A DNA stretch of 61,800 nucleotides, counting the filler, from Nemertoderma westbladi (lineage: Eukaryota; Animalia; Xenacoelomorpha): the NCBI GenBank assembly GCA_032718475.1. It is 3 parts of 3 records of this genome, joined end to end, with 100 filler letters (N's around TTAATTAATTAA, not from the genome) between each part and the next. Parts side by side here need not be neighbours in the genome. Positions count along the whole stretch, not along the records: positions 1 to 24,092 come from JAUCBJ010000007.1; 2 more parts are not named here. One strand, given 5' to 3'. How positions within the stretch are numbered: position 1 is the stretch's first letter; each line of letters starts with the position of its first letter. Shown piece after piece: positions 1 through 61,800 of the stretch. Below the pieces are notes generated by a model. That model did no database searches. It had not been told where the DNA came from and saw nothing but the letters and a program-made list of their open reading frames with translations. The translations under genes were made by a program, and so were the position numbers.

Positions 1-183
1 TCTCTGATCCATATTCTGGCCTACTCAGTGGGCCTATGCAGTACAGCAGTATGCGTCGTGTGGCCACACGATTTATCCAGCTGTACTCATATGCCCCCCT
101 CTCGCTACTAACTCTACTTACTACTAACTAATATCTATATCTTATTTACCCCTTTTACCTCTTACTCTCTCTCTCTAACTAAT

Positions 184-830
184 GGTACTACGTACCCTCT
201 AACTCTAACTCTAACTAGGTACTACGTACCTACTAACTCTAACTCTATCGGTACTACCTACCCTCTAACTCTAACTCTAACTAGGCATTACGTACCCTCT
301 AACTCTAACTCTAACTAGGTACTACGTACCTACTAACTCTAACTCTAACTAGGTACCACGTACCTACTAACTCTAACTCTAACTAGGTACCACGTACCTA
401 CTAACTCTAACTCTATCGGTACTACCTACCCTCTAACTCTAACTCTAACTAGGCATTACGTACCCTTTAACTCTAACTCTAGGTACTACGTACCTACTAA
501 CTAACTAACTCTAGGTACTACGTACCTACTAACTCTCTAACTCTAACTCTAACTAGGTACTACGTACCTACTAACTCTAACTCTATCAGTACTACGTACC
601 TACTAACTCTCTAACTCTAGGTACTACGTACCTACTAACTCTAACTCTAGGTACTACGTACCTACTAACTAACTAACTCTAGGTACTACGTACCTACTAA
701 CTCTCTAACTCTAGGTACTACGTACCTACTAACTAACTAACTCTAGGTACTACGTACCTACTAACTAACTAACTCTAGGTACTACGTACCTACTAACTAA
801 CTAACTCTAGGTACTACGTACCTACTGACT
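184..830. repeat. Array of ~20 TAGGTAC-TAC-GTACCTA hairpin motifs in CTAACT low-complexity linker (3' non-coding region of the retroelement)
   Basis: GGTACTACGTACC or single-base variants recur every ~30-45 bp; the same module lies downstream of the gag remnant in the two LTR elements. Confidence 0.9.
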
Positions 831-994
831 CTCTAACTATTATTTTTATTTTATTTTATTTTTATTTGTGTGGGAAGGGCGTCTCGCCCTCAATCCCACC
901 CCCCTCAGTCCAAAACTTGGACGACTAAACTCCACTCTAACTCCAATTTAAGGTGCCCCTTCTAGAAGACAGGTAACACCTCTGCCCGCGCCTT

Positions 995-3661
995 TTACGG
1001 ATCTAACTCTTCCATCCGAGTCCAACCTGTTGGACAACTCAACGACCCAAGGGGTGATTCCTCCAGCAGGCAACTCTCCCACTGCCCCCCTATAGGTTCT
1101 CTAATTCTTCGCTCCGCTCTCCTTGTCAATTCGATAGGTGGTCTTTTCTCCTGTTTTGGCAAATGCTGTCTCCTATTTATGTTTCTGATCTCGTGGTCGT
1201 CCCTTGGCGGCAAAGTGCCACCCTTCAACGTGTCACCCGGCGGTATAATGCCGCCCCTGTTCTTCTCCTTAATCTTAGATGCCACCTCTGTTGGCCTCCC
1301 CCTTAATATGTGTGCTGGCATTAAAGGCTTCAACGACCCCCGTTCGTCCTTCGGTATACACGATGTCTGCCCATGTAATGCCCCCTCGCACTCTGTCGGT
1401 TCCGCGTGCGTACACAGCACGCCTCCTACTCTCCCACCTCCTTTGTCCACCATATGTTTATTCATGGGCTTCTCTGCCCCTGGTCTGATCGTCTCACATC
1501 TTCTCCCTTTCCCTCTTGTATTCTTAGTCGGCTTCCCCCTTGTCGGTATGCCTCTCAACCGGACCGGCGTCTCTTCCGGACGCTCCTCTGGACACTCCAC
1601 CAGACACTTCTCCGGTTTGTCCTCCCGACACTCCACCGTCCGCTCCTCTCCATCTCCATACCGATACTTGCTGGGACCCTTATTCCAACCCATCGTCTCC
1701 AGATCTTCTGCATCCATACCATTCTCCTCCGCCCACTCTCTTGGTGTTGCTTCTACTTCTAGCTGTCTACCACTATTGCCCATCTCTGACCTCTCCTCTA
1801 TCTCGTCGGTTCCTGGCACCATGCATCCTGAACTCTCGGACACATTGAATGGTATATTACTCTTAATTGGGCCTGTCAGTGTCCACCCGAATGGTGTCAA
1901 TATTGCCACCGGGTCACTCTGCTTGTCTTCGCCGAAGACCGTCTGCATTCTCTCGTGGGCCGTTGGGCAGTCCATGCCTACTATGATGGATACCTTCCTA
2001 ACGTCCACGTCTGGGATTGAGAAGTCAATGTTGTCCAGGAATTTGTATTGCTCAACCTCGATGTTGGTTGGCCGCCTGGCATTGATGTTGATTGACTCTA
2101 TTACTTGGATGGGGTCGATGGTTGCCCCATAATCGCATCCTGGTGCCACTGCCGCAATTGCGCACCGTCCTGTCCTCATCTCTAGGACCTCGTCTTTGCT
2201 AGAGATGGTTGTCACCGCCATCCTGCTTGGCCTCGTTCTCAACCCTATTTCTTCGGCTACCCATTCCTCAACTAATGTGAAGGCAGCTCCACTATCAACC
2301 AGCATTAGTGTTGTTACTGATCGATTGCCTTCTCCGATCACTCGCACCGGTACTACTCCAAGTAACACCGTGCCTCTTTTCTTCGCCCCTATCGTGCTCG
2401 TTGCCATCGTTTGGCCTCTCCTTTGGCCAAACTTGACCGGCTTCTCTTGGCATTCCCTGGCCTTGTGTCCACTCTTCACACATCGCGAGCAGATTTTATT
2501 GCTCGACGCGTAATCTATCTGGTCTTGCCTCGGTAGCGCCTGCCAGTACCTGCAGTTCATGGTTTTATGAAGCGCATTTGCGTGTAACTGGCATTTGCTC
2601 TTTGGGTCGTAGCCCTCTTTATACAATGCGTTGCGTATCGCAGTTGTATTCGTACCAAAGTCCCTACTATTCTTATTGACTGGATTTGGCCTACTGGACG
2701 TACTGGGGTTATGTTTATTCATGTTGTTATTGTTCCCCTGTCCGTCCCTTGATGTTGTCTTATCTTCGTTTGTCTGTGGACTTGCAGTCCCCTGCGTCGC
2801 TGCATATGGCAATGATTGCCTGAGTCTCGGTAACGCGTTCGATGTGTTGTGCTCTGGTTTTGGTCTATGGTAGTCTGTCTTTGGTCCCTTTCCCAGGCTG
2901 TCTTCGCTATAGACTGGGTCAGTTATTAGTTCAGCCTCGTAATTTAAGAAGTTTGACATTTCTTCTAAACCTGGTTCCGCACCCTTCTTATCTCGAGTGG
3001 AGAAAGCGATCTTCCTCCATTTGTTGCGCAGCCAGCTCGGTAGTGCCTGCGCTATCGTGGTGATGTTGTTGGACGCGTTGAGCTCGTATGGCGCGTCTAG
3101 CGTCTTCAGCACGATCAGCGCCTTCTCGACTTTGTTAGCAAACGTCTTAATGCTAACGGGATTATCCTGTAGGCCACCCGATGTTATGCCTCTCAGCGTC
3201 TGCCTGATGATCTTGGCCGGGTGCCCGTATTCCCTATCCAGTGCCCGCCATGCTGTCGTGAAGCCGCCCTCTATTCCCTGATATTGCCTCACGATGTCGT
3301 ATGCTGGGCCTCCCGTGTACACTTGTAGATACTTTAGGCACTCCGCCTGCGTCAAGTTTTTTGTTAGTATTTCGTTACTATACATTCGCCGAAACTGTAA
3401 GTATTCTTCCGGCCTGCTCCCATCGAATTTGAACGGTTCCACGGGTGGTAATTCGATCCTTGTTTTCAACGCATCGATCAACGTGGCCATCCCCATTGCC
3501 TGCGCTTCTAATGGATTCGACGGGTGCTGTATAGTTTCCCCTGTCTGGTGCGGTTCGTCCGTCCTATTTCTTGATCTTCTCTGACTCGGATATGTCATCG
3601 GGGGTAGCGGCCCCCTCCATATGTCTGTATCACACGACCTGTTTTCATCTAGGGGTCTCAT
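995..3661 (-). pseudogene. BEL/Pao-type gag-aspartic protease ORF, internally deleted (no RT/RNase H/integrase core)
   Basis: Motifs in the 995..3742 ORF: FKFDGSRPEEY...LKYLQVYTGGPAYDIV...AWRALDREYG (DUF1759-like Pao gag), Cys/His knuckles CQLHANALHKTMNC and CSRCVKSGHKAREC, protease LVDSGAAFTLV and PVAILTPFGWTLTGP, then LKPLMPAHILRGRP (like the Pao integrase C-terminal PLTPAHFL.GRP). The first ~27 codons (3742-3662) derive from the neighbouring element's 3' end and palindrome. Confidence 0.85.
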
Positions 3662-3704
3662 GATAGCATGGGGGGGAGTGTTAGCGGAATTGGATAAGCT
3701 AACA

Positions 3705-3713
3705 CTCCCCCCC
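3705..3713 (-). promoter_or_regulatory. Polypurine tract of copy 1
   Basis: Minus strand GGGGGGGAG immediately precedes TGTTAGC (LTR start); identical arrangement at 18526-18534. Confidence 0.8.
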
Positions 3714-4364
3714 ATGCTATCTTCCCGGTAAGAAGATAGCATCCAACTAAAGTGCGCTACAATTCCGCTGGATCCCGATCTAGCATCGGGTGTGGGGTGG
3801 GTTATTTTCTTTCTCGGAGTCGGCTTTCCAGGCCGCTCCCTATGGGTATGATGTCACTACCCTCTGGCGTCTCGTGTCGGGCCGATCGTGCGCTTCTCTC
3901 ACACAATTTTTGTTTCCCCAACACTCTCACCACTCTAACTCCGCTCTCTGACTCAACTCGCTCTTACTCTCTCCCCACACCTGAATCGCACTCTAACTCT
4001 CTCGCCAACGGCTCCTCTCACTGCCACTCTCTAAGGCCCTGACCTCTAATGCTATCCCTGTGCTATCATACTATCTACCTACTGCTTACTAACTCTAACT
4101 ATCTAACTAACTCTGCTAACTACTAACTCTCACTACTTCTAGCTCTAACTGAGAGCCTCTAACTTTCTACTGACTCTAACTCTCTACTAAGTCTAACTAA
4201 CTCCTACTAACTTTCTTGTTCTACTAACTCTACTTGACTCCTCTGAGTCTACCAACTCTGCTAACTAGCTCTACTAACTCTACTCCACTAGCTCTGCTAA
4301 CTCTACTCCACTAGCTCTGCTAACTCTACTAACTAGCTCTACTAACTCTACTCCACTCTTCTAA

Positions 4365-5305
4365 CTACGTGGCGCTTGCGGTGCCCACAACCATTCTACT
4401 ATCTGGCACCCTATGTGCTCTTCTGCTACTCAACTACCTCTCTAGCTCTACTACCTGGCACCCTATGTGCCCTCTCTGCTCTACTCTACTATCTGGCACC
4501 CTATGTGCCCTCTCTACTACACTACTACCTCTCTAACTCTACTACCTGGCACCCTATGTGCCCTCTCTACTACTCTACTCTATCTCTAACTCTCTAACTC
4601 TACTACCTGGCACCCTATGTGCCCGTCTCTACCACTCCTCTACTCCCCCTTTACGTCTCATCGCCTACACGTGACGCTCTGAGTGCCGGCAGAGTGGGTA
4701 CGTTAATTATGTGAGCTACTACTGACTCTACTAACTCTACTAACTCTCTACTAACTCTCTTAACTCTCTACTCTTCTACTTATGTGGCGCTTGCGGTGCC
4801 CACAACCACTCTACTATCTGGCACCCTATGTGCCCTTCTACTACTCAACTACCTCTACTACTAACTCCTTTTGTGCCCGGCACCTCTCGTGCCCGGCACC
4901 CACCCTAATTAACATACCCTGCTCTAACATCAAACACGTCATCACGCCCGTGCCCCATTAAGTTCAACGCATTCCCTACTAACTCTAACTACCTCTAGGT
5001 ACTACGTACCTACTAACTCTCTAACTCTAGGTACTACGTACCTACTAACTCTAACTCTGACTAGGTACTACGTACCTACTAACTCTCTAGCTCTCTCTAC
5101 TAGCTAGCGGTACTACGTACCTTCTTACTCTTACTAACTCTCTAACTAATGGTACTACGTACCCTCTAACTCTAACTAACTCTAGGTACTACGTACCTAC
5201 TAACTCTCTAACTCTAGGTACTACGTACCTACTAACTCTAACTCTGACTAGCGGTACTACGTACCCTCCTACTAACTCTTCTACTAACGGTACTACGTAC
5301 CACCC
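4365..5305. repeat. Hairpin-motif arrays (GGCAC-CCTAT-GTGCC, GTGGCGCTTGCGGTGCCCAC, GTGCC-C-GGCAC, GGTAC-TAC-GTACC) in low-complexity linker, copy 1
   Basis: Motifs directly visible multiple times in a CTA/CTCTA-rich background; homologous block at ~19095-20125. Confidence 0.85.
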
Positions 5306-5393
5306 TTTAACTAACTAACTAACTAACTAACTCTTACTACCTAACTTCTACCTACTCTATTATTTAATTATTTTCTTATTTTTAATTAAATAA

Positions 5394-7161
5394 TTATTTT
5401 ATATCTTGTGCGTGGGAAGGGCGTCTCGCCCTCATTCCCACCCCCTCAGTCCAAAACTTTGGACGACTAAAAACTCTCACGTGCCCCTTCTTCCGGTAGG
5501 CACTCTCCTGCTGCTCTCCTATACGTCCTTTAACTCTTCGCCACACTCTCTTCGGTGCCACCTTTGCTGGCCTCCCCCTTCGTATGTGCGCTGGCATTAG
5601 AGCCCTCGACGACCCCCGCTCGTCCCTCGGTATACGCGGTGTCTGCCCATGTAATGCCCCCTCGCACTGTGTCAGCCCTGCGTGTGTATGCAACACGCCT
5701 CCTTCTACTTTCCCGACTCCTTTGCTCATGGGCTTCTCTGCCCCTGGTCTAGTCCTTTCACATCCTCTCCCTTTCCAACACTCTCCGGATCTGTGTCCTT
5801 TTACCACACATCGATAACATAGTCCGTTTGCGTTTGTGTAGGCTACACGATCTCGTTTGGGCAACGCTTGCCAGTACTTGCAACTCCTGGTCTTATGGGT
5901 TCCGTCCCGATGTAATTGACATTGAAATCCTGGATTATAGCGTTTCCTGTATAGTCCTTCACGTATCGCGCTTAGGTTTATATGTACCGATTTAATGTTT
6001 TGGTTGTCTAGACTCGGCCTACTGGGTATATTGGGATTGTTTTTATTTACGGTGTTACTTTCTTTCTGTCCCTGCCACGGTGTGGCCCTGCTACCACCTA
6101 ACTGTGGACTAGCAGTCCCCTGTACGGCCGCGTGTGGTATCGACTGTCCGCACGACCTTCTCTCGTCCAAGGGGTCCGATGTTCTTGCTCCTATTGGGGT
6201 ATATTGTTGATATTGTGATGGGGGAATGTCACCCTGTCCCCCCCCACCCGGTATGTTTGGTACTGGGGTTGATGTTAATATATTGGGGCCCATACATCTA
6301 TCTCCAATAACTCCCCCCCTCCCCTGGATATATGTTATGTCCCTGTGTATTATAGTCATGCTGCTGTACCGATATAGGCCTACCTACCTCTCGCCTACCT
6401 ACCGGTATGTACTTCGCGACTTCCGGGTTTAATCCCGTCGTTCGCGCTACCCCATCGCCTACTCTATCTCTCCCAGCATGGCCTATAATAGTATGTGCAG
6501 TAAGGCCTACAGTATGTCCTGCAGTCTGCATGTGCCCTTCCGAACCGAAGTTTATTCTTCGCGAATCTCGAATCTCCCCGCGACTGCCGTACTCTCGATC
6601 GGCAGCTATATCACGTCGGGAAGTTTCCCTTCGATCCCCTATCCTGCTCTCGTCTTCGTATTTGTACGTCGTGTACCCCTCTCTCGGCGTGTGATGCATC
6701 CCACCGGATCGCATCTCTCCGGGGCGACGGCAATCTCCCGGAGTCCGACCCCACTGACTCTCCGTTCTCATCTCGACTACCGACGGCTCGCTATCCGTCC
6801 TCGCACTCCTATCGTTCGTGGCGACACCTTTTCTACTATCTTCTCTTCTTCTCTTTTCTGTGTAGTATTCCGGCTCGTGAGGTCTCTCGTCGACCTCCCG
6901 GTTAAACTCCACTGTTCTTCTTCCCTCTTCTGGTCGGGCTCGACGCTTCGTCTGCCCTCTCGCGACGTCAACCTGCTTCTCTCTGCTCGATCGCACGCCG
7001 CTGGGGATACTCGCAATCCCCCTATTACTCTCCGTCGCCGGGTGTTGCGGTTTACCTGATTCGGCCCGCGCATTATCCGCTGACGGCTGTGGGACACTCT
7101 CTGCCCCCCCTCTCTCTCTACTAATCTCTCGCGGTGGGGTGCCCGCAGCCCCCCCCCCCAC
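5394..7161 (-). pseudogene. Frameshifted continuation of the copy 1 ORF ending in gag zinc knuckles fused to an integrase-tail remnant
   Basis: ORFs 6298-7161 and 5394-6359 overlap at poly-C runs; CQLHRDGTHKTRSC / CYRCVVKGHRSGEC knuckles and ALMPAHIRRGRP match the 995..3742 ORF, but the gag core and protease are missing. Confidence 0.7.
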
Positions 7162-7450
7162 CCGCCACTTCTAACTTCACTATCTCTTACTACACTTCTA
7201 CATCCTTCTTGTGGGGCATTCTCTGCCCCCCCTCTCTCGCCACTAATCTTATGTGGTGGGGCGCCCGTAGCCCCCCCCCACTCGCCACTTCTAACTTCAC
7301 TACCTCTTGCTACACTTCTACACCCCTCTTGTGGGGCATTCTCTGCCCCCCCTCTCTCGCCACTAATCTTTCGCGGTGGGGTGCCCGTAGCCCCCCCCCC
7401 CACCCGCCACATCTAACTTCACTATCTCTTACTTCGTCTCTACACCCCTC
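7095..7450. repeat. Three ~120-bp tandem repeats with poly-C runs inside copy 1
   Basis: CTCTGCCCCCC..CTAATCT..GTGGGG..GCCACTTCTAACTTCACTA recurs at ~7100, 7221 and 7341; also three copies at ~21865-22220. Confidence 0.85.
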
Positions 7451-9226
7451 TCTAGTCGACGCACTGTCTCTACTGCGGCCGGGTCTATTCACCCCCGCCT
7501 CTCTCTCTACTACTGCGTGGCCTACCAGGCCCACCTCGGGTTGGCTCAACCGCGCCACTTCCTGCCTACTAACTACGTGGCCTACCAGGCCGCCGTCGGG
7601 TTGGCTCAGCCCTGCCACTTCCTGCCTACTAACTACGTGGCCTACCAGGCCGCCGTCTGCCGGGCTATGCACGTTTGACACGCTCACATTAATAGCACCA
7701 TTCCCAATATTATTTGTTAAATCAATTAAATTGTTAGAATTTGAAACGAGATTTAAATTAATTAAATTAGAATTATTATTATTTTCAAAATTTAAATTAA
7801 TATTCGAATTATTTGAATTAATGTTATTATTTGAATTTAAATTTAAATTACTACTACCCGGTAAAATATTATTTGCTGCAATAAAGGGATTAGGATTATC
7901 TACTACGGTACTATTAATATTAACTATTTCTAACGTACTACTACTACCCCCCCCGCCCGTGCGGCTACACCAGTTCTGGTTTTCTCGCTCGGTGCTTATA
8001 ACTGGGGTCTCACTCTCTGATAGTTCCAACCGCGCCAGTTCTAGTCGGCGCCGCTTCAGTTTGGCTTGATATTGCGCAAGCCTGCCTAGCCGGGCACGCA
8101 AATCATCCCGCTCACGCTCTGCCTCTATCTCTCTCTCTATGCACTCTCGGAAACTTTGCTCGGCCAACTCGGTATCTCTCGCAGTCGCAACCATCTCAAA
8201 CCGCCTCACCGGCTCGCTCTCTACTCTCATCTCCCGCTCTCTACACTCCTTGACTCTCTCTCTACACACCTCGACTCTCTCTCTATCCTCCCTTGCCCAC
8301 TCTCTTTCTCTCTCTATAACGGCGGCATTATCCCTCAGTTGCCGCTCTGTGCTATTCAGCTTCGCCGCTACCATTTCTAATTCATACGTCAGATTTATTT
8401 TCAGCACCCTTCTTTCTTTCGCGGAGGATGTAGCAGACTTATCGGTTGCGACGGACTCCCGTCGCCCCTCCGTCCTACCAACTTTCCCCCGCCTCCCGGA
8501 ACTCCCTCCGACCGACGAGACCGAATCCTCGGAGTTAACCTCGGATTCGCCCTCCCCAGGTCTCTTGCAACCCACTAATTTTATATCCTGGGCATCGACT
8601 AAGTATGGCCCTATGTACACTATACTAGGCCCCATACCCCTACGTTCCCATAGCCCAAACAGTACGAAGGCAACTCCCCACGCCCTCAACTCTGCTAGTT
8701 CTCTCTGCCCAGAACACACTAGGTGATCAAAGTATCTGTTCGACTCACCTAGTCGCTTTCTCAGTCTCACCTCGTCTATCTTCGCCCCCTCCTCGGCCTC
8801 CTTTAGTAGTTCCCGGGTCGCGAGGTAGGCCCGTCGAAGTCGATCAGAAACCCCGACGTCCTCGTCGCCGACCTCTCCTCCATCTCTCCGGGTCCGACGT
8901 CGTACCGACGGCCCCACCGTCGCCGTTCCGGTGGACCGTTCGTCGTCCTCTGCCTGTGGCTGACCGGTGACATCGGTACGTCGACCCTCGCTCCGCGTCG
9001 ACTCGTCTTTCTCTTCTCCTCCCGACTCGTCTCCTCTACTCGACTCGCTCTCTCCTGGTAGACGACCCCCCACATCTTGGTTCGCCGGGTTGCTCGTTAT
9101 CGACGTGGTCGACGTAGCATCGACCGGCGTCGTGGGTCCGTATCGTCTCGCCGTGGCCTCGCGGATCGTTAGATCGTCGTCCGGGGTCCGCGGCGGTGTC
9201 GTTCCTTTCTCTCCTATTCGGCTCAT
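7310..9226 (-). CDS. LTR-element ORF A: charged coiled-coil, Asn-rich tract and 20-aa repeats (putative gag N-terminal region)
   Basis: Open frame 9286-7310 with first ATG at 9226 (MSRIG); homologous open frame in copy 2 (22139-24031); E/R-rich helical segment, NLNLNSNNN tract, DGGLVGHVVSRQEVAGLSQP repeats. Confidence 0.6.
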   Translation of the reverse strand: MSRIGEKGTTPPRTPDDDLTIREATARRYGPTTPVDATSTTSITSNPANQDVGGRLPGESESSRGDESGGEEKDESTRSEGRRTDVTGQPQAEDDERSTGTATVGPSVRRRTRRDGGEVGDEDVGVSDRLRRAYLATRELLKEAEEGAKIDEVRLRKRLGESNRYFDHLVCSGQRELAELRAWGVAFVLFGLWERRGMGPSIVYIGPYLVDAQDIKLVGCKRPGEGESEVNSEDSVSSVGGSSGRRGKVGRTEGRRESVATDKSATSSAKERRVLKINLTYELEMVAAKLNSTERQLRDNAAVIEREREWAREDRERVEVCRERVKECREREMRVESEPVRRFEMVATARDTELAEQSFRECIEREIEAERERDDLRARLGRLAQYQAKLKRRRLELARLELSESETPVISTERENQNWCSRTGGGGSSSTLEIVNINSTVVDNPNPFIAANNILPGSSNLNLNSNNNINSNNSNINLNFENNNNSNLINLNLVSNSNNLIDLTNNIGNGAINVSVSNVHSPADGGLVGHVVSRQEVAGLSQPDGGLVGHVVSRQEVARLSQPEVGLVGHAVVEREAGVNRPGRSRDSASTREGCRDEVRDSEVRCGGWGGGLRAPHRERLVAREGGQRMPHKRGVEV

Positions 9227-9277
9227 CTTTGTCTTTGGTGTCAGTCTATCACTGTCAGGGCAGCTGGGCGGATCTGA

Positions 9278-9286
9278 TTCTGTCAC
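9278..9286 (-). promoter_or_regulatory. Primer-binding site of copy 1, self-complementary to LTR 9465-9473
   Basis: + strand TTCTGTCAC directly abuts the LTR and is the exact reverse complement of GTGACAGAA at 9465-9473; no TGG tRNA-type PBS. Confidence 0.75.
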
Positions 9287-9816
9287 TGTGACGGGATCTA
9301 CGGATCCCGGTTTATCCGTTTGGGTTTTCTATCCACGCGTCCCCGCCGTGTGTGAAAGGTAAAAGAGTTCTGGTGTTGGGTAATATGTATAAAGGTATAA
9401 TAGTCTGACAGTTGATATAATATAGTATGACACAACAGGTAATATATAATGGCGGTAGCGGACGGTGACAGAAGTCCCCGTTCCACCCTACTGATCTGAC
9501 TGAGTAAACTGAATGAATGATTACAGGTTACTGGTTATATTGCACGGTGGCCTTATTGCTACTCAATCGATGCCTTTCCCCCCTCTGATTGGTTGATACC
9601 CTTGTTGGCACCCTTTGGAGTGTTTCCCTTCACTCCCTGTGTTCTCTCTCGGTTAGGGGTTTGGCCCCTGACCCCTATTGTGTGTGTCTCCTTTGGGGCC
9701 TATTGTCCCCGTTTACTGGGCTGACACGAGGTTGATTGGTAATCAACCTCGTGCTCCCAATATTGCTTTATGGCTCACTCTGTGGGTTTGTGTTAGCGGA
9801 ATTGGATAAGCTAACA
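9287..9816 (-). repeat. 5' LTR of copy 1 (530 bp)
   Basis: Starts TGTGACGGGATC and ends GCTAACA on the + strand; homologous to 15473-18525 (minus the RTE insert) and to 24032-24092. Confidence 0.9.
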
Positions 9817-9863
9817 ACCATAGGTATATTATAGGCACTAGGGCTCAAGTTAAGCGTGACCAA

Positions 9864-11048
9864 GTGATGGCTGTAAAACAGCAACAGTACCCGAACCGAG
9901 AAGTTATTTCTCAACTATGTAGTAACTCTAGTTCCGACACCGAAGAGTTAACGCCCGAGATCGGATCAAGGAGGGAAGAAGTGGTTTATCCTGACCCACT
10001 TTTGATTCTTCCTGGGGCAGTGCTCACTAGAGTACTTATAGCCGTAGAAGAACATCAAGCAGACTGGATGAGAAATAAGAGATCGACCAGGGACAGTTAC
10101 GCCGGATACCCTCTGGAAGATCTAAGGTTTATTGTAGAGACTCAATGGAACTTCCTCGGACCCGGACTCCTGTTTAACTTATCGGAAGCAGCCTGGGAGG
10201 ACTTATATCAAATGGGCATAGTTTGAGACACCTGAGATCCCACTGTATGGAAGAGGTCAACAGCCGGATATGTCCAAGGATTCTTCAACTCCGTAGGACG
10301 AATAGAAATACAGTTATTCCAACAACATCAGGGACCTCAAGAGCAGGGATAACTGCTTTACCAAGTGAGAGAAAGGATATTGAGGATCAGATTAATCCTT
10401 TCAGCCTTTGAAGAGGCCTCAAAGAGAAGTCAAGATACATCACTGTAGGTGGCAGTAAAGACTTGGTTCCAACGAGTGAATGCTAAAGTCCAGGGAACAA
10501 CACAATGGAAGGCTCAGCTAACTGAACGCATAGCCTGTGGAGAATCAACCGATGCAACTTTCTCCCATGTGGAAGGCGAGGCGGTATCCGGAAAACCTCA
10601 GAAGAAGGATGCTATTGATATCTATCTGTCGGATTATCAACGATTTATAGGTAACAAGGAGCTAAGGATACGCCTAACTGGACTTCCCCCCAATAGTGAA
10701 GAAGCCATATTCATTTTGGACTCCTTAGATGCAGAGATATTAGCTGCGGAGCAGGCTAAATTTGATGAAAGCATTCTCATCGTGATGGACAAAGAAGAAC
10801 AAATAAAGAAAGACCGGAAATGAGCTGCAACCGCGGAAGCTGAATTAAAAGCTGCAGCGGCAGTGGCAGAAGCTGATAAAAGAGCAGCGGCGGCAACGGC
10901 AGAAGCTGATAGAAAGGTGGCAGCGACGGAAGTTAACCGAAAGGCGGCGGCGGCAGAAGTAGAACGTAAAGCTGCAACAGTAGAAGCTGAATGGAGGGCA
11001 GCTGAAGCAAAAGTACAACTAGATTTGTTCACTATAGTTAATTTGTAA
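9864..11048 (+). pseudogene. Degraded ~390-codon ORF of unknown (probably transposon) origin with Ala/Glu/Lys-rich 11-aa repeat coiled-coil tail
   Basis: ORFs 9864-10226, 10449-10823 and 10863-11048 share one frame; reading through shows five internal stops and no frameshift; AAAATAEADRK-type 33-bp repeats at ~10824-11010. Confidence 0.55.
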
Positions 11049-13329
11049 AGTTTAGTCTAAATTCGATAAATCTTTTGGTTAATTATGTTAAATATACTGC
11101 AAACTCAGAACATGTCGACATCTCGAACATCTCGAATAGCCAAATGCTTCGGAGAATGGCTGCCTATACCTTTAGCCCACAGCAATGCAAGGGGGAGGAA
11201 TGCCCGCATCGCATAAGGGAACCTACACCATTCGCCCGCACCCACCTAGACCATGATTCGACAGCCTGAAAATGCCCATGCCCGAGGTAAGACTTTGTTC
11301 ACCACCTTTGCCCGCTGTAAGAGTGAAGTGTGACAACATCCTGGGATGCTGTAAAGTTTAGGAGTTAAATATCTCGGATCCAGACAGAAACCCCACGGTT
11401 GATCCGCATCGCTTACAGGTGTGAGCTGGTGCTGTTTGCTAGTACGTGCGAGTACACTAGGTACAAATAGCACGCTTTATAATTTGGTGACGGCCAACTA
11501 CCGGTTAGCACTGTGGGCTTTACTGTCAACTGATCTGTCTGGGTTAGACATATTTACTCAGGCAAAGGGCAGATTTCTGCTTCTGGCACAGATTTTAGCT
11601 AAAGGGCGGTTTAGTAACGTTCTACCGCACCCTTGCCACGTACTGATAGGTATTTCCTGCATACCACCGCGGCAACAATGTTTAGAACAAATTTATATAC
11701 CAGATCAGCTAAAGTATGGTAGCAAATTAACACCCTATTATCTATTTCACAATCAGAGTCAGGTATCAGTGCCGATCACGGGCGAAGTTACTAACACCGT
11801 AATTGCCCAATCGAGTTGTGAATATAGGAGGAGAGAGCCCCCTTTTGACATCAGTTCTTAAGTATTGCGTCAACAGCGCACGACTAGCTTATTCTAGTAG
11901 CTAGTGCCCAATTTATTTTGTAAAAGTCACCAAAACCTAGTATTATAGCGATACCCCAAAATTTTGCTTTACCATAACGCACACACACATGCGTGTCTTA
12001 AGATTGTTATTCTACTGATATTATACCCCTTTTGACTGCTTTTCTGTCGGCAATATTGTTTTACGCTATTGTTATTAACCCACTGGCTCGTTATACCCAT
12101 ATAAATCGCACTGCCACAAGTCTACAGTAGCTTAGGTCCATTAGCGGTAGTTAGGATTCGCTACGCGGGGATTGTTTTCTCACTAGTTTGGTCTGTTTCT
12201 GTAGACTGTATTTCTGCCTCACCACCGGTTAGGGACTGGTCACCCTGATTGTCAAGTTAGCCTGGGCAATTGATTTGCCCAAGTTTAGGGGAAGACATCA
12301 GGCACCGATCTCGCCAGTAGCAGTTTGTGTACTTTGGTATCTATTATTTTTGGCCCGACGTTGGGATTTTACAGTAGATATTGTACATCGGTATTGGATT
12401 CTTCAGTAAGCGATGTTTTATAATTTTATGTGTTAGTAGAATTGTAAAATGATAGTTTTAGTATTTGATTAGCTATATGCTAATTTCGTAACTTATTTTG
12501 TCTTAGGCTGTGTGTGTGCGGTGTTACCTTTTTTCGGTAGTGGAAAAAGAACATAAGGTTTAAAGACCAATTTGTATCGGTACCTAGGAAAATTTTTTCG
12601 TAGAGTAGTCCGTAAAACTCTTACCTTCGATTTTTCATGCCTCATTTCTGGACTGCCTCGAGGATCAGGCCATTTTTAGCAAGTTTGGGAGGTAAAAGAT
12701 TTGTCCACGACGCTGGAAACGGAACAGTTCTCATCCAGTTTGTATCTGGGGATCTGTACGACTGGAAGATCAAAGAAATGTAAGTTTTACGACTCGTGTC
12801 GTTTAAACTTAGAGCACAGTATTACTCTAAATTTGAGGGTTCCACTGTCTAAATTTATGCATTGGTTATTGATACTGTTACATTGTGATAATGGATTCTA
12901 GGTTTCTTTCACTGGTAAATCCCTATAAATGTTGAAGTAATAAAATTTAATTACAGAACCATAGTTCGAAGATCAGCATTATTCATACCAGTCATTGCTT
13001 AGAAATTCTACTGGATAATATTGTTAATCTGACTTAAGTTGTTTAGGTTGAACAAAGTCTATATAGTAAACAACAGGTCCTCCAAAGAGTGTGTCTTTGG
13101 TATATTATATCATGAAGGGGGAAGTTAGATTCACTGCATAAATGCAGTTTATCTAACTTCCCCCAAATATCCACTGTTGAATAAAATTGAAGCGATATAT
13201 TAAGTCCGAAAAGGTTCGAGTTTTTTAATAAATTGTGTGGTCCATTTGTTATCTGATCTCTATTTATTGTTTAAAATTCATTTAAGATCACACTGGTTTT
13301 TAGAATATTACAACCTTATTTTTTATTAA

Positions 13330-15470
13330 TTTAACCAATCGAACACTTATAAGGACCGGTTATTTGTACACATACTCCTAATGCGCTCAGTAAGGTCCAT
13401 ACAACATATTAATATGAAAATAAATTATCTGCAACGAAAAGAACCCAATAATACACCATTTGACCTTATTAAAAAAATTGCACATTTGCACACATATTTG
13501 CACAAGTGCACTTTAGCGGATCCTAAAGGTGGTTCCTATTTAACACACTTATTCTCTACCGATCTACGATGGTGCATGATCAAGTGTCAGTCGCTAAAAG
13601 TGTCAAAAATCCAATTTAATAAATCGCGACATTTGCGATTTTGGACCATATTCATAGACATTTTAAGTCACTTTATAGACATAAAAAGATAAACAAATGT
13701 TAAGATTATAGTTAGAAATCACTCCAAACTACATTTTAACCCAAATAATAACCATTCTACGATGAATAGAACTTGAAATAATAGTGTTTGAAATATCGAA
13801 AATATGTGCACTATTTAAGTGCATTTTGCACTAGGTGCACATGCGTATTTTCCCAAGTTGTATCCTATTTCACACACTACAATCTATCCTCTATCCAATG
13901 AAAAAAGTTTCAGATCAAACGGCCCAGTAGAACCGAAGTTATTGATGTTTTAAAATAGTCACTCGAAAATTTCAAATTCACTTTGTCACATAGTCTAGTG
14001 GTTATCAGTCACGTTAATGAAACCTAAGTTCGCGGGTACGAAATCCAATATTGACTATTCTTAATTTTTTGTAAAAAAATTTTTTTTTTATATTTTCACT
14101 AAAATCGCTCTAACTTCGGTTCTAGTGGTCCAAATTCAATAAAATTTGTATATTCTTTGCCGTAATTTTTTTTCTATCTTTTGAGAGGGGGTCATTTTAG
14201 GCCCCAAAAAAAATGAAAAAAAAGGGCCAAAATTACGTGATATTTTTCGACCTTTAAAATTCGTAATTTTAATTATAAATGTTAAGAAAAAAGATAGCCG
14301 AGGTAATTTGCTAAATTCTAAATGTACTTTTGGCGCAATACGATAAATTATCATAGAGTAGCGATTTATTAAAAAAAAAATTTTTTTGTCCCTTTTTTTA
14401 AATATTTTATTTCACACGATCGTCTGCCGCACCAGTTGTATAAAAGCTAACGCGCTGTAACTACCGTTGAAAGATAGATAATTTAACGCACTATAAGTCT
14501 GTGTAAACAAATCTCCCGTAAGTTAAGTAGTTTTCGAGCTAGACGATTTCCCGCGAAGCGAGTTTGAAGCGCTAAATTTTATTTTTGGCCCTTATTTTTT
14601 TAATAGCGTCCGCGGAGCAAAACCGATAGCATATTTGAATTCCCCGTATCGATATTGACTGAATAGAGTCTACGTTAACCAACTAAAGTGAAAAATAAAA
14701 AATTATTCGATAAAAACTATTTTTTATATTCTGGCCCTCTTTGGCCTCTATTGTCGACATATTTGTTGTACCCCCACTCGATAGGAACGTAGCCCCAATG
14801 GTCTTCTACGAGTTTCAAAAAAGAATTAGTGGATTCCTACCCGCGTTGTCAAATTAAACATTTCGGAAATAAAATTTCGAAAAAAGACGGACAAAAACGT
14901 ACAAATTTACAGCCCCTTTTTCCACCCGAAATTTTAATAAATATCTTACCCCCATTCGATACGAAGGTAGTACCACTCTTCCCCTTTCCAACCGCGTTAC
15001 TTTCGTCCCCGTACAATTAATATTAGCCGAGTTATAGCGGATCCCGCAAAGTCATTTTGTCCGTTTTTTCAACTTTGACGGACATTTTCGGAAAAAAGGC
15101 GTGGTAATCTTTTTTGAAAAAAAAACGAATTCACTAATTAATCCCTTCTATCGTATCCCGACGTCGGCTAAGCAATAACCTAGGGTTTTTTCGAGCCACT
15201 GTAGAGCACCTTTCAAAAAAATTTTAAAATTGTCGAAAAAAGGACGGATTTTTGTCCGCCGTGTCCGTCGAAGGGTTAGATTTAATAATGTTAGAGTTGC
15301 TAATATCTTAGAATTCCGAGCCGCTCCCCTGGTGAGGAAATAAAAAAATTTGGTCAGTTCCTTCATCGAAAAGTCCCCCAGAATCTCAAGTTAACCTATA
15401 TAGTTAGCGATGGCCTGCGGCTTTAGGAGCGGCCGCGGTATTCACCTCCCTCATAGCGGCCGCGGCGGTG
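13330..15470. mobile_element. AT-rich non-coding DNA-transposon-like remnant (family not assignable)
   Basis: No credible ORF; inverted sub-repeats (AGTAGAACCGAAGTTA ~13926 vs TAACTTCGGTTCTAGT ~14112) typical of non-autonomous invertebrate DNA elements; termini not identified. Confidence 0.3.
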
Positions 15471-15698
15471 TTTGTGACGGGATCTACGGATCCCGGTTTA
15501 TCCGTTTGGGTTTTCTATCTACGCGTCCCCGCCGTGTATATGAAAAGGTTCGTTTAGAGTTCTGATGTTCGGTAATATGTAGAAAGGTATAATATAGTTG
15601 ATATAGCAGACATGGATAACTGGTTACCGGTAGATAAGTACAGAAGTATTACACGTGATGGCGGTAGCGGACGGTGATAGAAGTCACCGTTCCACCCT

Positions 15699-18136
15699 TC
15701 CACCCTATCTCTGGAAATGGATTGTTTTCGGCTGGAACCCAGTTCAAGAAGCGAACTGGAAAGCTATGGACTCATAGTGGACCCAGTGGTCACAAGTCCC
15801 AGATAGACCATATTCTGTTTCGTAGGAAATACAGGAGCTCTATACAAGACTGTAATGCATTTACACTTCGACCCTTCTCCAGTGATCACCGCCTTATTGT
15901 GGCCAAGGTAAGACTTAGTCTGCGTGCTAGCAGAACAACGAAATCTGCCTTGCCACGGCATGACTGGTCCTCTCTGTTGCAACAGCCAAGTGTGAGATCC
16001 AGCTTCACACTACAGCTGAGCAACAGGTATGAGGCTCTTGCCTCTGAGGCGGCAGATCACTGTGAGGGCTATACTGCCTTTACGGAAGCAGTTAAGTTAG
16101 CAGCTGCAGAAACAGTTCCTGTATACCCTCGAAACAGGAAAAGGGCCCCCTGGACTGACAACAAAATTCAGAAGTGCCGAAATGACCTTCATAAGGCGCA
16201 GAAAGAGTCCCGACTCAAACAGACTACAGCGGCCAAGAATGCAGTTAAAGCTGCATCTAGGTCCCTGAACAGGCAGTACTCTGTTAATCTACAGGAGCTA
16301 ATAAACCAACAGGTTGATGCCATCAATGATGCTGACGACAGCAGGCAATCATCCCAGGCATGGAAATCGATCAATCTGCTTACTGGGCGGAAAAGCCAAC
16401 CAACCACCAAGGTTAAGGCTGAATCACCAGCCGATCGCCGCAATGGTTGGAAAGCCCACTTTGAAAAGCTCCTCAATAATGACAGGGTATTGCCTGATAA
16501 CTTTATAGAAGTAAAAGTGTCTGAGTCTGTACTCCCAGATATTCCCATTGGCGATATCTCCTTTGCAGAAGTGAAGGCTGCTGCAAAGAGCATTAAGACC
16601 AATCGTGCCAGTGGAGTAGATGGTGTTCCCCCTGAGGTCTTTAAAATACCTGAGTGTTTAAAGCTCATCTATCCCATCATAGTAGACATGTACCGTACAA
16701 CAAGAGTCCCACAAAAAATGAAAACAAATAAGTTGGTGCCAGTCCCCAAGAAGGGCAACCTAACACTCTATGGTTCTTTTCGGGGAATCTCATTGATCTC
16801 GATTGCTGCAAAACTATACAATAGAATTCTATTAAATCGCATCAGGGATCCCATTGAGAGACTGCTACGTGGAAATCAGAATGGGTTCCGTAAAGGTCGT
16901 GGGACCATGGAGCCCATTTTGGCACTTAGAAGGATAATTGAAGAGTTATCAAAAAAGAAAGACAGGCATCTGGCTGTTATCTTTGTTGACTTCTTCAAGG
17001 CCTTTGATTCAGTCTCTCGCTCACGTATGTTCAGCATACTTTCATTATATGGGATTCCTGATGAAATTATTGCAGCAATCAGATCAGTATACGATGGTTC
17101 GACAACATTTGTGTCTACTGTTGACGGTGACACAGAACCATTTGAAGTGTTATGGGGCGTACTCCAAGGAGACACACTTGCACCATTCTTGTTCATTATT
17201 GTGGTTGACTATGTTCTACGCATGTCCTTAGATCATCATAATGATGATGGGGTGATGATAACTCCACCTACTGGCTCCAGAAGTCGAGGAAATCCTGCCA
17301 AGTACCTAACTGATCTAGACTTTGCTGATGACTTAGGAGTACTCTCAGAATCATTAGAGGGAGCCCAGCGGCTCCTCAGCTCATTAGAACATGCTGCTTC
17401 TAGTGTTGGTCTTTTTATTAACTCCAGAAAGACCAAAATTCTGACAGTTAACTTTGAAAGTCCTCAGCAAGTCTCTGATCGGATGAGCATAAGCTCAAAG
17501 GATGGTATACTTGAGCATGTGGACGACTTCTGTTACCTGGGATCATGGATCCGGAAGTCAGGTGAGGACCTTCGAATACGTAAGGGAAAGGCATGGGCAG
17601 CCTTGAATAGGCTTTCCAGGATTTGGAAGTCACCTAGAATTAATCGGAAACTTAAGGTCCGATTATTTAGAGCAGCAGTAGTTCCAGTACTCCTCTACGG
17701 GAGTCCATGCTGGGCTCTAACTGCTGAGGACACCAAATCTCTGGATGGCACATTCACAAGAATGCTACGCCGGGTACATTGTGTCAAGTACAATGCACAC
17801 ATCTCCAACCAGACACTATATAACATTGGAGGTGTCTCATTGGTTCCCCCAAGCTTGACACTAGAACAAAATCGCCTCCGCTTTGCAGGACATTGCTTTC
17901 GCCGTGAGGACCAGCCAGTGCATAATCTTGTACTTTGGCAGCCTCATGGAGTGAATAAGCATGGTGGACAGCCCATGACTTTCTTGAGACGCATCTTAAA
18001 GGACACTGGCCTTAAAGATGCGGATGATCTAGCAAATGTCATGGGTGATAGGGAGTTGTGGCGGTGCAATTTTGTTGACAAGCCGGCACAGCATTCTTAA
18101 AAATGCAGCTGCAATGCAGCATGCCGATCCTAGTAG
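15699..18136 (+). mobile_element. 5'-truncated RTE-clade non-LTR retrotransposon with 74-bp target-site duplication
   Basis: Flanked by identical 74-mers 15625-15698 and 18137-18210; very short 3' UTR ending TAGTAG; encodes APE C-terminus and RT. Confidence 0.9.
15710..18100 (+). CDS. RTE endonuclease (C-terminal part)-reverse transcriptase
   Basis: QIDHIL...SSDHRLIVAKVRL (APE end), PVPKKGN...FRGISLISIAAKLY, QNGFRKGRGT, FVDFFKAFDSV, GVLQGDTLAPFLF, DLDFADD, FCYLGS, RLRFAGHCFRR; uninterrupted frame. Confidence 0.92.
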   Translation, partial: SGNGLFSAGTQFKKRTGKLWTHSGPSGHKSQIDHILFRRKYRSSIQDCNAFTLRPFSSDHRLIVAKVRLSLRASRTTKSALPRHDWSSLLQQPSVRSSFTLQLSNRYEALASEAADHCEGYTAFTEAVKLAAAETVPVYPRNRKRAPWTDNKIQKCRNDLHKAQKESRLKQTTAAKNAVKAASRSLNRQYSVNLQELINQQVDAINDADDSRQSSQAWKSINLLTGRKSQPTTKVKAESPADRRNGWKAHFEKLLNNDRVLPDNFIEVKVSESVLPDIPIGDISFAEVKAAAKSIKTNRASGVDGVPPEVFKIPECLKLIYPIIVDMYRTTRVPQKMKTNKLVPVPKKGNLTLYGSFRGISLISIAAKLYNRILLNRIRDPIERLLRGNQNGFRKGRGTMEPILALRRIIEELSKKKDRHLAVIFVDFFKAFDSVSRSRMFSILSLYGIPDEIIAAIRSVYDGSTTFVSTVDGDTEPFEVLWGVLQGDTLAPFLFIIVVDYVLRMSLDHHNDDGVMITPPTGSRSRGNPAKYLTDLDFADDLGVLSESLEGAQRLLSSLEHAASSVGLFINSRKTKILTVNFESPQQVSDRMSISSKDGILEHVDDFCYLGSWIRKSGEDLRIRKGKAWAALNRLSRIWKSPRINRKLKVRLFRAAVVPVLLYGSPCWALTAEDTKSLDGTFTRMLRRVHCVKYNAHISNQTLYNIGGVSLVPPSLTLEQNRLRFAGHCFRREDQPVHNLVLWQPHGVNKHGGQPMTFLRRILKDTGLKDADDLANVMGDRELWRCNFVDKPAQHS

Positions 18137-18525
18137 TACCGGTAGATAAGTACAGAAGTATTACACGTGATGGCGGTAGCGGACGGTGATAGAAGTCACC
18201 GTTCCACCCTACTGAGCTGACTGAGTAAACTGAATAACTGATTGCATCGACCGGTAATATATATTGCACGGTTTGGCCTTGTTACAGTACCTAGTCGATG
18301 CTCCCCCCCTGATTGGCTAATATCCCTGTTGGCACCCTTTGGAGTGTTTCCCTTCACTCCTTGTGTTCTCTCTCGGTTAGGGGTTTGGCCCCTGACCCCT
18401 ATTGTGTGTTTCTCCTTCCCACTTTATTGGGGTGACGCGAGATTGGGTAACCAACCTCGTGGCCCCCAATATTGCTTAATGGCTCACTCTATGGGTTTGT
18501 GTTAGCGGAATTGGATAAGCTAACA

Positions 18526-18534
18526 CTCCCCCCC
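18526..18534 (-). promoter_or_regulatory. Polypurine tract of copy 2
   Basis: + strand CTCCCCCCC directly abutting LTR end GCTAACA (18525). Confidence 0.8.
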
Positions 18535-19094
18535 ATGCTATCTTCCCGGTTGGAAGATAGCATCCACCTAAAGTGCGCTACAATTCCGCTGGATCCCGAT
18601 CTAGTATCGGGTGTGGGGTGGGTCTATTTTCTTTCGGAGCCGGCTTTCCAGGCCGCTCCCTATGGGTATGATGTCACTACCCTCTGGCGTCTCGTGTCGG
18701 GCCGATCGTGCGCTTCTCTCACACAATTTTTGTTTCCCCGGCACTCTCACCACTCTAGCTCCGCTCTCTAACTCGACTCCCCAGTCTTACTCTCTCCCCA
18801 CACCTTAATCGCACTCTAACTTCTCTCCATACTCCTCTCACTATCTCCTCTCTACCACTCTCTAAGGCCCTAATCTCTAATGCTACCCCTGTGCTATCAT
18901 ACTATCTACCTACTACTTACTTGCTAACTATCTAACTATCTTACTTTCTACTAACTCTCCGACTCTAACTAGCTCTACTTAGTCTAACTAACTCCTACTA
19001 ACTCTCTACTTCTACTAACTCTACTTGACTCCTCTAAGTCTACCAACTCTCTAGCCCTTTAACTAGAACTCCCTAACTCTACCCACTCTTCTAA

Positions 19095-20125
19095 CTACGT
19101 GGCGCTTGCGGTGCCCACAACCACTCTACTGTCTACTTCCTTCTACGTGGCGCTTGCGGTGCCCACAACCACTCTACTATCTGGCACCCTATGTGCCCTT
19201 CTACTACTCAACTACCTCTCTAACTCTACTACCTGGCACCCTATGTGCCCTCTCTACTACCTCTAACACTCTAACTCTACTACTTGGCACCCTATGTGCC
19301 CTCTCTACTACTCTACTCTCTGGCACCCTACGTGCCCTCTCTACTACCTTAACACTCCACTCTACTACCTGGCACACTATGTGCCCTCTCTACCACTCTA
19401 CTCTATCTCTAACTTACTTCCTTTACATCTACTCCCTTTACATCTACTCGCCTACACGTGACGCTCTGAATGCCAGCAGAGTGGGTACGTTAATCATGTG
19501 AACTACTACTAACTCTTACTAACTCTACTAACTCTCTACTAACTCTTACTAACTCTACTACTAACTCTACTACTAACTCTCTACTAACTCCTTTTGTGCC
19601 CGGCACCTCTTGTGCCCGGCACCCACCCTAATTAACATACCCTGCTCTTACATCAAACACGTCATCACGCCCGTGCCCCACTAAGTTCAACGCATTCCCT
19701 ACTAACTCTAACTACGTGGCGCTTGCGGAGCCCACAACCACTCTGCTTACTACTTCCTACGTGGCGCTTACGGTGCCCACAACCCTCTACTGCTCTACTC
19801 CTTTCTACGTGGCGCTTATGGTGCCCACAACCCTCTACTGCTCTACTAACTTTCTAACTAACGGTACTACGTACCCTCTTACTACTCTAACTCTCTCTAC
19901 TAGCTAACGGTACTACGTACCCTCTCACTAACTCTAACTCCACTAACTAACGGTGCTACGTACCCTCTAACTACTCTCTAACTAACGGTACTACGTACCC
20001 TCTAACTCTTACTCTAACTAGCGGTACTACGTACCCTCTTAACTAACTAACTAACTAACTCTCTCGGTACTACGTACCTCCTAACTAACTAACTAATTAA
20101 CTCTCCCGGTACTACGTACCTCCTA
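19095..20125. repeat. Hairpin-motif arrays in low-complexity linker, copy 2
   Basis: Same four stem-loop motifs as 4365-5305 with different copy numbers. Confidence 0.85.
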
Positions 20126-20171
20126 ACTAACTTCTACCTACTTTATTATTTAATTATTTTATTGTTTTTAA

Positions 20172-21948
20172 TTAAATAATTATTTTATATTTTATGCGTG
20201 GGAAGGGCATCTCGCCCTCATTCCCACCCCCCTCAGTCCAAAACTTTGGACGACTAAAAACTCTCACGTGCCCCTTCTTCCAGTAGGCACTCTCCTGCTG
20301 CCCTCCTATACGTCCTCTAACTCTTCGCCACACTCTCTTCGGTGCTACCTTTGCTGGCCTCCCCCTTCGTATGTGCGCTGGCATTAAAGCCCTCGACGAC
20401 CCCCGATCGTCCCTTGGTATACACGGCGTCCGCCCATGTAATGCCCCCTCGCACTGTGTCAGTCCTGCGTGCGTATGCAACACGCCTCCGACTCCTTTAT
20501 GTTTGCTCATGGGCCTCTCTGCCCCTGGTTTAGTCCTTTCACATCCTCTCTCTTTCCAACACTCTCCGGATCTGTGTCCTTTTACCACACATCGATGACA
20601 TAGTCCGTTTGCGTCTGTGTAGGCTACACGATCTCGTTTGGGCAACGCTTGCCAGTACTTACAACTCCTGGTCTCATGGGTTCCGTCCCGATGTAATTGA
20701 CATTGGAATCCTGGATTATAGCGTTTCCTGTATAGTCCTTCACGTATCGCGCTTAGGTTTATATGTACCGATTTAATGTTTCGATTGTCTAGACTCGGCC
20801 TACTGGGTATATTGGGATTGTGTTTATTTATGGTGTTATTTTCTTTCTGTCCCTGCCACGGTGTGGCTCTGCTACCAGCTAACTGTGGACTAGCAGTCCC
20901 CTGTATGGCCGCGTGTGGTAGCGACTGTCCGCACGACCTGTTCTCGTCCAGGGAGTTCGATGTTCTTGCTCCTATTGGGGTATATTGTCGATATTGTGAT
21001 GGGGGAATGTCACCCTGTCCCCCCCCCCCCGGCCAGTATGTTTGGTACTGGGGTTGATGTTAATATATTGGGGCCCATACGTCTATCTCCAATAACTCTC
21101 CCCTCCCCTGGATACATGTTATGCCCCTGTGTATTATAGTCATGCTGCTGTACCGATATAGGCCTACCCACTTCCTGCCTACCTACCGGTATGTACTCTG
21201 CGGCTTCCGGGTTTAATCCCGTCGTTCGCGCTACCCTATCGCCTACTCTACCTCTCCCAGCATGGCCTATAATAGTATGTGCAGTAAGGCCTACAGTATG
21301 TCCTGCAGTCTGCATGTGCCCTTTCGAACCGAAGTTTAATCTTCGCGAATCTCGAATCTCCCGGCGACTACCGCACTCTCGATCGGCAGCTATATCCCGT
21401 CGGGAAGCTTCTCTCCGATCCCCTCTCCTGTTCTCGACTTTGTATTGGTATGTCCTGTACCCCTCTCTTGGCGTGTGGTGCGTTTCTCCGGGGCGACGGC
21501 AATCTCCCGAAGTTCGACCCCACTGACTCCCTAACTCCATCTCTACTATCGACGGTCCGCTATCCGTCCTCACACTGCTATCGTTCGTGGCGACACTTCT
21601 TCTACTATCTTCTCTTCTTCTCTTTTCAGTGCAGTATTCCGGCTCATGAGATCTCTTGTCGACCTCCCGGTTAAACTCCACTGTTCTTCTTCCCTCTTCT
21701 GATCGGGCTCGACGCTTCGTCCGCCCTCTCGCGACGTCAACCTGCCTCTCTCTGCTCGATCGCACGCCGCTGGGGATACTCGCAATCCCCTTATTACTCC
21801 CCATCGCCGGGTGTTGCGGTTTACCTAATTCGGCCCGCGCATTATTCGCCGACGCCTGTGGGACACTCTCTGCCCCCCCCTCTCTCGCTACTAATCTCTC
21901 GCGGTGGGGTGTCCGTAGCCCCCCCACACCCGCCACTTCTAACTTCAC
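20172..21948 (-). pseudogene. Frameshifted continuation of the copy 2 ORF with gag zinc knuckle remnant
   Basis: ORFs 21010-21948 and 20172-20645 homologous to copy 1 6298-7161 and 5394-6359; CHRCVVKGHRSGEC knuckle. Confidence 0.7.
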
Positions 21949-22138
21949 TATCTCTTACTGCACTTTTGCGTTCCTCTTGTCGGACACTCTCTACCCCCCC
22001 TCTCTCGCCACTAATCTTCTGTGGTGGGGCTCCTGTACCCCCCCCCCCCACTCGCCACTTCTAACTTCACTACCTCTTGCTACACTTCTACACCCCTCTT
22101 GTGGGGCATTCTCTGCCCCCCCTCTCTCGCCACTAATC

Positions 22139-23965
22139 TTATGTGGTGGGGCGCCCGTAGCCCCCCCCCCCCCACTCGCCACATCTAACTTCACTATCTC
22201 TTACTTTACTACTACACCCCTCTCTAGTCGACACACTGTCTCTACTACGGCTGGGTCTATTCACCCCCGCCTCTCTCTCTACTACTGCGTGGCCTATCAG
22301 GCCCACCTCGGGTTGGCTCAACCCCGCTACCTCCTGCCTACTAACTACGTGGCCTACCAGGCCCCCGTCGGGGTTTCTCGCCCCTGCCACTCTCTGCGAA
22401 CTAACTGCGTGGCCTGCCAGGCCCCCATCGGGGTTATGCACGTCCGACATGCTCATATTAATAGCACCATTCCCAATATTATTTGTTAAATCAATTAAAT
22501 TGTTAGAATTTGAAACGGGATTATTATTTAAATTATTTAAATTAGAATTATTATTATTTTCAAAATTTAAATTATTATTCGAATTATTTGAATTATTCTG
22601 AATATTTGAATTAATGTTATTATTTGAATTTAAATTTAAATTACTACTACCAGGTAAAATATTATTTCCTGTAATAAAGGGATTAGGGTTATCTAATACG
22701 GTACTGTTAACATTAATTACTTCTAACGTACTATTACTACCCCCCCCGCCCGTACGGTTACTATGCGCACTGTACGTGTACCGCATGCTCTGTTCCTTTT
22801 CCTCTCGCTCTGTGCTTATAAGTGGGGTCTCACTCTCTGATATTTCCAACCGCGCCAGTTCTAGTCGGCGCTGCTTTAGTTTGGCCCGATATAGCCCAAG
22901 CCCCCCCAGCCGGACACGCAAACCACCCAGCTCACATTCTTTCTCTATCTCTCTCTCTCTGCACACTCGCAAATCTCGCTCGGCCGTCTCTCTCGCAAGC
23001 ACCTCAGACCGCCTCGCCGGCTCGCTCTCTATTCTCCTCTCCCGATCTCTATGCTCCTCGGCCTTCTCTCTATCCTCCCTTATCAACTCTGATAATGCGG
23101 TTTCCTCCCTCAGTCGCCCCTCCAACTGTTTCCGCTCTGCCGCCGCCATTTTTAATTTATACTCTAGATTTTTTCTCCGCACCCTTCTTTCTTTTTCGGA
23201 GGATGTAGCAGACTTATCGGTTGCGACGGATTCCCTCCGCCTTCCCGTCCTACTAACTTTCCCCCGCCTCCCAGAACTTCCTCCGACCGACGAGGCCGAA
23301 TCCTTGGGGTTAGCCTCGGATTCGCCCTCCTGTGGTCTCCTCCAACCCACTAATTTTACTCCCCGGGCATCGACTAAGTATGGCCCTATGTACACTACGC
23401 TAGGTTCCATACCCCCACATTCCCATAGTTCAAACAGTTCGTTGGCAACTCCCCTCGCCCTCTCCTCGGCTAGTTCTCCCTGCCCAGAATGCAATAGGTA
23501 ATCAAAGTATCTGTTCGACTCACCTAGTCGTCTCCTCAGCTTCACCTGGTCTATCTCAGCCCCTCCTCTAGCTTCCTTCAGTTGCTCCCGGGTCGCGGCG
23601 TAGGCCCGTCGAAGTCGATCAGAAACCCCGACGTCCTCGTCGCCGACCTCTCCTCCATCTCTCCGGGTCCGACGTCGTACCGGCGGCCCCACCATCGCCG
23701 TTCCGGTGGGCCGTCCGTCGCCCTCGGTCTGTGGCTGACCGGCGACATCGGTACGTCGACCCTCGCTCCGCGTCGACTCGTCTTTCTCCCTTTCGACTCC
23801 CGACTCGTCCTCTCTTTGTAGACGGCCCCCCTCATCTTGGATCGCCAGATGGCCCGTTATCGATGGGTCCAGCGTCGTGGGTTGATGCCGTCTCGCCGTG
23901 GCCTCGCGGATCGTTAGATCGTCGTCCGGGGTCCGCGGCGGTGTTGCTTCTCCTCCTCTACTCAT
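22139..23965 (-). CDS. LTR-element ORF A, copy 2
   Basis: Open frame 24031-22139, first ATG 23965 (MSRGG); aligns along its length to 7310-9286 with in-frame indels. Confidence 0.6.
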   Translation of the reverse strand: MSRGGEATPPRTPDDDLTIREATARRHQPTTLDPSITGHLAIQDEGGRLQREDESGVEREKDESTRSEGRRTDVAGQPQTEGDGRPTGTAMVGPPVRRRTRRDGGEVGDEDVGVSDRLRRAYAATREQLKEARGGAEIDQVKLRRRLGESNRYFDYLLHSGQGELAEERARGVANELFELWECGGMEPSVVYIGPYLVDARGVKLVGWRRPQEGESEANPKDSASSVGGSSGRRGKVSRTGRRRESVATDKSATSSEKERRVRRKNLEYKLKMAAAERKQLEGRLREETALSELIREDREKAEEHRDRERRIESEPARRSEVLARETAERDLRVCREREIEKECELGGLRVRLGGLGLYRAKLKQRRLELARLEISESETPLISTEREEKEQSMRYTYSAHSNRTGGGGSNSTLEVINVNSTVLDNPNPFITGNNILPGSSNLNLNSNNNINSNIQNNSNNSNNNLNFENNNNSNLNNLNNNPVSNSNNLIDLTNNIGNGAINMSMSDVHNPDGGLAGHAVSSQRVAGARNPDGGLVGHVVSRQEVAGLSQPEVGLIGHAVVEREAGVNRPSRSRDSVSTREGCSSKVRDSEVRCGEWGGGGYGRPTT

Positions 23966-24022
23966 CTTGTCTTCTTTGGTGGCTGGCAGCCACAGTCTGT
24001 CAGGGCAGTTGGTTGGATCTAG

Positions 24023-24031
24023 TTCTATCAC
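24023..24031 (-). promoter_or_regulatory. Primer-binding site of copy 2, self-complementary to the LTR
   Basis: + strand TTCTATCAC abuts the LTR and is the reverse complement of GTGATAGAA at 15674-15682 / 18186-18194. Confidence 0.75.
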
Positions 24032-24092
24032 TGTGACGGGATCTACGGATCCCGGTTTATCCGTTTGGGTATTCTATCTACGCGTCCCCGCC

Positions 24093-24192
24093 NNNNNNNN
24101 NNNNNNNNNNNNNNNNNNNNNNNNNNNNNNNNNNNNTTAATTAATTAANNNNNNNNNNNNNNNNNNNNNNNNNNNNNNNNNNNNNNNNNNNN
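24093..24192. other. Assembly gap with TTAATTAATTAA stop linker
   Basis: 44 N + 12-mer + 44 N, same format as 54342-54441. Confidence 0.97.
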
Positions 24193-26970
24193 CAAAGCAT
24201 CCCCCATCTGTAAACAGTACCAAAGTATTTTAAATTTGTTTGGTTTAAAACAAATTATTCGAGATTCTACCAGAATTACCAGTAAAACTTCTACTTTACT
24301 AGATCACATCCTTTGTAATAATACCGATATTATTTCTCAATCTGGGGTTTTACCTATAGGTCTAAGCGATCATTTTATAGTTTTTTGCACAAGAAAGACA
24401 CAAAAATCTTTTTTCGGGGATCATAAAACAGTAACAGTTAGGTCTATGAAAAATTACAGCAAGGAACGCTTTTTAAGTTTGTTAGTTAATTCTGACTGGG
24501 AACCCTGTTTTAAGGCCGCTGACATTAACCTTGCGTACACTGTTTTTAAAGATATATTTTTAAAGGCACTTAATACTGTAGCACCAATTAAAGAAATTAG
24601 TCTTAAACAACGCACTGAGCCCTGGATGACCTCGGGTATTCTTAGTAATATCAGAGAAAGAGATAACTATTTGTATAAATTTAGGAAATACCGTGTTTTA
24701 GCTGATTATAATAATTACTGCAAATATAGAAACCTTGTCCAACGGGAAATAAAAAAAGCTAAATCTGAATATTTGTACAACAAAATAAGTGAGAATAAAG
24801 ATAATCCTAAAAGTCTATGGTCTACCCTAAAATCTTTAGGTTATAAAAACCTTAAATCTAAATCGAATATTGTTCTGCAAGATAACGGTGAGCTGATTCA
24901 TGATCATACTCTAGTTAGTAATTTATTTAATAATTATTTTACTAATGTTGCCTCTAATTTAGTTAAGAGGTTACCGTTATCAAGTAATAAATATAGTATA
25001 GGGTCCGAAACTCTAAATAATTTTTATTTAGAAAAGTTACAAAATTCAGAAAAGTTATTTTTAAAACCCGTTTCTGAGGATTTCGTTTTTAAAAATCTAC
25101 TTGGCCTATCAGCCTCAAAAAGTACCGGTCTAGACCTAATACCTGCCCGTTTTCTTAAGGATGGTGCTGAAGTACTTAAAGTGCCTATTACTTTTATTAT
25201 TAATTACTCTATCGTAGATAATGTAGTACCAGACGAACTGAAATTAGCTAAGGTTGTTCCTCTGTATAAAAAGAATAGTAAAGTAGAACCCTGGAATTAC
25301 AGACCTGTTAGTATCTTAAGTATTGTATCTAAAATTCTAGAACGTTCTGTTTTTCTACAGCTGGAGGCACATCTTAGTAGGCTAAATCTGATCTATGAAC
25401 TTCAGTCCGGTTTTCGTAAATCATATTCTACAGACACCTGCCTTATTAACTTAACTGATACAATTAGATGTAATAACGCAAAGGGTTTATATACTGGTAT
25501 GGTAATGTTGGACCTACAAAAGGCTTTCGATACTGTAGATCACGAAATTCTGCTTGGTAAGTTAGGCCTGATGGGTGTAGGTTCTATAGACTGGTTCAAG
25601 TCCTACCTGTCAGACAGAGGTCAAACTGTAGTCATTAGCAAATCGCTGTCTACTGTACAAGAGATTACCTGTGGTGTACCGCAAGGTAGTATATTAGGTC
25701 CTCTGCTTTTTGTATGCTATGTAAATGATATGATAAGTAGTATAGATCCCGATTTTAAACTCATTTTATATGCCGACGACAGTGCTCTTATTTTCTCTCA
25801 TAAAGATCCTATCCATATTTCCCAAAAGTTAAGTGCAGTTCTAGAATCCTGTAATGAGTGGTTGGATGATAATAAGCTATCCATTCACTACGGTAAAACT
25901 GAAAGTATTTTGTTTGGTTCCAAAAGAAAGTTAAAGAAGGTAACTAAGTTTGAAGTCACTAGTAATGGACATAAGATTGAAAATAAAAAGGAAGTTAAAT
26001 ATTTAGGCGCCACATTGGATAACTGCTTATCAGGAGAAAGTACAGTGAAAAATATTTTCTCGAAAGTTAACAGTAGGCTTAGGTTTCTATACAGAAATAA
26101 AAATAGTTTGAACACCGACTCCCGCAAGTTACTTTGCTCTTCTTTAATACAGTGTCACATGGACTATGCGTGCTCTTCTTGGTATGAAGGCTTAACCAAA
26201 CAGCTTAAATGTAAATTACAAGTAGCTCAGAATAAAGTAGTACGATTTATTAAAGACTACAAACCTAGGCACCACCTAACTCCAGATGACTTTTCTGAAT
26301 CTGGACTACTTAACTTAGATAGTAGAGTTAAGCAGCTACGCCTTAACCATGTGCATAAAGTGTATAATGGTAAATGTCCCAATTACCTAAAACAAAAATT
26401 CAACAGAGTACGCGATACACACTCTTACAGTACCAGAGCTAGTGCTTCAAACTTCTACCTCCCGAATTGTAAATCCTTTGAATCTGATACTTTCTTTTTT
26501 AACGGCATAAAAAATTGGAACGCTCTGCCTAATGAAATTAAAAACCTAAATAATCAACATTCTTTTAAATCTGCAGTTAAATCTCACCTCCGTGTGCAAT
26601 GTAAAAATAGGTACAATAGTCCTACAGTAAGTTATTAGTTTATTAATTATTTACTATTTATACTGTAATTACGTTTTATAATAAATTGTTCTGTACATTA
26701 CATCTTTATCGTTGAGTCGGGCATTGTCACGCTCTCGGTAAAGTTGTACATGTACATAGTGTAATTACGTTTTATATTGGTTTTAGGTTAGCGTAGTGTA
26801 ATATTGTATTTGTAACCAAGTAACATAAAGGACCCCCTTGGAAATAAGCTGCAAAGCTTTAGGGGTAATCCTATATGTTATGTTGGACAATACCTTTATA
26901 CCGGTACATTGTTTGGTGTATTTGTTATTGTTTTTACATAATGTATAAATAAATCTATCTATCTATCTAT
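24193..26970 (+). mobile_element. L2/Crack-group LINE with 3' UTR, stem-loop, AATAAA and (TCTA)n tail
   Basis: GGACCCCCTTGGAAATAAG...TTTAGGGGTAATCC at ~26830-26871, AATAAA 26948-26953, (TCTA)4 at 26954-26969. Confidence 0.8.
24194..26638 (+). CDS. L2/Crack-group LINE ORF2 (APE C-terminus + reverse transcriptase), 5' end lost in the gap
   Basis: LLDHILCN...[16 protein letters not shown]...[61 protein letters not shown]; frame is open back to the gap. Confidence 0.92.
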
Positions 26971-27407
26971 AGGCCCAGATTACTAGAAGGGTAGATAGAT
27001 AGAATCACGGGGTTAATTAAGGCAAGGCCCAGATTACTAGAAGGGTAGATAGATAGAATCACGGGGTTAATTAAGGCAAGGACCAGATTACTAGAAGGGT
27101 AGATAGATAGAATCACGGGGTTAATTAAGGCAAGGACCAGATTACTAGAAGGGTAGATAGATAGAATCACGGGGTTAATTAAGGCAAGGCCAGATTACTA
27201 GAAGGGTAGATAGATAGAATCACGGGGGTTAATTAAGGCAAGGACCAGATTACTAGAAGGGTAGATAGATAGAATCACGGGGTTAATTAAGGCAAGGCCC
27301 AGATTACTAGAAGGGTAGATAGATAGAATCACGAGGTTAATTAAGGCAAGGCCCAGATTACTAGAAGGGTAGATAGATAGAATCACGGGGTTAATTAAGG
27401 CAGGACC
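26971..27407. repeat. 54-bp minisatellite, ~8 copies
   Basis: AGGCCCAGATTACTAGAAGGGTAGATAGATAGAATCACGGGGTTAATTAAGGCA repeats at 26971, 27025 and onward. Confidence 0.95.
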
Positions 27408-28552
27408 ATAATAAGGCATGAATAAGGTTGTTAATTAAGGCAAGTAAGATAAATAGGTGACTGAAGATTGATTTCAACAGCTGTTAGTTATTTGTATATT
27501 AATCACGTTTGGTAATGAGCGTCTGTCTAGATTAATTTATTATTATATATTATTAAAGTACTTTTTAGGTTTTTTTGAGCTACCATGAAAAATAATGAGA
27601 ATAAAAAGTTAGTAAATTTCCGAATTTATTTTGCCTCTGCGTTTTTTGAGGCTTTTTGATCGCTCTCTTAGCCACAGGACTACTTTTTTTTACTTGTTTT
27701 TTAATGTAGGAAAATAACCTCACGGTTATTTTTCTTAGAGCACCATATAGTCAATTGCGCCGTAAATAATAACTTAATTAATTTGTTAAAATCACAAATT
27801 GATTTTTAAAAAGTAGAAGTACGTAAGTTAAAAACATGGTAACACAAATTAAATCATGAATCGAATTTAACAATGTATGTAGGCCATTTTTACTTAGTTT
27901 TTGTGCCCATGCAAAGTCTATAATATTTTAAAGGGTATGAAATAATCATTTTTCTGCTATTTCTAAGTATACGTTTCCAAAATTATTTATTATGAATAAT
28001 CTAAATGATATGTTATCATAAATAATAATATTATTTTGTAATTGTTTCATTGTATGTTGTACGTATAATAATAAATATTGTCCGCTTACTTTAATGACAA
28101 TACATTTATTCGAATAAAATTCTATCCTTAAAACATCTTTATGAATTTTCCACTACTAGTCCGAGCGAGCTCGACAGATATCTTTTAATAGGCCTTAAAG
28201 CAAAAGGCCCAGATAATTAAAGGTTAAAGGTAATGTGTTGTTGGGTGAATCTGTTTAATATTCAGCGTGGATCTCATAAGTTGGTAGATTATATATTTTA
28301 CTGTCATTACTCATTAATGTGTGATTCCCATTTACCCCGCCTGGGGGTGTATATATATATATATTATAAGTTGATAGATTGATACGTTTTGGAAAGGAGA
28401 CCATCTTTCGATCACACTCCTATTAGCCCATATTAGTATATATATATATTAATATGCCCCCCCCCCACCCCAACTTATATGTACTATATATTCTACTATA
28501 TCTACTATATATTTCTATAAGCCCCCCCCCCCCCCCCCCCACCCAACCTTAC

Positions 28553-28716
28553 CTCGTCGCACAGACCATACTGAGCATTGTCACGACAGAGTTCTATACC
28601 GGGCCGACACGTTCTGTTCTCTAATCGGGTCATTGCGAGTTTCAACGGATTATTTTTAGCTCGAATCGCCTCCTCTAATTTCTGAATATCGTCTTCCATT
28701 TCTTTGATTTCCTTCT
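28553..28716 (-). CDS. TEKT2: Tektin-2 coding exon 6
   Basis: AG/GT borders, phase 1 to 0; KEIKEMEDDIQKLEEAIRAKNNPLKLAMTRLENRTCRPGIELCRDNAQYGLCDE contains the tektin RPxxELCRD signature. Confidence 0.93.
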
Positions 28717-28879
28717 CTAGAAAATGCAGGCAATCGGTGTATTGATATATATTTACAAAAGAAGACGCCTGTTTGTATGTTTATATGTCTCCCACTTACG
28801 TAGCGGTAGTGTGGGGCGAGCCACGAAGTCAAGGTTGCTCTTTGCTTAGCGGTGCAATTAGTGGAAAGTCTGTCGACGT

Positions 28880-29072
28880 CGTTGTTGAAATGTTTGAACG
28901 CCAATAACAGTATATGTTAGGTCAAATATTGATAAATGGAAATAAACTTGGTACAGTACATACACATAATGTTGTCTATCAAAATATTATAAATTCTTCT
29001 ACAAACAGACATTCTTCAATAATTCTTCTGTCGGCTGTTAGGGGGCGAATTGTAAGAAATCGAGAAGTAGCT
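28880..29072 (+). repeat. Dispersed repeat fragment (inverted homologue at ~54607-54770)
   Basis: Shared blocks TTTGAACG, ATGGAA..AAACTTGGTA, TTCTACAAACAGAC, TAGGGGGCGAATTG..AGAAA..AAGTAGCT in opposite orientations. Confidence 0.75.
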
Positions 29073-29090
29073 ATAACATCTAGCATAGCA

Positions 29091-32000
29091 GCTTCTGTTG
29101 TTCAACTCTATCATCTTTCCCCTTCTATCAGCTACCAACCTGTGGCTTCTGTTGCTCAACTATATTATCTTACTGCCTTCTATCAGCTACCAACCTGTGG
29201 CTTCTGTTGTTCAACTCTATTATCTTACTGCCTTCTATCAGCCACCAACCTGTGGCTTCTGTTGTTCAACTCTATTATCTTTCCCCTTCTATCAGCCACC
29301 AACCTGTGGCTTCTGTTGTTCAACTCTATTATCTTTCCCCTTCTATCAGCTACCAACCTGTGGCTTCTGTTGCTCAACTATATTATCTTACTGCCTTCTA
29401 TCAGCTACCAACCTGTGGCTTCTGTTGCTCAACTCTATTATCTTACTGCCTTCTATCAGCTACCAACCTGTGGCTTCTGTTGTTCAACTCTATTATCTTA
29501 CTGCCTTCTATCAGCCACCAACCTGTGGCTTCTGTTGTTCAACTCTATTATCTTACTGCCTTCTATCAGCCACCAACCTGTGGCTTCTGTTGTTCAACTC
29601 TATTATCTTTCCCCTTCTATCAGCCACCAACCTGTGGCTTCTGTTGTTCAACTCTATTATCTTTCCCCTTCTATCAGCTACCAACCTGTGGCTTCTGTTG
29701 CTCAACTATATTATCTTACTGCCTTCTATCAGCTACCAACCTGTGGCTTCTGTTGCTCAACTCTATTATCTTACTGCCTTCTATCAGCTACCAACCTGTG
29801 GCTTCTGTTGTTCAACTCTATTATCTTACTGCCTTCTATCAGCCACCAACCTGTGGCTTCTGTTGTTCAACTCTATTATCTTACTGCCTTCTATCAGCCA
29901 CCAACCTGTGGCTTCTGTTGTTCAACTCTATTATCTTTCCCCTTCTATCAGCCACCAACCTGTGGCTTCTGTTGTTCAACTCTATCATCTTTCCCCTTCT
30001 ATCAGCTACCAACCTGTGGCTTATGTTGTTCAACTCTATCATCTTTCCCCTTCTTATCAGCTACCAACCTGTGGCTTCTGTTGCTCAACTCTATTATCTT
30101 ACTGCCTTCTATCAGCTACCAACCTGTGGCTTCTGTTGCTCAACTCTATTATCTTACTGCCTTCTATCAGCTACCAACCTGTGGCTTCTGTTGTTCAACT
30201 CTATTATCTTACTGCCTTCTATCAGCCGCCAACCTGTGGCTTCTGTTGCTCAACTCTATTATCTTACTGCCTTCTATCAGCTACCAACCTGTGGCTTCTG
30301 TTGCTCAACTCTATTATCTTACTGCCTTCTATCAGCCACCAACCTGTGGCTTCTGTTGTTCAACTCTATTATCTTACTGCCTTCTATCAGCCACCAACCT
30401 GTGGCTTCTGTTGTTCAACTCTATCATCTTTCCCCTTCTATCAGCTACCAACCTGTGGCTTCTGTTGTTCAACTCTATCATCTTTCCCCTTCTATCAGCT
30501 ACCAACCTGTGGCTTCTGTTGTTCAACTCTATTATCTTACTGCCTTCTATCAGCTACCAACCTGGGGCTTCTGTTGTTCAACTCTATTATCTTACTGCCT
30601 TCTATCAGCCACCAACCTGTGGCTTCTGTTGTTCAACTCTATTATCTTTCCCCTTCTATCAGCCACCAACCTGTGGCTTCTGTTGTTCAACTCTATCATC
30701 TTTCCCCTTCTATCAGCCACCAACCTGTGGCTTCTGTTGTTCAATTATCGTACTGCCTTCTATCAGCCACCAACCTGTGGCTTCTGTTGCTCAACTCTAT
30801 TATCTTACTGCCTTCTATCAGCCACCAACCTGTGGCTTCTGTTGTTCAACTCTATTATCTTACTGCCTTCTATCAGTCACCAACCTGTGGCTTCTGTTGT
30901 TCAACTCTATTATCTTTCCCCTTCTATCAGCCACCAACCTGTGGCTTCTGTTGTTCAACTCTATTATCTTACTGCCTTCTATCAGCCACCAACCTGTGGC
31001 TTCTGTTGCTCAACTCTATTATCTTACTGCCTTCTATCAGCTACCAACCTGTGGCCTCTGTTGCTCAACTCTATTATCTTACTGCCTTCTATCAGCCACC
31101 AACCTGTGGCTTCTGTTGCTCAACTCTATTATCTTTCCCCTTCTATCAGCTACCAACCTGTGGCTTCTGTTGCTCAACTCTATTATCTTACTGCCTTCTA
31201 TCAGCCACCAACCTGTGGCTTCTGTTGCTCAACTCTATTATCTTTCCCCTTCTATCAGCCACCAACCTGTGGCTTCTGTTGCTCAACTCTATTATCTTAC
31301 TGCCTTCTATCAGCTATATTATCTTACTGCCTTCTATCAGCCACCAACCTGTGGCTTCTGTTGTTCAACTCTATTATCTTACTGCCTTCTATCAGCCACC
31401 AACCTGTGGCTTATGTTGCTCAACTCTATCATCTTTCCCCTTCTATCAGCTACCAACCTGTGGCTTCTGTTGCTCAACTCTATTATCTTACTGCCTTCTA
31501 TCAGCTACCAACCTGTGGCCTCTGTTGCTCAACTCTATTATCTTACTGCCTTCTATCAGCCACCAACCTGTGGCTTCTGTTGCTCAACTCTATTATCTTT
31601 CCCCTTCTATCAGCCACCAACCTGTGGCTTCTGTTGCTCAACTCTATTATCTTACTGCCTTCTATCAGCTATATTATCTTACTGCCTTCTATCAGCCACC
31701 AACCTGTTGCTTCTGTTGTTCAACTCTATTATCTTACTGCCTTCTATCAGCCACCAACCTGTGGCTTCTGTTGTTCAACTCTATTATCTTACTGCCTTCT
31801 ATCAGCCACCAACCGGTGGCTTCTGTTGTTCAACTCTATTATCTTTCCCCTTCTATCAGCCACCAACCTGTGGCTTCTGTTGTTCAACTCTATTATCTTA
31901 CTGCCTTCTATCAGCCACCAACCTGTGGCTTCTGTTGCTCAACTCTATTATCTTACTGCCTTCTATCAGCTACCAACCTGTGGCCTCTGTTGCTCAACTC

Positions 32001-35000
32001 TATTATCTTACTGCCTTCTATCAGCCACCAACCTGTGGCTTCTGTTGCTCAACTCTATTATCTTTCCCCTTCTATCAGCTACCAACCTGTGGCTTCTGTT
32101 GCTCAACTCTATTATCTTACTGCCTTCTATCAGCCACCAACCTGTGGCTTCTGTTGTTCAACTCTATCATCTTTCCCCTTCTATCAGCTACCAACCTGTG
32201 GCTTCTGTTGTTCAACTCTATTATCTTACTGCCTTCTATCAGCTACCAACCTGGGGCTTCTGTTGTTCAACTCTATTATCTTACTGCCTTCTATCAGCCA
32301 CCAACCTGTGGCTTCTGTTGTTCAACTCTATTATCTTTCCCCTTCTATCAGCCACCAACCTGTGGCTTCTGTTGTTCAACTCTATCATCTTTCCCCTTCT
32401 ATCAGCCACCAACCTGTGGCTTCTGTTGTTCAACTCTATTATCTTACTGCCTTCTATCAGCCACCAACCTGTGGCTTCTGTTGCTCAACTCTATTATCTT
32501 ACTGCCTTCTATCAGCCACCAACCTGTGGCTTCTGTTGTTCAACTCTATTATCTTACTGCCTTCTATCAGCCACCAACCTGTGGCTTCTGTTGTTCAACT
32601 CTATTATCTTTCCCCTTCTATCAGCCACCAACCTGTGGCTTCTGTTGTTCAACTCTATTATCTTACTGCCTTCTATCAGCCACCAACCTGTGGCTTCTGT
32701 TGCTCAACTCTATTATCTTACTGCCTTCTATCAGCTACCAACCTGTGGCCTCTGTTGCTCAACTCTATTATCTTACTGCCTTCTATCAGCCACCAACATG
32801 TGGCTTCTGTTGCTCAACTCTATTATCTTTCCCCTTCTATCAGCTACCAACCTGTGGCTTCTGTTGCTCAACTCTATTATCTTACTGCCTTCTATCAGCC
32901 ACCAACCTGTGGCTTCTGTTGCTCAACTCTATTATCTTTCCCCTTCTATCAGCCACCAACCTGTGGCTTCTGTTGCTCAACTCTATTATCTTACTGCCTT
33001 CTATCAGCTATATTATCTTACTACCTTCTATCAGCCACCAACCTGTGGCTTCTGTTGTTCAACTCTATTATCTTACTGCCTTCTATCAGCCACCAACCTG
33101 TGGCTTATGTTGCTCAACTCTATCATCTTTCCCCTTCTATCAGCTACCAACCTGTGGCTTCTGTTGCTCAACTCTATTATCTTACTGCCTTCTATCAGCT
33201 ACCAACCTGTGGCCTCTGTTGCTCAACTCTATTATCTTACTGCCTTCTATCAGCCACCAACCTGTGGCTTCTGTTGCTCAACTCTATTATCTTTCCCCTT
33301 CTATCAGCCACCAACCTGTGGCTTCTGTTGCTCAACTCTATTATCTTACTGCCTTCTATCAGCTATATTATCTTACTGCCTTCTATCAGCCACCAACCTG
33401 TGGCTTCTGTTGTTCAACTCTATTATCTTACTGCCTTCTATCAGCCACCAACCTGTGGCTTCTGTTGTTCAACTCTATTATCTTACTGCCTTCTATCAGC
33501 CACCAACATGTGGCTGCTGTTGTTCAACTCTATTATCTTACTGCCTTCTATCAGCCACCAACCTGTGGCTTCTGTTGCTCAACTCTATTATCTTACTGCC
33601 TTCTATCAGCTACCAACCTGTGGCTTCTGTTGTTCAACTCTATTATCTTTCCCCTTCTATCAGCCACCAACATGTGGCTTCTGTTGTTCAACTCTATTAT
33701 CTTACTGCCTTCTATCAGCCACCAACCTGTGGCTTCTGTTGTTCAACTCTATTATATTTCCCCTTCTATCAGCCACCAACCTGTGGCTTCTGTTGTTCAA
33801 CTCTATTATATTTCCCCTTCTATCAGCCACCAACCTGTGGCTTCTGTTGCTCAACTCTATTATCTTTCCCCTTCTATCAGCCACCAACCTGTGGCTTCTG
33901 TTGTTCAACTCTATTATCTTACTGCCTTCTATCAGCCACCAACCTGTGGCTTCTGTTGCTCAACTCTATTATCTTACTGCCTTCTATCAGCTACCAACCT
34001 GTGGCTTCTGTTGTTCAACTCTATTATCTTTCCCCTTCTATCAGCCACCAACCTGTGGCTTATGTTGCTCAACTCTATTATCTTACTGCCTTCTATCAGC
34101 CACCAACCTGTGGCTTCTGTTGTTCAACTCTATTATCTTTCCCCTTCTATCAGCCACCAACCTGTGGCTTATGTTGCTCAACTCTATTATCTTTCCCCTT
34201 CTATCAGCCACCAACCTGTGGCTTCTGTTGTTCAACTCTATTATATTTCCCCTTCTATCAGCCACCAACCTGTGGCTTCTGTTGTTCAACTCTATTATCT
34301 TACTGCCTTCTATCAGCCACCTACCTGTGGCTTCTGTTGTTCAACTCTATTATATTTCCCCTTCTATCAGCCACCAACCTGTGGCTTCTGTTGTTCAACT
34401 CTATTATCTTACTGCCTTCTATCAGCTACCAACCTGTGGCTTCTGTTGTTCAACTCTATTATATTTCCCCTTCTATCAGCAACCAACCTGTGGCTTCTGT
34501 TGTTCAACTCTATCATCTTTCCCATTCTATCAGCCACCAACCTGTGGCTTCTGTTGCTCAACTCTATTATCTTACTGCCTTCTATCAGCCACCAACCTGT
34601 GGCTTCTGTTGTTCAACTCTATTATATTTCCCCTTCTATCAGCCACCAACCTGTGGCTTCTGTTGTTCAACTCTATCATCTTTCCCCTTCTATCAGCCAC
34701 CAACCTGTGGCTTCTGTTGCTCAACTCTATTATCTTACTGCCTTCTATCAGCCACCAACCTGTGGCTTCTGTTGTTCAACTCTATTATATTTCCCCTTCT
34801 ATCAGCCACCAACCTGTGGCTTCTGTTGTTCAACTCTATTATCTTTCCCCTTCTATCAGCCACCAACCTGTGGCTTCTGTTGCTCAACTCTATTATCTTA
34901 CTGCCTTCTATCAGCCACCAACCTGTGGCTTCTGTTGTTCAACTCTATTATCTTTCCCCTTCTATCAGCCACCAACCTGTGGCTTCTGTTGTTCAACTCT

Positions 35001-37758
35001 ATTATCTTACTGCCTTCTATCAGCCACCAACCTGTGGCTTCTGTTGCTCAACTCTATTATCTTACTGCCTTCTATCAGCTACCAACCTGTGGCTTATGTT
35101 GCTCAACTCTATTATCTTTCCCCTTCTATCAGCCACCAACCTGTGGCTTCTGTTGTTCAACTCTATTATATTTCCCCTTCTATCAGCCACCAACCTGTGG
35201 CTTCTGTTGTTCAACTCTATCATCTTTCCCCTTCTATCAGCCACCAACCTGTGGCTTCTGTTGCTCAACTCTATTATCTTACTGCCTTCTATCAGCTACC
35301 AACCTGTGGCTTCTGTTGTTCAACTCTATTATCTTTCCCCTTCTATCAGCCACCAACCTGTGGCTTATGTTGCTCAACTCTATTGTCTTACTGCCTTCTA
35401 TCAGCCACCAACCTGTGGCTTCTGTTGTTCAACTCTATTATCTTTCCCCTTCTATCAGCCACCAACCTGTGGCTTATGTTGCTCAACTCTATTATCTTTC
35501 CCCTTCTATCAGCCACCAACCTGTGGCTTCTGTTGTTCAACTCTATTATATTTCCCCTTCTATCAGCCACCAACCTGTGGCTTCTGTTGTTCAACTCTAT
35601 TATCTTTCCCCTTCTATCAGCCACCAACCTGTGGCTTCTGTTGCTCAACTCTATTATCTTTCCCCTTCTATCAGCCACCAACCTGTGGCTTCTGTTGTTC
35701 AACTCTATTATATTTCCCCTTCTATCAGCCACCAACCTGTGGCTTCTGTTGTTCAACTCTATTATCTTACTGCCTTCTATCAGCCACCAACCTGTGGCTT
35801 CTGTTGCTCAACTCTATTATCTTACTGCCTTCTATCAGCCACCAATCTGTGGCTTCTGTTGCTCAACTCTATTATCTTACTGCCTTCTATCAGCCACCAA
35901 CCTGTGGCTTCTGTTGCTCAACTCTATTATCTTTCTGCCTTTTATCAGCCACCAACCTGTGGCTTCTGTTGCTCAACTCTATTATCTTTCTGCCTTTTAT
36001 CAGCCACCAACCTGTGGCTTCTGTTGCTCAACTCTATTATCTTACTGCCTTCTATCAGCCACCAATCTGTGGCTTCTGTTGCTCAACTCTATTATCTTAC
36101 TGCCTTCTATCAGCCACCAACCTGTGGCTTCTGTTGCTCAACTCTATTATCTTTCTGCCTTTTATCAGCCACCAACCTGTGGCTTCTGTTGCTCAACTCT
36201 ATTATCTTACTGCCTTCTATCAGCCACCAACCTGTGGCTTCTGTTGTTCAACTCTATTATCTTACTGCCTTCTATCAGCTACCAACCTGTGGCTTCTGTT
36301 GTTCAACTCTATTATATTTCCCCTTCTATCAGCAACCAACCTGTGGCTTCTGTTGTTCAACTCTATCATCTTTCCCCTTCTATCAGCCACCAACCTGTGG
36401 CTTCTGTTGCTCAACTCTATTATCTTACTGCCTTCTATCAGCCACCAACCTGTGGCTTCTGTTGTTCAACTCTATTATATTTCCCCTTCTATCAGCCACC
36501 AACCTGTGGCTTCTGTTGCTCAACTCTATTATCTTTCCCCTTCTATCAGCCACCAACCTGTGGCTTCTGTTGCTCAACTCTATTATCTTACTGCCTTCTA
36601 TCAGCCACCAACCTGTGGCTTATGTTGCTCAACTCTATTATCTTTCCCCTTCTATCAGCCACCAACCTGTGGCTTCTGTTGTTCAACTCTATTATATTTC
36701 CCCTTCTATCAGCCACCAACCTGTGGCTTCTGTTGTTCAACTCTATCATCTTTCCCCTTCTATCAGCCACCAACCTGTGGCTTCTGTTGCTCAACTCTAT
36801 TATCTTACTGCCTTCTATCAGCTACCAACCTGTGGCTTCTGTTGTTCAACTCTATTATCTTTCCCCTTCTATCAGCCACCAACCTGTGGCTTATGTTGCT
36901 CAACTCTATTATCTTACTGCCTTCTATCAGCCACCAACCTGTGGCTTCTGTTGTTCAACTCTATTATCTTTCCCCTTCTATCAGCCACCAACCTGTGGCT
37001 TATGTTGCTCAACTCTATTATCTTTCCCCTTCTATCAGCCACCAACCTGTGGCTTCTGTTGTTCAACTCTATTATATTTCCCCTTCTATCAGCCACCAAC
37101 CTGTGGCTTCTGTTGTTCAACTCTATTATCTTTCCCCTTCTATCAGCCACCAACCTGTGGCTTATGTTGCTCAACTCTATTATCTTTCCCCTTCTATCAG
37201 CCACCAACCTGTGGCTTCTGTTGTTCAACTCTATTATATTTCCCCTTCTATCAGCCACCAACCTGTGGCTTCTGTTGTTCAACTCTATTATCTTACTGCC
37301 TTCTATCAGCCACCAACCTGTGGCTTCTGTTGTTCAACTCTATTATCTTCCCCCTTCTATCAGCCACCAACCTGTGGCTTATGTTGCTCAACTCTATTAT
37401 CTTTCCCCTTCTATCAGCCACCAACCTGTGGCTTCTGTTGTTCAACTCTATTATATTTCCCCTTCTATCAGCCACCAACCTGTGGCTTCTGTTGTTCAAC
37501 TCTATTATCTTACTGCCTTCTATCAGCCACCAACCTGTGGCTTCTGTTGCTCAACTCTATTATCTTACTGCCTTCTATCAGCCACCAATCTGTGGCTTCT
37601 GTTGCTCAACTCTATTATCTTACTGCCTTCTATCAGCCACCAACCTGTGGCTTCTGTTGCTCAACTCTATTATCTTTCTGCCTTTTATCAGCCACCAACC
37701 TGTGGCTTCTGTTGCTCAACTCTATTATCTTTCTGCCTTTTATCAGCCACCAACCTGT
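29091..37758. repeat. Intronic 54/55-bp minisatellite, ~160 copies, tektin intron 5
   Basis: CAACCTGTGGCTTCTGTTG(T/C)TCAACTCTATTATCTT(ACTG/TCC)CCTTCTATCAGC(C/T)AC tandemly repeated for ~8.7 kb. Confidence 0.98.
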
Positions 37759-37945
37759 ATTTTCTTTCTGCCACTCATCCTCATCCTTTGCTTTCTCCAT
37801 ATCGTGGATCCGTTTCCGCAATGCGTACTCCGTCGCTTGTCTCTGAGCTTCTACATCGTTTGCCGTTTTCGCTATCGTTGCCTTTACGGCTTCCCGCAGC
37901 GTTTTGGACGCCTTCATCTCAGCATCTGCGCGGGATTTGTTGTAC
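37755..37945 (-). CDS. TEKT2: Tektin-2 coding exon 5
   Basis: YNKSRADAEMKASKTLREAVKATIAKTANDVEAQRQATEYALRKRIHDMEKAKDEDEWQKENT; AG acceptor 37946-7, donor GTTGGT at 37754; phases fit exons 4 and 6. Confidence 0.9.
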
Positions 37946-38097
37946 CTGGAATAATAAATGTATCATAATTGAGAATAAATACATTATTCCCTGAGTGTAA
38001 GAAAATTCGCATTCACACCATTTATCACTAAGCAAAAACTAATAGGAATAACACAAACTCAGGTGATCACATGAAAATTATAAAATTTAAAGTGAAT

Positions 38098-38172
38098 AGC
38101 GCGGACTGAAGCGCGGACATTCAAAGCGCGGACATTCAAAGCGCGGACATTCAAAGCGCGGACATTCAAAGC
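38098..38172. repeat. 15-bp tandem repeat GCGCGGACATTCAAA x4-5
   Basis: Directly visible in tektin intron 4. Confidence 0.9.
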
Positions 38173-38466
38173 TGGTGATTGATTGACATCTGGTGGGAAT
38201 ATTAAATTATTGCATGATGTATATTTTTTGCAAGGTGTCATTATCACCATTTTCACTGGAAATTAATTAATTGGAAATAATAAACCTAACAGCCTAACAT
38301 CATAGCAATTTGTAGCAGGCCAATAACAACTAAACTAAATCATATCTATATACAAAACAAAGCGATCTATAATTATTTAGAGGTTAGTAAACAATCGATT
38401 TCTAGACACTAAACTACAGTAAACGACCTCTTTGAACCTCACTAACCAACATGCTCAACAACTCAC

Positions 38467-38643
38467 CTGCTAAATTCGTGCCATTCCTGTGGAGTAACAC
38501 TTCCTTTTGGAGTTCTTGTAGAATTATAAATGAAACATATCTCAGGGTCGTCTTCAGTTAGGTCCCGTTGTTCCGTATCAATATCCAAAGCAATGTTCTT
38601 GTATAAGAGATCTCGGTTCACTTGTTCTCTCGCCTCTTCCAGT
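38467..38643 (-). CDS. TEKT2: Tektin-2 coding exon 4
   Basis: LEEAREQVNRDLLYKNIALDIDTEQRDLTEDDPEICFIYNSTRTPKGSVTPQEWHEFS; CAG acceptor and GTGAGT donor; phase 2 to 2. Confidence 0.9.
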
Positions 38644-38680
38644 CTGTTTGGATTAAATTAATAAACAAAAGAACCATTAA

Positions 38681-40164
38681 CCCTATTAGTACAGGGCTAT
38701 TTTACGTAAACGTCTGATGTTTTGTTTGTACGTAGGTATCACTTGTCTGAATCCGACCGAAAAAAAAAATTTCGAAAAAATGTACTGGGGTGGTTATATT
38801 GCAGCACCAAAATTACAAGTAGTGCACAATTTTCACAAAATTTGAAAGTTACATTTTCGGCTAATTATTTTTCACTACAGGTTTTTTGGGGTGCAAAATA
38901 CATTGGAAAATATTTAAAAATGATATGATTACTATAAATGGCTGTTTAGTCCTCTCTGCGCAGGAAAAAAAATGAAAAAAACAAGTAACCAGCACTTTTC
39001 AGTTAGAACGCAAAATTTTTAATTCACATTATGCTATAAATTCACATTTTCAGGTTTTCGAGGGCGCTGATTCTAATGGAATACATTTCTAATATGCCAG
39101 ATCATTGCTACTTGTATTTTTCGGCGTAATTTGGCAAATTTTGGTGCTAGCACCAAATTTCGTACCCATCACAAAAAAGTACAAGTTTGCGATGTCCAGT
39201 GCTGTTTTTATTGATTCCATCGGATTCAGGACCCTCATAAACCCGTATAACGCAAGAAACAAGGTGATACTATCTACTTATCTATTTGCATATTTTCCAA
39301 AATTTGGTGCTGGCACAACAATTTTCACCCACCGGCGAAAAATACAAGTTTGAGAACGCTTATGAAATTTTTACTGATTCCATTGAATACAGAACCATCA
39401 CAAACCCGTATAACGCAAGAAACAAGGTGACACAATCAATTGATATATTTGATGGTTTTCAAAATTTGGTGCTAGCACAACATTTTGCACCCACATCCGA
39501 AAAATACAAGTTTGAGATGTCTAGTTCGATAATTATATTTTCCATTGAATTCAGAACAGCCATAAACCTCTAAAACGCAAGAAATAAATTGTCACAAGCA
39601 ATTTTATATATTGAATGGATTTTCAAAATTTCGTGCTAGCACCAAAATTTGCACACAGCACCGAAAAATACAAGTTTGATACGCTTGGTGCAACTCGTAT
39701 ATATCCAGAACCCCAAAAAACCCCAATTGCGTATAAAACAAGTTTCAAACAATCAATTTACAAAATTGACTTATTTCAAAAATTGGTGCTGGCACCAAAA
39801 TTTGGCACCCATCGAAAAAAACAAGTTTGAAATTTCTAAATCAATTTATATGAATTCCATCCAATTTCTAACACCAAAAAACCGGTGTAAATCAAAAATA
39901 GAAATGTTACAATTCATAATTAATGAAATGTAATTTTCAAAAAACGTCTCAAAAAAAGTGCCAAAAGTAGGGTTAAAAAATGGTGCTATAACTCGAAAAG
40001 TACCCAATATTTTTGAAAACGGTTTTCACTATCATGAAGAAAATTGATTTTTAGGAAAAGTCATAAAATTTCAGATTCCCAACTGCGTTTGTTTCAGAAT
40101 TATAATAAAAAAACCACGGGAAGGGTCATTCATATTGACCCCCCCCCCCCCGGGTTTAATAGGG
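38681..40164. mobile_element. Non-autonomous TTAA-specific (piggyBac-like) DNA element with internal ~163-bp tandem repeats
   Basis: TTAA (38677-80) CCCTATTA ... TAATAGGG TTAA (40165-68); no transposase ORF; repeated AACCCGTATAACGCAAGAAACAAGGTGA at 39240 and 39403. Confidence 0.75.
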
Positions 40165-40276
40165 TTAAATTTGTACCATTGTATGAGGGCACGTGTCTAC
40201 TAAATAATTAATTAAGCCTATGAATAATCGCAATGGTGTATATATTTTCATAGAGTTTAATTTTTATATACTATAC

Positions 40277-40449
40277 CTGCAAAGTTGTTCGAAGCTTTCA
40301 GCGCACTTCTGTTGAAGAGCTTTCTTTGCTCCTTCAATGACTTTCACCTCATTCCGTAGCTCTTCCTCAACAAGGTCGTCTACAAGGTCAATGTCTCGTC
40401 TTCCATCTCTCACAGTTAGGTTGTCCTGGGCAACGTCTAATGGCAACGC
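40277..40449 (-). CDS. TEKT2: Tektin-2 coding exon 3
   Basis: ALPLDVAQDNLTVRDGRRDIDLVDDLVEEELRNEVKVIEGAKKALQQKCAESFEQLC; TAG acceptor, GTATAG donor; phase 0 to 2. Confidence 0.93.
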
Positions 40450-40496
40450 CTAGATGGGTCGATATTTTGATGATTAATTAGTTTCATTGCCACTCA

Positions 40497-43400
40497 ATGG
40501 TATGTGAGATTAGTTTACACTAAACAGCTCCACCCACTGTAGTTAACAGACACAATGTATAGGATATTGTTCACACTAAACTGCTCCACCCACTGTAGTT
40601 ATCACACACCGTGGTTTGGGAGATTGTTCACACTAAACAGCTCCACCCACTGTAATTAACACACATCGTGGTATGGGAGATTGTTCACACTAAACTGCTC
40701 CACCCACTGTAGTTATCACACACCGTGGTTTGGGAGATTGTTCACACTAAACAGCTCCACCCACTGTAATTAACACACATCGTGGTATGGGAGATTGTTC
40801 ACACTAAACTGCTCCACCCACTGTAGTTATCACACACCGTGGTTTGGGAGATTGTTCACACTAAACAGCTCCACCCACTGTAATTAACACACATCGTGGT
40901 ATGGGAGATTGTTCACACTAAACTGCTCCACCCACTGTAGTTATCACACACCGTGGTTTGGGAGATTGTTCACACTAAACAGCTCCACCCACTCCACCCA
41001 CTGTAATTAACACACACCGCGGTTTGGGAGATTGTTCACACTAAACTGCTCCACCCACTGTAGTTATCACACACCGTGGTTTGGGAGATTCTTCACACTA
41101 AACTGCTCCACCCACTGTAGTTATCACACACCGTGGTTTGGGAGATTCTTCACACTAAACAGCTCCACCCACTCCACCCACTGTAATTAACACACACCGC
41201 GGTTTGGGAGATTGTTCACACTAAACTGCTCCACCCACTGTAGTTATCACACACCGTGGTTTGGGAGATTCTTCACACTAAACTGCTCCACCCACTGTAG
41301 TTATCACACACCGTGGTTTGGGAGATTGTTCACACTAAACAGCTCCACCCACTGTAATTAACACACATCGTGGTATGGGAGATTGTTCACACTAAACTGC
41401 TCCACCCACTGTAGTTATCACACACCGTGGTTTGGGAGATTGTTCACACTAAACTGCTCCACCCACTGTAGTTATCACACACCGTGGTTTGGGAGATTGT
41501 TCACACTAAACTGCTCCACCTACTGTAGTTAACACACAGCGTGGTATGGGAGATTGTTCACACTAAACTGCTCCACCCACTGTAGTTATCACACACCGTG
41601 GTTTGGGAGATTGTTCACACTAAACAGCTCCACCCACTGTAATTAACACACATCGTGGTATGGGAGATTGTTCACACTAAACTGCTCCACCCACTGTAGT
41701 TATCACACACCGTGGTTTGGGAGATTGTTCACACTAAACAGCTCCACCCACTGTAATTAACACACATCGTGGTATGGGAGATTGTTCACACTAAACTGCT
41801 CCACCCACTGTAGTTATCACACACCGTGGTTTGGGAGATTGTTCACACTAAACAGCTCCACCCACTCCACCCACTGTAGTTATCACACACCGTGGTTTGG
41901 GAGATTGTTCACACTAAACAGCTCCACCCACTGTAATTAACACACATCGTGGTATGGGAGATTGTTCACACTAAACTGCTCCACCCACTGTAGTTATCAC
42001 ACACCGTGGTTTGGGAGATTGTTCACACTAAACTGCTCCACCTACTGTAGTTATCACACACCGTGGTTTGGGAGATTGTTCACACTAAACAGCTCCACCC
42101 ACTCCACCCACTGTAGTTATCACACACCGTGGTTTGGGAGATTGTTCACACTAAACAGCTCCACCCACTGTAATTAACACACATCGTGGTATGGGAGATT
42201 GTTCACACTAAACTGCTCCACCCACTGTAGTTATCACACACCGTGGTTTGGGAGATTGTTCACACTAAACAGCTCCACCCACTCCACCCACTGTAGTTAT
42301 CACACACCGTGGTTTGGGAGATTGTTCACACTAAACAGCTCCACCCACTGTAGTTATCACACACCGTGGTTTGGGAGATTGTTCACACTAAACAGCTCCA
42401 CCCACTCCACCCACTGTAGTTATCACACACCGTGGTTTGGGAGATTGTTCACACTAAACAGCTCCACCCACTGTAATTAACACACATCGTGGTATGGGAG
42501 ATTGTTCACACTAAACTGCTCCACCCACTGTAGTTATCACACACCGTGGTTTGGGAGATTGTTCACACTAAACAGCTCCACCCACTGTAATTAACACACA
42601 TCGTGGTATGGGAGATTGTTCACACTAAACTGCTCCACCCACTGTAGTTATCACACACCGCGGTTTGGGAGATTGTTCACACTAAACAGCTCCACCCACT
42701 GTAATTAACACACAGCGTGGTTTGGGAGATTGTTCACACTAAACAGCTCCACCCACTGTAATTAACACACATCGTGGTATGGGAGATTGTTCACACTAAA
42801 CTGCTCCACCCACTGTAGTTATCACACACCGTGGTTTGGGAGATTGTTCACACTAAACAGCTCCACCCACTGTAATTAACACACAGCGGGGTTTGGGAGA
42901 TTGTTCACACTAAACTGCTCCACCCACTGTAGTTATCACACACCGTGGTTTGGGAGATTGTTCACACTAAACAGCTCCACCCACTGTAATTAACACACAG
43001 CGGGGTTTGGGAGATTGTTCACACTAAACAGCTCCACCCACTGTAATTAACACACACCGCGGTTTGGGAGATTGTTCACACTAAACAGCTCCACCCACTG
43101 TAATTAACACACACCGCGGTTTGGGAGATTGTTCACACTAAACAGCTCCACCCACTGTAATTAACACACAGCGGGGTTTGGGAGATTGTTCACACTAAAC
43201 AGCTCCACCCACTGTAATTAACACACAGCGGGGTTTGGGAGATTGTTCACACTAAACTGCTCCACCCACTGTAATTAACACACAGCGGGGTTTGGGAGAT
43301 TGTTCACACTAAACTGCTCCACCCACTGTAATTAACACACACCGCGGTTTGGGAGATTGTTCACACTAAACAGCTCCACCCACTGTAATTAACACACAGC

Positions 43401-46400
43401 GGGGTTTGGGAGATTGTTCACACTAAACAGCTCCACCCACTGTAATTAACACACACCGCGGTTTGGGAGATTGTTCACACTAAACAGCTCCACCCACTGT
43501 AATTAACACACAGCGGGGTTTGGGAGATTGTTCACACTAAACAGCTCCACCCACTGTAATTAACACACAGCGGGGTTTGGGAGATTGTTCACACTAAACT
43601 GCTCCACCCACTGTAATTAACACACAGCGGGGTTTGGGAGATTGTTCACACTAAACTGCTCCACCCACTGTAGTTATCACACACCGTGGTTTGGGAGATT
43701 GTTCACACTAAACAGCTCCACCCACTGTAATTAACACACATCGTGGTATGGGAGATTGTTCACACTAAACTGCTCCACCCACTGTAGTTATCACACACCG
43801 TGGTTTGGGAGATTGTTCACACTAAACAGCTCCACCCACTGTAATTAACACACACCGCGGTTTGGGAGATTGTTCACAGTAAACTTCTCCACCCACTGTA
43901 GTTAACACACACCGTGGTTTGGGAGATTGTTCACACTAAACTGCTCCACCTACTGTAGTTAGCACACAGGGGGTTTGGGAGATTGTTCACACTAAACTGC
44001 TCCACCCACTGCAGTTAACAAAAACCATGGTATGGGAGATTGTTCACACTAAGCAGCTCCACCCACTGCAGTTAACAAAAACCATGGTATGGGAGATTGT
44101 TCACACTAAACTGCTCCACCCACTGTAGTTATCACACACCGTGGTTTGGGAGATTGTTCACACTAAACTGCTCCACCTACTGTAGTTAACACACAGCGTG
44201 GTATGGGAGATTGTTCACACTAAACTGCTCCACCCACTGTAGTTAACACACACCGCGGCTAGGGAGATTGTTCACAGTAAACTTCTCCACCCACTGTAGT
44301 TAACACACACCGTGGTTTGGGAGATTGTTCACACTAAACTGCTCCACCTACTGTAGTTAGCACACAGGGGGTTTGGGAGATTGTTCACACTAAACTGCTC
44401 CACCCACTGTAGTTAACACACACCGTGGTTTGGGAGATTGTTCTCACTAAACTGCTCCACCTACTGTAGTTAGCACACAGGGGGTTTGGGAGATTGTTCA
44501 CACTAAACTGCTCCACCCACTGCAGTTAACAAAAACCATGGTATGGGAGATTGTTCACACTAAGCAGCTCCACCCACTGCAGTTAACAAAAACCATGGTA
44601 TGGGAGATTGTTCACACTAAACTGCTCCACCCACTGTAGTTATCACACACCGTGGTTTGGGAGATTGTTCACACTAAACTGCTCCACCTACTGTAGTTAA
44701 CACACAGCGTGGTATGGGAGATTGTTCACACTAAACTGCTCCACCCACTGTAATTAACACACACCGTGGTTTGGGAGATTGTTCACACTAAACTGCTCCA
44801 CCTACTGTAGTTAGCACACAGGGGGTTTGGGAGATTGTTCACACTAAACTGCTCCACCCACTGCAGTTAACAAAAACCATGGTATGGGAGATTGTTCACA
44901 CTAAGCAGCTCCACCCACTGCAGTTAACAAAAACCATGGTATGGGAGATTGTTCACACTAAACTGCTCCACCCACTGTAGTTATCACACACCGTGGTTTG
45001 GGAGATTGTTCACACTAAACTGCTCCACCTACTGTAGTTAACACACAGCGTGGTATGGGAGATTGTTCACACTAAACTGCTCCATCCACTGCAGTTATCA
45101 CACACCGTGGTTTGGGAGATTGTTCACACTAAACAGCTCCACCCACTGTAATTAACACACATCGTGGTATGGGAGATTGTTCACACTAAACTGCTCCACC
45201 CACTGTAGTTATCACACACCGTGGTTTGGGAGATTGTTCACACTAAACTGCTCTAACAAATGTAGTTAACACACACCATGTATAGGAGATTGTTCACACT
45301 AAACTGCTCCATCCACTGTAGTTAACACACAGCGGGGTTTGGGAGATTGTTCACACTAAACTGCTCCACCCACTGTAATTAACACACAGCGTGGTATGGG
45401 AGATTGTTCACACTAAACTGCTCCATCCACTGCAGTTATCACACACCGTGGTTTGGGAGATTGTTCACACTAAACAGCTCCACCCACTGTAATTAACACA
45501 CATCGTGGTATGGGAGATTGTTCACACTAAACTGCTCCACCCACTGTAGGTAACACACAGCGTGGTATGGGAGATTGTTCACACTAAACTGCTCCACCCA
45601 CTGTAGTTATCACACACCGTGGTTTGGGAGATTGTTCACACTAAACAGCTCCACCCACTGTAATTAACACACATCATGGTATGGGAGATTGTTCACACTA
45701 AACTGCTCCACCCACTGTAATTAACACCTATCATGTATAGGATATTGTTCACACTAAACTGCTCCACCCACTGTAATTAACATCACACCGTGGTTCGGGA
45801 GATTGTTCACACTAAACTGCTCCACCCACTGTAATTAACATCACACCATGGTTCGGGAGATTGTTCACACTAAACTGCTCCACCCACTGTAGGTAACACA
45901 CAGCGTGGTATGGGAGATTGTTCACACTAAACTGCTCCACCCACTGTAGGTAACACACAGCGTGGTATGGGAGATTGTTCACACTAAACTGCTCCACCCA
46001 CTGTAGTTATCACACACCGTGGTTTGGGAGATTGTTCACACTAAACAGCTCCACCCACTGTAATTAACACACATCATGGTATGGGAGATTGTTCACACTA
46101 AACTGCTCCACCCACTGTAATTAACACCTATCATGTATAGGATATTGTTCACACTAAACTGCTCCACCCACTGTAATTAACATCACACCGTGGTTCGGGA
46201 GATTGTTCACACTAAACTGCTCCACCCACTGTAATTAACATCACACCATGGTTCGGGAGATTGTTCACACTAAACTGCTCCACCCACTGTAGTTATCACA
46301 CACCGTGGTTTGGGAGATTGTTCACACTAAACAGCTCCACCCACTGTAATTAACACACATCATGGTATGGGAGATTGTTCACACTAAACTGCTCCACCCA

Positions 46401-49400
46401 CTGTAATTAACACCTATCATGTATAGGATATTGTTCACACTAAACTGCTCCACCCACTGTAATTAACATCACACCGTGGTTCGGGAGATTGTTCACACTA
46501 AACTGCTCCACCCACTGTAATTAACATCACACCATGGTTCGGGAGATTGTTCACACTAAACTGCTCCACCCACTGTAATTAACACACACCGTGGTTCGGG
46601 AGATTGTTCACACTAAACTGCTCCACCCACTGTAATTAACATCACACCATGGTTCGGGAGATTGTTCACACTAAACTGCTCCACCCACTGTAGGTAACAC
46701 ACAGCGTGGTATGGGAGATTGTTCACACTAAACTGCTCCACCCACTGTAGTTATCACACACCGTGGTTTGGGAGATTCTTCACACTAAACAGCTCCACCC
46801 CTGTAATTAACACACATCGTGGTATGGGAGATTGTTCACACTAAACTGCTCCATCCACTGCAGTTATCACACACCGTGGTTTGGGAGATTGTTCACACTA
46901 AACAGCTCCACCCACTGTAATTAACACACATCGTGGTATGGGAGATTGTTCACACTAAACTGCTCCACCCACTGCAGTTATCACACACCGTGGTTTGGGA
47001 GATTCTTCACACTAAACTTCTCCACCCACTGTAGTTAACACACACCGTGGTTTGGGAGATTGTTCACACTAAACTGCTCCACCCACTGTAATTAACATCA
47101 CACCATGGTTCGGGAGATTGTTCACACTAAACTGCTCTACCAAATGTAGTTAACACACACCATGTATAGGATATTGTTCACACTAAACTGCTTCACCCAC
47201 TGTAGTTAACACACAGCGTGGTTTGGGAGATTGTTCACACTAAACTTCTCCACCCACTGTAGTTAACACACACCGTGGTTTGGGAGATTGTTCACACTAA
47301 ACTGCTCCACCTACTGTAGTTAACATACAGGGGGGTTTGGGAGATTGTTCACACTAAACTGCTCCACCCACTGCAGTTAACAAAAACCATGGTATGGGAG
47401 ATTGTTCACACTAAACTGCTCCACCTACTGTAGTTAACACACAGCGTGGTATGGGAGATTGTTCACACTAAACTGCTCTACCAAATGTAGTTAACACACA
47501 CCATGTATAGGATATTGTTCACACTAAACTGCTCCACGCACTGTAGTTAACACACAGCGTGGTTTGGGAGATTGTTCACACTAAACTTCTCCACCCACTG
47601 TAGTTAACACACACCGTGGTTTGGGAGATTGTTCACACTAAACTGCTCCACCTACTGTAGTTAACATACAGGGGGGTTTGGGAGATTGTTCACACTAAAC
47701 TGCTCCACCCACTGCAGTTAACAAAAACCATGGTATGGGAGATTGTTCACACTAAACTGCTCCACCCACTGCAGTTAACAAAAACCATGGTATGGGAGAT
47801 TGTTCACACTAAACTGCTCCACCTACTGTAGTTAACACACACCGTGGTTTGGGAGATTGTGCACACTAAACTGCTCCACCCACTTTAATTAACACACAGC
47901 GTGGTATGGGAGATTGTTCACACTAAACTGCTCTACCAAATGTAGTTAACACACACCATGTATAGGATATTGTTCACACTAAACTGCTCCACGCACTGTA
48001 GTTAACACACAGCGTGGTTTGGGAGATTGTTCACACTAAAGTTCTCCACCCACTGTAGTTAACACACACCGTGGTTTGGGAGATTGTTCACACTAAACTG
48101 CTCCACCTACTGTAGTTAACATACAGGGGGGTTTGGGAGATTGTTCACACTAAACTGCTCCACCCACTGCAGTTAACAAAAACCATGGTATGGGAGATTG
48201 TTCACACTAAACAGCTCCACCCACTGTAATTAACACACATCGTGGTATGGGAAATTGTTCACACTAAACTGCTCCACCCACTGTAGTTATCACACACCGT
48301 GGTTTGGGAGATTGTTCACACTAAACAGCTCCACCCACTGTAATTAACACACATCATGGTATGGGAGATTGTTCACACTAAACTGCTCCACCTACTGTAG
48401 TTAACATACAGGGGGGTTTGGGAGATTGTTCACACTAAACTGCTCCACCCACTGCAGTTAACAAAAACCATGGTATGGGAGATTGTTCACACTAAACTGC
48501 TCCACCTACTGTAGTTAACACACAGCGTGGTATGGGAGATTGTTCACACTAAACTGCTCTACCAAATGTAGTTAACACACACCATGTATAGGATATTGTT
48601 CACACTAAACTGCTTCACCCACTGTAGTTAACACACAGCGTGGTTTGGGAGATTGTTCACACTAAACTTCTCCACCCACTGTAGTTAACACACACCGTGG
48701 TTTGGGAGATTGTTCACACTAAACTGCTCCACCTACTGTAGTTAACACACAGCGTGGTATGGGAGATTGTTCACACTAAACTGCTCTACCAAATGTAGTT
48801 AACACACACCATGTATAGGATATTGTTCACACTAAACTGCTTCACCCACTGTAGTTAACACACAGCGTGGTTTGGGATATTGTTCACACTAAACTGCTCT
48901 ACCAAATGTAGTTAACACACACCATGTATAGGATATTGTTCACACTAAACTGCTTCACCCACTGTAGTTAACACACAGCGTGGTTTGGGAGATTGTTCAC
49001 ACTAAACTTCTCCACCCACTGTAGTTAACACACACCGTGGTTTGGGAGATTGTTCACACTAAACTGCTCCACCTACTGTAGTTAACACACAGCGTGGTAT
49101 GGGAGATTGTTCACACTAAACTGCTCTACCAAATGTAGTTAACACACACCATGTATAGGATATTGTTCACACTAAACTGCTTCACCCACTGTAGTTAACA
49201 CACAGCGTGGTTTGGGAGATTGTTCACACTAAACAGCTCCACCCACTGTAGTTAACACACAGCGTGGTTTGGGAGATTGTTCACACTAAACTGCTCCACC
49301 TACTGTAGTTAACATACAGGGGGGTTTGGGAGATTGTTCACACTAAACTGCTCCACCCACTGCAGTTAACAAAAACCATGGTATGGGAGATTGTTCACAC

Positions 49401-50918
49401 TAAACTGCTCCACCTACTGTAGTTAACACACACCGTGGTTTGGGAGATTATTCACACTAAACTGCTCCACCTACTGTAGTTAACACACAGGGGGGTTTGG
49501 GAGATTGTTCACACTAAACTGCTCCACCCACTGTAGTTAACACACAGCGTGGTATGGGAGATTGTTCACACTAAACTGCTCTACCAAATGTAGTTAACAC
49601 ACACCATGTATAGGATATTGTTCACACTAAACTGCTTCACCCACTGTAGTTAACACACAGCGTGGTTTGGGAGATTGTTCACACTAAACTTCTCCACCCA
49701 CTGTAGTTAACACACACTGTGGTTTGGGAGATTGTTCACACTAAACTGCTCCACCTACTGTAGTTAACACACAGCGTGGTATGGGAGATTGTTCACACTA
49801 AACTGCTCCACCTACTGTAGTTAACACACACCGTGGTTTGGGAGATTATTCACACTAAACTGCTCCACCTACTGTAGTTAACACACAGGGGGGTTTGGGA
49901 GATTGTTCACACTAAACTGCTCCACCTACTGTAGTTAACACACAGCGTGGTATGGGAGATTGTTCACACTAAACTGCTCTACCAAATGTAGTTAACACTC
50001 ACCATGTATAGGATATTGTTCACACTAAACTGCTTCACCCACTGTAGTTAACACACAGCGTGGTTTGGGAGATTGTTCACACTAAACTTCTCCACCCACT
50101 GTAGTTAACACACACCGTGGTTTGGGAGATTGTTCACACTAAACTGCTCCACCTACTGTAGTTAACACACAGCGTGGTATGGGAGATTGTTCACACTAAA
50201 CTGCTCTACCAAATGTAGTTAACACACACCATGTATAGGATATTGTTCACACTAAACTGCTTCACCCACTGTAGTTAACACACAGCGTGGTTTGGGATAT
50301 TGTTCACACTAAACTGCTCTACCAAATGTAGTTAACACACACCATGTATAGGATATTGTTCACACTAAACTGCTTCACCCACTGTAGTTAACACACACCG
50401 TGGTTTGGGAGATTGTTCACACTAAACTGCTCCACCTACTGTAGTTAACACACAGCGTGGTTTGGGATATTGTTCACACTAAACTGCTCTACCAAATGTA
50501 GTTAACACACACCATGTATAGGATATTGTTCACACTAAACTGCTTCACCCACTGTAGTTAACACACACCATGGTTTGGGAGATTGGTCACACTAAACAGC
50601 TCCACCCACTGTAGTTAACACACAGCGTGGTTTGGGAGATTGTTCACACTAAACTGCTCCACCTACTGTAGTTAACATACAGGGGGGTTTGGGAGATTGT
50701 TCACACTAAACTGCTCCACCCACTGCAGTTAACAAAAACCATGGTATGGGAGATTGTTCACACTAAACTGCTCCACCTACTGTAGTTAACACACACCGTG
50801 GTTTGGGAGATTATTCACACTAAACTGCTCCACCCACTGTAGTTAACACACACCGCGGCTAGGGAGATTGTTCACCCAAACTAAAATGCTCCACCCATCA
50901 CACCACTACTGTAGTTAA
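40497..50918. repeat. Intronic 57-bp minisatellite, ~180 copies, tektin intron 2
   Basis: GGGAGATTGTTCACACTAAAC(T/A)GCTCCACCCACTGTAGTTATCACACACCGTGGTTT tandemly repeated for ~10.4 kb with a small set of variants. Confidence 0.98.
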
Positions 50919-50940
50919 CAATATTGTAATGACCAGTGAT

Positions 50941-51003
50941 GTTCAACTAGTTGAAAGTTCAACAAGTTGAAAGTTCAACTACTTGAAAGTTCAACTAGTT
51001 AAG
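50941..51003. repeat. 16-bp palindromic tandem repeat GTTCAACTAGTTGAAA x4
   Basis: TTCAACTAGTTGAA is a perfect palindrome; four near-identical copies. Confidence 0.85.
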
Positions 51004-51335
51004 TTATAATTTAATGTTATTTAGTTAAAGGGGTTTTATGTAACTTGTCACTGCGAATTTAGTTAGTAAACGGTTTGTTTTTAATAATTGACTTTCAACT
51101 AAAATCTAACTAAATTCCGAAAGCTGAAATCTTTCGGGTTTATAGAGTTTTCTATGTCCCCCTTGTCCTTCGACTGTTCTGAACCATCTCGACTGAATGC
51201 TCTCTAAACAATAATACCTAATAACACCTGTAAATAATAGTAATAACACTTATAGTTAAGTTAACATAGTGTTAATCATAATGAAAAGCCATATTCAATT
51301 AGTTTGTGAGATGTTGCGAAACGGCAATAACAACC

Positions 51336-51349
51336 GTTGCTATGGTTAC
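51336..51349. promoter_or_regulatory. Intronic RFX X-box-like motif GTTGCTATGGTTAC
   Basis: Matches the X-box consensus; ~180 bp into tektin intron 2. May be repeat-borne. Confidence 0.4.
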
Positions 51350-51527
51350 AGGAAATATTCAAAATTTTGGTATTTAGTTAGGTTTTAGTTGAATTTTCAA
51401 TTATATTTAGCTAAACAACTCAAATTTAGTAGAAATAATTAGTTAACTTGTCATTTATATTTATTTATTTGGGTTTATTTGGTCTCTAAAAAATTAGATG
51501 AACAGTACTGGCCCAATGACCCTTTAC

Positions 51528-51645
51528 CTTTGCCTCCAAAGCCTGCTCACATAGTTCTTTGTCACTTCGAAGTCTGTTAATTTCAGCGTCGAGATGAGCT
51601 CGTGTTCTTTCTAACACTTCCTTCCAGTCTGCAATACCTTCGCAT
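51528..51645 (-). CDS. TEKT2: Tektin-2 coding exon 2
   Basis: CEGIADWKEVLERTRAHLDAEINRLRSDKELCEQALEAK; TAG acceptor, GTAAAG donor; phase 2 to 0. Confidence 0.9.
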
Positions 51646-52708
51646 CTATGAAATGTTTAGAAATGAAACTATTAGTCCTATCCCTATATTTCACAGTTTA
51701 AATATTGTGTGAGATCTTAAATAAGATAATCGATTATCGATAATGTTAATTGTATCATAATATAGCATAATTGTAATTTACATTTAATTGCCAAGAAAAC
51801 AATGAATTAAAGTCTATTTTTTTAAATTTGGCAGCAGCTTATTTTTGCTACTGTATGACGTCAAAAGTGTGTTTTTAGTGTACGGGTCTGCTTTTGGAGT
51901 AATTCCTCTGTATCTTTGAATTAGGTTTATTGGCAAAACCGAGATTTCGTGACTTTTCCTAAAATTTAAAGGGCTATCCAACATAGCAAACGCCATTTAC
52001 ATGGCTATATTAGTTTTCGTGCTGTGGTCCTTTTACTGGCACCCATCTCCAGTATTTTTCGTGCTAAAATTTTCAAAAGTTTATATGGGTTAATTTATTT
52101 GCGGTATATAGCGGTTCTTTTGGATGCTGCTTAAGTTTGCAGGACTCATAGATAACATTCGATAATTTTTTATTTATTTTGAATGTGCCCCTTGGGGCAC
52201 GAAAAAAACAAGTGGTGCAAATATGATAATGAAAAATCACCACAAAATCAAATTGATTTTATGACTCTATGGGAGTTTCCGATGCTGATCACGAATATGA
52301 CACTAAAATACAGTAGGCCTATATCGTAACTTGTTGATTAGGGCATTTTGGGATATGTGTCAATGCGCGGCACGAAAAATAGAAGAAGCACAAATTTTAT
52401 AATTAAAAATCATTTCGAAGTCAACCTGATTTTTAGACATTATGGGTTTTCTGGGACGCTGATCACGAATATGACAATCAAAAATATAGTATTATCCTTA
52501 TCCAACCAAATTCGATTTTTCCCGTTTGAAATTTTATGCTACTTTTATTTTTGTCCCACCAGACAAGCACCAAAACGATAGTTGCGTTACCACGAATGAT
52601 TTTTAACGACTTGCATCCTGATCAGCGACTTTCAAAACCAGTATAACCCCAGAATTACCAAACCGATTCATGTACAACACATAAACAATATATAACTTAT
52701 ATACAAAC

Positions 52709-52905
52709 CTATTTGTCAATCTCGTAGTATTGTCGTGCTGCTGCCATTTTGTTAAGTTTTCTGTTTCGTTTTTAAGCCATCGACCTTCTTGTCTTATCTG
52801 ATGCGATGTATCTCTAGATCTTTCAGCATTCGTAGCTATCGCATAGTTCGATGTGTGCCAGTCGGGAACTCGATAATGCAGAGAAGGTTTAATTTCCGTT
52901 GCCAT
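52709..52905 (-). CDS. TEKT2: Tektin-2 coding exon 1
   Basis: MATEIKPSLHYRVPDWHTSNYAIATNAERSRDTSHQIRQEGRWLKNETENLTKWQQHDNTTRLTN resembles the TEKT2/tektin-B N-terminus (PDWHT, SHQIRQE); donor GTTTGT. Confidence 0.93.
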
Positions 52906-53088
52906 TATTTATGATAACTTCCGTACAGTATAATTAATTATGTTATCTAACCCGCACAAGAAATAATTCGAAAAAAATTAAAAGTTAGCGATTAGGTGTA
53001 GTTAGTACTGCATAGGCCTACTGAATCTGATAGCTAAAATATGAATTTCGTGTTTAGATTGAATTTATTAGAAACATTAGTTTATTTC

Positions 53089-53101
53089 GTTGCATGGCAA
53101 C
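53089..53101. promoter_or_regulatory. RFX X-box GTTGCATGGCAAC in the tektin-2 promoter, with nearby CCAAT
   Basis: Near-palindromic X-box ~185 bp upstream of the ATG of a ciliary gene; GCCAAT at 53116-53121. Confidence 0.7.
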
Positions 53102-54341
53102 TTTCCATAGAAGTGGCCAATCACATATCGCCATTTCTATTGAATCAACTGTGTTTGCGGGCAAATAGTAAAAGCAGTTACACTTCACGTGAGAGCACGA
53201 GAGAGAAAATACGACGGTTTGGTCTCGCATTTTTAACTGACTGTCTGTTTGAACCGACTCACGACTGAACGCGGTGACTGTCTGTCGCTATCGCACTTCC
53301 AGACATCAAAATAATTAATAACGTGATAGACGTACTTCGGACTGATTATCGACTCACATACTGATTCCATTCCAAAAAAAGGTATCGAAATCCTCAGTTT
53401 GATTTTATAAGCAGCGCATAACATATCCTCCGACTAATAGATTTTTAGCTACTTCATCCGTTCACCGAATATGGTTTAATAATAAGTGGAAGTGCCGCTA
53501 ACTGTATTATGAAACCTATACGTATGAAAATAGTAAAATTAGGTCCGCCATGATCCTTAGCAACTCACAAGCATCATCAACCCCGTTTTACAATTACAAA
53601 TTACTGTAATGTCCGCTCAATAGGTACTGTAATCATGAAATTGGAAAAGGCGAGGTAAATCCATATCGGAGTAATAGTTTTACAAAATTATTGACTTTCC
53701 ACTCTTATAAACACTATTTTAGATCTGTAAAAAGCCAATATTTTTATGTACCTTACAAACGACTTATCATTGCGTAACTCTCTCTCCATTGCAAGAGAAC
53801 AATCACCTGGAACAGCCTGTCCCCTTTCCTCAAAGGATAAAAATAGAAAAACGTTTTAAGAGTCAAACAAAACGGAACTCTTCTCGAATCAATCGTTTAA
53901 ATCTCAACAAATCTCTACACATCAATAACACAAATTTCTAAATTATAAGTAGGCCTAATAGTTTTTTCCTTTTCTATCTTTCTGTATATTTATTTCTTTT
54001 CTATTTATTCCTTCTGTAATTCTAAACATACCTTCCCCGGACATTAACGTCATATAATTTAACGATCGCGCGCCCACTTTACGGCCCCCAATTATGCACG
54101 GTGACTTAACTCAACTTACATGTGCATTTAAATCGTGGGGTCAGTGGTTGTACAGTATATATCAACAAATATCCTTGACCGAGGCCGATAACGGACATCT
54201 TCGTTCGAAGTTTACGTAGGCTCATATACAGGTCTTCCAGACGGTCAGTTTGGTTTTTTATCAAAACTGCTCCAATTTCTCCCATATTTAAAACATGCAG
54301 TCCCTGACATCACACAGAACTTGCACAGCTTTGACAGCACA

Positions 54342-54441
54342 NNNNNNNNNNNNNNNNNNNNNNNNNNNNNNNNNNNNNNNNNNNNTTAATTAATTAANNN
54401 NNNNNNNNNNNNNNNNNNNNNNNNNNNNNNNNNNNNNNNNN
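54342..54441. other. Assembly gap with TTAATTAATTAA stop linker
   Basis: 44 N + 12-mer + 44 N. Confidence 0.97.
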
Positions 54442-56093
54442 GTTAGAGAACATTTTTAGAGTATTCCAGCGCCTGGGGGGAAACTGGATTGCGAAGCAAA
54501 GGGGCCAGTTATATCCCACAGAAGCTTTTACACTTTTTTTACTTTACTTTACAACTACTGTAGCATATTTCAGTTGAACCTGATGGTTGGTTCTATAATT
54601 ACAGTACAGCTACTTTTACGTTTCTGTCAATTCGCCCCCTAGCGGCAGACAGAGGTGCTATAGAAGTCTGTCTGTTTGTAGAATTTCTAAACTACAGTAC
54701 ATGTTTACCAAGTTTGGTTCCATTTCATTCATGATTGACCGACTTAATTAGCGTTCAAACTTCAAACATTTAGCCACATACAGTACAAACAAACTAATAA
54801 AAGCTGCAGGAACTCGAGAAGCTTCAGTGAAAATATTTTATGTATTAAAGTATTGTTTATGATTGTTACCTAGTGATAGCAGGTAACGTCAGCTGGCAGC
54901 TGGCGGTGAAGAGAACTGGAGAATCAATCACGATTCACGTTAATGCTGTAATCTGTAATGTAGGCCTATGTCATACAGTCATATGTGGCTGTACCATGTA
55001 CAGCTGTATGCTGGTATGGCTGTACTGCTGTATGCTGGTACCGGCATGGCCTAGGTACCGGTATGCATGGTGCACATCGGAAATTTATATTCCTGTATTC
55101 TTAAGTTCAGAAGTTAGAAATACTGACTGACTGATCTAGGCTTATGAAATACCTGCTTGTTTTCTACTGTTGTACCGGTAATTACTGAATTAAATTATTA
55201 AATTTAAGGCAGGTCAGCAGGTTGCAGGCTGCACCAGCCCTTTCAGCACACAGCACCTTACCGCCTTACCTGTCAGCCTGTACCCGGCAGCCCGGCGTAG
55301 CATATTTCAGCATTTCTGCGGCTGCGCCAGCTGCCAGTGGCCAGCTCCCGGCGCAAGTTGAAATGCTGCGCCGACGAGACTACTTCGCTTTTATTTGATT
55401 TGATTTTTCAGCACTTAGGCCCTACCGGTATCTGCGGATCTGTTTCATCTGTTCATTATAAAGTCAGGAACACTGGTCACAATTTGTCCAAACAGTCCAT
55501 TTACTGATTTACAGCCAAAATGTTTCCGCGGAAAACGCTTTCATAGGCCTAGTGAAATTTCTCCATAGAAAACAATGCTACCGGTAAATTTAATTTGAAA
55601 ACCGGCAGTGAAATTTGAACATTGGCATTCTAAAAATTCTGAAATTATGACATTTCTGCATTTGAATCGCCTTAAAACAGTAAAATTCTGTATAAATTAA
55701 TTTGAGAATTAGAATCTCATCGTTGGGATAACTATAAACGATAACTATAAATATTAAACTGTTGAAAATAAAAAATGGTCACATTATGTGCCCAGCCAGC
55801 CAGCTTCTGATTTGAACACTACACACTAGGCCGAGTGGAGTTGCACCCAAAATCTGAAAATATGTCCGAAAATCGTCTGATCGCAGCCTGTGAAGGACAA
55901 ATACGGTAGTCCATAGTCAGATAGTGGCTGCACGGAATTTCTAGCTGTAAATATGTGGACAATTTTTGGCTGAGCTCCAGCCAGAATGTGACCAGTGTTC
56001 CTAACTTCAGTGAACTTATACATCTGACCTGCGCAGTTGGCTGGTTTGCGTCTCCTGACAGCCTGACTACCTCTGTACCTCCTGCCATCCAAC

Positions 56094-56981
56094 ATGTCGT
56101 TAACACTACACTTCCGTCTCCGATCCCCACCCCAATCCCCCCGTTTCCATTTCCCCCTTACTTCAATCAACTGTCACCGATTATCCTTGCGTCTCTACAC
56201 AACGGTTCCGCGACAAATAAAACCACATGAACCCAAAATCTGTCGTTCTGAACGGATTAAACGGGGTTATGAGAAACAACAGCGGACAATAGACGATATG
56301 ACCGGATCCTATTCCCTTCAAAACCGGTTGCTGTTCTACACGGCAGCGAGTTTATTCGTCGCATTAATGGGTGCCGTAATGCCGTACTGGCGAAATCGGG
56401 AATATTACGAGATTATAAAGGATGAATACACCTGGGCGAAAATTCAGGAGAACGATATGAAACTAACGGTGCGCGGGTTGAAAAGGTTGGGGATTCTGGC
56501 GCAGAATGCGCCGGAAGAAGGTTGGGGGACACCCGAAACGGATGGAACATCCGGAGCGAAACAGGGGACATCCGAGACAAAGGGAGGAGCGTCTACTGGG
56601 ACATCGGGAATACTGCTTGTGGGATCTGCTGCCACCAAAACGCAACAGGAACAGGATACCCCAGAAGTCCCGGAACGTTCCAAAATTGGATTCCGGAACC
56701 GGAAGTTTATCGAGTACGAAGACCGCATCCGTATGTACTCGACCCCGGATAAAATATTCCGGTACTTTGCGACACTCCGGGTGGAGACGGGCCCCGGAGC
56801 GCAGGACTTCGTCGCCTACATGACGCCGGAGGATTTCGTGCGTTCGGTAACTCCAGGCGCGTTGCAGCCGGCCGGATTGGGGTTAGATCAGTTCCGGAGG
56901 TTCAACCCAGATAAACCCCGCCCTCCCTCCTCCAAGGGATCCGTCTTCAATATTTTCTCCGGAGGATTAATTTCTTTCGAG
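56094..56981 (+). CDS. MICU1: Mitochondrial calcium uptake protein 1, coding exon 1
   Basis: CAACATG start, Arg/Ser/Leu-rich transit-peptide-like N-terminus, hydrophobic segment, KIGFRNRKFIEYEDRIRMYSTPDKIFRYFATLRV and YMTPEDFVRSVTPG MICU1 motifs; donor GAG/GTAAGA. Confidence 0.9.
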
Positions 56982-57321
56982 GTAAGAAATTGTGTGAAAG
57001 AAATAAAATACTTTTGTTCGTTGGTCCGATGTGAGAGGGGGGGGGGGGGGGGGGGGCTCTTCACGCTATCAAAATTAATTTTTCCACAGGGGAAATTGTT
57101 GAGTTATTTCACATTGTGACGAGATGAGATATTAATTCACCGACACACGATATTACTATGGCTATCATTAGTATGAAATTGAAATTTGATTTTCATGCTG
57201 TTATATGTGTTTTCATTTCAGAATACAATCAATACAATAACAGTAAGTAAGTGATACCCTAATATACTGGGCTTGTAGCTGTTGTAGGGCTACGTTTCTT
57301 TAGTATCATGTGCCCACCATA

Positions 57322-60300
57322 TGTACATCGCTACTCAACCCTATATACACCGCTACTCAACCCTATATACAACGCTACTCAACCCTATATACATCACTAC
57401 TCAACCCTATATACAACGCTACTCAACCCTATATACGCCGCTACTCAACCCTATATACACCGCTACTCAACCCTATATACAACGCTACTCAACCCTATAT
57501 ACACCGCTACTCAACCATATATACAACGCTACTCAACCCTATATACGCCGCTACTCAACCCTATATACACCGCTACTCAACCCTATATACACCTCTACCT
57601 ACACTCAACCCTATATACAACGCTAGTCAACCCTATATACACCTCTACCTACACTCAACCCTATATACACCGCTACTCAACCCTATATACACCGCTACTC
57701 AACCCTATATACACCTCTACCTACACTCAACCCTATATACACCGCTACTCAACCCTATATACGCCGCTACTCAACCCTATATACACCGCTACTCAACCCT
57801 ATATACACCTCTACCTACACTCAACCCTATATACAACGCTACTCAACCCTATATACGCCGCTACTCAACCCTATATACACCGCTACTCAACCCTATATAC
57901 ACCTCTACCTACACTCAACCCTATATACAACGCTACTCAACCCTATATACACCGCTACTCAACCCTATATACACCGCTACTCAACCCTATATACAACGCT
58001 ACTCAACCCTATATACAACGCTACTCAACCCTATATACACACCGCTACTCAACCCTTTATACACCGCTACTCAACCCTATATACACCGCTCTCAACCCTT
58101 TATACACCGCTACTCAACCCTATATACACCGCTCTCAACCCTATATACACCGCTACTCAACCCTATATACACCGCTACTCAACCCTATATACACCTCTAC
58201 CTACACTCAACCCTATATACAACGCTACTCAACCCTATATACACCGCTACTCAACCCTATATACACCTCTACCTACACTCAACCCTATATACAACGCTAC
58301 TCAACCCTATATACACCGCTACTCAACCCTATATACGCCGCTACTCAACCCTATATACAACGCTACTCAACCCTATATACACCGCTACTCAACCCTATAT
58401 ACAACGCTACTCAACCCTATATACACCGATACTCAACCCTATATACGCCGCTACTCAACCCTATATACAACGCTACTCAACCCTATATACACCGCTACTC
58501 AACCCTATATACAACGCTACTCAACCCTATATACACCGATACTCAACCCTACATATATACACCGCTACTCAACCCTATATACACCGCTACTCAACCCTAT
58601 ATACAACGCTACTCAACCCTATATACACCGATACTCAACCCTACATATATACACCGCTACTCAACCCTATATACACCGCTACTCAACCCTATATACACCG
58701 TTACTCATCCCTATATACACCGCTACTCAACCCTATATACAACGCTACTCAACCCTATATACACCGATACTCAACCCTATATACGCCGCTACTCAACCCT
58801 ATATACAACGCTACTCAACCCTATATACACCGCTACTCAACCCTATATACAACGCTACTCAACCCTATATACACCGCTACTCAACCCTATATACGCCGCT
58901 ACTCAACCCTATATACAACGCTACTCAACCCTATATACACCGCTACTCAACCCTATATACACCGCTACTCAACCCTATATACACCGCTACTCAACCCTAT
59001 ATACACCGCTACTCAACCCTATATACACCGCTACTCAACCCTATATACACCGCTACTCAACCCTATATACACCGCTACTCAACCCTATATACACCGCTAC
59101 TCAACCCTATATACACCGCTACTCAACCCTATATACACCGCTACTCAACCCTATATACACCGCTACTCAACCCTATATACACCGCTACTCAACCCTATAT
59201 ACACCGCTACTCAACCCTATATACACCGCTACTCAACCCTATATACACCGCTACTCAACCCTATATACACCGCTACTCAACCCTTATATACACCGCTACT
59301 CAACCCTATATACACCGCTACTCAACCCTATATACACCGCTACTCAACCCTATATACACCGCTACTCAACCCTATATACACCGCTACTCAACCCTATATA
59401 CACCGCTACTCAACCCTATATACACCGCTACTCAACCCTATATACACCGCTACTCAACCCTATATACACCGCTACTCAACCCTATATACACCGCTACTCA
59501 ACCCTATATACACCGCTACTCAACCCTATATACACCGCTACTCAACCCTATATACGCCGCTACTCAACCCTATATACAACGCTACTCAACCCTATATACA
59601 CCGCTACTCAACCCTATATACAACGCTACTCAACCCTATATACACCGATACTCAACCCTATATACGCCGCTACTCAACCCTATATACAACGCTACTCAAC
59701 CCTATATACACCGCTACTCAACCCTATATACAACGCTACTCAACCCTATATACACCGATACTCAACCCTACATATATACACCGCTACTCAACCCTATATA
59801 CACCGCTACTCAACCCTATATACAACGCTACTCAACCCTATATACACCGATACTCAACCCTACATATATACACCGCTACTCAACCCTATATACACCGCTA
59901 CTCAACCCTATATACACCGCTACTCAACCCTATATACACCGCTACTCAACCCTATATACAACGCTACTCAACCCTATATACACCGCTACTCAACCCTATA
60001 TACACCGCTACTCAACCCTATATACACCGCTACTCAACCCTATATACACCGCTACTCAACCCTATATACGCCGCTACTCAACCCTATATACACCGCTACT
60101 CAACCCTATATACACCGCTACTCAACCCTATATACAACGCTACTCAACCCTATATACACCGCTACTCAACCCTACATATATACACCGCTACTCAACCCTA
60201 TATACACCGCTACTCAACCCTATATACACCGCTACTCAACCCTATATACACCGCTACTCAACCCTACATATATACACCGCTACTCAACCCTATATACACC

Positions 60301-60795
60301 GCTACTCAACCCTATATACACCGCTACTCAACCCTATATACACCGCTCCTAACTCAACCCTATATACAACGCTACTCAACCCTATATACACCGCTACTCA
60401 ACCCTATATACGCCGTTACTCAACCCTATATACAACGCTACTCAACCCTATATACACCGCTACTCAACCCTATATACAACGCTACTCAACCCTATATACG
60501 CCGCTACTCAACCCTATATACAACGCTACTCAACCCTATATACACCGCTACTCAACCCTATATACGCCGCTACTCAACCCTATATACACCGCTACTCAAC
60601 CCTATATACGCCGCTACTCAACCCTATATACAACGCTACTCAACCCTATATACACCGCTACTCAACCCTATATACAACGCTACTCAACCCTATATACACC
60701 GATACTCAACCCTACATATATACACCGCTACTCAACCCTATATACACCGCTACTCAACCCTATATACACCGTTACTCATCCCTATATACACCGCT
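57322..60795. repeat. Intronic 22-bp minisatellite, ~155 copies, MICU1 intron 1
   Basis: CCGCTACTCAACCCTATATACA tandem array for ~3.5 kb. Confidence 0.98.
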
Positions 60796-60812
60796 TCTAA
60801 TCCCCTACCTAG

Positions 60813-61010
60813 GACTACGTGTTTCTCCTCACCGTGGTATCAACCCCACCTCGTAACTTCCGGATCGGTTTCCGAATGTTCGACCTCAACGGGGACGGTA
60901 ACATAGACCACGCGGAGTTCGCTCGTATCCAATCGGTTATCCGGTCGCAGACAGAGACTGGGAAACGTCACAGAGATCGGGTAACCACCGGCAACGTGAT
61001 GCACTCGGAG
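60813..61010 (+). CDS. MICU1: MICU1 coding exon 2 (EF-hand 1)
   Basis: [36 protein letters not shown]...[12 protein letters not shown]; TAG acceptor, GTGAGT donor; phase 0. Confidence 0.93.
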
Positions 61011-61310
61011 GTGAGTCATAGAGACAGTGTAACCACGAGCAATGTTGTTACATAAAAGTCTAGAGTCTGAGCTTTTTGTTTATTGAATTCCAGGTCCCAC
61101 CACATTGCACACACAAAGTGGTGGGACCTGTTCTGGAATTCAATAAACAATCGCATACCTTTATAGAAAATCAACATCCGTTTTAGGCGAATGAAATAGT
61201 TTTCTAAGTTGATTGAATCAGCTTTATTTACATTGTGTTGTTTTGGCCCTACGGTTAATGTACTTCTCGTTATTCGGTTTAGATTATCTCTCATTGTCAA
61301 TTATTTACAG

Positions 61311-61800
61311 GTTTCATCTGGATTATCCGATCTCTTCTTCGGGCCCAAGAGAGACAAGAAGCTGACCTTGTCCACCTTCATGTCGTTCTACGACAGATTC
61401 CACTCGGAGTTCGCCGCGTTGGAGTTCCAGCGGTACCTCAACCACTCCTCAACATCGATAACGCCCGTCGCATTCGCTAAACTCTTCACTCAATACTCGG
61501 GACTCAACCCAAAGTATCGCAAGAAGATGTTGAAGCGCGTCTCCAAGAAGTTCCCGTCCGGGAGCTCCCGCGGGGTAACTCTGGCGGATTACCACACGGT
61601 CATGTCAATGACGCGATGTTCCAGGGACATCGACGAAGCCTTGAAGTTCTATCGTATCGCTGGCGTCGATATAACCGCAGACGCACTCAAACACACCGTC
61701 AAATCGGTCGCCGATGTCCATATCAACGACTACGTCATGGACATTCTCATGGCCATGTTCGACGACAATTACAACGGGCTCCTAAACCGCAAGCAGTTTA
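61311..61800 (+). CDS. MICU1: MICU1 coding exon 3 (runs off window, reaches C-terminal EF-hand)
   Basis: TTACAG acceptor; VSSGLSDLFFGPKRDKKLTLSTF...ALEF...MFDDNYNGLLNRKQF, open to the edge. Confidence 0.9.

Follow-up and report, generated by a model that had tools for sequence, protein, structure and literature searches.

A non-autonomous BEL/Pao-derived LTR element of Nemertoderma westbladi that likely primes reverse transcription with its own RNA

Introduction

How does an LTR retrotransposon begin reverse transcription when its primer site does not look like the complement of a tRNA? This question is raised by an LTR family in a 61,800-nt stretch of the Nemertoderma westbladi assembly GCA_032718475.1 (the window; three parts joined by filler), where the nine nucleotides directly next to the 5' LTR are complementary to a segment inside that same LTR. 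Such priming is known from Tf1, whose primer consists of the first 11 bases of its RNA and is released by an RNase H cut (PMC7175516). Tf1-like self-priming is proposed for Tj1 of S. japonicus (PMC4600332), self-priming is predicted for Tcn1 and for the copia TAR lineage (PMC6317226), and fungal elements are listed as self-priming (PMC6934838, PMC3601003). Belpaoviridae are described as having an 18-nt primer site for tRNA-Arg or tRNA-Gly, with the host tRNA as the primer (ICTV, PMC8742986).

The analysis given here points to a non-autonomous BEL/Pao element whose reverse transcription is likely primed by a piece that would be cut from its own RNA at the 5' end. Own-RNA priming is likely in these elements because the primer site matches the element's own LTR and because most of the intact relatives with a fixed LTR end do likewise.

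Results and Discussion

Two BEL/Pao-derived copies in the window

Two copies of the element lie on the minus strand of the window and are 83% alike (3678-9347 versus 18499-24092). Their parts are as follows.

9287-9816 (-): 5' LTR of copy 1, 530 bp, with TGT...ACA ends
3705-9277 (-): internal region of copy 1, with degenerate gag ORFs and tandem repeats; no pol detected
3705-3713 (-): polypurine tract (PPT) of copy 1, abutting the LTR start
3678-3704 (-): 3' LTR stub of copy 1, 27 bp, after which the PPT region recurs in inverted orientation at 3662-3685
24032-24092 (-): remainder of the copy 2 5' LTR, 61 bp; the gap cuts off the rest
18137-18525 (-): upstream piece of the copy 2 3' LTR, including the partner 9-mer at 18186-18194
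18526-18534 (-): PPT of copy 2, abutting the LTR start
15473-15698 (-): downstream piece of the copy 2 3' LTR, including the duplicate partner 9-mer at 15674-15682
15699-18136 (+): 5'-truncated LINE (RVT_1) inserted into the copy 2 3' LTR and flanked by a 74-bp duplication

The LTR of copy 1 is 76-84% identical to both pieces of the copy 2 3' LTR, and what remains of the copy 2 5' LTR shares 98.4% identity with its own 3' LTR. Both primer-binding site (PBS) and PPT had been described as touching the LTR with zero spacer, and the coordinates bear this out, with the PPT abutting the LTR start. As for the insertion ends at which a target-site duplication would be sought, the 3' LTR end of copy 1 is missing and the 5' end of copy 2 falls in the gap. 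Public contigs show the LTR family to be numerous and diverse; 1,667 contigs of run X1 align to the LTR region.

Two rearrangements were seen at these LTRs. The LINE at 15699-18136 has an open RT frame of 810 aa and an identical 74-bp duplication, and it is a recent insertion adjoining the primer segment of the copy 2 3' LTR. At 3662-3721, a perfect inverted copy of the PPT region joins the 27-bp LTR stub of copy 1 to a related element; this junction looks like the product of a snap-back template switch at the LTR terminal hairpin.

Two open reading frames have BEL/Pao features.

5394-6383 (-): ORF of copy 1 with a BEL/Pao-type zinc-knuckle remnant (E 6.7e-10 and 2e-09 with two BEL profiles)
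995-3853 (-): ORF running into the related element, with DUF1759, zinc knuckles and an aspartic protease, without RT

The initial annotation held that the LTR family carries BEL/Pao gag. This stands for the BEL-type zinc-knuckle remnant, which is found in both copies (E 7e-10 to 4e-09), but DUF1759 and the protease occur only in the neighboring ORF 995-3853. That ORF belongs to the related element, which is joined to copy 1 through the 27-bp LTR stub and a 24-bp inverted repeat. It has 47% identity to ORF 5394-6383 and 47-48% identity to the knuckle region of copies 1 and 2. Its relatives are BEL/Pao proteins at 22-35% identity, and Peptidase_A17 is present in 14 of its 15 long relatives (>850 aa, from rank 7 on). 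Protein searches gave no close relative: a search at longer lengths gave none, another gave two at 22% identity, and the best among representatives had 29%. Viral contigs yielded nothing.

No trace of pol was seen when 274 peptides from window positions 1-29000 were compared with a full-length BEL profile, which matched only gag and protease, and none of the 12 ORFs scanned with Pfam has a gypsy domain. Metagenome contigs did not show the LTR-end pattern, and the searches gave no autonomous partner with the LTR ends of these copies. Copies 1 and 2 are non-autonomous and BEL/Pao-derived.

The primer site and its complement in the LTR

The sites on which the proposal of self-priming rests are the following.

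9278-9286 (-): PBS of copy 1, zero spacer, without TGG
9465-9473 (-): exact 9-nt complement of the copy 1 PBS; the predicted self-primer 3' end is 9465
24023-24031 (-): PBS of copy 2, a 9-mer with one change relative to copy 1

In copy 1, TTCTGTCAC is found at 9278 only and GTGACAGAA at 9465 only, while the copy 2 site TTCTATCAC is found at 24023 and its partner GTGATAGAA at 15674 and 18186. The exact complementarity of 9278-9286 and 9465-9473 that had drawn attention to the locus is thus confirmed at every position. The same is true of the missing TGG tRNA site, which is absent from the first 20 nt past the LTR end in either copy. A search for tRNA genes gave none, either in the window or in the 29 of 80 metagenome loci reported.

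Covariation of the two 9-mers had also been claimed. Both partners did change in copy 2, by one base each, and this amounts to one compensated base pair in two copies. Because the partners at 15674 and 18186 lie within one 74-bp duplication, they do not add a second instance, and the covariation is one base pair, counted once.

An exact 9-mer match appeared in 15 of 20,000 Markov-1 resamples of the LTR, and in 39 of 20,000 when the offset was left free between 0 and 3. None of 34 control windows further down the leader reached 9 nt. Nine bases are few and the pair was picked after looking, so chance complementarity deserves a hearing. It would have to account for a match that is rare even with a free offset, for the paired change, for a duplex that extends beyond the 9-mer and for the same pattern in relatives (both described below). 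We consider chance largely refuted and extremely improbable.

Variants in public contigs were taken from a table of substitutions at a frequency of at least 1%, which leaves 24 indel rows outside and misses variants at 9276-9277 that are listed in another table. The sole listed primer-site variant is 9282 G>A, which makes up 17-25% of depth in three runs (two samples) and is not listed in a fourth. This variant retains a G-U pair with the LTR 9-mer. At 9469 the public contigs have no listed mirror change with a frequency of at least 1%. Since the G-U pair is kept and the variant table is incomplete, the missing mirror is weak but real evidence against tight mirroring.

Could half of a tRNA be the primer instead? 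We take the first seven primer-site bases to complement the anticodon loop of tRNA-Asp(GUC), where the copy 2 change would keep a G-U pair; the common variant 9282 G>A is likewise wobble-compatible, with no LTR mirror listed. However, this pairing covers 7 bp only and leaves both the LTR-side change and the outer helices unexplained, and the many different sites of the relatives each track their own LTR. Half-tRNA priming does have a precedent in copia lineages, and it is reported there from copia only (PMC6317226). A tRNA half therefore seems a very unlikely primer here.

Predicted transcript start and primer length

Three motifs upstream of the 9-mer were read as promoter elements.

9588-9592 (-): CCAAT box, in both copies
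9535-9539 (-): TATA-like box, 29 nt before the predicted start
9507-9512 (-): initiator-like TCAGTT, predicted +1 at 9510; same place in copy 2

We assume that these motifs act as a promoter and predict +1 at 9510. They occupy the same places in both copies. As the predicted start lies 37 nt upstream of the 9-mer, the predicted primer is about 46 nt long. The strict Tf1 picture has the primer at the extreme 5' end of the RNA. For the window family this is probably wrong in detail, both because the promoter motifs place the start 37 nt further upstream and because bases upstream of the 9-mer are also predicted to pair with the leader. Contigs of run X6, which are RNA by guess only, cover 9517-9816 alone and give no evidence either way on the transcript.

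RNA structure around the primer site

Folding and duplex prediction outlined the following structures.

9482-9493 (-): upstream arms predicted to pair with the leader (9488-9482 and 9493-9490), from duplex prediction
9261-9272 (-): leader arms of the outer helices, from duplex prediction and read from the alignment
9451-9464 (-): predicted 5' side of the R-U5 stem, from folding
9338-9347 (-): predicted 3' side of the R-U5 stem, from folding
9293-9308 (-): U5 hairpin adjoining the LTR end, also at 15479 and 24038
9327-9336 (-): U5 mimic of the primer site, a competing partner of the 9-mer, variable among family copies

Prediction extends the pairing beyond the 9-mer, to about 22 interrupted base pairs between the 30 nt ending at 9465 and the first 30 nt of the leader, with an energy of -29.8 kcal/mol in copy 1 (0 of 300 shuffles as strong) and -21.2 kcal/mol in copy 2 (2 of 300). 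In the copy 1 register, six of the first 26 leader bases differ in copy 2: one is part of the compensated pair, two convert U-G to U-A, a fourth disrupts a pair, and the remaining two fall in an internal loop. The two U-G to U-A changes and the broken pair are the three changes in the leader arms at 9261-9272. The R-U5 stem and the U5 hairpin, which had been described as conserved, are identical in copies 1 and 2. Tf1, as Lin and Levin reportedly found, also has an R-U5 stem adjoining the primer helix and a U5 stem-loop.

The U5 mimic at 9327-9336 continues the R-U5 stem and wins the 9-mer in the predicted folds (ViennaRNA). Copy 1 had primer-PBS pairing probabilities of 0.04 and 0.21, and copy 2 of 0.00 and 0.04; with other end points the range was 0.04-0.56. 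Forcing the pair costs 1.5-3.8 kcal/mol. The R-U5 stem is present in all predicted folds and the primer-PBS helix is a minority state. As modeled, this preference for the U5 mimic counts against self-priming in the window family. As a clade-wide feature the mimic is only partly supported, with 5 of 11 elements beating their resamples; copy 1 does not (123 of 500). No substitutions are listed in 9283-9309, 9335-9369 and 9437-9505, compared with 11 in 9310-9334, the stretch that holds the mimic. This pattern is consistent with constraint on the primer site and less of it on the mimic.

Our preferred reading of the primer as a fragment of the element's own RNA would run as follows. Transcription would start near 9510, and the first ~46 nt are predicted to fold onto the leader through the outer helices and the 9-bp core, with the R-U5 stem adjoining. 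In doing so, the 9-mer would exchange the U5 mimic for the primer site. On the model of Tf1, a BEL/Pao reverse transcriptase supplied in trans would next use its RNase H to cut after 9465 and release the primer. The first base of the LTR end would be where DNA synthesis begins, in keeping with the zero spacer. A known self-cutting ribozyme is not indicated, as Rfam gave no family of note in 9150-9900 (a single match, E 0.58).

The primer might also be self-derived and act in trans or uncut, for example as a short LTR transcript ending after 9465. Taken as a two-strand reaction, the duplex is strong; the fold in cis is disfavored, and the family's abundance in run X1 points the same way. Yet the R-U5 stem that adjoins the primer end is identical in both copies, a Tf1-like arrangement for a cut in cis, and the LTR contains neither AATAAA nor ATTAAA. 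We think a trans or uncut primer improbable and retain the cut in cis.

Hairpins were also seen at the other end of the element. One of 11-12 bp stands directly before the PPT (3714-3769; 18535-18590), its loop differing between the copies. A 10-nt segment upstream of it complements the U3 start, which is itself a 7-bp hairpin. The PPT and U3 hairpins possibly form a second switch, at the plus-strand primer.

Self-complementary primer sites in BEL/Pao relatives

Relatives were collected by a metagenome scan with a 13-protein BEL alignment, and the best 80 of 523 confirmed loci were analyzed. For 12 of the 80, the LTR end could be set from a direct repeat; the ends of L015 and L077 were adjusted by eye. 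In 10 of these 12, splicing of a predicted GT-AG intron within the LTR would create an exon-exon joint complementary to the primer site across 11-15 nt, at an offset of 2-3. One of the other two has a contiguous 11-nt LTR match (L071) and one has a TGG site (L049). Where only the LTR start was fixed (6 loci), four match a splice joint and two do not.

Introns of this kind, 66-164 nt long, were predicted in L001, L002, L007, L010, L012, L015, L029, L031, L037, L040, L042, L045, L059 and L077, and the joints of all 14 complement the primer sites over 11-15 nt. Splicing of these LTR introns is predicted from sequence. One apparent mismatch, between acceptor-side bases and the primer site, was noted by eye in L036. 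The self-matching loci comprise about eight distinct sequences, because L001 and L002 belong to a single family and one primer is common to L010, L015 and L040.

Several controls bear on these matches. In a 12 x 12 cross matrix, self-matching sites fit their own LTR best or tie with an LTR of the L010/L015/L040 trio. Downstream control windows fell below the observed match length in all nine self-matching loci examined, and unspliced controls were 6-17 kcal/mol weaker (8/8). The primer-PBS helix of the relatives had a pairing probability of 0.73-1.0 in seven of nine. When 64 loci were scanned blind, matches of at least 11 nt numbered 12 spliced and 4 contiguous, compared with 5 in 320 shuffles; the contiguous matches of L057, L058 and L061, whose LTR end is unverified, were left out of the count. 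By pattern, the sole TGG-type sites among the 80 loci are those of L047 (1-60) and L049 (55-85), 5 nt past the LTR end.

Five of the relatives (L002, L010, L045, L071 and L077) have unbroken polyproteins of 2,016-2,058 aa with DUF1759, Peptidase_A17, an integrase zinc finger and DUF5641. The proposal of a self-priming BEL/Pao lineage is thus supported: relatives with intact polyproteins carry self-complementary primer sites spelled in different letters. Its competitor was a chimera that combined Tf1/sushi cis signals with a captured BEL gag and was mobilized by a gypsy helper. The zero spacer and the contiguous primer are indeed Tf1-like, and no BEL partner with the window LTR was found. Nevertheless, intact BEL/Pao elements show the signature, including the contiguous L071; by eye, the PPT surroundings are similar to those in L025, the nearest BEL row; and gypsy-type pol was not detected in the Pfam-scanned ORFs. 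A gypsy helper is unnecessary, since several self-matching relatives encode intact BEL polyproteins. With no positive support, the chimera is very improbable.

Another alternative accepts the pairing as real and makes it an RNA switch for packaging, dimerization or translation, with something else as the primer. Two near-equal predicted folds would suit such a switch, as would a U5 mimic that exceeds resamples in 5 of 11 elements. But in every self-matching element the match lies 0-3 nt from the LTR end, the position required of a primer, and it occupies the spot of the TGG site seen in L047 and L049. Moreover, the copies differ from one another in the mimic region and hardly at all in the primer site. 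A switch without priming is unlikely in our judgment, and we keep to the pairing as a primer.

The window family departs from its relatives in having a 9-nt core and no spacer, compared with a core of 11-15 nt and a spacer of 2-3 nt. A splice-made primer was considered for the window family and rejected: the joint match is absent in copy 1 and 7 nt long in copy 2, versus 9 contiguous nucleotides. A quick gag-protease tree (48 rows) puts the window protein among the BEL rows, on a long branch (2.42; best identity 27%) and in a starred group whose other three rows are L025, L051 and the splice-type L028; L025, the nearest row, has no recognizable 5' LTR. In an RT-RH FastTree of 43 rows, splice-type rows occur in both halves and the TGG pair L047/L049 lies inside one half. 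Both trees are midpoint-rooted and contain no named references, and we assign neither a lineage name nor an order of states from them.

These relatives suggest a broader reading, to which we would give a little less than an even chance. A large BEL/Pao branch would do without tRNA priming and most of its members would splice their primer from the LTR, while the window family would have an intron-less, zero-spacer arrangement in which a long capped primer is held off by the U5 mimic until the switch. Already in our preferred reading, the window family would be an intron-less form of a signature that most tested relatives would build by splicing of the LTR intron. A splice-made primer would tie priming to host splicing.

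Comparison with known systems

The window family shares an LTR-complementary primer site and the lack of a tRNA site with Tf1/Tf2 (Schizosaccharomyces pombe), Tj1, Tf1/sushi and Tcn1 (PMC7175516, PMC4600332, PMC6317226). It is likely Tf1-like in using its own RNA, judging from the sequence. Compared with the 11-nt 5'-terminal primer of Tf1, the primer predicted here is about 46 nt, with a 9-nt core, outer helices and a competing U5 mimic. Unlike Tf1/sushi elements, which belong to Ty3/gypsy, the window element has a BEL/Pao-type gag and no gypsy pol, and most of its relatives, by contrast, would require splicing for the match.

With Belpaoviridae, the copies have in common the TG...CA LTR ends, the PPT before the 3' LTR and BEL-type zinc knuckles, with DUF1759 and protease in the neighboring relative. 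They differ in lacking pol (PR-RT-RH-IN) and the 18-nt tRNA primer site, the latter being absent also from 11 of the 12 relatives with a fixed LTR end. The window family is not a member of Tf1/sushi; it is BEL/Pao-derived and departs from Belpaoviridae in the tRNA-site feature. The copia TAR lineage (Houba, Osr-1) is alike in that self-priming outside Tf1/sushi was predicted from sequence, and differs in comprising plant copia elements of another superfamily. Self-priming therefore has a precedent for recurring (PMC6317226).

In four BEL/Pao surveys, a term search found primer sites unmentioned in the main text (PMC554778, PMC3118150, PMC6238403, PMC8556966). Among the papers that literature searches listed, titles and the beginnings of abstracts contained no report of BEL/Pao self-priming; supplements, subscription journals, Repbase or GyDB could hold one. 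If the signature is functional, self-priming would extend to a third LTR superfamily and may be frequent in one of its branches. Elements of this type would likely evade tRNA-fragment control and go unseen by annotation tools that need a tRNA site.

Other features of the window

Directly past the gap, 24149-26638 holds a second LINE-type RT ORF (RVT_1, E 2.9e-36). Next to the copy 1 LTR, 9819-11050 (+) contains broken ORF pieces with an alanine-rich, coiled-coil-like repeat; it has no significant match to a BEL profile and is perhaps a remnant of another element's gag. At 56067-57119 (+), where Pfam gave no match, the C-terminal part appears similar to an exon of MICU1, a protein of mitochondrial calcium uptake. 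The gaps at 24093-24192 and 54342-54441 each consist of two runs of 44 N around a 12-bp linker. Much of the window is satellite-rich, with long tandem arrays at 26971-27408, 29091-37758, 40497-50920 and 57316-60804, whose periods are about 54, 54-55 and 57 bp, plus a shorter variable unit.
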